A stretch of 26,349 nucleotides of DNA from an uncultured Lachnospiraceae bacterium (GTDB lineage Bacteria > Bacillota > Clostridia > Oscillospirales > CAG-272), in assembly GCA_964609165.1 (NCBI GenBank), contig CAZSSE010000001.1, positions 1 through 26,349 on the forward strand. Reading direction: 5' to 3'. The position numbers and the translations under genes were made by a program. Below the pieces are notes generated by a model that was given only the letters and a program-made list of their open reading frames with translations, searched no databases and was not told where the DNA came from. Shown here piece after piece: positions 1 through 26,349 of this stretch (positions within the stretch are counted from its first letter, which is position 1; each line of letters begins with the position of its first letter).

Positions 1-11
1 GATGTGTAAAG

Positions 12-695
12 CTAAGCGGATTGCCTTCTTTTCATTCGTTGCCAACTGATATATCCGTAAATATCATTAAACAGAAATGCAACGAAGCAGACGACCACCG
101 AGATATAGCGAATATCCGATATGGCTGCCAGCACCCATAAAACGATCAAAACAATATCGTTAGCCGCATAAGCCATGGCGAAGCCGGGACATCTGCGAAA
201 CGTCAGATATACCGCAAGAAAGCTCGTAGTTACAGATATGGTGCTTGGTATGATATTAGCGGTATTGAAATATTCAAGAATAAAATAGAAGACCGCCGTT
301 GCGATTAAAGAAAGCAGCCACATCAGAAGCTGTTCGAGCTTGCCTATGCTATTCACCTTGACCTCTGCCTTATTTCCCTTGTACGGATTTTTCAGCCACG
401 CAATGAGAGCGAAAATTGCCATCGGCATGGTCATTCCAAGGTATGTAATCATCTCGCCATAGTAGGAAAATGTATATGAAATAATGCCATAGAGCAGGCT
501 GAATACGATCATAAGAGCTTGACCTATCGGGTTGCCCTTTGCGTTGAATATAAGCGATGTTACGCCGATCAGTGAAGCAACCAACGTCAGATAGCTTTCA
601 CGGTCAAAAATGCAAAAGGACACAATAACAAAAATTACAGATACAGACCATAAAATGAGCTCCATATTGGAAAAATACGCAAATAGTTTTTTCAT
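12..695 (-). CDS. pnuC: PnuC-family (nicotinamide riboside/vitamin) transporter, 227 aa
   Basis: Polytopic membrane protein with the PnuC-like N-terminal pattern (SLIGVTSLIFNAKGNPIGQ...LYG...YYGEM) and C-terminal YGYISW. Start moved from the ORF-track 731 to ATG 695 because GGAGG (705-701) precedes it. The substrate cannot be determined from sequence. Confidence 0.75.
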   Translation of the reverse strand: MKKLFAYFSNMELILWSVSVIFVIVSFCIFDRESYLTLVASLIGVTSLIFNAKGNPIGQALMIVFSLLYGIISYTFSYYGEMITYLGMTMPMAIFALIAWLKNPYKGNKAEVKVNSIGKLEQLLMWLLSLIATAVFYFILEYFNTANIIPSTISVTTSFLAVYLTFRRCPGFAMAYAANDIVLIVLWVLAAISDIRYISVVVCFVAFLFNDIYGYISWQRMKRRQSA

Positions 696-705
696 ACAAA
701 CCTCC

Positions 706-790
706 AAAAAAATAAGCACCCGCATGCACATCTTCTAAGACCTAACGATGTGTAAACGAATGCAAACGCATTATACTACCCGGTGGCAGT
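706..790 (-). promoter_or_regulatory. Putative transcription attenuator in the pnuC 5' leader
   Basis: Terminator-like hairpin GCAUUCG(763-757)/CGGGUGC(722-716) with inner CACAUC/GAUGUG, followed by UUAUUUUUUU. A competing hairpin AAUGC(772-768)/GCAUU(763-759) and a 5' hairpin at 790-775 are also present. Confidence 0.5.
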
Positions 791-803
791 TATATTTTTT
801 CGT

Positions 804-832
804 ATTATATCACAATTAGGGCAAAATGTCAA
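804..832 (-). promoter_or_regulatory. sigmaA promoter of pnuC
   Basis: On the minus strand: TTGACA (832-827), 17 bp, TATAAT (809-804), with a TGn extended -10. Confidence 0.85.
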
Positions 833-873
833 CAGGGAAAATCATAATTTGTCGGTAAGAGCTGTTAAGATGG

Positions 874-905
874 GTTGAATTGTTGTCTATGCTTGACAAT
901 TCAAC
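874..905. repeat. Perfect 10-bp inverted repeat with a 12-bp spacer between divergent promoters
   Basis: GTTGAATTGT (874-883) / ACAATTCAAC (896-905). Confidence 0.6.
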
Positions 906-935
906 AGTATTTTCGGATTTTTATTTCAAATGTCT

Positions 936-964
936 TTGACTGCGACACAAATATATGATAAAAT
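936..964 (+). promoter_or_regulatory. sigmaA promoter of the two-component operon
   Basis: TTGACT (936-941), 17 bp, TAAAAT (959-964), with TGn extension. Confidence 0.65.
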
Positions 965-980
965 AAATATGCGGAGATTT

Positions 981-1013
981 GTTTATTTTCAGTTTATAGA
1001 ACAGCAATAAAAT
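981..1013 (+). promoter_or_regulatory. Putative response-regulator box plus -10 (autoregulatory promoter)
   Basis: GTTTATTTTCAGTTTATA (981-998), 9 nt, TAAAAT (1008-1013). The box is 17/18 identical to the box at 2871 and has the same spacing. Confidence 0.65.
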
Positions 1014-1044
1014 AGGTGCAATCAATTAAGAGAGGTGAAAATAA

Positions 1045-1719
1045 GTGTTCCATATTCTTGTGGTAGATGATGATAAAAATACGAGGATGTACTTTGAAGC
1101 CGTGCTGAAGAACAACGGTTATACCGTAACCGTTGCAAATAACGGAGAGGATGCGCTTGAAGCTATGGACAAGGCGCATATAGATCTTGTTGTGCTTGAT
1201 ATTATGATGCCGAAAATGGACGGATATGAGCTCACCAAGACCTTGCGTGAGTGTGATAATAATCTGCCCATTCTGATGGTATCTGCCAAGCAGCTCCCCG
1301 TGGATAAGAACAGGGGATTTGCAGTTGGTACGGATGACTATATGACGAAGCCTGTTAATCAAGATGAGTTTTTATATCGCATAAAGGCACTTTTGCGTCG
1401 TGCCAAAATTGCAAACGAGCGTAAGATCGTGATCGGTGACGTGGTGATCGACTACGATTCTTTGACGGTTACGAGGGGCGGGGAGGTGCAGGAGCTTCCG
1501 CAGAAGGAATTTTTGCTGCTCTATAAATTACTGTCCTATCCCGAAAAGATTTTTACCCGTATTCAGTTGATGGACGAAATATTGGGCGCGGATAGCGAGA
1601 CGGGCTGGGAGACCGTTACCGTACACGTCGGCAGACTTCGTAAACGCTTTGAGGGTTGGGATGAATTTGAGATAGAGGCTGTTCGTGGGCTCGGATATAA
1701 GGCGGTAAAGAAGATATGA
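1045..1719 (+). CDS. OmpR/PhoB-family response regulator, HssR-like
   Basis: Receiver domain (ILVVDDD, LDIMMP, SAK, DDYMTKP) plus winged HTH (KIFTRIQLMDE...TVHVGRLR...VRGLGY). GTG start after GAGGTG. Confidence 0.95.
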   Translation: MFHILVVDDDKNTRMYFEAVLKNNGYTVTVANNGEDALEAMDKAHIDLVVLDIMMPKMDGYELTKTLRECDNNLPILMVSAKQLPVDKNRGFAVGTDDYMTKPVNQDEFLYRIKALLRRAKIANERKIVIGDVVIDYDSLTVTRGGEVQELPQKEFLLLYKLLSYPEKIFTRIQLMDEILGADSETGWETVTVHVGRLRKRFEGWDEFEIEAVRGLGYKAVKKI

Positions 1720-2804
1720 AGAAGGTTCCGGCATTGAGTATAGAAAAGCTCAAGGAAAGAACATCAAGAACCTCCTTGACCCTTGCGCTTTCTATCTTTG
1801 TTTTTGTAATTTTGCTTGCGGCAATCGGTCTTACGGCGCTTGGTCTTTGGCTGTTGACGAATGCCGGGGTGATCGTTGACGTGGACGGCGATCTTCAGCT
1901 CGGACAGGTCACTCTGTTTATGTCCTTGATCAGCCTGATTATTGGCGGCGTGGCAACTTTTTTCAGTAGCCGTATTCCTTTGAAGCCTGTCAATGAAATT
2001 ATCAATAAGATGAACCGTCTTGCCGCCGGAGATTTCAAAACAAGATTGAAGTTTGGCAATACCATGTCATCACATCCTGTCGTGAAGGAGCTTACAACAA
2101 GCTTCAACACAATGGCAAAGGAGCTTGAAAACACCGAGATGCTGCGTAATGACTTTATAAATTCATTTTCTCACGAGTTTAAAACGCCAATCGTTTCGAT
2201 CATGGGGCTTGCCAATCTTCTTGAAGCAGGTGATCTTACAGAAGAAGAGCGCGTACAGTATGCACATGCCATTCGTGAGGAATCAATGCGTCTCTCTTCT
2301 ATGGCAAGCAATATATTGAATTTGACCAAGGTGGAAAACCAAACTATCCTTACCGACGTCTCGCGGTTCAATCTTTCCGAGCAGGTGAGATCCGCCGTGC
2401 TTTTGCTCGAGGAAAAATGGACGTCAAAAAATATTGATCTACAGCTTGATTTTGACGAATTTATGATCGAAGCAAATGAAGGACTTCTCAAGCAGGTGTG
2501 GATCAATTTGATCGACAACGCTGTGAAATTTGTTCCTCGGTGCGGTACGGTTGCACTTGAGATCGGCGAGGTCGAAGAAAATCTTTGTGTAAGGATCAGA
2601 AATACCGGCAGTGAAATACCTTATGATAAACAGGATAAGATATTCAATAAATTTTATCAGGCGGACGAGTCACACGCAACGCAAGGCAACGGTATCGGTC
2701 TTGCCATCGTGAAACGAATTGTGGAGCTTCATAATGGTAGTGTCAGCGTAAGCAGCGGAAACGGAATCACCTCATTTACCGTTGTACTTCCGAAGAAGCA
2801 GTAG
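1716..2804 (+). CDS. Sensor histidine kinase (two TM helices, HAMP, HisKA, HATPase), HssS-like
   Basis: H-box SHEFKTP, N-box NLIDNAVKF, F-box IFNKFYQ, G2 GNGIGLAIV. ATGA overlap with the regulator. Confidence 0.95.
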   Translation: MKKVPALSIEKLKERTSRTSLTLALSIFVFVILLAAIGLTALGLWLLTNAGVIVDVDGDLQLGQVTLFMSLISLIIGGVATFFSSRIPLKPVNEIINKMNRLAAGDFKTRLKFGNTMSSHPVVKELTTSFNTMAKELENTEMLRNDFINSFSHEFKTPIVSIMGLANLLEAGDLTEEERVQYAHAIREESMRLSSMASNILNLTKVENQTILTDVSRFNLSEQVRSAVLLLEEKWTSKNIDLQLDFDEFMIEANEGLLKQVWINLIDNAVKFVPRCGTVALEIGEVEENLCVRIRNTGSEIPYDKQDKIFNKFYQADESHATQGNGIGLAIVKRIVELHNGSVSVSSGNGITSFTVVLPKKQ

Positions 2805-2840
2805 CTGCTTGTTCCCTTACTAAAAACAAATAAATATTTT

Positions 2841-2864
2841 GGGCAATCGATTTATCGGTTGCCC
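2841..2864 (+). terminator. Hairpin after the kinase gene, possible weak terminator
   Basis: GGGCAATCGA-TTTA-TCGGTTGCCC, a 10-bp stem with one GU pair. The U-tract is poor. Confidence 0.4.
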
Positions 2865-2870
2865 CATTCT

Positions 2871-2903
2871 GTTTAGTTTCAGTTTATATTTCGTGCGTAT
2901 AAT
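2871..2903 (+). promoter_or_regulatory. Putative response-regulator box plus -10 of the lipid operon
   Basis: GTTTAGTTTCAGTTTATA (2871-2888), 9 nt, TATAAT (2898-2903). No recognisable -35; GTTTA half-sites repeat with an 11-bp period. Confidence 0.7.
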
Positions 2904-2953
2904 TCTGTCGTAAAATCAAGAATAAACTTTGAAAATATAAGGGGAAGATCGCT

Positions 2954-3847
2954 ATGAAAAAAGTAAAAATCATCACCGATTCCTGCGCAGACATTGGCGC
3001 GGATATTCTGCAAAGGTATGATATTGATTACGTAAAAATGTCAACCATTGAAGATGGCAGGGAGGCTCCCGCACTTCTGACATGGAGTGCAGCAGATGCA
3101 CATAAACTTTATGATACCATTCGAGGCGGAAAGCGCATTATGACCGCACAGGTGTCGGTGGAAGAGTTTACTGCTGTTTTCACGAAGTATCTGGAGGAGG
3201 GCTACGATATTGTGTATATCGCCTGTTCCTCCAAGCAGTCAGGCTCTGTAAATACCGGTTACGTTACGGCTAAGGGCTTGCTGGAGAAATATCCGGACGG
3301 CAAGATCATCTGCATCGATTCTCTCAATGCAAGTATGGGCGAAGGTATGCTGGCTGTCGAGGCGGCAAAGCTTGCGGCAGAGGGTAAGAGCGCTGATGAG
3401 ATCCACAGCTATATTTTATCGATCCGAAAAAGGGTAAATCAATTTGTTACTGTACATACTCTCGATCACCTGAAAAAATCAGGTCGAGTTTCGGCGTCAT
3501 CCGCATTCTTTGGAAATTTAATGGGAGTAAAGCCGATTCTCATTTCAGATGTGGACGGTACACAAACGGCAGTCAAAAAGGTAAAAGGCAGACAGACCTC
3601 ATTTACCGAGATCGTAAAATGCCTGAAGGAAGCTATTGTTGAGCCGGAGAAGCAGATGGTATATATAGCTCATGCCGACTGTAGCAAGGAGGAGCTTGAA
3701 AGGCTTGTTACTCTTGTAAAGGACGAGATCCCTTGCAAGGATGTTTACATTGGACTGATCGGTCCTATCATCGGTGCCTCTATCGGTCCTGACGCAGTTG
3801 CAATTTGGGGATTTGGACAAGAGGTAACGTATAAAGCGGGAGAGTGA
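2954..3847 (+). CDS. degV: DegV-family fatty-acid-binding protein (FakB-like)
   Basis: IITDS, SSKQSGS, IDSLNASMGEG and TLDHLKKSGR motifs typical of DegV. Confidence 0.93.
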   Translation: MKKVKIITDSCADIGADILQRYDIDYVKMSTIEDGREAPALLTWSAADAHKLYDTIRGGKRIMTAQVSVEEFTAVFTKYLEEGYDIVYIACSSKQSGSVNTGYVTAKGLLEKYPDGKIICIDSLNASMGEGMLAVEAAKLAAEGKSADEIHSYILSIRKRVNQFVTVHTLDHLKKSGRVSASSAFFGNLMGVKPILISDVDGTQTAVKKVKGRQTSFTEIVKCLKEAIVEPEKQMVYIAHADCSKEELERLVTLVKDEIPCKDVYIGLIGPIIGASIGPDAVAIWGFGQEVTYKAGE

Positions 3848-3849
3848 GA

Positions 3850-5481
3850 ATGAGAACTTTAGACGGCATACTTTTCGCCAGAATGATCAATTCCGGAGCG
3901 GCAAGCCTAAAGGCGCACGCAAAGGAGGTAAACGATTTAAACGTATTTCCCATTCCCGACGGTGACACGGGCGACAATATGCTTATGACGATGATGGGTG
4001 GTGTCCATAAGGATTTCGATTGTGAGTCACTGTGCGAGGTAGCAGAGCGCGTGTCGAGCGGAATGTTGATGTCGGCACGCGGTAATTCGGGTGTAATTTT
4101 GTCGCAGTTCTTTGAGGGAATAAAAAACGGTTTTTCCGGACTTCATTCGGCAGATACTGACGCAATCGGCAGGGCCTTTCGCAATGGGGTAACGCAGGCG
4201 TATCAATCGGTTATGACACCGACCGAGGGAACCATCCTGACGGTCGTGCGCGAGGCAACCGAGTACGCTTGCAAGCAAAACACAGAAACGCCCGAGACAT
4301 TTCTGAACGCCTTTATAGAAGAAGCAAAGTTGTCTCTCGCAAGAACGCCCGAGCTTTTGCCCGTGCTGAAAAAAGCAGGTGTGGTCGATTCGGGTGCGGC
4401 AGGTCTCATTTATATCGTGGACGGAATGATGAGAGCCGTGATCGGCGAGGATGTGTCGGATATTACCGAATTTTCCGAGCACGCGCAGGAGCTTGATCTT
4501 GATGCATTCAATGAAGATAGTGTGTTGGAGTACGGATATTGTACCGAGCTTCTCGTTCGCTTACAGAATGTCAAGACCGATATATCGGCTTTCGACGTAA
4601 ATGTAATTACCGATTATTTGCAAACGATAGGCGATTCCATTGTTACCGTTCGCAACGGTAGTATAGTCAAGCTCCACGTACATACGATGACACCGCAAAG
4701 GGTGCTTGATTTCTGTCAACAATACGGCGAATTTCTCAAGGTCAAGATAGAAAATATGTCCTTGCAGCACAATAATACCGTTATCGAGGAAAAGAAATCT
4801 GCCCCTATGAAGGAGCGTAAAAGGTATGGTGTTGTTGCCGTTGCCTGCGGTGAAGGACTGAAAGAGACCTTCCGCGACAGAGGCGCGGACGTGATCGTAG
4901 ACGGCGGGCAGAGCATGAATCCATCCGCTGAGGATTTTATCGAAGCGTTTGATGAGGTTAATGCGGATGTGATCTTCGTATTTCCAAACAATAGCAATAT
5001 CATGCTGGCAGCACAGCAAGCGGCGCACTTATATGACAGCTCAGATGTGCGTGTGATCGAAAGCACCACAATCGGCGCGGGTTATGCGTCCCTTGCCATG
5101 CTGGATACGACCTCGGGGGATACCGATACGATCGTCGAGGAGCTCCAAATGGCAATGGAGGGCGTTGTGACTGCCGAGATCTCTCACTGTGTCCGAGATG
5201 CCGTAATTGATGGAAACGAAATGCACACCGGTGATTATATTGGCTTTGTCGGTAAAAGGCTTCTTTCTGTAAACCTAGAAAGACTTAATACAGTGTGTGA
5301 AGCCATAGAAAGGATCGGTTTTGAAGCCTACGACGTTTGTATTCTTTTTTGCGGTAAGGATGCGACCGAGGAGGAAGCTGAAAAAATCGAGGCTTACTTA
5401 CATTCTCACTACAAGGGAAAAGAGATATATATTATAAACGGTGGTCAGGACGTATACGATTATATTATGGTCATAGAATAA
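3850..5481 (+). CDS. fakA: DAK2-domain fatty acid kinase catalytic subunit (FakA-like)
   Basis: LNVFPIPDGDTGDNM, ARGNSGVILSQ, EGTILTV, GVVDSGA, YGYCTE, HVHT and KIENM motifs. ATG 3850 is 7 nt after GGAG; the alternative start is GTG 3844. Confidence 0.92.
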   Translation: MRTLDGILFARMINSGAASLKAHAKEVNDLNVFPIPDGDTGDNMLMTMMGGVHKDFDCESLCEVAERVSSGMLMSARGNSGVILSQFFEGIKNGFSGLHSADTDAIGRAFRNGVTQAYQSVMTPTEGTILTVVREATEYACKQNTETPETFLNAFIEEAKLSLARTPELLPVLKKAGVVDSGAAGLIYIVDGMMRAVIGEDVSDITEFSEHAQELDLDAFNEDSVLEYGYCTELLVRLQNVKTDISAFDVNVITDYLQTIGDSIVTVRNGSIVKLHVHTMTPQRVLDFCQQYGEFLKVKIENMSLQHNNTVIEEKKSAPMKERKRYGVVAVACGEGLKETFRDRGADVIVDGGQSMNPSAEDFIEAFDEVNADVIFVFPNNSNIMLAAQQAAHLYDSSDVRVIESTTIGAGYASLAMLDTTSGDTDTIVEELQMAMEGVVTAEISHCVRDAVIDGNEMHTGDYIGFVGKRLLSVNLERLNTVCEAIERIGFEAYDVCILFCGKDATEEEAEKIEAYLHSHYKGKEIYIINGGQDVYDYIMVIE

Positions 5482-5494
5482 ATCGGAGGGGAGA

Positions 5495-6124
5495 ATGAAG
5501 GTATTTCTTTACATAGCGGCGGCGATATGCGGATATGTTGTAGCAGGAATGAATCCCGCCATTACCCTCTCAAGGGCAATATACAAAAAAGATATACGAG
5601 AATGTGGGAGCGGCAATCCCGGCTTTACCAATTTTAAAAGAACCTTTGGCAACAAATGGGCATGGTGGGTGCTCGTGCTTGATCTATCCAAAGCCGCAGT
5701 CGTCGTAGGAATTTTTGCTTGGCTTTTGTCCCGTCATGGCGTGGATTTTCAGCTTGGAGCGTCATACACGGGAATGTTTTGTATGCTCGGTCACGCTTTT
5801 CCGCTTGAATATCAATTCAAGGGCGGTAAGGGATTTCTTGTCTGCTTGTCTACTATGTATATAATCGATTGGCGCGTGGGATTGATCGCAACGGGAATTA
5901 TGGTCGCGCTGCTGTTGATTACCAAATATATGTCGCTTTCTACCACAATTGCAATGCTTCTGTGCCCGATTTTGCTTATCCCGTTCGGTGCATCGCTCCC
6001 GGTTATCCTAATGGCGTCATTTTGCTCGATATTTATGACGGTCAGACACAAGGAAAACTTCAAACGACTTTTCAAGGGAACTGAATCCAAATTTTCTATC
6101 AAAGGCAAGAAGGATAAAAAGTAA
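5495..6124 (+). CDS. plsY: Acyl-phosphate:glycerol-3-phosphate acyltransferase
   Basis: DIRECGSGNPGFTN, DLSK, GHAFP...FKGGKG and RHKENFKRL motifs. Confidence 0.93.
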   Translation: MKVFLYIAAAICGYVVAGMNPAITLSRAIYKKDIRECGSGNPGFTNFKRTFGNKWAWWVLVLDLSKAAVVVGIFAWLLSRHGVDFQLGASYTGMFCMLGHAFPLEYQFKGGKGFLVCLSTMYIIDWRVGLIATGIMVALLLITKYMSLSTTIAMLLCPILLIPFGASLPVILMASFCSIFMTVRHKENFKRLFKGTESKFSIKGKKDKK

Positions 6125-6134
6125 AAATTGAAAT

Positions 6135-6848
6135 ATGATAGATAATGAGAAACGTACACAACACAAAGCGCTGAAAACATTCAGACGGATCTTTATGATC
6201 CTGTTTTGGGGCGTATTGCTTCTGCTTTGCTTTCTGAACAGAGAGAAAATATCGGTTGAAGGAATTGTCGATCTCGTTCCCAAGGACGCGGTTTTGTCCA
6301 TTGTCGTGATGCTGCTTCTTTTTGCCGTTAAAGGTGTTGCGGTCTTTATTTACGGTAGTATTCTTTATGCGGCAAGCGGTATTCTGTTTTCGCTTCCCGT
6401 GGCAATTATTGTGAATACTGTCGGGACAGTCATAATGACGACTATTCCGTTTTACATAGGGAAGAAGGCGGGAAGGCGAATGATCGGCGAGCTTGTCAAG
6501 AAAAACTCTAAGTTGGAAATTCTGCAAGACACTCAAAACAAAAATGAATTTCTCGTCAGCTTCTTTCTTCGCATGGTCGGGCTTTTGCCTTCAGATCTTG
6601 TGGCAATGTATCTTGGTTCAAGCGGAATGTGCTACAAGCCATACCTCTTCGGAACCGTCATTGGACTTATGCCTTCTATCGTGTGCTTTTCCGTTATGGG
6701 AATGAGCATTGATGACGTTGGTTCACCGCAATTTATAATATCTTTGATCGTAGAAGCGGGACTTATGCTTCTCGCACTTGTCATTTATTTTATTTGGAAA
6801 TGTAAGAACAAAAAGAAACGTGAGATGATGAACAATGATGAAGCATAG
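6135..6848 (+). CDS. TVP38/TMEM64 (VTT domain, DedA superfamily) membrane protein
   Basis: Multi-TM protein with SGILFS...G...NTVG...FYIGK and FFLRMVGLLPSDLV...G motifs. Confidence 0.85.
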   Translation: MIDNEKRTQHKALKTFRRIFMILFWGVLLLLCFLNREKISVEGIVDLVPKDAVLSIVVMLLLFAVKGVAVFIYGSILYAASGILFSLPVAIIVNTVGTVIMTTIPFYIGKKAGRRMIGELVKKNSKLEILQDTQNKNEFLVSFFLRMVGLLPSDLVAMYLGSSGMCYKPYLFGTVIGLMPSIVCFSVMGMSIDDVGSPQFIISLIVEAGLMLLALVIYFIWKCKNKKKREMMNNDEA

Positions 6849-7683
6849 CATGAATCTTTTGGTAACGTTGAATGAAGCCTATTTGCCGTACCTGAATACG
6901 CTTCTTTCTTCTGTTATTTATCATAATCCGGATACTTATTTCACCGTGTACCTGCTGCACACGTCAATTCGCAGGGAAGCGACCGAAAAAACAAATGCCA
7001 TTTTGGGGAAGAGCGGTAAGCTTGTTATGATCGAAGCCGAAGGTCACGGGCTTGACAATGCGCCTACTACCGACCGCTTTCCCAAGGAAATGTATTACCG
7101 TATTTTTGCGGCAAAATATTTGCCGGAGAATGTTAGTAGAGTTTTATATCTTGATCCTGACATCATTGTTAACGGATCGCTTGCAGAGCTTTATGATACA
7201 CCGCTTGACGGATATTATTTTGCGGCGGCTTCTCACAATGGGAGGGTGACGCGATTTATTAACGGAAAGCGTCTTCGCTTACAAAAGGGAGCTCCTTATA
7301 TCAATTCGGGCGTTCTTCTGATGAATCTTGATCTCTTGCGTAAGGAGCAGAAATATGAGAATGTATTTACCTATATCGAAAAGAAGGGAACCAAGCTGCT
7401 TTTGCCGGATCAGGATGTGATCAGTGGGTTGTACGGAGAACGAATTTTTAAGCTGAGTGCCTATATCTACAATATGACAGATCGCTTGTATCGTTATGAC
7501 CGAATATTCGGTAAGAGACATAAATTTGAATGGTATAAGGAAAACTCGGTTATTTTCCATTATTGTGGAAAAAACAAGCCGTGGAAAAAGAATTATTCCG
7601 GTGCTTTCGGGATTTTCTATAAAGAGACTCTTGCGCGAATGGGAAGCGCGTGTGAGGCAGAAGGGGGAGCTACATATGCATAG
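6835..7683 (+). CDS. Glycosyltransferase family 8 (GspA/RfaJ-like)
   Basis: MYYRIFA, RVLYLDPDIIV (DxD), YINSGVLLMNL, DQDVI and HYCGKNKPW motifs. Start uncertain (6835, 6838 or 6850). Confidence 0.9.
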   Translation: MMKHSMNLLVTLNEAYLPYLNTLLSSVIYHNPDTYFTVYLLHTSIRREATEKTNAILGKSGKLVMIEAEGHGLDNAPTTDRFPKEMYYRIFAAKYLPENVSRVLYLDPDIIVNGSLAELYDTPLDGYYFAAASHNGRVTRFINGKRLRLQKGAPYINSGVLLMNLDLLRKEQKYENVFTYIEKKGTKLLLPDQDVISGLYGERIFKLSAYIYNMTDRLYRYDRIFGKRHKFEWYKENSVIFHYCGKNKPWKKNYSGAFGIFYKETLARMGSACEAEGGATYA

Positions 7684-8242
7684 AATATTTAAGAAAAAAC
7701 AAATACTTACCATACCGAACCTGCTTAGCTTGGTTCGCCTTGCGCTCATTCCTGTAATCGTTTGGTTGTACAGCTATGAGCAGAAATATTACGCCGCGAT
7801 AGGTGTGATCATTCTGTCCGGCGCGACAGATATTATCGACGGTTGGATCGCGCGGCATTTTCATATGATATCAGACTTTGGAAAGATCCTTGACCCCGTA
7901 GCGGACAAGCTGACGCAGGCAGCAATGCTTTTATGCTTGCTGTCAAAATATAAATTGATGTGGGGACTTGTAATATTGTTTGCGCTTTGTGAGATAACCA
8001 AGCTGATACTCGGTGCTGTTGTTATGAAAAAGCACGACGAGGTTAACAGTGCAAAATGGTATGGAAAGATGAACACTGTGGTTATTTACGTAACAATGAT
8101 GCTTTTGATTTTGTTCCCTCAAATGCATAGTGTTCTGGCAAACGCGCTGATGCTGCTTTGCGGTACCGGTATGATAATCGCTCACGTGCTGTATTTTGTA
8201 TTCCTTGGCAATATTCTGCTTGATAGGAGTCACCGCGGATGA
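7676..8242 (+). CDS. CDP-alcohol phosphatidyltransferase (PgsA-like)
   Basis: IPNLLSLVR and the signature DIIDGWIARHFHMISDFGKILDPVAD. Start at ATG 7676 after GGGGGAG, not the ORF-track 7496. The acceptor alcohol is not certain. Confidence 0.9.
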   Translation: MHRIFKKKQILTIPNLLSLVRLALIPVIVWLYSYEQKYYAAIGVIILSGATDIIDGWIARHFHMISDFGKILDPVADKLTQAAMLLCLLSKYKLMWGLVILFALCEITKLILGAVVMKKHDEVNSAKWYGKMNTVVIYVTMMLLILFPQMHSVLANALMLLCGTGMIIAHVLYFVFLGNILLDRSHRG

Positions 8243-9048
8243 TTAAACGAACACTTACGGGAGCTGTGATATTGGTGTTCGTGTATGCGTGGCTTTTATT
8301 TTCACATATCCCGATCGTTTTATACATAGGAACACTGATATTGAGTGCTTTAGCTGTTCTTGAAATTATGAGAATTTGCAGGACCGACAATCATAAAGTG
8401 CTTTACGGTACAATAGTAATATATGCTTTGCTGTTGCTATTGCCCATACCGAGGTACGAATACCCGATGATGTTGATATTTCCCGCTGCCTTGATCATGT
8501 TCGGATTTATGATGGCGGATAAGGAGAAATTTCGGATATTCAATCCTGCTTTTGCAATCGTAGTCAGCATTACGGTTATATTGCTTTTCAAGGCTATTCC
8601 GACGCTGAGATCGATGGATAACGGATTTTATTATTTGACATTTGCAGTAACGTCTTGTTTTGTAACCGACATTGCTGCATTTTTGTTTGGCAGGGCTTTT
8701 GGCTCGCATAAGCTGTGTCCAAAAATAAGTCCCAAGAAAACGGTTGAGGGAGCGATAGGTGGTGCGGCGTGTGCCGTTATCATCTCCATGCTTGCCGCGG
8801 TTATTTTGCACAGGCTTGCAAAATTACACTTTAGCGTCATTGTGCTCGTAATATGGGCTGTGCTTGTATCTGTTATAGGTCAGCTTGGCGATCTTTGTAT
8901 GTCGGTCGTCAAGCGTATTGCGGGAGTAAAGGATTTTGGCGCGCTATTGCCCGGACACGGCGGTATTCTTGACCGATTTGACAGTCACGTTTTAGCCATA
9001 CCGTTTACGCTTGTCTTCTGTGTGTTGACGGGTGGATTTATTCGGTAA
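8239..9048 (+). CDS. cdsA: Phosphatidate cytidylyltransferase
   Basis: ISPKKTVEG and KDFGALLPGHGGILDRFDS signatures. ATGA overlap with the upstream gene. Confidence 0.93.
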   Translation: MIKRTLTGAVILVFVYAWLLFSHIPIVLYIGTLILSALAVLEIMRICRTDNHKVLYGTIVIYALLLLLPIPRYEYPMMLIFPAALIMFGFMMADKEKFRIFNPAFAIVVSITVILLFKAIPTLRSMDNGFYYLTFAVTSCFVTDIAAFLFGRAFGSHKLCPKISPKKTVEGAIGGAACAVIISMLAAVILHRLAKLHFSVIVLVIWAVLVSVIGQLGDLCMSVVKRIAGVKDFGALLPGHGGILDRFDSHVLAIPFTLVFCVLTGGFIR

Positions 9049-9144
9049 AAAAAGCAAAACAAAGGTCAGAGCCATTTTGTATAAGATTTTTGGAATGAGC
9101 ACTGAATTTTCCAAAATGACGATCAAGGTCGGACAAATAATAAT

Positions 9145-9184
9145 GCAATATCCCCCGCTTCATGTCAAAAGCGGGGGATATTGC
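9145..9184 (-). terminator. Intrinsic terminator between convergent cdsA and lysR
   Basis: Perfect 16-bp stem GCAATATCCCCCGCTT/AAGCGGGGGATATTGC with an 8-nt loop. The U-rich tail is on the minus strand (ATTATTATTTG). Confidence 0.8.
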
Positions 9185-9198
9185 GGGGATTATATAAA

Positions 9199-10095
9199 TT
9201 ATCCTTTATGAACATTACTTTGATACAATTCAACAATTCCTTTCAATACGTCCAAATGGGCAAAGTCCTTGTTGTAGGCAATATTCATTTCACGCATCAT
9301 ACTCAGATTTTCAATAGGAAGAATAGTCAGCTTTCCTTTCTTTGCCTCGCTGATGCAAGCGCTTCGGGGAAGAATAGATACGCCGAGCCCCTTTTTTACA
9401 AGCTCATTTATCGTAGAAACATTATCCACCTCCAAAGACACGTTAAAATTATCTATAGACTCGTTCATACTGATAAGTGTCGCTTCAAACAACTGTCTTG
9501 TTGCGGATGTGGGTAAACGCAGGATCATGTTTTGCTTTTTCAGATCATTTATCGTAACCAAAGAATGCTTTGCAATCGGATTATCGTTGCTCATTACGCA
9601 AACCAGATAGTCTGTATCCACCATAAAGTAATTCAGCTTGGCGGAGTGACGTTTTCCCTCCACGATGGCAATATCAAGCTCGTAATTCTCAAGCATATCA
9701 TAAAGATTATTTATGGTATCAGTAATTATCGTTATACTTACGTGCGAGTATTGGTTCACGTATTTTGCCAATATTTCCGAGATCATATTGTTCTCGGAGG
9801 TATGGGTAATACCGATACGAAATCTTGAAACGTGCTTTTGCTCATCAGCAATTTCGAATAGCATTTTTTCGTGCAGTGCTTTCAATCTTCTTGCGTATGT
9901 AACGGCAATTTCTCCTTCCGGCGTAAGTCTGAAATCCCCCTTGCCGCGCACAAAAATCTTTGCATTGCACTCTTTTTCAAGCTGACAGATATGGTTACTT
10001 ACGGCGGGCTGTGTCAGCGACAGGATCTTAGCTGCTTTCGTGAAATTCTTACAATCGGAGACCACAAGCAGTGTTTCAAGCTTTACATCTAACAT
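9199..10095 (-). CDS. LysR-family transcriptional regulator
   Basis: N-terminal HTH NFTKAAKILSLTQPAVSNHICQLE plus a PBP2 effector domain. RBS GAGGT; divergent from the antiporter/ATP synthase cluster. Confidence 0.95.
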   Translation of the reverse strand: MLDVKLETLLVVSDCKNFTKAAKILSLTQPAVSNHICQLEKECNAKIFVRGKGDFRLTPEGEIAVTYARRLKALHEKMLFEIADEQKHVSRFRIGITHTSENNMISEILAKYVNQYSHVSITIITDTINNLYDMLENYELDIAIVEGKRHSAKLNYFMVDTDYLVCVMSNDNPIAKHSLVTINDLKKQNMILRLPTSATRQLFEATLISMNESIDNFNVSLEVDNVSTINELVKKGLGVSILPRSACISEAKKGKLTILPIENLSMMREMNIAYNKDFAHLDVLKGIVELYQSNVHKG

Positions 10096-10147
10096 AGCAT
10101 ATACCTCTACTATAAAATAAATTTATCAATACCTAAAAAAATATAAG

Positions 10148-10176
10148 TTGACATTATAATATTTTTAGTATATCAT
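10148..10176 (+). promoter_or_regulatory. Putative sigmaA promoter of the antiporter-mgtC-atp cluster
   Basis: TTGACA (10148-10153), 17 bp, TATCAT (10171-10176). Confidence 0.55.
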
Positions 10177-10613
10177 ATAATAGATCAATTTGCAAGCGGA
10201 GAAGTGCATTTTGTGAAAAATATTTTGATGATATTTAAGCGATTTTTCATTAAGCCTTCTGACGGCAGGTTGCTTTTGAAAGAACGATAGCAGGACGACT
10301 TGTTTTGCACGGCTGTGATCGACGGCACCGTAAAGGGGCGCGGAAGAAAATGGTTGATTTTTTTGGATCTTGCTTTGTTTTTATCAGTACTGTTTTTACT
10401 CGTCAGGGATGATTATATAGAAGCGCACACGCTATCGTTTGGTACATATGCTTGCTGTTACGGTGGTCTGCGCTTTTTTATTTTGAAATTTGAAATCCGA
10501 CGATCTGAGTATCGGGACAGATGTGTATTATCGTAGGTTATGCGTCCTTATGCGTCTGCCCATTATTATTTACGAAAATACCGTAGCACTTGGCTACTAT
10601 GGAGGTATATGAA

Positions 10614-12071
10614 ATGTTGAATGGTCTTTACGAGCGCTTGGGGACACAATCGAATGTTGCTGTTATTATTATCTCTGTCGCCATTATGCTGATATGCGGA
10701 TTTTTAATGACTCGTGTTACGAAAAAACTACGTCTGCCAAACGTGACTGCGTACATAATAGTCGGTATTCTGATCGGACCGTATTGCTTGGATCTTATTC
10801 CGAAATCTATCATAGAAGGTACGGAATTTCTCGCCGACATCGCACTCGCGTTCATTGCATTCAGTACGGGAGAGTTTTTCAAATTTTCAAAGCTGAAAAA
10901 CAGCGTAGGCAAGGTCGTGGTCATAACGCTTGCCGAGGCGCTTTTAGCGTCTGTGCTTGTATTCGTTCTTTCCTTCTGGATATTGCATCTGAGCCTTGCC
11001 TTTTCTATCGTTCTGGCTGCACTTGCATCGGCAACTGCCCCCGCCTCTACGATGATGACGATCAGGCAGACGGGCGCGAAGGGCGACTTTGTAGATACGC
11101 TTTTACAAGTAGTTGCCTATGACGACATCGTGGCTCTTCTGGCTTACAGCATTGCCATCTCAGTTGCCGTCACCTACACAACAGGCGAAGCCTTCAGCTT
11201 TTTGAACATTGTTGTCCCCATTTTGAAAAATTTCGGAGCCCTGGCGCTTGGCGGCGTATTCGGATTACTTATGAAGCTTCTGATACATAGAAAACGGTCT
11301 ACCGACAATCGCCTGATTATCTCTATTGCGCTTTTGTTCGCATTTTGCGGTATATGCGCGGCGATGGATGTTTCTCCGCTTCTCGGATGTATGTCTATGG
11401 GAACGGTGTACGTCAATCTTGCAGATGATGATAAGCTATTTAAACAGCTAAACTATTTCAGCCCTCCTATTCTGCTTCTTTTCTTCGTTCGCTCGGGTCT
11501 TTCCTTTGATTTAAATGCTTTGGTAAATCCCTCCGGCGCGATTGGCGGTGTTTCACTCTTGCTGATCGGCGTGTTGTATTTCTTTGTACGTATTATCGGA
11601 AAATACGTGGGCGCATTTCTTGGCTGTCTTTGTGTTAAAAAGCCCGTCAGAACCCGTAATTATTTGGGGCTCGCTCTTATTCCGCAGGCGGGAGTTGCAA
11701 TTGGTCTTGCGGCACTTGGTGCAAGAACGCTCGGCGGCGATGTCGGAAATGCCTTGCAGACCATTATACTTGCTTCAAGCGTGCTTTACGAGTTGGTCGG
11801 TCCCGCTTGCGCAAAGCTCTCGCTTTATTTGTCAAAATCGTATTCAACTAAGCTTGAAGACATAGTTCCTCTTAATAAAGAGCCGAGCACCGAGGAAAAA
11901 CCTAAAAACACCGTCGAGGAATTGATCGAGAGAATACAGATCATCCAAGGCGAGCTTGCAAAAGAGAAAATTAACGAAGAGGAGCACGCATTTACAGAGG
12001 CGGCTGAGGAACATTTTGAGGCTTTGTCGGTTCGCCATGCCTATCTTGCCTCGGGAGGAAAGAGAAAATGA
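10614..12071 (+). CDS. CPA2-family cation:proton antiporter with a charged helical C-terminal tail
   Basis: About 12-13 TM helices; LPNVTAYIIVGILIGP, ATAPAST, VAYDDI and RIIGKY motifs. ATG 10614 lies 7 nt after GGAGGT. Confidence 0.88.
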   Translation: MLNGLYERLGTQSNVAVIIISVAIMLICGFLMTRVTKKLRLPNVTAYIIVGILIGPYCLDLIPKSIIEGTEFLADIALAFIAFSTGEFFKFSKLKNSVGKVVVITLAEALLASVLVFVLSFWILHLSLAFSIVLAALASATAPASTMMTIRQTGAKGDFVDTLLQVVAYDDIVALLAYSIAISVAVTYTTGEAFSFLNIVVPILKNFGALALGGVFGLLMKLLIHRKRSTDNRLIISIALLFAFCGICAAMDVSPLLGCMSMGTVYVNLADDDKLFKQLNYFSPPILLLFFVRSGLSFDLNALVNPSGAIGGVSLLLIGVLYFFVRIIGKYVGAFLGCLCVKKPVRTRNYLGLALIPQAGVAIGLAALGARTLGGDVGNALQTIILASSVLYELVGPACAKLSLYLSKSYSTKLEDIVPLNKEPSTEEKPKNTVEELIERIQIIQGELAKEKINEEEHAFTEAAEEHFEALSVRHAYLASGGKRK

Positions 12072-12778
12072 TAGATCCTATTGCAAAAATACTTGGTGAA
12101 TGGTCTCAGGAGCTGAACGGATACAGTATTTTATTCAGAATTGTTTTATCGGTGACGCTTGCCGCCGTGATCGGCTGTGAGCGTTCAAGCAAACGTCACT
12201 CGGCAGGACTTCGCACCTTTATATTGGTGTCCTTGGCTATGACGGTGACTATGCTCCTTGACGGATATTTAATGGGAACGGGCACATACGTTCTCTCGGG
12301 CGCAGGCATTATAGGTGTGGCAATTATCAGCGTAAATTCCTTGCTTGTAAGCTCACGAAGTCAAATTAAGGGCTTGACCACTGCCGCAGGGCTTTGGACC
12401 TGCGCGATCATCGGTCTTGCGGTGGGAGCGGGTTACTACACGGTTACGTTTATTGCGTTTGGCGTACTGCTGTGCTGCCTTTCGATCTTCCCGTCGTTGG
12501 AGCGTTATTTGAAAAACAGATCTAACCATTTTGAAATACATCTTGAATTAAAAGATAACAGCTATCTCGAAAACTTTGTTACGACGATACGCAGGCTTGG
12601 CTTGCGCATTGATGATATTGAGGCAAATCCAGCTTACGCAGGCTCGGGGCTGAGCGTATATTCTATCGCAATTTCGATCAGCAGCCAGGAGCTGAAAAAG
12701 TATAAAACACACACAGAGATCATCGAGGCACTTCGCAGCTTGGATTACATTTGCCACATAGAAGAAATGTTACTTTGA
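12068..12778 (+). CDS. mgtC: MgtC/SapB-family membrane protein with an ACT-like C-terminal domain
   Basis: IGCERSSKRHSAGLRT and KGLTTAAGLW signatures. ATGA overlap with the antiporter. Confidence 0.9.
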   Translation: MIDPIAKILGEWSQELNGYSILFRIVLSVTLAAVIGCERSSKRHSAGLRTFILVSLAMTVTMLLDGYLMGTGTYVLSGAGIIGVAIISVNSLLVSSRSQIKGLTTAAGLWTCAIIGLAVGAGYYTVTFIAFGVLLCCLSIFPSLERYLKNRSNHFEIHLELKDNSYLENFVTTIRRLGLRIDDIEANPAYAGSGLSVYSIAISISSQELKKYKTHTEIIEALRSLDYICHIEEMLL

Positions 12779-12833
12779 TTTGGCACTTGATCTTTCCATA
12801 CCAAATGGTAAAAAATAAATGGAGAAAAATAAG

Positions 12834-13673
12834 ATGAAAACGAAAAAAAGGAACAAGAAACTGATTTTCCTTGCGTTTTGGCTTGCAACTATTGTATTGA
12901 TAGTTGTTGGAATAATATTGCTGTGGCCACCCGGAGCTAAGCATCAAACGATCAAAGAGGTCATGAAGGACGGAGTTTTGCATGAAGACAACAAGATGTC
13001 TTTATTTGGGCTTGAGGTAAATCCTGCGCTGATTTCCGCTTATACGGTTACGGCAATATTATTGCTTATAGCTGCACTTATAAGAATATTTGCAATACCA
13101 AAATTCAAGACCGTACCCGGTAAGCTTCAATGTGTTATCGAAAAGCTGGTGGAGTTCTTCTCGGATATGGCACACGCCAACAGTCATCACAGGCCACGTT
13201 TCGTGGGAGCGTATATATTCAGCGCGGGTATTTACATATTTTTCGGAACGCTGTTCGAGCTGTTCGGAGTACAATGGCTTACAACAGACGGGGTATCAGT
13301 GTCTCTCCCCGCGCCGTTATCGGATATCAATGCCGCAATAGCAATGGGAGTCATGTCATATATAATAATTCTCGGCGCAGGCATTATCTGCGGAGGCTTC
13401 CGCGGGGCACTCGGTGTCCTGAAGGACTTTTCGTTACCTATATCGATGAGCTTCCGCTTGTTCGGCGCACTGATCAGTGGATTGCTTGTTACCGAGCTTG
13501 TCTATTATTATGTAAGCCTCAGCTTTGTATTACCTGTAATCGTGGGAGTTCTGTTTACACTTTTACACGCTATCGTACAGACCTATGTGCTTGCAACGCT
13601 GGTATCGATATTCTACGGCGAAGCCGTTGAACCAAAGCCAAAGAAAGTTAAAATTAAGAAAGCTAAGAGGTAA
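12834..13673 (+). CDS. atpB: F1Fo ATP synthase subunit a, with an extra N-terminal hydrophobic helix
   Basis: VPGKLQCVIE, APLSDIN, PISMSFRLFG (essential Arg) and VQTYV...L motifs. ATG 12834 follows GGAG; the alternative start is 12819. Confidence 0.9.
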   Translation: MKTKKRNKKLIFLAFWLATIVLIVVGIILLWPPGAKHQTIKEVMKDGVLHEDNKMSLFGLEVNPALISAYTVTAILLLIAALIRIFAIPKFKTVPGKLQCVIEKLVEFFSDMAHANSHHRPRFVGAYIFSAGIYIFFGTLFELFGVQWLTTDGVSVSLPAPLSDINAAIAMGVMSYIIILGAGIICGGFRGALGVLKDFSLPISMSFRLFGALISGLLVTELVYYYVSLSFVLPVIVGVLFTLLHAIVQTYVLATLVSIFYGEAVEPKPKKVKIKKAKR

Positions 13674-13679
13674 ACTAAA

Positions 13680-14057
13680 ATGAAAAAAATTATATCTGTC
13701 ATTATATCATTGATTTTGATGCTTACACTTGTTGCGATGACGTCCGTCAGCGTTTCTGCCGCTGAGTCAGATTCTGCTCAAAGCGATGAAGCTGCTGCGG
13801 CTGTTGAAGAGACCGAGGCAAATAACAGCAGTGTTCTTTCTACTAAAGCTATCGCTGCCGCAATTGTTGTGGCGGTTGTTGGAGCGACGGGTGCCATCGG
13901 TATGGCGATCGCAATTTCCAAGAGTACCGACAGTATGGCTCGTCAGCCGGAAATAGCGGGAAAAATCAACTCGACAATGATGCTCGGCATCGTATTTATT
14001 GAAACTGCGATCATTTATGCCTTGATTGTCGCAATTCTTATTATATTTGTTTTGTAA
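13680..14057 (+). CDS. atpE: F1Fo ATP synthase subunit c with a ~51-aa N-terminal extension
   Basis: ARQPE loop and FIETAIIY ion-binding helix. RBS GAGGT before Met1. Confidence 0.93.
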   Translation: MKKIISVIISLILMLTLVAMTSVSVSAAESDSAQSDEAAAAVEETEANNSSVLSTKAIAAAIVVAVVGATGAIGMAIAISKSTDSMARQPEIAGKINSTMMLGIVFIETAIIYALIVAILIIFVL

Positions 14058-14069
14058 GAGGGAACGAAT

Positions 14070-14591
14070 ATGCCACTCAACATAGATTTTTTGCAGATTC
14101 TTCTGCATATGCTGAATTTTGTTATTCTTGCGGGTGGTCTTACTTTTCTTCTGTTCAATCCGGTCAGCCGTTTTTTGGAACAGCGCAGGGAGCAGCTTGC
14201 CGAAGCGGAAAGGCGGAACCGAGAGTTAGCTGAAGAAAATGAAAGACTTAGAACAGAGTATGAGCAAAAGCTGCGTGATGCCGATAGGGAAATCTCGGAT
14301 AAGAAGAAAACGGTAGAGAAGGAATGGGCGGATATTTCCGAGCAATACATCGTAGAAGCAAAGGAGAAGGCATCTGCTATCATCATTGCCGCAGAGAAGG
14401 AAGCGGAAGACCGCAAGGAGCACATTCTTGAATCGGCGCAGGCTGAGATCGGTGAGCTTATTGTTACGGCAACGCAGAAACTACTCAGCGATACAGTAAC
14501 CCCAGAACGCAACAGTGCTTTATACGACGAGTTTATACGTGTTGCCGAAAGCACTACTGCAAAAAAGAGGTCAGAGCATGATAAAAAATGA
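14070..14591 (+). CDS. atpF: F1Fo ATP synthase subunit b
   Basis: N-terminal TM (NFVILAGGLTFLLFNPV) followed by a long charged coiled coil; position after atpE. Confidence 0.9.
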   Translation: MPLNIDFLQILLHMLNFVILAGGLTFLLFNPVSRFLEQRREQLAEAERRNRELAEENERLRTEYEQKLRDADREISDKKKTVEKEWADISEQYIVEAKEKASAIIIAAEKEAEDRKEHILESAQAEIGELIVTATQKLLSDTVTPERNSALYDEFIRVAESTTAKKRSEHDKK

Positions 14592-16356
14592 GTTTGATAA
14601 TACTCACATTAAAAAGCACGATGCTTTAAGAGTTGAAATTCAGTGCGTCACACCTCCAAATGAAGATCAGCTTGCTAAGATGCGAGAGTTCTTTTTGCAG
14701 GAGTATGATGCAGAGGATATTGATTTCTTAATTAAAAAAGATCCAAGCGTAGTTGGCGGCTTTCGTATCTTTGTCGGTGATGAAAACTACGATTGGAGCA
14801 CTCTCGGACGTATTCGTCAGCTCAGAAAATCCTTTGAGTCCATAAAAAAAGAATATGATCCTGCACAAATCGTATCGCTTCTTCGCGAGAATATAAACAG
14901 CTTTGAGCTTCGCGCAGGACATCAGCAGGTAGGCTTTGTGGTTTCTGTCGGCGACGGTATTGCAATAATAAAAGGATTGCATGAGGTTGAGTACGGAGAG
15001 ATCGTTCTGTTTGACTGTGGTGTAAAGGGAATGATACAGGATATTCGTGCCGACGGTACAAACGGTATCATTCTTTTTGGTGATGATTCTGAAATATACG
15101 AGGGTAGCCGCGTGGTAAGAACACAGCGTACCGCAGGTATTCCTATCAGCACGAAAATACTCGGAAGAATTGTTGATCCTCTTGGCAATCCAGTGGATAA
15201 TGGCGGTGAGATCGGAGCTAAAGAGTATTATCCGATCGAACGCTCTGCCCCCGGTATTATCGAGCGAAAGACCGTAAACAGACCGCTTGAAACGGGAATC
15301 CTTGCGATAGACTCTATGTTTCCCATAGGGCGAGGTCAACGCGAGCTGATCATAGGTGATCGTCAGACGGGAAAGACAACGATCGCAACCGACACGATCA
15401 TCAATCAAAAGGATAAGAATGTTGTTTGCATATATGTTGCGATAGGACAGAAGGCTACCTCCATAGCAAAGGTCGTTTCCACGTTGAAAAAGCATGGCGC
15501 TATGGACTATACGGTAGTTGTTTCCTCTCCTGCAAGTGATGCGGCATCATTTCAATACATTGCGCCCTATTCCGGCTGTGCTATTGCCGAATACTTTATG
15601 TACCACGGCAGAGATGTGCTGATAATTTATGATGATCTGTCCAAGCACGCAGTTGCATACCGTACACTAAGCCTTTTGCTGGAACGCTCACCCGGAAGGG
15701 AAGCCTATCCCGGTGATGTGTTCTATCTTCATTCAAGACTTTTAGAGCGTTCCGCGCAGCTTTCGGATAAATTGAGCGGCGGAAGTATGACCGCTCTGCC
15801 GATTGTTGAAACACAGGACGGAGACGTTTCGGCATATATACCGACGAACATTATTTCCATAACAGACGGTCAGATATTCTTAGAGAGCGAATTATTCTTT
15901 GCAGGTCAGCGACCTGCTATCAATGTCGGTCTTTCTGTTTCCCGTGTCGGAGGAACTGCACAGACAGATGTTATGAAAAAGTCGGTCGGAACTGTTCGCC
16001 TTGATTTGGCGCAGTATCGTGAGATGCAGGTATTTTCGCAGTTTGGCGGTGATTTGGATGCGAGTACGGTGCGACAGCTAAAGTATGGCGCAGGTCTTAT
16101 GCAGCTTCTTCGTCAACCAAACAATTCGCCGTTGAGCTTGTACAGACAGGTTATTACCTTGATATGTGCACAGGCAAGGCTGTTCGTAGATGTGCCGATC
16201 AAAGAAATCAAAACGGTACAGCAAGAGCTTCTCACATATTTTGAACAGCACAACAGTGCCATATGTCATAAGATCGAACACAGTAAGATCTATTCGGATA
16301 AATTGAAAAACGAGATTATTGATACGGCGAAGCAGTATATTGCAAGCCGTAAATAA
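14578..16356 (+). CDS. atpA: F1 alpha subunit with an N-terminal delta/OSCP C-terminal-domain fusion, 592 aa
   Basis: Walker A GDRQTGKT, PGREAYPGDVFYLHSRLLER and SVSRVGG. The first ~90 aa contain the delta signature DPSVVGGFRIFVGDENYDWS. ATG 14578 follows GAGGT. Confidence 0.95.
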   Translation: MIKNEFDNTHIKKHDALRVEIQCVTPPNEDQLAKMREFFLQEYDAEDIDFLIKKDPSVVGGFRIFVGDENYDWSTLGRIRQLRKSFESIKKEYDPAQIVSLLRENINSFELRAGHQQVGFVVSVGDGIAIIKGLHEVEYGEIVLFDCGVKGMIQDIRADGTNGIILFGDDSEIYEGSRVVRTQRTAGIPISTKILGRIVDPLGNPVDNGGEIGAKEYYPIERSAPGIIERKTVNRPLETGILAIDSMFPIGRGQRELIIGDRQTGKTTIATDTIINQKDKNVVCIYVAIGQKATSIAKVVSTLKKHGAMDYTVVVSSPASDAASFQYIAPYSGCAIAEYFMYHGRDVLIIYDDLSKHAVAYRTLSLLLERSPGREAYPGDVFYLHSRLLERSAQLSDKLSGGSMTALPIVETQDGDVSAYIPTNIISITDGQIFLESELFFAGQRPAINVGLSVSRVGGTAQTDVMKKSVGTVRLDLAQYREMQVFSQFGGDLDASTVRQLKYGAGLMQLLRQPNNSPLSLYRQVITLICAQARLFVDVPIKEIKTVQQELLTYFEQHNSAICHKIEHSKIYSDKLKNEIIDTAKQYIASRK

Positions 16357-16387
16357 GTGTAAATAAGTGTAAATAAGTGTAAATAAG
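16349..16387 (+). repeat. 10-bp tandem repeat (GTAAATAAGT) x3.9
   Basis: Three perfect units plus GTAAATAAG. The first unit contains the atpA stop codon. Confidence 0.95.
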
Positions 16388-16403
16388 AAAGAAGGGATGA
16401 TAC

Positions 16404-19147
<2,744 letters not shown>

Positions 19148-19244
19148 AGTGGTTTTTGGCTATTTATGTTGATGCGGCGGATCACGTTTTGCGTAAATGG
19201 TGTATGAAATAAGCAAATAAGAATTTGAAAGAGGAATATCTTAT

Positions 19245-20135
19245 ATGGAATATGTAACATTAAACAACGGTGTAAAAATGCCTATGCTCGGCTACGGCGT
19301 GTATCAAGTAACTAAGGACGAATGTGAAAGATGTGTGCTTGACGCCTTGAAGGTAGGCTATCGTTCTATTGATACAGCGCAGAGCTATTTTAACGAAGAA
19401 GAGGTGGGTAACGCACTTGTGAGGAGCGGTATTCCGAGAGAGGAGATTTTCCTTACCACAAAGGTTTGGATCGAGCACTACGGATACGATGAGTGCCGTG
19501 CCTCCGTATTGGAGTCACTTCGTAAGCTAAAGACCGATTATCTTGATCTTTGCCTCTTACATCAGCCATTCTCCGATGTTTACGGTGCGTACCGCGCGCT
19601 TGAGGATCTGATGGCAGAAGGAAAGCTCCGCGCTATAGGTATTTCAAATTTCTACGTTGATCGTATGGTCGATATTGCAAGCTTTGCACGTGTGAAGCCT
19701 GCCGTAAATCAAATCGAAATTCATCCGCACAACCAACAAAACGAGCAGCTTGAATGGCAGCATAACAAATACGGTATTCAGCTTGAAGCGTGGGCACCAT
19801 TTGGTGAGGGCAGGGGCGGATTGTTCGACCTTCCCGAGCTGAAAGCGATTGGTGAGAAATACGGTAAGACTCCTGCGCAGGTTATGCTTCGCTGGCATAT
19901 TCAGCGTGGTATTGTTGTAATTCCGAAGTCCACGCATATCGAGCGTATGGAGGAAAACTTCAATATTTTCGATTTTGAGCTGACCGAGGAAGATATGACC
20001 GTTATTGCGTCCCTTGATAAAAATCAGTCCTCGTTCTTCTCACATACCGATCCTGGTATGGTAGAATGGTTCTCTAAGATGGTTGAAGAACGCAAAAAGC
20101 AGCACGATAGCTCCAAAGAAAAGAAAGCGTGGTAA
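19245..20135 (+). CDS. Aldo/keto reductase (2,5-diketo-D-gluconate reductase-like)
   Basis: GYRSIDTAQSYFNE, FLTTKVW, DYLDLCLLHQP, IGISNF and IPKS motifs. Confidence 0.93.
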   Translation: MEYVTLNNGVKMPMLGYGVYQVTKDECERCVLDALKVGYRSIDTAQSYFNEEEVGNALVRSGIPREEIFLTTKVWIEHYGYDECRASVLESLRKLKTDYLDLCLLHQPFSDVYGAYRALEDLMAEGKLRAIGISNFYVDRMVDIASFARVKPAVNQIEIHPHNQQNEQLEWQHNKYGIQLEAWAPFGEGRGGLFDLPELKAIGEKYGKTPAQVMLRWHIQRGIVVIPKSTHIERMEENFNIFDFELTEEDMTVIASLDKNQSSFFSHTDPGMVEWFSKMVEERKKQHDSSKEKKAW

Positions 20136-20139
20136 GGCT

Positions 20140-20673
20140 ATGAAAAAAGTATTGATACTATCGGGAAGTCCCCGTAAAAACGGTAACTCCGACATCCTCT
20201 GCGATGAGTTCGCAAGGGGTGCAAAAGAAGCAGGACACGAGGTCGAGAAGATCCGTGTGGCAGAAAAGAAGATAGGGTTTTGCAGAGCCTGCTATGCTTG
20301 CAAGGATACAGGCGTATGCGCCATAAAGGACGATATGGCAGAGGTGATTCAAAAGATGATCGATGCCGATGTTCTCGTTCTTGCAAGCCCCGTGTACTTC
20401 TATTCCATTGATGCACAGCTTAAAGCTCTTATTGACAGAACGGTTGCCCGTTGGCTTGAGGTAAAGGACAAAGAGCTCTACTACATAGTAACGGCAGCCG
20501 ATGAGGAGCCTATGGCCGCTGACACCACTCTTGCTTGCTTCCGCGGCTATTCCGAGTGCGTAGAGGGAGCAAAGGAAATGGGCGTTATCTGCGGTATGGG
20601 AGCATACGAAAAGGGCGAAATCAAGGACAAGTCTGCAATGATCGAAGCATATGAAATGGGTAAGAAAGTATAA
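20140..20673 (+). CDS. Flavodoxin-fold iron-sulfur flavoprotein / NADPH-dependent FMN reductase family
   Basis: SGSPRKNGNS, CRACYAC-x5-C cluster motif and ASPVYF. Start at ATG 20140, not the ORF-track 20083. Confidence 0.88.
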   Translation: MKKVLILSGSPRKNGNSDILCDEFARGAKEAGHEVEKIRVAEKKIGFCRACYACKDTGVCAIKDDMAEVIQKMIDADVLVLASPVYFYSIDAQLKALIDRTVARWLEVKDKELYYIVTAADEEPMAADTTLACFRGYSECVEGAKEMGVICGMGAYEKGEIKDKSAMIEAYEMGKKV

Positions 20674-20698
20674 ATGTTAAATTTAAATCGGAGGGATT

Positions 20699-21091
20699 AT
20701 GAAACGTGTATGTGAATTTTTAAAAAATGCAGGTGTTTACTATCTTGCAACAGTAGAGGGCGATCAGCCCCGTGTCCGTCCGTTCGGCACGGCGCATATT
20801 TTTGAGGATAAGCTCTACATTCAGACAGGCAAGGTAAAGCCAACCTCAAAGCAACTTGCGGCAAATCCAAAGGCAGAGATCTGCGCCTTCAAGGACGGCG
20901 CGTGGCTTCGTATAGCGGGCGAGCTTGTAGAGGATGACAGAGCAGAAGCGAGAAGATCGATGCTCGATGCATACCCCAATCTCCGCGCAATGTACGACGA
21001 GAACGACGGAAACACGCAGGTATTCTACTTCAGGAATGCGACGGCAACCTTCAGCTCGTTTACTGCGGCACCCGAAACGATTAAGTTCTGA
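20699..21091 (+). CDS. Pyridoxamine-5'-phosphate-oxidase-like FMN-binding split-barrel protein
   Basis: YYLATVEGDQPRVRPFG...KQLAANPKAEICA...WLRIAG pattern. Confidence 0.85.
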   Translation: MKRVCEFLKNAGVYYLATVEGDQPRVRPFGTAHIFEDKLYIQTGKVKPTSKQLAANPKAEICAFKDGAWLRIAGELVEDDRAEARRSMLDAYPNLRAMYDENDGNTQVFYFRNATATFSSFTAAPETIKF

Positions 21092-21173
21092 AAAATAGCT
21101 TAATATACGAAAGATAAAAATTGCCGCCGAGAAATCAAAAGATACCGACGGACGGGCAGCAACAACGAGTTGC

Positions 21174-21202
21174 TTGACAATTTGAATGTACCACGGTATA
21201 AT
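21174..21202 (+). promoter_or_regulatory. Consensus sigmaA promoter
   Basis: TTGACA (21174-21179), 17 bp, TATAAT (21197-21202). Confidence 0.85.
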
Positions 21203-21222
21203 GTTATCGAGGTGGTGATTAT

Positions 21223-21987
21223 ATGAAAACAAAAGATATTATTCTCGAACTAAGAACTAAAAAGGGGCTGTCTCAAGAAGAGCTTGCAGAAAAGGTCTTT
21301 GTAACCCGTCAAGCTGTTTCCCGTTGGGAAAACGGTGAAACGACACCAAACATAGAAACGTTAAAGCTGCTGTCAAAGCTGTTTGACATTTCGATCAATA
21401 CGCTTCTTGGTGCACCAAGGCAACTGATTTGTCAGTGCTGCGGTATGCCGCTTGAGGACTCATTTATAAGCAAGGAAAAAGATGGATTTCTCAACGAAGA
21501 ATACTGTAAATGGTGTTACGCTGACGGCGAATATATGTACAGCAATATGGACGATCTGATTGATGTTTGTGTGAAGAATATGGTCAGTGAGGAATATTCA
21601 GAAGAAGAAGTACGAGCATATCTCGAAGCTACTCTTCCAAAATTGGATTATTGGAAGCGATATAAAGAGCTTGGCGGCAATAAAGCATTTGATGAATTTA
21701 AAAAGCTTCTGATCGAAGAAATTAATGCTTTAAACATCGAAGGTATGCCAAGGCTGACAAAGCTCAACGGTCTTGTGGGCAGGTATGTCAACCTTGAATA
21801 TAAACTTCCAAACGGAAAAGCTGTAAAATATCTGGATGATAATGCTACATATCTCGGCAATCAGCTTGAATGTGAGTTCGGTGGAGGCAGATGCTTCGGG
21901 ATCGTTGCTAATATGGATTTTATTCTTATCTGTACATATGAAGAAAACGGTGAAAATCCCGAGCTTGTGTTGTATAAGAAAAGGTGA
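21223..21987 (+). CDS. XRE/Cro-C1 HTH protein with a zinc-ribbon domain and an uncharacterised C-terminal domain
   Basis: LSQEELAEKVFVTRQAVSRWENG, then CQCCGMP...YCKWCY, then a ~110-aa soluble domain. Confidence 0.85.
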   Translation: MKTKDIILELRTKKGLSQEELAEKVFVTRQAVSRWENGETTPNIETLKLLSKLFDISINTLLGAPRQLICQCCGMPLEDSFISKEKDGFLNEEYCKWCYADGEYMYSNMDDLIDVCVKNMVSEEYSEEEVRAYLEATLPKLDYWKRYKELGGNKAFDEFKKLLIEEINALNIEGMPRLTKLNGLVGRYVNLEYKLPNGKAVKYLDDNATYLGNQLECEFGGGRCFGIVANMDFILICTYEENGENPELVLYKKR

Positions 21988-22021
21988 ACATTGCCGACAG
22001 TAATATGATATAATAAACTTA

Positions 22022-22043
22022 GATATAAATAAGAATTTATATC
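22022..22043. repeat. Perfect 9-bp inverted repeat with a 4-nt core
   Basis: GATATAAAT-AAGA-ATTTATATC. Confidence 0.7.
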
Positions 22044-22079
22044 CATAAAGCTGTATGCTGCAATGTGACGGATAGTGTC

Positions 22080-22108
22080 GTGACTTTTTGTGGTAGCTAT
22101 GTTATAAT
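22080..22108 (+). promoter_or_regulatory. Putative promoter of the second XRE gene
   Basis: GTGACT, 17 bp, TATAAT (22103-22108), with TGn extension. Confidence 0.55.
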
Positions 22109-22136
22109 GAACTCACAAAATAATGAACTCACAAAA
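22105..22136 (+). repeat. 16-bp tandem duplication
   Basis: TAATGAACTCACAAAA x2. Confidence 0.9.
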
Positions 22137-22152
22137 GTAAGGAGGTTACATT

Positions 22153-22644
22153 ATGACTTTTGGCGAAAAATTAAAGAAGCTGCGAAATGACAATCGGCTT
22201 ACTCAAGACGAGCTGGCAGAGAAGATCTATGTTACGAGGACGGCTGTCTCAAAGTGGGAAACAGATAAAGGATATCCGAGCATAGATAGCCTGAAACAGC
22301 TATCAAGTCTCTTTCATATCAGCATAGAGGAGTTAATATCCGATACAGATATTGAGAATAAGCGATTGCTTGACGAAGCGCAAGGACGCAAATTTTATTG
22401 GGGTGCTATAGCTTGTCTTGCCACGGCAACAATAAGCTCACTAACGTACTATTTTACAAAGGTACCCTATCTCAATATTGTCAGCTTTTCGGGAGTGATT
22501 GGTTATATCGTGCTGGGATTGCTGTCCAAGCCAAGGTACAAAAGAATGGCTGCAAGAAAAATTGTGCTCCCGTATGTGCTTTCCCGATTAGTGATACTTG
22601 CTGTCATAATAGCGGTTATAGCTTACGCATTTATCAAAGCATAA
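22153..22644 (+). CDS. XRE HTH regulator with three C-terminal TM helices
   Basis: LTQDELAEKIYVTRTAVSKWETDKGYP followed by hydrophobic segments. RBS AAGGAGG. Confidence 0.88.
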   Translation: MTFGEKLKKLRNDNRLTQDELAEKIYVTRTAVSKWETDKGYPSIDSLKQLSSLFHISIEELISDTDIENKRLLDEAQGRKFYWGAIACLATATISSLTYYFTKVPYLNIVSFSGVIGYIVLGLLSKPRYKRMAARKIVLPYVLSRLVILAVIIAVIAYAFIKA

Positions 22645-22734
22645 ACAAATTCCAATTTATCAGGCTTAAATATTGTGGCGAGGCGAATGCACATAAAATA
22701 ATTTTACAACGTAGACATAAAAGGATAAAAGAAA

Positions 22735-23166
22735 ATGCGTAAGGTTATTTCTGTTCTTTTACTTCTGACAATTTCATTGCTGACTTTTTCAGCCTGTGGG
22801 GGTGGAAAAAACAATATTGAAGATTATACGTGGTCAATGAGTTCCGTAATATCAACAGAAAATGATCGAGCTATTATAGAAGCTTTGGGTGAGCCCGACT
22901 CTGCAAACCCACAAGCTAAGATCGTCGATATGACATTAACAGCCAAAGACGGGAGGATTGCTATAACAGACAACACAAACAATAAAATTTACGAAGGCAC
23001 ATATGCAATTAAAAGCAAGAACGCTGAAAGCACTATCTACAATGTTACTATTGACGGTAAAAACGGATATGCCACTGTCGCAATGACTAAATATGATGAC
23101 GAAAACGAAGAACCGACCATGCCGATAAATCTTGGCGAATATTCAATTTACTTCTATGCAAAGTAA
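22735..23166 (+). CDS. Hypothetical lipoprotein
   Basis: MRK, an h-region, the lipobox FSA-C and a GGG linker. No family recognised. Confidence 0.75.
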   Translation: MRKVISVLLLLTISLLTFSACGGGKNNIEDYTWSMSSVISTENDRAIIEALGEPDSANPQAKIVDMTLTAKDGRIAITDNTNNKIYEGTYAIKSKNAESTIYNVTIDGKNGYATVAMTKYDDENEEPTMPINLGEYSIYFYAK

Positions 23167-23240
23167 TATTAACATTCGTACCTCAAGTCATTGGAAGCAG
23201 TAAACAAAGAAAAAGCCCTAATGGCTAAGTACATAAAATC

Positions 23241-23276
23241 AGCACTCATCGTAAGAAAAACGGTGGGTGCTTTTTT
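23241..23276 (+). terminator. Intrinsic terminator after the lipoprotein gene
   Basis: AGCACTCATCGT/ACGGTGGGTGCT 12-bp stem (with GU pairs) followed by a T-tract. Confidence 0.75.
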
Positions 23277-23332
23277 GGGTAAAAAAGTGAATTATCGAAA
23301 AGAATATTTGCTTGAATTTTTTGTGTTTTCCC

Positions 23333-23376
23333 TTGACAAGCGGAGGAAGATGTGTTATAATCTAACTCGGTTAGAT
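23333..23376 (+). promoter_or_regulatory. marR promoter with an overlapping operator palindrome
   Basis: TTGACA (23333), 17 bp, TGnTATAAT (23356-23361), then ATCTAAC-TCG-GTTAGAT (23360-23376). Confidence 0.85.
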
Positions 23377-23424
23377 ATATGAGGTCTGACATATGATGTC
23401 AGATGTATAGAAGGGAGATCGCAC

Positions 23425-23886
23425 ATGGCAACACAGGAACAGATCGAATATATAGTGCGTGAGCTGCCGAAAGCACACCCCGCCAATTTTTTTAAGGTAT
23501 TCAATGACTCCAATACGGGGATAGGCTTTGCTATCAAATTGCTCTACTCGGCAGAGGGAAACCGATTGTCGGCAGGTGCTATCAGCGAGGCGATGGGCGT
23601 CAGTACGGCAAGGGTGGCAGTGCTTTTGAAAAAGATGGAGAGCAAGGGCTTGATTACTCGTGAGAGCGACAGGGCTGATGCACGAGTTACGGTGGTCTGT
23701 CTTTCGGAAGCGGGGAAAACAGCCGCCGAGCAAATGCAAGAGAATATGCTTGAGCATATTTCATATGTGATCGATCAAGTCGGAATGGAAAAGCTATTGC
23801 AGTTTATCGAATTGTCGGTAGAAGTAAAGATGGCAATGGCAAAGGGCTTTTTGCCGACATCCGGGCAGGTTGATGTAAAAGAATAG
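23425..23886 (+). CDS. MarR-family transcriptional regulator
   Basis: Winged HTH SAGAISEAMGVSTARVAVLLKKMESKGLITR...DARVTVVCLSEAG. Confidence 0.9.
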   Translation: MATQEQIEYIVRELPKAHPANFFKVFNDSNTGIGFAIKLLYSAEGNRLSAGAISEAMGVSTARVAVLLKKMESKGLITRESDRADARVTVVCLSEAGKTAAEQMQENMLEHISYVIDQVGMEKLLQFIELSVEVKMAMAKGFLPTSGQVDVKE

Positions 23887-23921
23887 CTCGGACTTCGGTC
23901 GGTTTATTTTTTAGCAAAAGT

Positions 23922-23934
23922 CTAACCAAGTTAG
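23922..23934. promoter_or_regulatory. Second MarR-type operator upstream of the ABC exporter
   Basis: CTAAC-CAA-GTTAG, with the same arms and spacer as the site at 23362. Confidence 0.65.
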
Positions 23935-24004
23935 CAAGTTTTGAGGTCGCATGGCGAAGGTCAAAATTTACGATCTCAATTTTTATATAACAGGAGGATA
24001 AAAG

Positions 24005-25765
24005 ATGATCAAACTACTGAAAAAAATGAAGCCACAGGATTGGTGCTATGCGCTTATCTGCATTGCATTTATTGTGGCACAGGTTTGGCTGGATATGACC
24101 ATGCCGGATTATATGCAGGAGCTTACCGTCCTGATAGAGACACCGAACAGCCAGATGTCGGAGGTGTGGCGCGCAGGCGGAATGATGCTGCTATGCTCGC
24201 TTGGAAGCGTTGCGGCGGCTATGATAACAGCGGTCTTCTCTGCACGCATCGGAAGTGATCTCGGCTTTGCTCTTCGCGGAAGTCTCTTCAAAAAGGTACA
24301 AACCTTTTCCATGGAGGAGATCAATAAATTTTCCACCGCAAGCCTGATTACCCGTTCTACAAACGACATTCAGCAGGTGCTTATGTTTATCGTTATGGGC
24401 TTGCAAATGCTTATCAAAGCACCGGTGACTGCCGTATGGGCGATTTGCAAGATAGCAGATCAGGAATGGCAGTGGTCGCTTGCCACAGCGATTGGAGTCG
24501 TTATCGTGCTGTCGGTCGTCGGAATCTGCATTACGCTGGTTTTGCCAAAGGTCAGAAAGATGCAAAGGTTGACCGATGACCTTAACCGTGTCACTCGCGA
24601 GAATCTGAACGGTTTGCGTGTGGTAAGAGCATATAATGCAGAGGAATATCAGGAAAACAAATTTGAGAAAGCCAATGAAGAGCTGACAAATACTCAGCTT
24701 TTTCAGCAACGCACTATGGCTTTTATGATGCCGACCATGATGCTGGTACAGAGCGGCTTGATGCTGGCTGTATATTGGATCGGCGCGGTATTGCTTAGCG
24801 GAGTAAATACATTTGACAACAGAGTTGCTATGTTCGGTAATATGATGGTCTTCAGCCAATACGGTATTATGATCGTTATGTCATTTATGATGCTGGTCAT
24901 TCCATTTATGATGCTGCCACGTGCTTCGGTGGCGGCAAAGCGTATCAACGAGGTGTTGGATACCGAGCCGACGATCCATAACGGCACTGTGACAGATGGC
25001 AAGCCCGGCGTTGTAGGTGAGGTTACGTTCAGAAATGTATCCTTCCGTTATCCCGACGCTGAAGAAGATGTGATACACGATATTTCCTTCACGGCAAGGA
25101 AAGGGGAGACTGTAGCCTTTATCGGTTCTACGGGATGCGGCAAGAGTACCGTTATCAACCTCGTTCCACGCTTCTACGATGTCACAGACGGAGAGGTGCT
25201 TGTTGACGGAGTTAACGTAAAAGAGTACGACGAGCATGCACTGCGGAATAAGATTGCATATGTTTCGCAAAAAGCAACCCTGTTCTCGGGAACAGTCTCT
25301 TCCAATATTGCATACGGAGACAACGGACAGTCAATGCCGACAGATGCAGATATTGCGGATGCGGCAGATACAGCGCAGGCAAGAGAATTTATCGAAGGCT
25401 CGCCCGAAAAATACGAGAGGTATGTTGCGCAGGGCGGTGCGAATTTCTCGGGAGGTCAGAAGCAGCGTCTTTCTATCGCGCGTGCGATTGCAAGGAAAGC
25501 CGAAATACTCATCTTTGACGACTCTTTCTCGGCTCTTGACTATAAGACAGACCGCGTGCTACGCAACACCTTGGATAAAAAATGCAAGGATACTACCAGA
25601 CTGATCGTGGCACAGCGTATCGGTACGATCAAGGATGCGGATCAGATCATCGTGCTGGACGAGGGACGAATGGTCGGTATCGGCAAGCACGAGGAGCTTA
25701 TGCAGAATTGTGAGGTATATCAGCAGATCGCTCTTTCGCAGCTTTCAAAGGAGGAACTTTCGTAA
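24005..25765 (+). CDS. Heterodimeric ABC exporter subunit 1 (TMD-NBD, degenerate site)
   Basis: Six-TM domain, Walker A GSTGCGKST, FSGGQ, Walker B ILIFDD and switch AQR (the TM287-type degenerate pattern). Confidence 0.95.
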   Translation: MIKLLKKMKPQDWCYALICIAFIVAQVWLDMTMPDYMQELTVLIETPNSQMSEVWRAGGMMLLCSLGSVAAAMITAVFSARIGSDLGFALRGSLFKKVQTFSMEEINKFSTASLITRSTNDIQQVLMFIVMGLQMLIKAPVTAVWAICKIADQEWQWSLATAIGVVIVLSVVGICITLVLPKVRKMQRLTDDLNRVTRENLNGLRVVRAYNAEEYQENKFEKANEELTNTQLFQQRTMAFMMPTMMLVQSGLMLAVYWIGAVLLSGVNTFDNRVAMFGNMMVFSQYGIMIVMSFMMLVIPFMMLPRASVAAKRINEVLDTEPTIHNGTVTDGKPGVVGEVTFRNVSFRYPDAEEDVIHDISFTARKGETVAFIGSTGCGKSTVINLVPRFYDVTDGEVLVDGVNVKEYDEHALRNKIAYVSQKATLFSGTVSSNIAYGDNGQSMPTDADIADAADTAQAREFIEGSPEKYERYVAQGGANFSGGQKQRLSIARAIARKAEILIFDDSFSALDYKTDRVLRNTLDKKCKDTTRLIVAQRIGTIKDADQIIVLDEGRMVGIGKHEELMQNCEVYQQIALSQLSKEELS

Positions 25766-26349
25766 TGGAAAAGAAAGAATATGAATTTGGTCAGGCACAG
25801 CAAAGACCGATGCGCAGAGGCCCCGGAGGACCGGGCGGAAGAATGGGTGCAGGAGAGAAGCCCAAGGATCTGGTCGGAACTTGGAAAAAGCTGCTTGTTT
25901 ATTGCCGCAAGTATATTGCTTTTATTGTAATCGCGCTTGTCTGCGCTATTGGCGGAACCGTGCTGACGTTGCTCGGACCAGATAAGCTCTCGGAGATAAC
26001 AAAGTATATTCAGGCAGGACTATTTGCTGGAAATGTCGATCTTGATGCTATTTTCAAGGTTGCTATCACGCTTGTTTGCTTCTACGCTGCAAGCTGGTTG
26101 CTATCTGCCGTTCAGAGCTGGATCATGGCGACCGTCACACAACGTGTGTCCCGATCCATGCGCGGCGATATTTCGCATAAGATAAACAGACTTCCCATGT
26201 GGTACTATAACCGTACCACAACGGGTGACGTACTCTCCCGTGTTACCAACGATGTGGATACGATCGGACAGTCGCTCAACCAAAGCATCGGCACGCTGAT
26301 CACGCAGATCGTGCTGTTCTTCGGAAGCCTGATCATGATGCTCATTACC
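25765..26349 (+). CDS. Heterodimeric ABC exporter subunit 2 (5' part, runs off the window; not in the ORF track)
   Basis: ATG overlaps the upstream stop (TAATG). It reads MEKKEYEFGQAQQRPMRRGPGGPGGRMGAGEKPKD...LLGP...GDVLSRVTNDVDTIGQSLNQS without a stop. Confidence 0.92.
   Translation, partial: MEKKEYEFGQAQQRPMRRGPGGPGGRMGAGEKPKDLVGTWKKLLVYCRKYIAFIVIALVCAIGGTVLTLLGPDKLSEITKYIQAGLFAGNVDLDAIFKVAITLVCFYAASWLLSAVQSWIMATVTQRVSRSMRGDISHKINRLPMWYYNRTTTGDVLSRVTNDVDTIGQSLNQSIGTLITQIVLFFGSLIMMLIT

What the first reader, a model, noticed from the sequence alone, without database searches (positions are those of the whole stretch)
981..2903. Twin 18-bp boxes define a small regulon: the two-component system and the lipid operon
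Seen: GTTTA[T/G]TTTCAGTTTATA occurs at 981 and 2871 (17/18 identical). Each is exactly 9 nt upstream of a -10 hexamer (TAAAAT, TATAAT) with no -35. Established: OmpR/PhoB regulators bind 11-bp-period direct repeats that replace the -35. As I recall, S. aureus HssR binds GTTCATATT-N2-GTTCATATT, which these half-sites resemble. Inference: this HssRS-like pair autoactivates and switches on a phospholipid-building operon rather than heme efflux (hrtAB), which would be a new output for the family.
Basis: partly seen in the sequence, partly recalled or inferred. Interest (0 to 1): 0.8.

Follow-up and report, generated by a model that had tools for sequence, protein, structure and literature searches.

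The report
Operator boxes of a membrane-lipid two-component regulon
Two identical-looking 18-base boxes are very probably the landing sites of the neighbouring two-component regulator; they tie a membrane-embedded sensor to its own genes and to a fatty-acid-salvage and phospholipid operon, a circuit conserved in many uncultured gut Clostridia, found in no paper I searched, and conventional in mechanism.

Summary
GTTTATTTTCAGTTTATA (981-998) and GTTTAGTTTCAGTTTATA (2871-2888) each lie 9 nt before a -10 hexamer. They are the only such sites in the 1.68-Mb, 80%-complete genome.

The box (GTTT-M-K-TTTCAGTTTA-K-A, 9 nt, TAnnnT) recurs next to orthologues of this OmpR-type regulator and short-loop kinase in 69 of 80 related loci: 119 sites against 1 in a reversed-sequence control. 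There it precedes the regulator gene and DegV, FakA, PlsX/Y/C and lipid-kinase genes, also where these are unlinked. It also precedes FtsH, other membrane proteases and transporters.

Best reading (0.75): a pho-box-like activator site replaces the -35 element. The phosphorylated regulator switches on its own operon and the degV-to-cdsA operon. This is a local part of a wider membrane-homeostasis regulon.

The "HssRS-like" label is not supported. The kinase has only a ~15-residue loop between its two membrane helices, and no named family model fits.

Binding, start sites and signal are untested; no RNA data exist. This scan already reported the same regulon on other DNA. I found no paper on it. 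It is a new member of a known kind.

The parts
936..964 (+). P1: canonical sigma-70-type promoter (TTGACT-17-TAAAAT, TG extension) upstream of box 1. Likely gives basal expression of the two-component genes.
   Evidence: A similar promoter lies within 70 nt upstream of the box (most often with its -35 some 38-49 nt upstream) at 23 of 45 regulator-gene boxes in relatives, against 5 of 74 other boxes.
981..998 (+). Box 1: direct-repeat operator GTTTATTTTCAGTTTATA (half-sites GTTTAT and GTTTAT, 11-bp period).
   Evidence: Conserved upstream of orthologous regulator genes.
1008..1013 (+). -10 hexamer TAAAAT of the box-dependent promoter P2. Predicted start near A1020.
   Evidence: 9-nt spacing. 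TAnnnT lies at exactly +9 in 102 of 106 near-consensus boxes. A purine lies 7 nt after the -10 in 98 of 113 sites.
1045..1719 (+). OmpR/PhoB-type response regulator (224 aa, GTG start) with receiver and winged-helix domains.
   Evidence: Acceptor Asp52, Lys102 and the recognition-helix region are invariant in 11 orthologues.
1716..2804 (+). Histidine kinase (362 aa): 2 membrane helices, a loop of about 15 residues, HAMP, HisKA and ATPase domains. Its start overlaps the regulator's stop by 4 nt.
2841..2864 (+). Terminator-like hairpin (10 pairs) after the kinase gene. It separates the two transcription units.
2871..2888 (+). Box 2: operator GTTTAGTTTCAGTTTATA.
   Evidence: Conserved in front of degV in relatives, linked and unlinked.
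2898..2903 (+). -10 hexamer TATAAT of the lipid-operon promoter. Predicted start near G2910.
2954..3847 (+). degV (FakB-type fatty-acid-binding protein).
3844..5481 (+). fakA-type fatty acid kinase (Dak2, FakA-like_M and FakA-like_C domains).
5495..6124 (+). plsY (acyl-phosphate:glycerol-3-phosphate acyltransferase).
6135..6848 (+). VTT/DedA-family membrane protein.
6835..7683 (+). Family 8 glycosyltransferase.
7496..8242 (+). CDP-alcohol phosphatidyltransferase (PgsA/Cls-like). The true start is probably downstream of 7496, because the Pfam match begins at residue 71.
8239..9048 (+). cdsA (CDP-diacylglycerol synthase), last gene of the operon.
9145..9184 (.). Hairpin of 17 pairs between the convergent cdsA and a minus-strand gene. 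Likely the end of the operon.

Best explanation
The two boxes are operators for the response regulator encoded at 1045-1719.

Anatomy. Each box is a tandem direct repeat (GTTT-M-K then GTTTA-K, 11 bp apart). It occupies the place of the -35 element and lies at a fixed 9 nt from a sigma-A-type -10.

Proposed mechanism. The membrane-embedded kinase has two helices, a tiny loop and no outside domain. When it phosphorylates the regulator, a regulator dimer binds head-to-tail and recruits RNA polymerase, as PhoB does at pho boxes. Two units are switched on:
- its own operon, from P2, on top of basal expression from the canonical promoter P1;
- the seven-gene operon degV-fakA-plsY-dedA-GT8-CDP-alcohol transferase-cdsA, which turns scavenged fatty acids into phospholipid.

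In this genome these are the only two targets found. In relatives the same box also drives plsX, plsC, lipid-kinase, FtsH, other protease and transporter genes. The system therefore reads as a membrane-homeostasis or stress regulon whose largest output class is lipid synthesis.

Shown: sequence, spacing, conservation, co-occurrence with the regulator, kinase topology.
Inferred: binding, activation rather than repression, start sites, and the signal (membrane or lipid state).
For: - The boxes are real and unique in the genome.
- In 1.22 Mb around 80 orthologous regulators (75-91% identity), the consensus occurs 60 times exactly and 46 times with 1 mismatch, against 0 and 0 in reversed sequence. 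The weight matrix gives 119 sites against 1.
- 102 of 106 near-consensus boxes have TAnnnT exactly 9 nt downstream. Positions that were not used to select the sites are also constrained, and 98 of 113 sites have a purine at the predicted +1.
- 69 of 80 loci have at least one box. 47 have one co-directional upstream of the regulator gene, and 31 of 71 have one directly after the kinase gene.
- First genes after the non-regulator boxes (69 genes): lipid kinase 10, DegV 7, FakA-like 6, PlsC-type 4, PlsX 2, PlsY 1, CmpB 7, FtsH 5-6, ABC/FtsX 3-4, Zn-peptidase 3.
- The box sits in front of degV even where degV is unlinked to the two-component genes (G005 and G103).
- In promoter alignments the only invariant columns are the box and the -10.
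- Across 60 family genomes, 6 of 7 with the regulator have the box-plus-10 pattern, against 9 of 53 without it. Fisher p = 0.0006, and kin are not independent.
- The regulator has canonical receiver residues and an invariant recognition-helix region. Among solved structures, PhoB DNA-binding-domain chains are among the closest matches to its DNA-binding domain (E about 5e-11; three unnamed OmpR-family regulator chains score better, E about 1e-13).
Against: - There is no experimental evidence: no RNA runs hold this DNA, so start sites and induction are unverified, and binding cannot be tested here.
- The weight matrix was trained on the same 80 loci that it was then used to count. The mismatch counts and the seed sites are independent of it.
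- 11 of 80 orthologous loci show no box within the DNA held. Only 47 of 80 have one ahead of the regulator gene.
- The conserved centre TTTCA could act as a weak -35 element, so part of the conservation may be promoter sequence rather than operator.
- The signal is unknown.
- The own genome carries second copies of degV-fakA, plsY, cdsA and a CDP-alcohol transferase. The controlled set is therefore not the only lipid pathway, and its exact product is unclear.
Confidence: 0.75

Rival explanations
1. Same regulator and same site, but negative control. The regulator sits on the -35/spacer region and represses an otherwise weak sigma-A promoter. At its own gene it blocks transcripts from P1, whose predicted start is about 10 nt before box 1.
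For: The box centre gives a 3-4 of 6 match to a -35 hexamer at 16-nt spacing. Box 1 lies just downstream of the canonical promoter P1, and this tandem layout is conserved (23 of 45 against 5 of 74). Bound regulator could therefore act as a roadblock for P1.
Against: The -35-like element is poor and at a suboptimal spacing, while the -10 is good. That is the usual signature of activator-dependent promoters. Head-to-tail repeats placed next to the -10 at a fixed distance are the layout of PhoB-type activation (established knowledge). Target promoters other than the regulator's own rarely have a second promoter, so repression would leave these genes with almost no expression.
Confidence: 0.1
2. 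The box is read by another protein, for example the paralogous OmpR-type regulator on contig C6 (47% identical), an unrelated transcription factor or an alternative sigma factor. Its position next to this two-component system would then be coincidental co-location.
For: Binding is not shown. The genome has five further OmpR-type paralogues. Nine family genomes without a close orthologue (E > 1e-90) still have a box-plus-10 match.
Against: - The box tracks this orthologue group across 69 of 80 loci and sits on the same contig as the regulator in the family genomes that have both.
- More distant relatives of the regulator (57-65% identity, in other families) carry drifted versions of the same box beside them. 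This explains the nine cases.
- The -10 consensus TAtAAT is sigma-A-like. No ECF-type AAC / CGT motifs are present.
Confidence: 0.08
3. The pair is a true HssRS orthologue (heme sensing) that has been rewired to a lipid operon.
For: The boxes match the recalled HssR repeat at 13-14 of 18 specified positions (my comparison; the HssR sequence is from memory). In some relatives the box drives FtsX-type ABC transporters, the class to which HrtAB belongs.
Against: - The kinase lacks any extracytoplasmic domain: the loop is about 15 residues and is not conserved.
- Neither protein reaches any named equivalog model.
- No hrtAB-like genes flank the pair in this window.
- The family consensus box matches the HssR repeat less well (11 of 18).
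Confidence: 0.03

Closest known systems
PhoB and the pho box (E. coli), a class II activator of the OmpR/PhoB family
   Same: An 18-bp site made of two direct repeats with an 11-bp period. It replaces the -35 element and lies at a fixed short distance from the -10 (9 nt here; about 10 in pho promoters, from established knowledge). The regulator controls its own operon. Among solved structures, PhoB DNA-binding-domain chains are among the closest matches to this regulator's DNA-binding domain (E about 5e-11, behind three unnamed OmpR-family chains).
   Different: The half-site sequence differs (GTTTA-type, not TGTCA). The kinase has no PAS or phosphate-transporter coupling. The regulon is membrane lipid and proteostasis, not phosphate. 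It is not an equivalog: 169 bits against a cut-off of 296.
SaeRS of Staphylococcus aureus
   Same: An intramembrane-sensing kinase with a very short loop (9 residues in SaeS). An OmpR-type regulator with a tandem repeat of GTTAA-type half-sites (from memory). Autoregulation from an inducible promoter plus a constitutive one. A functional tie to fatty acid kinase: free fatty acids act on the SaeS membrane anchor (PMC5539427, PMC8774646).
   Different: In S. aureus fatty acids and FakA act upstream of the kinase, and the output is virulence factors. Here fakA and degV are the output. The SaeR DNA-binding domain is only a distant match (E 7e-8, behind PhoB, ArlR and WalR).
HssRS-HrtAB (S. aureus, B. 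anthracis)
   Same: An OmpR-type regulator acting through a direct repeat in the target promoter (PMC3968170). The half-sites look similar. FtsX-type ABC transporters are targets in some relatives.
   Different: The kinase here has no extracytoplasmic domain. The target in this window is a lipid operon. There is no evidence of heme involvement.
HexRK and YrkPQ (C. difficile, B. subtilis)
   Same: Two-component systems whose small regulons consist mostly of membrane-lipid or envelope-biogenesis genes (PMC10128005).
   Different: HexK has an extracytoplasmic domain of about 120 residues. Its targets are glycolipid genes (hexSDF), not the core acyl-phosphate / CDP-diacylglycerol pathway (PMC10128005).
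CiaRH of Streptococcus
   Same: A very similar half-site and the same promoter geometry. Its regulon includes envelope quality-control genes such as htrA.
   Different: A different lineage and kinase type. No lipid-synthesis operon is known as a target. Not tested here.

Membership tests
OmpR/PhoB-family response regulator with a pho-box-like activated promoter | Receiver domain plus C-terminal winged-helix (Trans_reg_C) domain | tested here: met
   Pfam PF00072 (E 2.6e-30) and PF00486 (E 1.4e-15).
OmpR/PhoB-family response regulator with a pho-box-like activated promoter | Phospho-acceptor Asp and the conserved receiver residues | tested here: met
   D8-D10, D52 and K102-P103 are invariant in 11 orthologues, and S80 is conserved in at least 90%.
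OmpR/PhoB-family response regulator with a pho-box-like activated promoter | Tandem direct-repeat half-sites about one helical turn (11 bp) apart | tested here: met
   GTTT at positions 1-4 and 12-15 is nearly invariant in 113 sites.
OmpR/PhoB-family response regulator with a pho-box-like activated promoter | Site overlaps or replaces the -35 element at a fixed distance from a sigma-70-type -10 | tested here: met
   TAnnnT lies exactly 9 nt after the box in 102 of 106 near-consensus sites. The -35-like match is only 3-4 of 6.
OmpR/PhoB-family response regulator with a pho-box-like activated promoter | Phosphorylated regulator binds the site and activates transcription | not testable with these tools
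HssRS heme-sensing system | Kinase with an extracytoplasmic sensor domain between its two membrane helices (feature of HssS, from my own knowledge) | tested here: not met
   The loop is about 15 residues. The 79 orthologues are 344-398 aa long and the loop is not conserved.
HssRS heme-sensing system | Adjacent hrtAB target (ABC ATPase plus FtsX permease) | tested here: not met
   The window has degV-fakA-plsY...cdsA after the kinase gene. FtsX-type ABC genes are targets only in some relatives.
HssRS heme-sensing system | HssR box GTTCATATT-N2-GTTCATATT | tested here: inconclusive
   13-14 of 18 positions match in the window boxes and 11 of 18 in the family consensus. The HssR sequence is from memory and was not found in the paper text I searched.
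HssRS heme-sensing system | Orthology of the regulator and kinase to HssR and HssS | not tested
   No HssR or HssS sequence was available to me. Among the 25 best of 92 (regulator) and of 75 (kinase) NCBIfam families shown, none reaches its cut-off.
Intramembrane-sensing histidine kinases (SaeS, BceS, LiaS type) | Two membrane helices joined by a loop too short for a folded sensor domain | tested here: met
Intramembrane-sensing histidine kinases (SaeS, BceS, LiaS type) | Dedicated accessory partner encoded alongside (BceAB-type transporter, LiaF, SaePQ) | tested here: not met
   No conserved extra gene flanks the pair in the window. Neighbours vary between relatives.
DesKR-type membrane-fluidity system | HisKA_3 kinase with a NarL-type regulator | tested here: not met
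   The kinase is HisKA (PF00512) and the regulator is OmpR-type.

The most novel reading that the evidence does not exclude
The short-loop kinase senses lipid supply or free fatty acids within the bilayer. It feeds back on fatty-acid salvage (FakAB), acyl transfer and CDP-diacylglycerol synthesis. In gut Oscillospiraceae that mostly lack a ketoacyl-ACP synthase, and so probably depend on scavenged fatty acids, this would be a dedicated homeostat for membrane biogenesis. It would be the reverse wiring of S. aureus, where fatty acid kinase acts upstream of SaeS.
Probability: 0.3. Interest if true: 0.7.

Novelty: new member of a known kind. Interest (0 to 1): 0.5.

Why it matters
In the Firmicutes I know of, core phospholipid-synthesis genes (plsX, plsY, plsC, cdsA, fakAB) are controlled by cytoplasmic repressors such as FapR or FabT. 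That is established knowledge and was not tested here. In this lineage a membrane-embedded two-component sensor appears to drive them, together with membrane proteases and transporters.

The result gives a defined operator, a promoter geometry and a target list. Together these make the question "what tells these anaerobes to build or repair membrane?" directly testable. Bile acids, dietary fatty acids and membrane-active antimicrobials are obvious candidate signals.

The mechanism itself is conventional, and the scan had already met this regulon on other DNA. The interest is therefore moderate.

Tried and rejected
- RNA evidence for the start sites: 16 runs hold the DNA and none is RNA. I therefore did not lay reads.
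- Synteny with same-genus genomes, to see whether the whole module is an indel: the DNA is too diverged and only short 71-79% matches came back.
- Link between having the system and lacking fatty-acid synthesis: 6 of 7 against 34 of 52, p = 0.41, so no support.
- Idea that the window-type fakA travels only with the two-component system: rejected. Genomes without the close regulator orthologue still have 45-54% identical FakA.
- Known RNA element at the boxes: nothing credible in Rfam.
- Weaker extra boxes in the own genome, for example before the lipid-kinase gene on C20: none above control level.
- Named family for the regulator or kinase: none reaches its cut-off.
- HexRK and DraRS of C. difficile as orthologues: rejected on kinase topology, since both have extracellular domains.
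- Literature searches for a described regulator of degV, fakA or plsY of this kind found none. The library is not complete.
- ECF-sigma promoter: rejected, because the -10 is TAtAAT-like.
Full report
**1. The observation**

The window reads GTTTATTTTCAGTTTATA at 981-998 and GTTTAGTTTCAGTTTATA at 2871-2888. Each box is followed by nine unrelated bases and then a -10-like hexamer: TAAAAT at 1008-1013 and TATAAT at 2898-2903.

- The repeat is 19 nt if the preceding T is counted, and the flanks are unrelated. It is therefore not a remnant of a duplicated segment.
- With up to 3 mismatches the window holds only these two matches. The expectation is 0.11, and none of 100 shuffles reached two.
- The whole assembly is an 80%-complete, 318-contig, 1.68-Mb metagenome-assembled genome. 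It holds no further copy at up to 2 mismatches.
- A weight matrix that includes the -10 scores the two sites 44.1 and 35.3. The next best hit scores 14.6 and the best hit on reversed sequence scores 15.7.

**2. Genes around the boxes**

- Box 1 precedes an OmpR-type response regulator (1045-1719) and a histidine kinase (1716-2804). The two genes overlap by 4 nt.
- A hairpin of 10 pairs (2841-2864) follows the kinase gene.
- Box 2 precedes seven tightly packed genes: degV (FakB-type), fakA, plsY, a VTT/DedA membrane protein, a family 8 glycosyltransferase, a CDP-alcohol phosphatidyltransferase and cdsA. The run ends before a 17-pair hairpin at 9145-9184.
- The kinase has two hydrophobic helices (about residues 20-47 and 64-84) joined by about 15 residues, then HAMP, HisKA and ATPase domains.
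- In 79 orthologues (344-398 aa) the same topology holds and the loop is not conserved. This is an intramembrane-sensing kinase.

**3. Comparative evidence**

A first scan of 150 genomes of the same family turned up a recurrent variant, GTTTCGTTTCAGTTTAGA.

Fetching 20 such places showed the box beside orthologues of this regulator (69-79% identity) and kinase (47-61%). It also sat in front of degV-fakA-plsY, a plsY paralogue, lipid kinases of the DAGK/YegS type and a PlsC-type acyltransferase. In two genomes degV is unlinked to the two-component genes and still carries the box (G005: L035 and L037; G103: L040 and L041).

The best 80 are 75-91% identical. All are gut or rumen metagenome-assembled genomes labelled Oscillospiraceae, Eubacteriales, Faecousia and the like. 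In the 1.22 Mb around those 80:

- The consensus GTTTNNTTTCAGTTTANN occurs 60 times exactly, 46 times with one mismatch and 38 times with two. In reversed sequence the counts are 0, 0 and 11.
- Of the 106 hits with at most one mismatch, 102 have TAnnnT exactly 9 nt downstream.
- Positions that were not used for selection are also constrained: W before the box, A/C at position 5, G/T at 6 and 17, W at 19-20, and TAtAAT in the -10. A purine stands 7 nt after the -10 in 98 of 113 sites. This places the predicted starts at A1020 and G2910 in the window.
- With the weight matrix there are 119 sites against 1 control. 69 of 80 loci have at least one site. 47 have one co-directional ahead of the regulator gene, 12 have a divergent one, and 31 of 71 have one directly after the kinase gene. 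The matrix was trained on these loci. The mismatch counts are independent of it.
- In alignments of ten degV promoters and twelve regulator promoters, the only invariant columns are box positions and the T, A and T of the -10.

Among 60 family genomes, 6 of the 7 that have a close orthologue of the regulator have the box-plus-10 pattern. Of the 53 others, 9 have it, and the backward-read control pattern gives 2 hits in all. Fisher p = 0.0006, with the caveat that kin are not independent.

The nine cases are explained by more distant relatives of the regulator. Regulators 57-65% identical, in other Clostridia families, carry drifted boxes such as GTTTAAATTCAGTTTATA beside them.

**4. What the box controls**

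The first genes after the 69 non-regulator boxes are, by Pfam:

| Class | Gene family | Count |
|---|---|---|
| Lipid synthesis (30 of 69) | DAGK/YegS lipid kinase | 10 |
| | DegV | 7 |
| | FakA-like | 6 |
| | PlsC-type acyltransferase | 4 |
| | PlsX | 2 |
| | PlsY | 1 |
| Transport | CmpB-type membrane protein | 7 |
| | ABC/FtsX transporter | 3-4 |
| | AI-2E transporter | 2 |
| Membrane proteostasis | FtsH | 5-6 |
| | Zn_peptidase_2 | 3 |
| | ClpP, PrsW, PDZ protein | 1 each |

In other families, small RelA/SpoT-type alarmone synthetases, PlsX, FtsH and fused ABC-FtsX transporters follow the box.

The regulon therefore reads as membrane homeostasis or stress, with lipid synthesis as its largest class. 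In the present genome only the two-component operon and the degV-to-cdsA operon carry the box.

**5. Mechanism**

The geometry is that of PhoB-type class II activation: a head-to-tail repeat with an 11-bp period, in place of the -35, at a fixed distance from a sigma-A-type -10.

- The regulator has the acceptor Asp52 and the other receiver residues, and an invariant recognition-helix region.
- Among solved structures, PhoB DNA-binding-domain chains are among the closest matches to its DNA-binding domain, behind three unnamed OmpR-family regulator chains.

I therefore read both promoters as activator-dependent. Binding, the direction of control and the start sites are inferences.

One nuance is that the conserved centre, TTTCA, gives a 3-4 of 6 match to a -35 hexamer at 16-nt spacing. 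Part of its conservation may serve polymerase contact.

One addition is a canonical promoter, TTGACT-17-TAAAAT with a TG extension, at 936-964. Its predicted start is about 10 nt before box 1. Such a promoter lies within 70 nt upstream of the box at 23 of 45 regulator-gene boxes in relatives, against 5 of 74 other boxes (p = 5e-8). The system thus has a basal promoter plus an inducible one, as sae and other autoregulated systems do. Bound regulator might also hinder transcripts from the basal promoter.

**6. The signal**

The kinase has no outside domain and no conserved accessory gene beside it. It probably reads the state of the bilayer itself.

SaeS of S. aureus is a precedent. It has a 9-residue loop, and free fatty acids that accumulate without fatty acid kinase act on its membrane anchor (PMC5539427, PMC8774646).

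No ketoacyl-ACP synthase was found in this genome or in 40 of 59 high-quality family genomes. Many of these bacteria may therefore depend on scavenged fatty acids. Presence of the system does not correlate significantly with that trait (p = 0.41).

The genome also has second, 32-38% identical copies of degV-fakA, plsY, cdsA and a CDP-alcohol transferase, and single plsX and plsC genes without a box. The controlled operon is thus one of two sets, and its end product is not settled. Note e1-5331976 suggests a glycosylated phospholipid.

**7. Comparison with what is known**

The system works like PhoB at pho boxes. It resembles SaeRS in kinase type and in its dual promoters. It resembles HexRK and YrkPQ in having a small membrane-lipid regulon (PMC10128005).

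It is not shown to be a member of any named system. No NCBIfam equivalog reaches its cut-off. HssS (from my knowledge), HexK (about 120 residues, PMC10128005) and DraS (PMC10601699) all have outside domains, and this kinase has none.

The boxes do match the HssR repeat as I also recall it (GTTCATATT-N2-GTTCATATT) at 13-14 of 18 positions. I could not confirm that sequence in the texts I searched. The likeness is of the general GTTnA half-site kind.

Literature searches found no description of a two-component regulator of degV, fakA or plsY of this kind. They did find related ideas, such as LiaFSR/SapRS control of lipid remodelling in enterococci (PMC13123819).

**8. Earlier notes of this scan**

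After forming my reading I found that follow-up agents had reported the same operator and regulon on other DNA: e1-747223, e1-1898914 and e1-2830922, with e1-3185254 related. My analysis was made independently on this window and agrees with them.

**9. Verdict**

- The HssRS label is not supported.
- The finding is a new, apparently undescribed member of a well-known kind of circuit. It is widespread in gut Clostridia and has a plausible, untested role as a membrane-lipid homeostat.

Noticed in passing
window 936-964 (+), and relatives L071, L074, L081, L091, L094, L111, L128, L130: A canonical sigma-70-type promoter sits just upstream of the regulator-gene box. This holds at 23 of 45 such boxes against 5 of 74 other boxes. 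It is a conserved tandem of a basal and an inducible promoter; the basal start would lie about 10 nt before the box.
   Followed up: yes
own genome G000 and 59 high-quality genomes of the family: No ketoacyl-ACP synthase (PF00109) was found in the own genome (80% complete) or in 40 of 59 high-quality family genomes, including a 97%-complete genome of the same genus. Much of this family may be unable to make fatty acids.
   Followed up: partly
G000 contigs C106 (2516-5070), C130, C127, C31, C20, C212, C62: The genome has a second set of lipid genes: degV-fakA, plsY, cdsA and a CDP-alcohol transferase at 32-38% identity to the window copies. It also has a lipid-kinase gene (47-53% identical to the box-controlled lipid kinases of relatives), plsX and plsC. 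None has a box. The box-controlled operon is thus one of two pathways.
   Followed up: partly
L104 (Candidatus Ornithomonoglobus sp.), 6100-20150: Nine boxes lie within 20 kb, in front of an AI-2E transporter, a CmpB-type protein, ClpP, a PDZ protein, a small unknown protein, the regulator and others. This is a much larger local regulon than in the window.
   Followed up: partly
L162 (G407), L163 (G275), L165 (G325), L168 (G339): Relatives of the regulator (57-78% identical) in other Clostridia families carry drifted boxes. These precede a small zinc-ribbon protein plus plsX, RelA/SpoT-type alarmone synthetases, FtsH and fused ABC-FtsX transporters. Two of these genomes (G407, G275) are complete single-contig genomes.
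   Followed up: partly
family scan: The system is patchy. Only 7 of 59 high-quality family genomes hold a close orthologue (E <= 1e-90), and a 97%-complete genome of the same genus does not.
   Followed up: partly
window 7496-7683: The longest frame of the CDP-alcohol transferase overlaps the glycosyltransferase gene by 188 nt, and the Pfam match starts only at residue 71. The real start is probably near 7680-7700.
   Followed up: no
window 804-832 (-): A perfect TTGACA-17-TATAAT promoter with a TG extension faces the PnuC-type nicotinamide mononucleotide transporter gene (12-731, minus strand). It is divergent from the two-component genes, and a long leader follows (see note e1-5331974).
   Followed up: no
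G000 contig C6, 10574-12315 (-): A paralogous regulator/kinase pair (47% and 36% identical) exists in the same genome. Its operator and targets were not examined.
   Followed up: no

Follow-up and report, generated by a model that had tools for sequence, protein, structure and literature searches.

A second, probably sensor-controlled set of phospholipid-pathway genes in one predicted operon of a gut Clostridia bacterium

Seven closely packed lipid genes in a gut Clostridia bacterium raise the question of whether they are the cell's ordinary phospholipid genes lying together or an additional module under control of its own. The window analyzed here, a stretch of 26,349 nucleotides, comes from a metagenome-assembled genome (MAG) that is 80% complete, and its contig carries no phylogenetic marker gene. 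The genes occupy positions 2954-9048 of the + strand, all in one orientation:

2954-3847, + strand: degV/fakB, fatty-acid-binding subunit of fatty acid kinase (Pfam DegV, 218 bits)
3844-5481, + strand: fakA, catalytic subunit of fatty acid kinase (Dak2, FakA_M, and FakA_C domains)
5495-6124, + strand: plsY paralog, acyl-phosphate:glycerol-3-phosphate acyltransferase (Pfam G3P_acyltransf, 139 bits)
6135-6848, + strand: TVP38/TMEM64-type DedA-superfamily membrane protein, putative lipid scramblase/flippase (Pfam VTT_dom, 70 bits)
6835-7683, + strand: glycosyltransferase of family GT8, soluble, retaining, GT-A (Pfam Glyco_transf_8, 128 bits)
7676-8242, + strand: CDP-alcohol phosphatidyltransferase paralog, PgsA-like or CAP-type cardiolipin-synthase-like (Pfam CDP-OH_P_transf, 129 bits)
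8239-9048, + strand: cdsA paralog, CDP-diacylglycerol synthase (Pfam CTP_transf_1, 182 bits)
9145-9184, no strand assigned: strong hairpin with a 17-bp stem between cdsA and a convergent LysR gene, its T-run on the minus strand

All seven open reading frames were present and each exceeded its Pfam gathering score, bearing out the families named in a sequence-only reading of this DNA, and the junctions, in gene order -4, +13, +10, -14, -8, and -4 bp, agree exactly with its description of overlaps or gaps of at most 13 bp. Such spacing suggests that the seven genes are co-transcribed. The fakA gene starts with GTG, overlapping the degV stop, and the CDP-alcohol transferase, whose longest reading frame begins at 7496, likely starts at the ATG at 7676, as judged from a GGGGGA ribosome-binding site and alignment with ortholog N-termini. 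DegV and FakA scored well above the cut-offs of their models (TIGR00762, 225 versus 99.7; TIGR03599, 537 versus 396); PlsY retained every residue invariant in both paralog groups, including N41, G43, N46, D63, K66, H100, P103, and the GGKG at 110-113, and the CDP-alcohol transferase motif D52-x2-DG-x2-AR-x8-G-x3-D-x3-D was invariant. The arrangement is not an assembly artifact, because contigs from other metagenome runs spanned the kinase-degV, plsY-DedA, GT8-CDP-alcohol transferase, and CDP-alcohol transferase-cdsA junctions, one of them from an independent study with identical sequence.

Our search of the same MAG showed that every pathway gene of the operon is duplicated there, the second copies standing in canonical contexts with 32-40% identity to the operon copies. 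A second degV and fakA were found on contig C106 (32% and 35% identity, respectively), plsC on C62 after cmk, a second cdsA (33% identity) on C127 inside pyrH-frr-uppS-cdsA-dxr, and pgsA on C185, where it follows a gene recognized by eye as MiaB/RimO-like. On NCBIfam equivalog models, the housekeeping PlsY and PgsA passed the cut-offs, whereas their operon counterparts failed: on TIGR00023 (cut-off 137.2), the PlsY encoded on C130 scored 155.3 and the operon PlsY 119.3, and on the PgsA model (cut-off 109.1), the product of a further pgsA on C31 scored 118 and the operon CDP-alcohol transferase 80.6, the latter scoring slightly higher, at 88, on the ClsA model (cut-off 240). The duplication is not a binning artifact, because contig composition was unremarkable and other operon-carrying genomes also hold extra copies, a second cdsA lying elsewhere in four of four such genomes and a second plsY in three of four (in G062, the sole other plsY lay within the same locus); these genomes likewise argue against the copies on C106, C127, C130, and C185 having come from a foreign organism in the bin. 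In one genome with neither plsY nor cdsA in its operon, each of these genes was present once. The sequence-only reading had favored an additional module over housekeeping clustering, and the paralogs of every step, among them the plsY, cdsA, pgsA, and plsC genes to which it had pointed as telling, support that proposal. Its statement that plsC is missing holds for the operon but not for the genome, and the lyso-type lipid that it envisaged found no support, given the housekeeping plsC and the sister operon L009, which has its own plsC between plsY and DedA.

Upstream of the cluster lies a two-component system, with the following features:

980-998, + strand: response-regulator box TGTTTATTTTCAGTTTATA, a GTTTA-N6-GTTTA direct repeat lying 9 nt 5' of TAAAAT, the -10 hexamer for the two-component operon
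1045-1719, + strand: OmpR/PhoB-type response regulator (Pfam Response_reg and Trans_reg_C)
1716-2804, + strand: histidine kinase of the intramembrane-sensing type (Pfam HAMP, HisKA, and HATPase domains)
2841-2864, + strand: terminator-like hairpin closing the two-component operon (from the sequence)
2870-2903, + strand: lipid-operon promoter with box TGTTTAGTTTCAGTTTATA at 2870-2888, a 9-nt spacer, and the -10 hexamer TATAAT at 2898-2903 (from the sequence)

The architecture at 2870-2903 matched that at 980-1013, both box copies sitting 9 nt ahead of a -10 hexamer, and no -35 hexamer was found in the lipid-operon promoter. With the box at the -35 position, the promoter is predicted to be activator-dependent, with a class II-like layout. 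Allowing up to three mismatches, the 19-bp box occurred at only these two sites in the whole MAG; because of this restriction and its place at -35, the operon looks inducible, as the sequence-only reading had suggested. A hydropathy scan placed two N-terminal membrane helices of the kinase within residues 16-89, with a very short outer loop.

The same regulator recurred in other genomes with different genes behind it. Orthologs of the response regulator, 76-91% identical, had the same box upstream and adjoined lipid genes in many genomes, preceding plsC-dagK-GT8-CDP-alcohol transferase-DedA-cdsA, DedA-GT8, ftsH, an alarmone synthetase, and other genes, and the regulon in relatives also included ABC-FtsX, ABC exporters, and ABC transporters. 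Given ftsH, the alarmone synthetase, and the ABC transporters in this regulon, linkage may stem from a common response to stress and not from a common pathway. Within the genus, the two-component system was common and its cargo variable (dagK; fakA; degV-fakA-plsY-cdsA; CDP-alcohol transferase-cdsA; DedA-CDP-alcohol transferase), with a lone fakA or degV-fakA as a frequent cargo. Neither of the nearest full operons, L009 and L045, belonged to the genus genomes that the search covered, and the operon was therefore likely acquired by horizontal transfer.

Taken together, we consider it fairly probable that the locus is an accessory membrane-lipid operon under two-component control, in a host that probably lives wholly on scavenged fatty acids. 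The histidine kinase, which has hardly any external loop, would sense some state of the membrane and phosphorylate the response regulator, which would bind the GTTTA-N6-GTTTA box replacing the -35 element and turn on the seven genes. Judging from family membership, FakB/DegV and FakA would convert free fatty acid to acyl-phosphate, the PlsY paralog would form lysophosphatidate, the housekeeping PlsC encoded elsewhere would supply phosphatidate, the CdsA paralog would yield CDP-diacylglycerol, and the CDP-alcohol transferase paralog would make phosphatidylglycerol-phosphate or cardiolipin as its anionic phospholipid. The GT8 and TVP38 genes would be an add-on cassette, separable from the rest; their gene neighborhoods suggest that GT8 most likely glycosylates a membrane lipid on the cytoplasmic side and that the TVP38 protein may carry this or some other lipid across the bilayer. 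The net effect would be that a membrane signal leads to more, or differently decorated, phospholipid from the free fatty acid available. In this account, a single operon would give the bacterium a second, sensor-controlled set of nearly all phospholipid-pathway genes.

FabF and FabZ were each detected in only 2 of the 20 genus genomes with a completeness of at least 90%, and FakA was present in all 21 genomes searched, which makes salvage probably the sole source of acyl chains in the genus; the host itself is apparently unable to synthesize fatty acids. It follows that salvage is not a peculiarity of the operon. A special case of the accessory-operon account, which we hold to be possible but tentative, is that the operon detoxifies free fatty acids, esterifying membrane-damaging dietary or host fatty acids into phospholipid, with the kinase sensing fatty acid in the membrane. 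The FakAB-PlsY genes at the head of the operon, the frequent cargo of fakA or degV-fakA in genus-mates, and a constant exposure to, and dependence on, exogenous fatty acids in a genus mostly devoid of FabF and FabZ are all consistent with such a role, as is a published link in Staphylococcus aureus of fatty acid kinase and the free fatty acid pool to SaeRS two-component activity (PMC5539427). However, it leaves unexplained the dagK, CDP-alcohol transferase-cdsA, and DedA-GT8 cargoes that come without Fak genes.

The GT8 gene occurred in 2 of the 72 species of the genus, with relatives in 572 or more stretches from representative genomes of other species. Residues D107-x-D109 and H242-YCG-x-NKPW were invariant in 14 orthologs, and no membrane helix was found in the protein. 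Within 5 kb of the gene in the best 80 of these loci, a glycerolipid gene was present in 39; DedA was the commonest neighbor (28), followed by CDP-alcohol transferase (10), CdsA (6), dagK (4), MGDG synthase (4), PLD-type cardiolipin synthase (3), PlsC (3), and an LtaS-like gene (2). A natural strain of about 97% identity has lost sequence from DedA and GT8 only:

6285-7542, + strand: 1258-bp segment deleted in that strain (metagenome contig and read depth)

In the deletion strain, DedA codons 1-50 were joined in frame to GT8 codons 237-282, with the CDP-alcohol transferase and cdsA intact. A single contig from run X6 linked 6284 to 7543 and extended 243 nt beyond the junction, and in both X6 and X8 read depth fell to zero or near zero over the missing segment. 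Because CDP-alcohol transferase stood near GT8 in only 10 of the best 80 loci, and because genus-mates and the deletion strain keep CDP-alcohol transferase-cdsA without GT8, the two are not obligate partners.

This bears directly on a sharper form of the idea in the sequence-only reading, namely a dedicated pathway in which the CDP-diacylglycerol branch of the operon yields phosphatidylglycerol or cardiolipin, GT8 adds sugar to the head group, and TVP38 moves the resulting lipid to the outer face. Glucosylated cardiolipin and glycosylated phosphatidylglycerol have been described in some Gram-positive bacteria, and to our knowledge no enzyme has been assigned to either. The 8-bp overlap of GT8 with the CDP-alcohol transferase and their adjacency in those 10 loci, often with cdsA, fit such a pathway, as do three GT8 loci in which a PLD-type cardiolipin synthase takes the place of the CDP-alcohol transferase without cdsA, which could be a non-orthologous replacement and would then point to cardiolipin or phosphatidylglycerol chemistry. 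Nevertheless, we regard the dedicated pathway as unlikely: CDP-alcohol transferase was absent nearby in 70 of the best 80 GT8 loci, genus-mates carry CDP-alcohol transferase-cdsA or DedA-CDP-alcohol transferase without GT8, the natural deletion removes DedA and GT8 and retains CDP-alcohol transferase-cdsA in frame, GT8 also lies beside MGDG-synthase-type and LtaS-type genes, so that a glycolipid or teichoic-acid acceptor fits equally, and the limited collection of literature searched contained no bacterial case.

Because 41 of the best 80 loci had no recognizable lipid neighbor, the GT8 acceptor could also be something other than a lipid. GT8 might then decorate a wall polymer, teichoic acid, or protein, with DedA handling a polyprenyl-phosphate carrier and the operon shared only as envelope-stress genes, which would accord with the ftsH, alarmone synthetase, ABC-FtsX, and ABC exporter genes in the regulon of relatives, with the known GT8 substrates (lipopolysaccharide cores for LgtC and serine-rich glycoproteins for GlyE, PDB 5gvv), and with the flipping of undecaprenyl phosphate by some DedA proteins (PMC10127716). 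Yet the operon DedA reached only 28 bits on the UptA model against a cut-off of 250, the TVP38/COG0398 subfamily has been argued to lack the residues tied to undecaprenyl-phosphate transport and to resemble eukaryotic phospholipid scramblases (PMC10127716), and the recognizable GT8 neighbors were mainly glycerolipid enzymes rather than wall-polymer genes, leaving this scenario rather improbable. Finally, the chance clustering of the cell's normal phospholipid genes, although each enzyme belongs to a standard phospholipid family with its catalytic motifs kept, is largely refuted and very improbable in view of the full second set in canonical neighborhoods with higher equivalog scores, the rarity of GT8 in the genus, the variation by species of the cargo behind the same regulator, and the loss of two of the seven genes in a natural strain.

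The accessory lipid operon retains the families, reaction order, and conserved domains and residues of the textbook Gram-positive FakA/FakB-PlsX-PlsY-PlsC-CdsA-PgsA route, but it is a second, diverged set (32-40% identity) in one operon with a dedicated regulator, without plsX and plsC and with GT8 and TVP38 added. As in class II activation by PhoB at the pho box, an OmpR/PhoB-family regulator is paired with a direct repeat of 11-bp spacing in place of the -35 element, whereas the box here is GTTTA-N6-GTTTA and the regulon consists of membrane-lipid genes. SaeS, DesK, and LiaS are intramembrane-sensing kinases, and the operon kinase resembles them in its two membrane helices and minimal loop. 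The GT8 ortholog profile matched PDB 3tzt over its full length (E 3e-76), an entry of the same family that its depositors named just 'Glycosyl transferase family 8' and that gives no function, and it matched Neisseria LgtC (1g9r) of the same family (E 7e-26); the operon GT8 keeps the DxD and H-x2-G-x2-KPW motifs, but the LgtC substrate is lipooligosaccharide, which Gram-positive Clostridia do not make. The operon DedA was assigned to the TVP38/TMEM64 (COG0398) branch from its VTT domain and the NCBI name of a 52%-identical ortholog ('TVP38/TMEM64 family protein'). For that branch, phospholipid scrambling has been proposed, no bacterial substrate has been experimentally defined, and a tie to aerobic metabolism has been described (PMC10127716), whereas the host here is a gut Clostridia bacterium, presumably anaerobic, and its TVP38 gene appears translationally coupled to GT8. 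A published precedent, alike in logic rather than in family and as compared by description, is HexRK-HexSDF of Clostridioides difficile, also a member of the Clostridia, in which a two-component system adjoins and drives an operon that encodes a glycosyltransferase acting on lipid together with a putative flippase for lipids, its membrane glycolipid product altering tolerance to membrane-active antibiotics (PMC10128005). HexS is of the MGDG-synthase type and HexF is an MprF-like flippase, in contrast to the GT8 and TVP38/DedA proteins here, and the Hex system has a deacetylase and no phospholipid-precursor genes.

The region downstream of a two-component system carries seven open reading frames on the + strand of 2954-9048, each scoring above its Pfam gathering threshold. 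The features are as follows.

1045-1719, + strand, OmpR/PhoB-type response regulator (RR; Pfam)
1716-2804, + strand, histidine kinase (HK; Pfam) with two N-terminal membrane helices and a very short loop (hydropathy scan)
2841-2864, + strand, terminator-like hairpin between the HK gene and the operon
2954-3847, + strand, DegV (Pfam; TIGR00762, 225 against a cut-off of 99.7)
3844-5481, + strand, FakA with Dak2, middle and C-terminal domains (Pfam; TIGR03599, 537 against a cut-off of 396)
5495-6124, + strand, PlsY (PF02660, 139 bits against a cut-off of 24)
6135-6848, + strand, VTT/DedA-superfamily membrane protein (VTT domain, 70 bits against a cut-off of 33.9)
6835-7683, + strand, family-8 glycosyltransferase (GT8; PF01501, 128 bits)
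7676-8242 (taken as the gene), + strand, CDP-alcohol phosphatidyltransferase (CDPOH; Pfam, 129 bits)
8239-9048, + strand, CdsA (PF01148, 182 bits, profile positions 2-262 of 264)
9145-9184, strong hairpin with a perfect 17-bp stem between the convergent cdsA and LysR genes, common to both

The six junctions measure, in gene order, -4, +13, +10, -14, -8, and -4 bp, exactly matching the sequence-only reading of seven co-oriented genes that overlap or lie at most 13 bp apart, and the seven genes are probably co-transcribed. The longest CDPOH reading frame starts at 7496, within GT8, and its conserved domain begins approximately 70 residues further on; the ATG at 7676 is preceded by a GGGGGA ribosome-binding site and agrees with the N-terminus of the orthologs. 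Contigs from other metagenome runs, including one independent study with identical sequence, span the operon junctions, and assembly error is therefore excluded as the source of this layout. The hairpin at 9145-9184 has a T-run only on the LysR side, so the lipid operon may be terminated inefficiently at this point.

Each pathway gene of the operon has a further copy elsewhere in the metagenome-assembled genome (MAG; 318 contigs, 1.68 Mb, 80% completeness), of which the window is all of contig C1. These copies comprise an adjacent degV-fakA pair on C106 (32% and 35% identity to the operon copies), plsY on C130 (38-40%), cdsA on C127 within pyrH-frr-uppS-cdsA-dxr (33%), pgsA on C185, an N-terminal fragment following a gene that resembles MiaB/RimO by eye (35-37%), and a second pgsA on C31 (33-38%), while plsC, which is absent from the operon, lies on C62 after cmk. 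The possibility that the operon holds the only copies in the genome, and thus represents ordinary housekeeping clustering, is contradicted by this additional set of housekeeping paralogs; judged from the sequences, the operon is a second set. The C31 gene (C31:5384-5959; L091) is a third CDP-alcohol transferase of the MAG, apart from the C185 pgsA, and adjoins an unannotated 452-aa protein with no NCBIfam match.

Mis-binning of C1 was considered as the cause of this paralogy for two reasons: GT8 is very rare in the genus, where, of 72 species representatives, the window genome and a single further one (86% complete, 6% contamination) carry it and none of the 17 high-quality genomes does, and C1 carries no phylogenetic marker gene. 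We rejected it as unlikely on three grounds that argue against a binning artefact. The GC content and tetranucleotide composition of C1 were not outlying (in tetranucleotide distance it ranked 55 of 117 contigs); many other genomes of the genus contain the two-component system, the PnuC gene, and parts of the operon, 66-78% identical in DNA; and the duplication recurs in other operon-carrying genomes, with a second cdsA elsewhere in 4/4 and a second plsY elsewhere in 3/4, the sole other plsY of genome G062 lying in the same locus as its operon. A genome whose version of the operon lacks plsY and cdsA has one copy of each.

The tests against enzyme family models separated the two sets in part. 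Operon PlsY fell below the TIGR00023 equivalog (119.3 against a cut-off of 137.2), which the C130 copy passed with 155.3 bits, and operon CDPOH fell below the PgsA equivalog TIGR00560 (80.6 against a cut-off of 109.1), which the C31 paralog passed with 118. By these scores, the non-operon PlsY (C130) and PgsA (C31) behave as true equivalogs, and operon PlsY is classified as a diverged paralog. Operon CDPOH scored best on ClsA, the model of a CAP-type cardiolipin synthase, but its 88 bits lay far under the cut-off of 240, which none of 14 control genomes reached in NCBIfam. Since the PgsA cut-off was missed and ClsA, the best match, was far below its own, the acceptor of CDPOH is not narrowed to glycerol-3-phosphate (G3P); the candidate alcohols are G3P, phosphatidylglycerol (PG), or another. 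Operon FakA did not reach the FakA_VfrB equivalog model (429 against 975), nor did operon DegV reach that of FakB1 (122 against 350), and the housekeeping Fak copies likewise remained below both. PRK11624, an E. coli-based CdsA equivalog, was reached by neither the operon copy (108.7) nor the housekeeping copy (83.9). PlsY residues N41, G43, N46, D63, K66, H100, P103, and G110-G113 were invariant across operon and housekeeping copies, as was the CDPOH motif D-x2-DG-x2-AR-x8-G-x3-D-x3-D in eight aligned sequences. The operon copies are old, diverged paralogs and are probably active.

Fatty-acid supply in the genus gives these genes their setting. Neither a ketoacyl-ACP synthase (PF00109) nor a FabZ-type gene (PF07977) was found in the 80%-complete MAG, which has PlsX. 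Among 20 genus genomes at least 90% complete, a FabF-type gene (PF00109) was found in two and a FabZ/FabA-type gene (PF07977) in the same two, the two genes being adjacent, and FakA was present in 21/21 genus genomes searched, with one to three full-length copies per genome. From this gene content, the genus seems to have no type II fatty acid synthesis and is probably fatty-acid auxotrophic, obtaining acyl chains normally, and perhaps exclusively, by salvage. What the operon contributes is a second, regulated line of salvage, not a special ability to scavenge.

Regulation of the operon is indicated by a 19-bp box, TGTTTA(G/T)TTTCAGTTTATA, which forms a direct repeat GTTTA-N6-GTTTA and is a putative response-regulator site. 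It occurs at 980-998 and 2870-2888, each copy lying 9 nt before a -10 hexamer in a promoter that has no -35 element, a layout predicted to be activator-dependent, at which the RR would bind and induce transcription. These two sites were the only matches in the whole MAG at three or fewer mismatches, and the predicted regulon in this species is therefore the two-component system together with the operon. The box and a regulator 76-91% identical recur in other genomes, where the box precedes plsC-dagK-GT8-CDPOH-DedA-cdsA (locus L030), DedA-GT8-ABC/FtsX (L033), ftsH followed by lipid genes (L009, L045, L017, and L022), or a small alarmone synthetase with GT8-CDPOH behind it (L052). At another related locus (L012:668-14726), at least seven box copies lie within 15 kb, in front of the regulator and of AI-2E-family, MGDG-synthase, CmpB-type, and ABC-exporter genes; that relative has a much larger regulon than the window's genome.

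Neighbourhoods of related loci, built by our own ORF calling and clustering, showed that the seven genes do not travel as a fixed set: the regulator and box are constant, and the cargo varies. The two-component system was found in at least 20 genus genomes. In the 20 loci examined, a divergent DgkB-like lipid kinase was present in 10, with the box at three or fewer mismatches in 9 of those; other cargo consisted of fakA (L100, L101, L106, L116, and L118, three of which have degV close by), degV-fakA-plsY-cdsA with a large activase-type protein behind it (L102), CDPOH-cdsA (L099), or DedA-CDPOH (L110). The closest full operons, L009 and L045, with FakA and PlsY 84-86% identical to those of the window, belong to genomes outside the set of genus genomes searched. 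L009 reads RR-HK-box-ftsH-degV-fakA-plsY-plsC-DedA-DedA-GT8-CDPOH-cdsA, then a 1412-aa protein and an alpha/beta hydrolase; relative to it, ftsH, plsC, the first of the two DedA genes, and both tail genes are missing from the window operon. Judged from gene identities, the theme of the cargo is phosphatidate made from salvaged parts and carried on to head groups, with predicted entry points for fatty acid via Fak-PlsY-PlsC and for diacylglycerol via DagK.

Several relatives carry additional genes. A BcrAD/DUF2229 protein of approximately 1410 aa follows cdsA or CDPOH in L009 (11217-16440), L045 (10354-15579), L012, L017, and L102; in L009 and L045, a Hydrolase_4-type alpha/beta hydrolase comes next, both genes being absent from the window operon, and C144 of the MAG carries a homolog of the large protein, 46-50% identical. 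The L009 protein contains two BcrAD/BadFG ATPase repeats and DUF2229, with activase domains by NCBIfam, an architecture matching that published for single-gene plasmalogen synthases (PMC9702350, PMC12838417), and on that likeness a PlsA-like function may be taken as a lead. A further diverged PlsY paralog, approximately 30% identical to operon PlsY (L045:908-1540, L102:935-1528, L105:3041-3628), lies directly after the HK gene in several relatives, upstream of the box where one is present. Genome G063, the source of L010, has five PlsY and three CdsA genes, including two operon-type copies on different contigs whose PlsY proteins are 85% and 69% identical to the window's, which suggests that this genome carries the module in two versions.

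GT8 is a soluble protein in which D107-P-D109 and H242-YCG-K-NKPW (H-x2-G-x2-KPW) are invariant across 14 aligned orthologs, and its ortholog profile matched PDB 3tzt, a close solved relative named only by family, at E 3e-76 and LgtC at E 7e-26. In species-representative genomes, relatives were confirmed in at least 572 stretches, almost all of them from uncultured gut Clostridia, with a few cultured-isolate records. Within 5 kb of GT8 in the best 80 of these at least 572 loci, at least one glycerolipid gene was present in 39. The neighbours counted in these 80 loci were DedA (28), alpha/beta hydrolase (12), CDPOH (10), CdsA (6), DagK, an MGDG-synthase-type glycosyltransferase and PlsY (4 each), PlsC (3), and an LtaS-like sulfatase (2), along with a PLD-type cardiolipin synthase (3), which, without cdsA, stands in place of CDPOH and gives a hint that GT8 may act on PG or cardiolipin. 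DedA, if present, mostly lies directly upstream of GT8 and overlaps it. The operon DedA scored 28 bits against the UptA equivalog of the undecaprenyl-phosphate flippase branch (cut-off 250), and it is a putative member of the TVP38/TMEM64 (COG0398) branch, a 52%-identical ortholog bearing the NCBI name "TVP38/TMEM64 family protein"; this DedA branch has been proposed to comprise phospholipid scramblases rather than undecaprenyl-phosphate flippases (PMC10127716). Among cultured-isolate records, the DedA-GT8 pair is present in one of Roseburia sp. AF12-17LB (L027) and in an assembly labelled Agathobacter (L038), and GT8 alone in Agathobaculum (L018) and Vescimonas (L085).

A natural deletion bears directly on the role of this pair. 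In gut metagenome runs of another study, one contig of a strain approximately 97% identical runs straight from 6284 into 7543, and in two runs the depth across 6285-7542 fell to zero or nearly so. Most of DedA and GT8 is lost in the 1258-bp deletion, which leaves DedA codons 1-50 joined in frame to GT8 codons 237-282 and thereby preserves the overlapping CDPOH start, with the downstream genes intact. DedA and GT8 thus behave as a dispensable unit that was lost as one while the supply genes stayed, and this strain and the variable cargo together show that GT8 and CDPOH-CdsA are not obligate partners. This weakens the part of the sequence-only reading that saw a dedicated line from salvaged fatty acid to a glycosylated phospholipid; its observation of the gene arrangement was confirmed, and its interpretation as a whole is partly supported. 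Action of GT8 on a common phospholipid such as PG or cardiolipin is compatible with the deletion strain.

We read the locus as a two-component-controlled membrane-lipid remodelling operon with a widespread enzyme and transporter pair. In the model that we infer, the intramembrane-sensing HK would read some membrane state, and the RR would activate the operon from its box-dependent promoter; FakAB, PlsY, the housekeeping PlsC, CdsA, and CDPOH would then raise or redirect anionic phospholipid synthesis from free fatty acid, and GT8 with TVP38 would modify and redistribute membrane lipid. That the locus is an inducible accessory lipid-synthesis operon is the probable reading. Action of GT8 on a membrane lipid, argued from gene neighbourhood, has slightly less than an even chance, and it is distinctly unlikely that the operon's own branch yields a glycosylated PG or cardiolipin. 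A broader joint reading, speculative and somewhat improbable, is that GT8-TVP38 constitutes an undescribed cassette of lipid glycosyltransferase and scramblase, the first GT8 on a Gram-positive membrane lipid, possibly at the PG or cardiolipin head group, spread across hundreds of uncultured gut Clostridia species within a membrane-sensing two-component regulon with interchangeable phosphatidate-supply modules (Fak-PlsY, PlsC, DagK, and CdsA). If true, it would describe a modular, horizontally shuffled membrane-repair toolkit in bacteria unable to make fatty acids.

A complete, regulated spare phospholipid pathway is unusual and could be a natural system for on-demand membrane resizing or remodelling, especially in cells wholly reliant on scavenged fatty acids. 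Bacterial TVP38-type DedA proteins have no experimentally defined substrate (PMC10127716), and a tightly coupled GT8 partner offers a concrete handle on it. Because cultured-isolate loci and a natural deletion strain exist, the question is testable by ordinary genetics and lipidomics. The pair, widespread in gut Clostridia, is worth the experiment, and the spare pathway, the pair, and its cultured carriers should interest those studying bacterial membranes.

A literature search combining fakA, plsY, cdsA, and two-component regulation returned no such operon, and the incomplete literature set searched described neither a GT8-TVP38 pair nor a duplicated phospholipid pathway under two-component control; on glycosylation of PG or cardiolipin in bacteria, the search gave archaeal and mitochondrial papers only. 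The enzyme steps of the operon belong to the textbook Fak-PlsY-CdsA-PgsA pathway, and the regulatory mechanism itself is conventional, the operon promoter being of the PhoB type. In the HexRK-HexSDF system of C. difficile, a glycosyltransferase, a deacetylase, and an MprF-like flippase are under two-component control, and the Hex aminoglycolipid that they make is needed for daptomycin and bacitracin tolerance (PMC10128005). Since none of the Hex protein families, namely HexS (MGDG-synthase-type), HexD (polysaccharide deacetylase), and HexF (MprF-like flippase), is found in the window operon, the locus is not a member of that system. HexRK-HexSDF is the closest published system in logic, and the analogy is a functional one: the window operon lies next to a two-component system, the box stands at the promoters of both, and control of the operon by that system is predicted.

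Follow-up and report, generated by a model that had tools for sequence, protein, structure and literature searches.

The atpE gene and its predicted precursor

The window, which is the whole stretch of 26,349 nucleotides that was analysed, carries an F-ATPase operon in the order a-c-b-(delta-alpha)-gamma-beta-epsilon. The open reading frame at 13680..14057 (+), atpE, encodes an F-type c subunit of 125 amino acids, in which a predicted signal peptide and an acidic segment stand in front of a canonical hairpin. The features are listed below. A1 denotes an alignment of 25 diverse members of this c-subunit type.

12819..13673, + strand: atpB, subunit a, 284 aa, with PF00119 at residues 77-265
13665..13670, + strand: Shine-Dalgarno sequence AAGAGG of atpE, inside the last atpB codons, with the ATG 9 nt downstream
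13680..13760, + strand: predicted type I signal peptide, residues 1-27, with n-region MKK, h-region 4-20 and c-region TSVSVSA
13761..13844, + strand: acidic tail or linker, residues 28-55, with 7 Asp/Glu and no Lys, Arg or His; predicted mature N-terminus, predicted to lie outside
13845..14054, + strand: canonical c hairpin, residues 56-125, matched by PF00137, TIGR01260 and PDB c-ring chains
13845..13847, + strand: Lys56 at the outer boundary of helix 1, invariant in A1 and Lys in 290 of 295 homologues
Residues 56-87, + strand: helix 1, with the Ala-rich G68-x-T-G-A-x-G-M-A76
Residues 88-90, + strand: polar loop R88-Q-P90, invariant in A1
Residues 91-125, + strand: helix 2, with the carboxylate E108 (14001-14003), T109 and Y113; E108 is invariant in A1
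14070..14591, + strand: atpF, subunit b, 173 aa, PF00430
14578..16356, + strand: in-frame fusion of the delta C-terminal domain and alpha, 592 aa from the ATG at 14578, with OSCP profile positions 88-171 and the alpha domains

The h-region of the leader is composed of 17 hydrophobic residues (4-20), and 24 residues lie from K3 to A27. The leader ends with Val at -3 and Ala27 at -1, and A28-E29 come next. Residues 28-51 (24 aa) contain seven Asp or Glu and no Lys, Arg or His. The counts are the same over the 28 residues up to Lys56. The c core comprises residues 52-125 (74 aa).

The start site was examined by a codon scan. In-frame ATG, GTG or TTG codons of atpE occur at codons 1, 11, 13, 14, 20, 64, 75 and beyond, and none was found between codons 20 and 64. 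A Shine-Dalgarno sequence accompanies Met1 only. GTG64 has none, and a start there would cut away half of helix 1. An internal start yielding a normal c subunit is thus ruled out. Of 77 related c genes, 62 likewise have a Shine-Dalgarno-like motif before their first ATG.

These results bear on a sequence-only reading of the same DNA, which had described an MKK start, a hydrophobic stretch and a cleavage-like site after A27 at VSA|AE. All of them are present in the translation. Its counts, a 24-residue linker with seven acidic and no basic residues before a 74-residue core, are exact. The good ribosome-binding site that it placed at Met1 is AAGAGG, 9 nt upstream of the only start that has one. 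Its statement that no internal start lies near the core agrees with the codon scan, and the Ala-substituted helix-1 motif TGAIGMA is read as T70-G-A-I-G-M-A76.

Hairpin and ion site

The hairpin is recognised by standard models. PF00137 (ATP-synt_C) matches residues 58-121 with an E value of 4.6e-12 and 46.5 bits against a cut-off of 24, and TIGR01260 scores 44.6 bits against a cut-off of 43.95. Residues 51-123 can be aligned with the PDB c-ring chains 2wie, 1yce, 4bem and others. No NCBIfam model spans the extension; the c-subunit models match the C-terminal 70-85 residues only. The positions of the GxGxGxGxG motif in helix 1 are occupied by G68, T70, A72, G74 and A76. By analogy with the AxAxAxA rings of alkaliphilic Bacillus, the Ala-rich helix 1 could enlarge the ring.

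The ion site was compared with that of Ilyobacter tartaricus by matching residues from the loop Arg of RQP. Glu108, Thr109 and Tyr113 are present; Gln32 is replaced by an invariant Met75 and Thr67 by Ala110. The full Na+ motif is thus absent, and H+ coupling appears more likely than Na+ coupling. Met75 (13902-13904) is invariant in the clade at a position where Na+-binding and many H+-binding rings supply Gln or Glu, which makes the ion site (also 14001-14018) unusual.

Spread and conservation across Clostridia

According to the sequence-only reading, absence of the extension from close homologues would have spoken against it. Instead, the start consisting of n-region, h-region, AxA site and acidic segment was found in all of the 120 best 90%-identity clusters, whose lengths are 116-166 aa. 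An exhaustive HMMER search against 50%-identity representatives gave 281 matches at E<=1e-10. Among the best 150 of these 281 representatives, most have 115-180 aa and the same architecture at an identity of only 40-60%. Over 300 homologues, some with as little as about 40% identity, keep the frame and the architecture. AtpE homologues over 110 aa, for which the sequence-only reading had proposed a search together with their operon context, are abundant, bear a leader and share the atp operon order. A look-up in the ESM Atlas returned nothing beyond the Bacillota clusters of the protein itself.

A genome scan detected this c-subunit type in at least 588 species genomes, and the leader and acidic pattern was also seen in the 77 species genomes examined. 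The carriers belong to Oscillospiraceae, Lachnospiraceae, Ruminococcus, Anaerotruncus and Acutalibacteraceae. They are mostly metagenome-assembled genomes from gut and rumen, with a few isolates.

A rule-based signal-peptide test was carried out with 324 non-redundant homologues. The n-h-AxA layout was obtained for 295 of them, and most failures were mis-called starts or errors of the crude scoring. By this home-made rule, which favours Ala at -1, that position is Ala in 292 of the 295 passing homologues, 84% have Val or Ala at -3, cleavage is placed at position 27 in the median, and the +1 residue is Ala, Glu, Ser or Asp. Across the family the n-region contains Lys or Arg and a hydrophobic core follows, and neither a lipobox Cys nor a twin Arg occurs. 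The tail of these homologues has a median length of 28 aa (5-95% range 17-47) and a mean of 7.6 Asp/Glu. It carries a net negative charge in 100% of them and contains neither Lys nor Arg in 61%. In A1, K56 is invariant and A27 nearly so, and the h-region and tail sequences vary freely.

Pooled Nei-Gojobori estimates from 36 moderately diverged, mutually non-independent pairs put dN/dS at 0.29 in the leader and 0.40 in the tail, compared with 0.056 in the core. From these values it follows that the extension is translated and constrained, with the relaxation usual for leaders and disordered segments. The leader and tail pattern is not a product of chance. The sequence-only reading is supported in this respect: a translated, conserved extension with the form of a Sec/SPase-I signal peptide is followed by an acidic, base-free segment.

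Operon context

The delta-alpha fusion is collinear with chain I of an engineered enzyme (9jc1_I) over query residues 25-574. No free delta gene was found, and the fused domain is the only OSCP match in the 80%-complete genome. The order a-c-b-(delta C-domain/alpha)-gamma-beta without a free delta was observed in all 77 related loci with c before b, in which a few alpha reading frames are shorter under the first-ATG rule and the fusion is clear in most. An assignment to the N-ATPases (atpDCQRBEFAG), whose operons begin with beta-epsilon and include atpQ/atpR, does not hold: the gene order differs, and the scores of the alt_F1F0 models lie well under the cut-offs.

A further comparison used 41 genomes sampled without bias, the source genome and 40 relatives, and a c match was obtained in 15. 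All four leader-bearing c genes of the sample occur with the delta C-domain/alpha fusion and an N-terminally extended subunit a. Eight c genes are canonical, with 85-100 aa and an AETTGLY-type Na+ motif, and occur with a free delta. Three plain short c genes (70-75 aa) occur with other delta-alpha fusion formats. Every sampled leader-bearing c belongs to a fusion-type enzyme, though the fusion needs no such c. The possibility that the fusion requires a leader-bearing c is ruled out by three loci (L008, L013 and L018), which pair fusions with a plain c of 70-75 aa. These relatives, which belong to the same order, have other natural fusion formats: delta C-domain/alpha in L008, full-length delta-alpha in L013 and a b-like/delta/alpha triple fusion in L018.

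At its N-terminus (12819-12990, +), atpB encodes a strongly basic segment and a TM helix, and after these an outside motif of ESIKEVMKDAVLHE type that is conserved in the clade. This extension precedes the usual start of subunit a and its Pfam core. It is conserved in the loci with a leader-bearing c, whereas the a subunits of L008, L013 and L018 are short (222-225 aa) and lack it.

Some relatives have a canonical F-ATPase instead, with a free delta of 176-180 aa (L009-L012, L014, L015, L017 and L019, in genomes G002, G009-G011, G016, G023, G028 and G032). Their c subunits of 85-100 aa have no leader, most carry a two-carboxylate/AETTGLY Na+-type motif, and most of these relatives are of the same genus. 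One genome, G028, has both F-ATPase types, and many relatives have no match to the leader-bearing c query. The patchy distribution suggests gain and loss or transfer.

In some Oscillibacter/Hominicoprocola-like genomes a second leader-bearing c gene is located upstream of atpB (c'-a-c-b), with the loop AEQPE versus ARQPE. It was found at the following places.

L043: 2208-2807, second c gene
L053: 2547-2927, second c gene
L060: 255-617, second c gene
L070: 2512-2889, second c gene
L088: 2485-2868, second c gene

The second gene may point to heteromeric rings or to a c paralogue with a specialised role.

A Na_H_Exchanger-family antiporter gene and an MgtC-family gene, joined by an ATGA overlap, lie directly upstream of atpB at 10590-12778 (+). 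MgtC binds the Fo subunit a in Salmonella. A role of the two genes as part of the system is ruled out, since neither was found beside the operon among the 80 related loci, of which 54 include the full 4-kb upstream flank. The linkage is local to the source genome. The same genome also has a V-type ATPase on two contigs, C208 and C184 (L001 and L002). One contig ends with subunit I and the beginning of the K proteolipid, and the C-terminus of K with E and C is on another.

Proposed leader cleavage and membrane insertion

The N-terminal segment has the composition of a type I signal peptide: MKK, the hydrophobic residues 4-20 and TSVSVSA, with small residues at -3 and -1. The +1 position is Ala rather than a lipobox Cys and there is no twin Arg, so it is neither a lipoprotein nor a Tat signal. 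Genes for one YidC and for an S26 signal peptidase are present in the genome. The layout also corresponds to that of a procoat protein, in which a leader, a 28-residue loop with seven Asp/Glu and no Lys or Arg, and a TM helix follow one another, and YidC is present. Judged from these sequence features, atpE probably encodes a c precursor with a cleavable Sec/SPase-I leader, which would be inserted in a procoat-like manner and give a mature c of 98 aa with an outward acidic tail.

The following course of insertion is proposed. At first, the leader (residues 1-27) would act as a Sec/SPase-I-type signal peptide that inserts N-in/C-out as the hairpin partner of helix 1. Second, the acidic loop, with a net charge of about -7 and no basic residues, would be translocated much as in M13 procoat, assisted by YidC and/or Sec and helped by the membrane potential. 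Third, signal peptidase I would cleave after Ala27. The mature c of 98 residues would then join the rotor ring and retain an acidic tail of about 28 residues, presumably exposed on the outer face. The N-terminus of c faces outside in known F-ATPases, and therefore an N-in/C-out signal peptide before helix 1 is topologically consistent.

The conservation pattern points in the same direction. A variable h-region together with a near-invariant Ala at -1 would be expected of a cleaved leader and not of a packed ring helix. A tail that is poor in Lys and Arg and always net negative fits a translocated segment. YidC-only insertion is documented for both subunit c and M13 procoat (PMC9360617, PMC7618853).

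An AF2 model with a mean pLDDT of 79 shows a helix at residues 2-22 (pLDDT about 85) and a coil at 23-38 (below 50 at 30-36). Helix 1 starts at residue 39, with low confidence over 39-55. The model suggests a partly helical outward extension of helix 1. The modelled helix 2-22 is compatible with a leader and with a retained TM helix alike.

The hydrophobicity of helix 1 was compared on Hessa-scale values, on which the best 19-residue window averages +0.3 in the leader-bearing type versus +3.0 in 12 canonical relatives. The leader was considered as a compensation for weak hydrophobicity of helix 1, but this is ruled out, because the leader-bearing type has the more hydrophobic helix. There is no obvious need for the leader: helix 1 is more hydrophobic than the canonical one, and canonical c subunits insert without a leader.

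Acidic tail and alternative readings

The tail varies from 12-13 aa (P0219, P0220 and P0255) to about 90 aa (P0172 and P0180), and the leader with its AxA site is always kept. In the members with the shortest tails, the predicted mature protein does not exceed a canonical c in length. Because tail length varies while the leader and AxA site are constant, the leader would be the primary feature and the tail a secondary one. On these sequences, the leader is the conserved innovation and the tail a variable-length, compositionally constrained appendage. The tail itself may serve as a spacer or as an anionic brush.

The sequence-only reading had proposed a crown of acidic tails on the outer face of each ring. 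The outward placement stands, as the known topology would put the segment outside after cleavage. The precise crown does not fare as well, since a length between 12-13 and about 90 aa argues against it and for the leader as primary. That the cleaved-off leader leaves working tails, a rotating polyanionic outer crown which concentrates H+ or cations at the entry half-channel(s), plugs the lumen or docks a partner, is a tentative reading that we hold to be possible but doubtful. The net charge of the tail is negative in every homologue and 7.6 Asp/Glu are present on average, its dN/dS of 0.40 indicates some purifying selection, and AF2 extends helix 1 outward from residue 39. It also co-occurs with a subunit a that has a clade-specific conserved outside segment and with the delta C-domain/alpha fusion, which when engineered lowers the pmf needed for synthesis (PMC12229609). 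However, no tail sequence is conserved beyond the last few residues before Lys56, at lengths from 12-13 to about 90 aa, and the pLDDT of the tail is low (50-60). Export alone would also select an acidic, base-free composition, and related delta-alpha fusion enzymes have a short, tailless c.

A more elaborate version would tie 10-15 tails per ring, as a rotating polyanionic crown, to a natural multi-stalk Fo. The crown would serve as a proton antenna or lumen seal for up to three a subunits recruited by the fusion, and the c tail, the extended a and the fusion would be co-adapted for a low-pmf ATP synthase. We regard this as rather unlikely.

On the other hand, the N-terminal segment could be an uncleaved signal anchor, which would make c a three-helix subunit, each protomer adding a helix around the ring or within it. 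The hydrophobic run of about 17-20 residues is long enough for a signal anchor and the AF2 helix 2-22 is confident. However, the near-invariant Ala at -1, the common Val or Ala at -3 and c-regions rich in Ser, Thr, Pro and Gly speak for cleavage. The h-region is poorly conserved, unlike ring helices (dN/dS 0.29 vs 0.056). Judging from known c-ring structures, ten or more extra helices would be too many for the ring lumen, and outside they would block the a/c interface. The anchor is therefore considered decidedly improbable.

Finally, canonical c subunits have only 70-90 aa and the sequence-only reading had itself named a start near the hairpin as the outcome that would overturn it, but an annotation artefact with an upstream frame open by chance can practically be dismissed, given the lack of in-frame starts between codons 20 and 64, the half of helix 1 lost from a GTG64 without a Shine-Dalgarno sequence, the architecture kept in more than 300 sequences and a dN/dS below 0.5.

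Comparison with known systems

The preferred reading, a cleaved leader on a rotor subunit, has a reported precedent. The c subunit of Aquifex aeolicus is reported to be, as here, an F-type precursor with an N-terminal signal peptide before a normal hairpin. Zhang, Marcia, Langer, Peng and Michel (FEBS J 2013) reportedly found by mass spectrometry that this signal peptide is cleaved. The same study is said to have reported that the leader is necessary for membrane insertion, and the mature protein reportedly has a short tail only. The premise of the sequence-only reading that bacterial c subunits carry no cleavable signal was consequently too strong. The present case differs in several respects. 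It concerns a large clade of gut and rumen Clostridia rather than Aquificae. The tail predicted to be retained has 12 to about 90 acidic residues with a median of 28, in contrast to the short tail reported for Aquifex. The leader-bearing c is also paired here with a delta C-domain/alpha fusion and a clade-specific extension of subunit a. A full-text search of one library of papers found none on a signal-peptide-bearing bacterial c subunit and none on any of these features in Clostridia.

The c subunits of E. coli, Bacillus PS3, Ilyobacter tartaricus (1yce) and Spirulina (2wie) have the same hairpin with its RQP loop and helix-2 Glu, and their genes likewise lie between those of a and b. Canonical bacterial c subunits have neither leader nor tail, and here Ala replaces several Gly of helix 1. 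The Na+ motif is incomplete here, with an invariant Met in place of Gln32 of I. tartaricus.

M13 procoat resembles the precursor in its leader, its short, acidic, base-free outside loop and its TM helix. It is YidC-dependent, Sec-independent and cleaved by leader peptidase, but it is a phage coat protein of unrelated sequence with one mature TM helix (PMC9360617, PMC7618853). Nuclear-encoded mitochondrial c precursors of animals and trypanosomes also have a cleavable targeting sequence, which is removed before ring assembly (PMC3542316). That presequence is matrix-targeting, amphipathic, basic and imported by TOM/TIM, whereas the leader described here is hydrophobic and of Sec type. No acidic tail is left after processing of mitochondrial c, unlike in the mature c predicted here.

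For the stator, the closest counterpart is the engineered deltaDeltaN-alpha fused FoF1 of Bacillus PS3 (PDB 9JC1, Nat Commun 2025), a multi-stalk enzyme with a high H+/ATP ratio (PMC12229609). Natural delta-alpha fusions were pointed out in Acidaminococcus fermentans in the same work (PMC12229609). The enzyme of 9JC1 has the same delta C-domain/alpha fusion as the operon described here; its design concerns the stator and its c is canonical. The present operon appears to be a natural form of the engineered fusion design.

Conclusions

Subunit c is the textbook example of a YidC-only, leaderless membrane protein. The leader-bearing c of Clostridia is a variant of a rare, previously reported design. 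Hundreds of species of gut and rumen Clostridia encode c as a leader-bearing precursor with an acidic tail that is predicted to be retained. For annotation, this means that the atpE calls of 115-135 aa in these genomes are correct and that trimming them is unwarranted. Work on the natural multi-stalk candidates of Clostridia will meet a leader-bearing rotor, which matters for constructs, masses and tail density. In these bacteria nature offers a setting in which to ask why a signal peptide should be required by a rotor subunit, and what effect an exposed tail has on the rotating ring.

What the first reader, a model, noticed from the sequence alone, without database searches (positions are those of the whole stretch)
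14578..14856. Delta C-terminal domain fused to alpha; no free delta
Seen: residues ~17-86 of AtpA match the delta/OSCP C-terminal domain (V-x-C-V-T-P...DPSVVGGFRIFVGDENYDWS..GRIRQL), continuous in frame with alpha starting near DPAQIVSLLRENI. The delta N-terminal helical domain is missing. Established: that domain normally grips alpha N-termini, while the C-terminal domain binds b2; mycobacteria and N-ATPases fuse delta to b instead. Inference: a covalent stator anchor, with three delta domains per F1 of which only one can engage b2, leaving two free for other partners.
Basis: partly seen in the sequence, partly recalled or inferred. Interest (0 to 1): 0.68.

Follow-up and report, generated by a model that had tools for sequence, protein, structure and literature searches.

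The report
Mobile delta-alpha fused ATP synthase
This gut Clostridia bacterium builds the stalk-binding half of ATP synthase subunit delta into every alpha subunit, the same design that gave an engineered enzyme up to three stalks and twice the protons per ATP; the design was already noted in another bacterium, but here it comes with a remodelled membrane motor and, in close relatives, travels on a conjugative element.

Summary
Confirmed. AtpA (14578-16356, 592 aa) carries the delta C-terminal domain in frame (Pfam OSCP 88-171/172, E 8e-10). No free delta was found in the genome (80% complete). The fusion is no artefact: 689 homologues, 36 species-level genomes, saturated synonymous sites, no internal Met or conserved slippery site. 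Ueno et al. 2025 engineered this fusion (PDB 9JC1, colinear here), obtained up to three b2-a stators and H+/ATP 5.8, and noted a natural case in Acidaminococcus. The scan has noted such fusions at least 32 times on other DNA. Added here: (1) the clade's Fo is remodelled in all members checked (subunit a about 13 residues shorter before the arginine helix, conserved Asn to Ala; H+-type, Ala-rich subunit c with export leader); (2) the LysR-antiporter-MgtC-atp block (9191-19168) is 88% identical to swappable cargo of a conjugative element; (3) it sits beside a V/A-type ATPase, and close copies occur in only 2 of 71 congeners. Best reading (0.6): a multi-stator, high H+/ATP, low-threshold enzyme. 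Stalk number and direction are untested.

The parts
14578..14625 (+). Variable, low-confidence N-terminal leader of the fused protein (residues 1-16)
   Evidence: Poorly conserved in alignment A1; pLDDT under 50 for most of residues 1-13
14626..14841 (+). Delta/OSCP C-terminal domain (residues 17-88), the b2-docking half of delta
   Evidence: Pfam PF00213 E 8.4e-10; fold matches delta/OSCP chains; 76% mean identity, pN 0.14 against pS 0.84 over 32 homologues
14842..14859 (+). Short linker joining the last delta helix to the alpha N-terminal helix
   Evidence: One residue shorter than the engineered linker of 9jc1; no Met in 37 homologues; slippery heptamer in only 4 of 37
14860..16356 (+). F1 alpha proper: N-terminal helix, beta-barrel, nucleotide-binding and C-terminal domains
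   Evidence: TIGR00962 706.6 bits over cut-off 484; N-ATPase alpha model TIGR03324 575.9 under cut-off 750.5
14070..14591 (+). atpF, subunit b (173 aa), normal length, conserved C-terminal delta-binding helix; overlaps the fused gene by 14 nt
   Evidence: PF00430; alignment A2
13680..14057 (+). atpE, subunit c with a signal-peptide-like leader and acidic linker; Glu108 present, Met75 at the Na+-ligand Gln position, Ala-rich inner helix: predicted H+-specific
   Evidence: Met at that position in 40 of 40 clade members
12819..13673 (+). atpB, subunit a with an extra N-terminal hydrophobic helix, a deletion of about 13 residues before the arginine helix, Arg213 and Gln254 kept, conserved Asn replaced by Ala217
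   Evidence: Ala in 41 of 41 clade members; spacing 46-47 in all 20 measurable against 59-60 outside
16404..17324 (+). atpG, gamma
   Evidence: TIGR01146 over cut-off
17311..18750 (+). atpD, beta, with intact Walker A motif
   Evidence: TIGR01039 over cut-off; sequence
18731..19147 (+). atpC, epsilon, with C-terminal helical domain
   Evidence: TIGR01216 over cut-off; PF00401 weak
9199..10095 (-). Divergent LysR regulator; left end of the mobile block
   Evidence: Pfam; 93% identical to the LysR of the element-borne copy
10590..12071 (+). CPA2-type cation/proton antiporter in the same block (start may be the ATG at 10614)
   Evidence: PF00999; TIGR00932 under cut-off; present in L149-L153
12068..12778 (+). 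MgtC/SapB-family membrane protein directly before atpB
   Evidence: PF02308; 97% identical in the element-borne copy; not beside the operon in the 36 genome loci read

Best explanation
A seven-gene F-type ATP synthase (a, c, b, deltaC-alpha, gamma, beta, epsilon) in which each of the three alpha subunits carries its own b2-docking domain and nothing caps the three-fold axis. SHOWN: the fusion, its conservation, the intact catalytic and ion-binding residues, the remodelled a and c, and carriage of a close copy on a conjugative element. FROM PUBLISHED WORK: this architecture binds up to three b2-a stators, and protons per turn scale with the number of a subunits. INFERRED: the native enzyme averages more than one stator, so H+/ATP is about 7-10 for a c10 ring and the balance point falls to about 50-80 mV. 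Above that it makes ATP from a gradient too weak for a normal enzyme; below it, it pumps many protons per ATP. I slightly favour ATP synthesis at low pmf, fed by Rnf and the co-encoded antiporter. In this cell it is an accessory, regulated H+ enzyme beside a probably Na+-using V/A-type ATPase. The shortened a and the Ala-rich (possibly wider) c-ring may make room for several stators; that link is inference only.
For: Best solved match is the engineered fusion 9jc1, colinear over residues 25-199 with one gap at the junction. Engineered enzyme: 2.2-fold a, 1.8-fold b, equilibrium pmf 68 against 133 mV, H+/ATP 5.8. Natural multi-stator F-type enzymes exist (Chloroflexus, PMC12002316). The domain is under strong purifying selection and so is the b C-terminus. 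30 of 36 clade genomes show no full-length delta. Complex prediction of b2 with residues 12-114: weak support, 0.52 against best control 0.26 (mark reached by 58 of 80 solved and 2 of 110 mismatched pairs, but at 0.60 or under by only 7 of the 80 and by both mismatches; runs agree in at least 80% of contacts, partner pLDDT at least 61); a like complex is solved, so this shows likeness only. Fo changes track this clade and are missing in unfused and full-delta-fused kin. rnfCDG follows the operon in four related loci and rnfD is in this genome. Thresholds computed.
Against: No native enzyme has been measured. Even the engineered enzyme showed only 26% double and 8% triple stalks by cryo-EM, mean 1.26. 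One operon must supply a and b at 2-3 times the usual ratio, and ribosome-binding-site strengths showed no such bias (a weak test). Subunit a has gained an N-terminal helix that could crowd the membrane. Eleven delta-C fusions of other lineages keep a normal a, so the Fo changes are not required by the fusion. The four rnf-adjacent loci are near kin, not independent. Ion specificity rests on sequence motifs.
Confidence: 0.6

Rival explanations
1. Single-stator enzyme. The fusion only tethers delta and simplifies assembly of a mobile operon; two of the three delta-C domains stay empty because a and b are limiting or extra stators do not fit. This is the core of the first reader's view.
For: 51% of engineered particles had one stalk and 15% none; no translational signal for extra a or b; extra N-terminal helix on a; fusions arose several times, also with full-length delta, as expected for adjacent, coupled genes.
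Against: Biochemistry of the engineered enzyme gave about two stators on average from a normal operon; three identical sites offer no way to limit binding to one; the N-domain is lost cleanly in several lineages.
Confidence: 0.27
2. Several stalks bind but proton stoichiometry does not add up: the extra stalks are mechanical braces as in V/A-ATPases, or the altered a subunits (Asn to Ala, shortened helix) form a shared or differently gated channel.
For: Clade-wide changes in a next to the essential Arg; V/A-ATPases have 2-3 stalks and one a.
Against: In the engineered enzyme every stalk carried an a, and H+/ATP rose in step; Arg and Gln of a and Glu of c are invariant here.
Confidence: 0.09
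3. The fusion is not the working form: an assembly error, a frameshift or restart at the junction, proteolytic release of delta-C, or a full-length delta supplied from another operon.
For: An A-run lies at the junction here; 6 of 36 clade genomes also encode a canonical delta in a second F-type operon; this genome is only 80% complete.
Against: 689 full-length homologues with the same domains; no Met after the domain in 37 of 37 and a slippery site in 4 of 37; constant short linker; 30 of 36 genomes without full delta.
Confidence: 0.04

Closest known systems
Engineered deltaDeltaN-alpha fused FoF1 of Bacillus PS3 (Ueno et al., Nat Commun 2025, PMC12229609; PDB 9JC1/9JC2)
   Same: Delta N-domain absent, C-domain joined to the alpha N-terminus by a short linker, same gene order, H+-type c
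   Different: Natural; linker one residue shorter; epsilon keeps its C-terminal domain; a and c remodelled; stalk number unmeasured
Natural delta-alpha fusions noted by the same paper: Acidaminococcus fermentans D2RLW6, UniProt G4Q3K6, A0A1I2C5T3
   Same: Same domain architecture, equally untested
   Different: This one is in Clostridia. I could not obtain those sequences, so common or separate origin is untested; nine delta-C fusions from other Bacillota classes fell outside this clade and lack its a and c features
Chloroflexus aurantiacus F1Fo (PMC12002316)
   Same: Natural F-type enzyme with more than one stalk and subunit a, each docked by a delta C-domain
   Different: Uses two free delta subunits dimerised by a shortened N-domain; two stalks, no fusion
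N-ATPase (Dibrova et al. 2010, PMC2881411)
   Same: No free delta; laterally spread as one block; often a second rotary ATPase
   Different: There delta-C is fused to b, the order is atpDCQRBEFAG with atpR, and c is mostly Na+-type; none of this holds here
Mycobacterial and Gordonia b-delta fusion (PMC5709465)
   Same: Covalent link inside the stator path
   Different: Fusing delta to one b keeps one stalk; fusing it to alpha triples the docking sites

Membership tests
deltaDeltaN-alpha fused FoF1 | Delta N-terminal domain absent | tested here: met
   OSCP match covers only profile positions 88-171; nothing in b or other frames
deltaDeltaN-alpha fused FoF1 | Delta C-domain in frame with alpha through a short linker | tested here: met
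deltaDeltaN-alpha fused FoF1 | No free full-length delta in the cell | tested here: inconclusive
   None found, but genome 80% complete; 30 of 36 clade genomes lack it, 6 have one in a second operon
deltaDeltaN-alpha fused FoF1 | b2 docks on the fused domain in the canonical way | tested here: inconclusive
   Weak support only, 0.52 against 0.26, possibly from likeness to solved complexes
deltaDeltaN-alpha fused FoF1 | More than one stalk and subunit a per F1; raised H+/ATP | not testable with these tools
   Needs purified enzyme
F-type ATP synthase | Full set a, b, c, alpha, beta, gamma, epsilon with Walker A in beta, Arg in a, carboxylate in c | tested here: met
N-ATPase | Gene order atpDCQRBEFAG with atpR | tested here: not met
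   Order is B-E-F-(H'A)-G-D-C with no gene between, in the window and 36 loci
N-ATPase | Long b carrying the delta C-part | tested here: not met
   b is 173 aa, TIGR03321 37.9 bits against cut-off 224.7
N-ATPase | Alpha and beta score as N-type | tested here: not met
   TIGR03324 and TIGR03305 under cut-off, atpA and atpD models over cut-off
N-ATPase | c with Glu in both helices and full Na+ motif | tested here: not met
   Met at the first position in 40 of 40; second Thr missing
N-ATPase | Always a second rotary ATPase | tested here: inconclusive
   True here and in about 16-17 of 36 genomes; the rest show only this c subunit but are draft bins
Chloroflexus-type double-stalk F1Fo | Free delta dimerised by a shortened N-domain | tested here: not met
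   No N-domain and no free delta gene in the operon
Cargo of an integrative conjugative element | Block flanked by relaxase, coupling protein, VirB4-like ATPase and recombinase | tested here: inconclusive
   Met for the 88%-identical copy; in this window the flanks are a lipid operon and redox genes, with no conjugation genes

The most novel reading that the evidence does not exclude
A naturally evolved triple-stator ATP synthase whose a and c subunits have been reshaped to seat three stators, with H+/ATP near or above 10, spread among gut Clostridia by conjugative elements as a plug-in 'low gear' for energy conservation at very low proton motive force.
Probability: 0.25. Interest if true: 0.85.

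Novelty: new variant of a known kind. Interest (0 to 1): 0.52.

Why it matters
The ion-per-ATP ratio sets the lowest gradient at which a cell can make ATP, and it was thought to vary mainly through c-ring size. If these enzymes carry several stators, about 7% of the Clostridia genomes in a family-balanced sample (27 of 400) would use a second way to change that ratio, and energy budgets of gut fermenters based on c-ring size would be wrong for them. A clade with its own a and c also offers a ready, evolved template for the stable multi-stalk enzyme that Ueno et al. said is needed. Carriage on conjugative elements would make a core bioenergetic setting a transferable trait. The fusion itself is not new: it is in print for another lineage and recurs in this scan.

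Tried and rejected
Assembly artefact, hidden stop or restart, conserved frameshift: rejected. Delta N-domain hidden in b or another frame: not found. N-ATPase membership: failed on order, b length, profile scores and c motif. MgtC and the antiporter as obligatory partners: they travel with this copy and its element-borne relative, and one congener has them on another contig, but they are not beside the operon in the 36 genome loci read. Ribosome-binding-site comparison for extra a and b: uninformative, the choice of starts biases it. AlphaFold model of subunit a (pLDDT 67) fused two helices into one and could not show whether the deletion shrinks its footprint. Plasmid collection: the best hit read (Acetoanaerobium) has separate delta and alpha genes; the other three were not read. 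Promoter and terminator scan: counts near chance. Acidaminococcus sequences could not be fetched (the supplement holds only a figure legend). Organism names in record titles proved unreliable (one titled Lachnospiraceae appears to be a same-genus genome), so I used group codes for distribution.

Full report
Observation. The gene after atpF starts at ATG 14578 behind an AGAGG site and runs without a stop to 16356 (592 aa, 65.9 kDa). Residues 2-85 match the second half of the Pfam delta/OSCP model (positions 88-171 of 172, E 8.4e-10, above the curated cut-off), and alpha begins at about residue 95 with its N-terminal helix intact. A model of the region has the four-stranded, two-helix fold of the delta C-domain, and its best structural matches are delta and OSCP chains. 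The operon is a-c-b-(deltaC-alpha)-gamma-beta-epsilon, with no atpI and no atpH. The fused domain is the only OSCP match in the genome, which is 80% complete.

It is not an artefact. A search with residues 1-130 gave 689 proteins; nearly all of the 120 listed are 591-594 aa and all carry the OSCP and alpha domains. Thirty-six species-level genomes hold the same operon in varied surroundings. Against 32 homologues the domain keeps 76% identity with synonymous sites saturated (pS 0.84, pN 0.14). No homologue has a Met between the domains and only 4 of 37 have a slippery heptamer. Thirty of the 36 genomes show no full-length delta; six have one in a second, canonical operon whose c subunit has the Na+ motif.

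What the design does. They argued that the delta N-domain sits on the three-fold axis and limits the stalk to one, deleted it, and fused the C-domain to alpha in Bacillus PS3. The enzyme held about two stators on average by gel, up to three by cryo-EM (15, 51, 26 and 8% with 0 to 3), each with a subunit a; H+/ATP rose from 3.0 to 5.8 and the equilibrium pmf fell from 133 to 68 mV. That construct (9jc1) is the best solved match to our residues 25-199, colinear with a linker one residue shorter. The paper also notes the same architecture in Acidaminococcus fermentans and two more UniProt entries, untested. Chloroflexus shows that a natural F-type enzyme can have two stators. A prediction of b2 on residues 12-114 gave weak support (0.52 against 0.26), which may reflect likeness to solved complexes.

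Distribution and history. In a family-balanced draw of 400 Clostridia genomes at least 90% complete, 36 had a stop-free delta-alpha junction: 27 of a size fitting delta-C only and 9 fitting full-length delta (my count). Ten more appeared among other Bacillota classes; nine were read and are delta-C fusions. In a tree of the alpha core, built without the delta part, our protein lies in a well supported clade (100/99) of 18 delta-C fusions. That clade nests among H+-type operons with separate delta or with full-length delta fused, while the fusions of other classes lie elsewhere. Several origins are likely, and 'fuse first, then lose the N-domain' fits, but the order is not resolved and I ran no AU test.

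The membrane motor of this clade is remodelled. All 41 a subunits checked have Ala for the Asn one turn after the essential Arg. The 20 that could be measured are about 13 residues shorter before that helix, and those aligned have an extra N-terminal hydrophobic helix. All 40 c subunits have Met at the Na+-ligand position; most have Ala in the glycine motif of the inner helix, and those read have an export-type leader. Ala in that motif widens the ring in alkaliphilic Bacillus (PMC2914638). Unfused and full-delta-fused kin, and the other delta-C fusions, keep the ordinary a. These changes could make room for several stators, but a model of a was too poor to test this, and the fusion clearly does not need them.

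It is accessory here and mobile in close relatives. The genome also encodes a V/A-type ATPase, whose K fragment shows two of the Na+ ligands, and RnfD. Among 71 congeners only two have a close copy, at about 70% DNA identity, and at least one a distant one; the others have a V/A-type enzyme (31 of 60), a canonical Na+ F-type, or neither detected. The block from the LysR gene to atpC (9191-19168) is 88% identical over 10,065 bases to a block lying between a VirD4 coupling protein and serine recombinases in gut metagenomes. The same backbone (VirB4-like ATPase, MobL relaxase, primase, VirD4; 95% identical over 10 kb) carries other cargo in another contig. An 82%-identical version seen on 376 contigs lies next to MobA/MobL, TnpW and a recombinase, with a different LysR. 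This window itself shows no conjugation genes. About half of the 36 genomes show no other rotary ATPase, so the enzyme may also serve as the main one.

Mechanism. With a c10 ring and ATP at 50 kJ/mol the balance point is 155 mV for one stator, 78 for two and 52 for three (ring size assumed). A multi-stator enzyme would make ATP at gradients where a normal one hydrolyses it, at the price of more ions per ATP, and would pump cheaply once the gradient collapses. Running beside an enzyme of lower ratio it could waste energy, which would explain a dedicated regulator and an MgtC homologue (from my own knowledge, Salmonella MgtC binds subunit a and inhibits F1Fo; not tested here). rnfCDG follows the operon in four related loci, a slight pointer to synthesis. 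I put 0.6 on more than one working stator, 0.27 on a single stator, 0.09 on non-additive stalks and 0.04 on the fusion not being the working form.

Verdict. Real and conserved; the architecture is known from engineering, was noted in nature in print, and recurs at least 32 times in this scan. What I did not find in the papers searched or in the scan notes I saw are the clade-wide changes in subunit a and the carriage as swappable cargo of a conjugative element. New variant of a known kind; interest 0.52.

Noticed in passing
window 13680-13832: Subunit c has a signal-peptide-like leader and acidic linker across the clade; with no atpI in the operon this may give host-independent membrane insertion.
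   Followed up: partly
window 12819-12935 and about 13395-13470: Subunit a has an extra N-terminal hydrophobic helix, a deletion of about 13 residues and Ala for the conserved Asn after the essential Arg, clade-wide.
   Followed up: partly
window 16349-16386: A 10-base unit is repeated three to four times head to tail between atpA and atpG; the spacer is 30 bases longer than in the element-borne copy.
   Followed up: no
L016, L034, L035, L036, downstream of atpC: An rnfCDG operon follows the fused atp operon directly.
   Followed up: partly
L089:2806-5067 (minus strand): A 753-aa ORF that looks like a b-like segment, a delta C-domain and alpha in one frame, in a same-order genome.
   Followed up: no
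P0286 (708 aa): Full-length delta fused to alpha, with what looks like a duplicated alpha N-terminal helix.
   Followed up: no
L083, L144, L146, L147: Full-length delta-alpha fusions with ordinary a and c, related to unfused operons (L140-L143) where delta ends a few bases before alpha.
   Followed up: partly
L023:2579-3589 and L041:5738-7006: The a ORF is longer than usual; in L023 (336 aa) no separate c ORF was found and the c match lies in the same frame, a possible a-c read-through or an assembly error.
   Followed up: no
L027, L029: The operon occurs in two bins titled Bacteroidaceae; cross-phylum transfer, mislabelling or mis-binning not resolved.
   Followed up: no
genus sample: Congeners mostly have either a V/A-type ATPase or a canonical Na+ F-type operon, and several genomes over 90% complete showed neither in these searches.
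   Followed up: no
window 2954-9048: A run of degV, fakA, plsY, VTT-domain, GT8, CDP-alcohol transferase and cdsA genes: a fatty-acid salvage to phospholipid cluster.
   Followed up: no
L098 (NZ_CP154629.1): A 2.6 Mb record listed as a plasmid carries a complete canonical atp operon and housekeeping genes; probably a chromosome.
   Followed up: no
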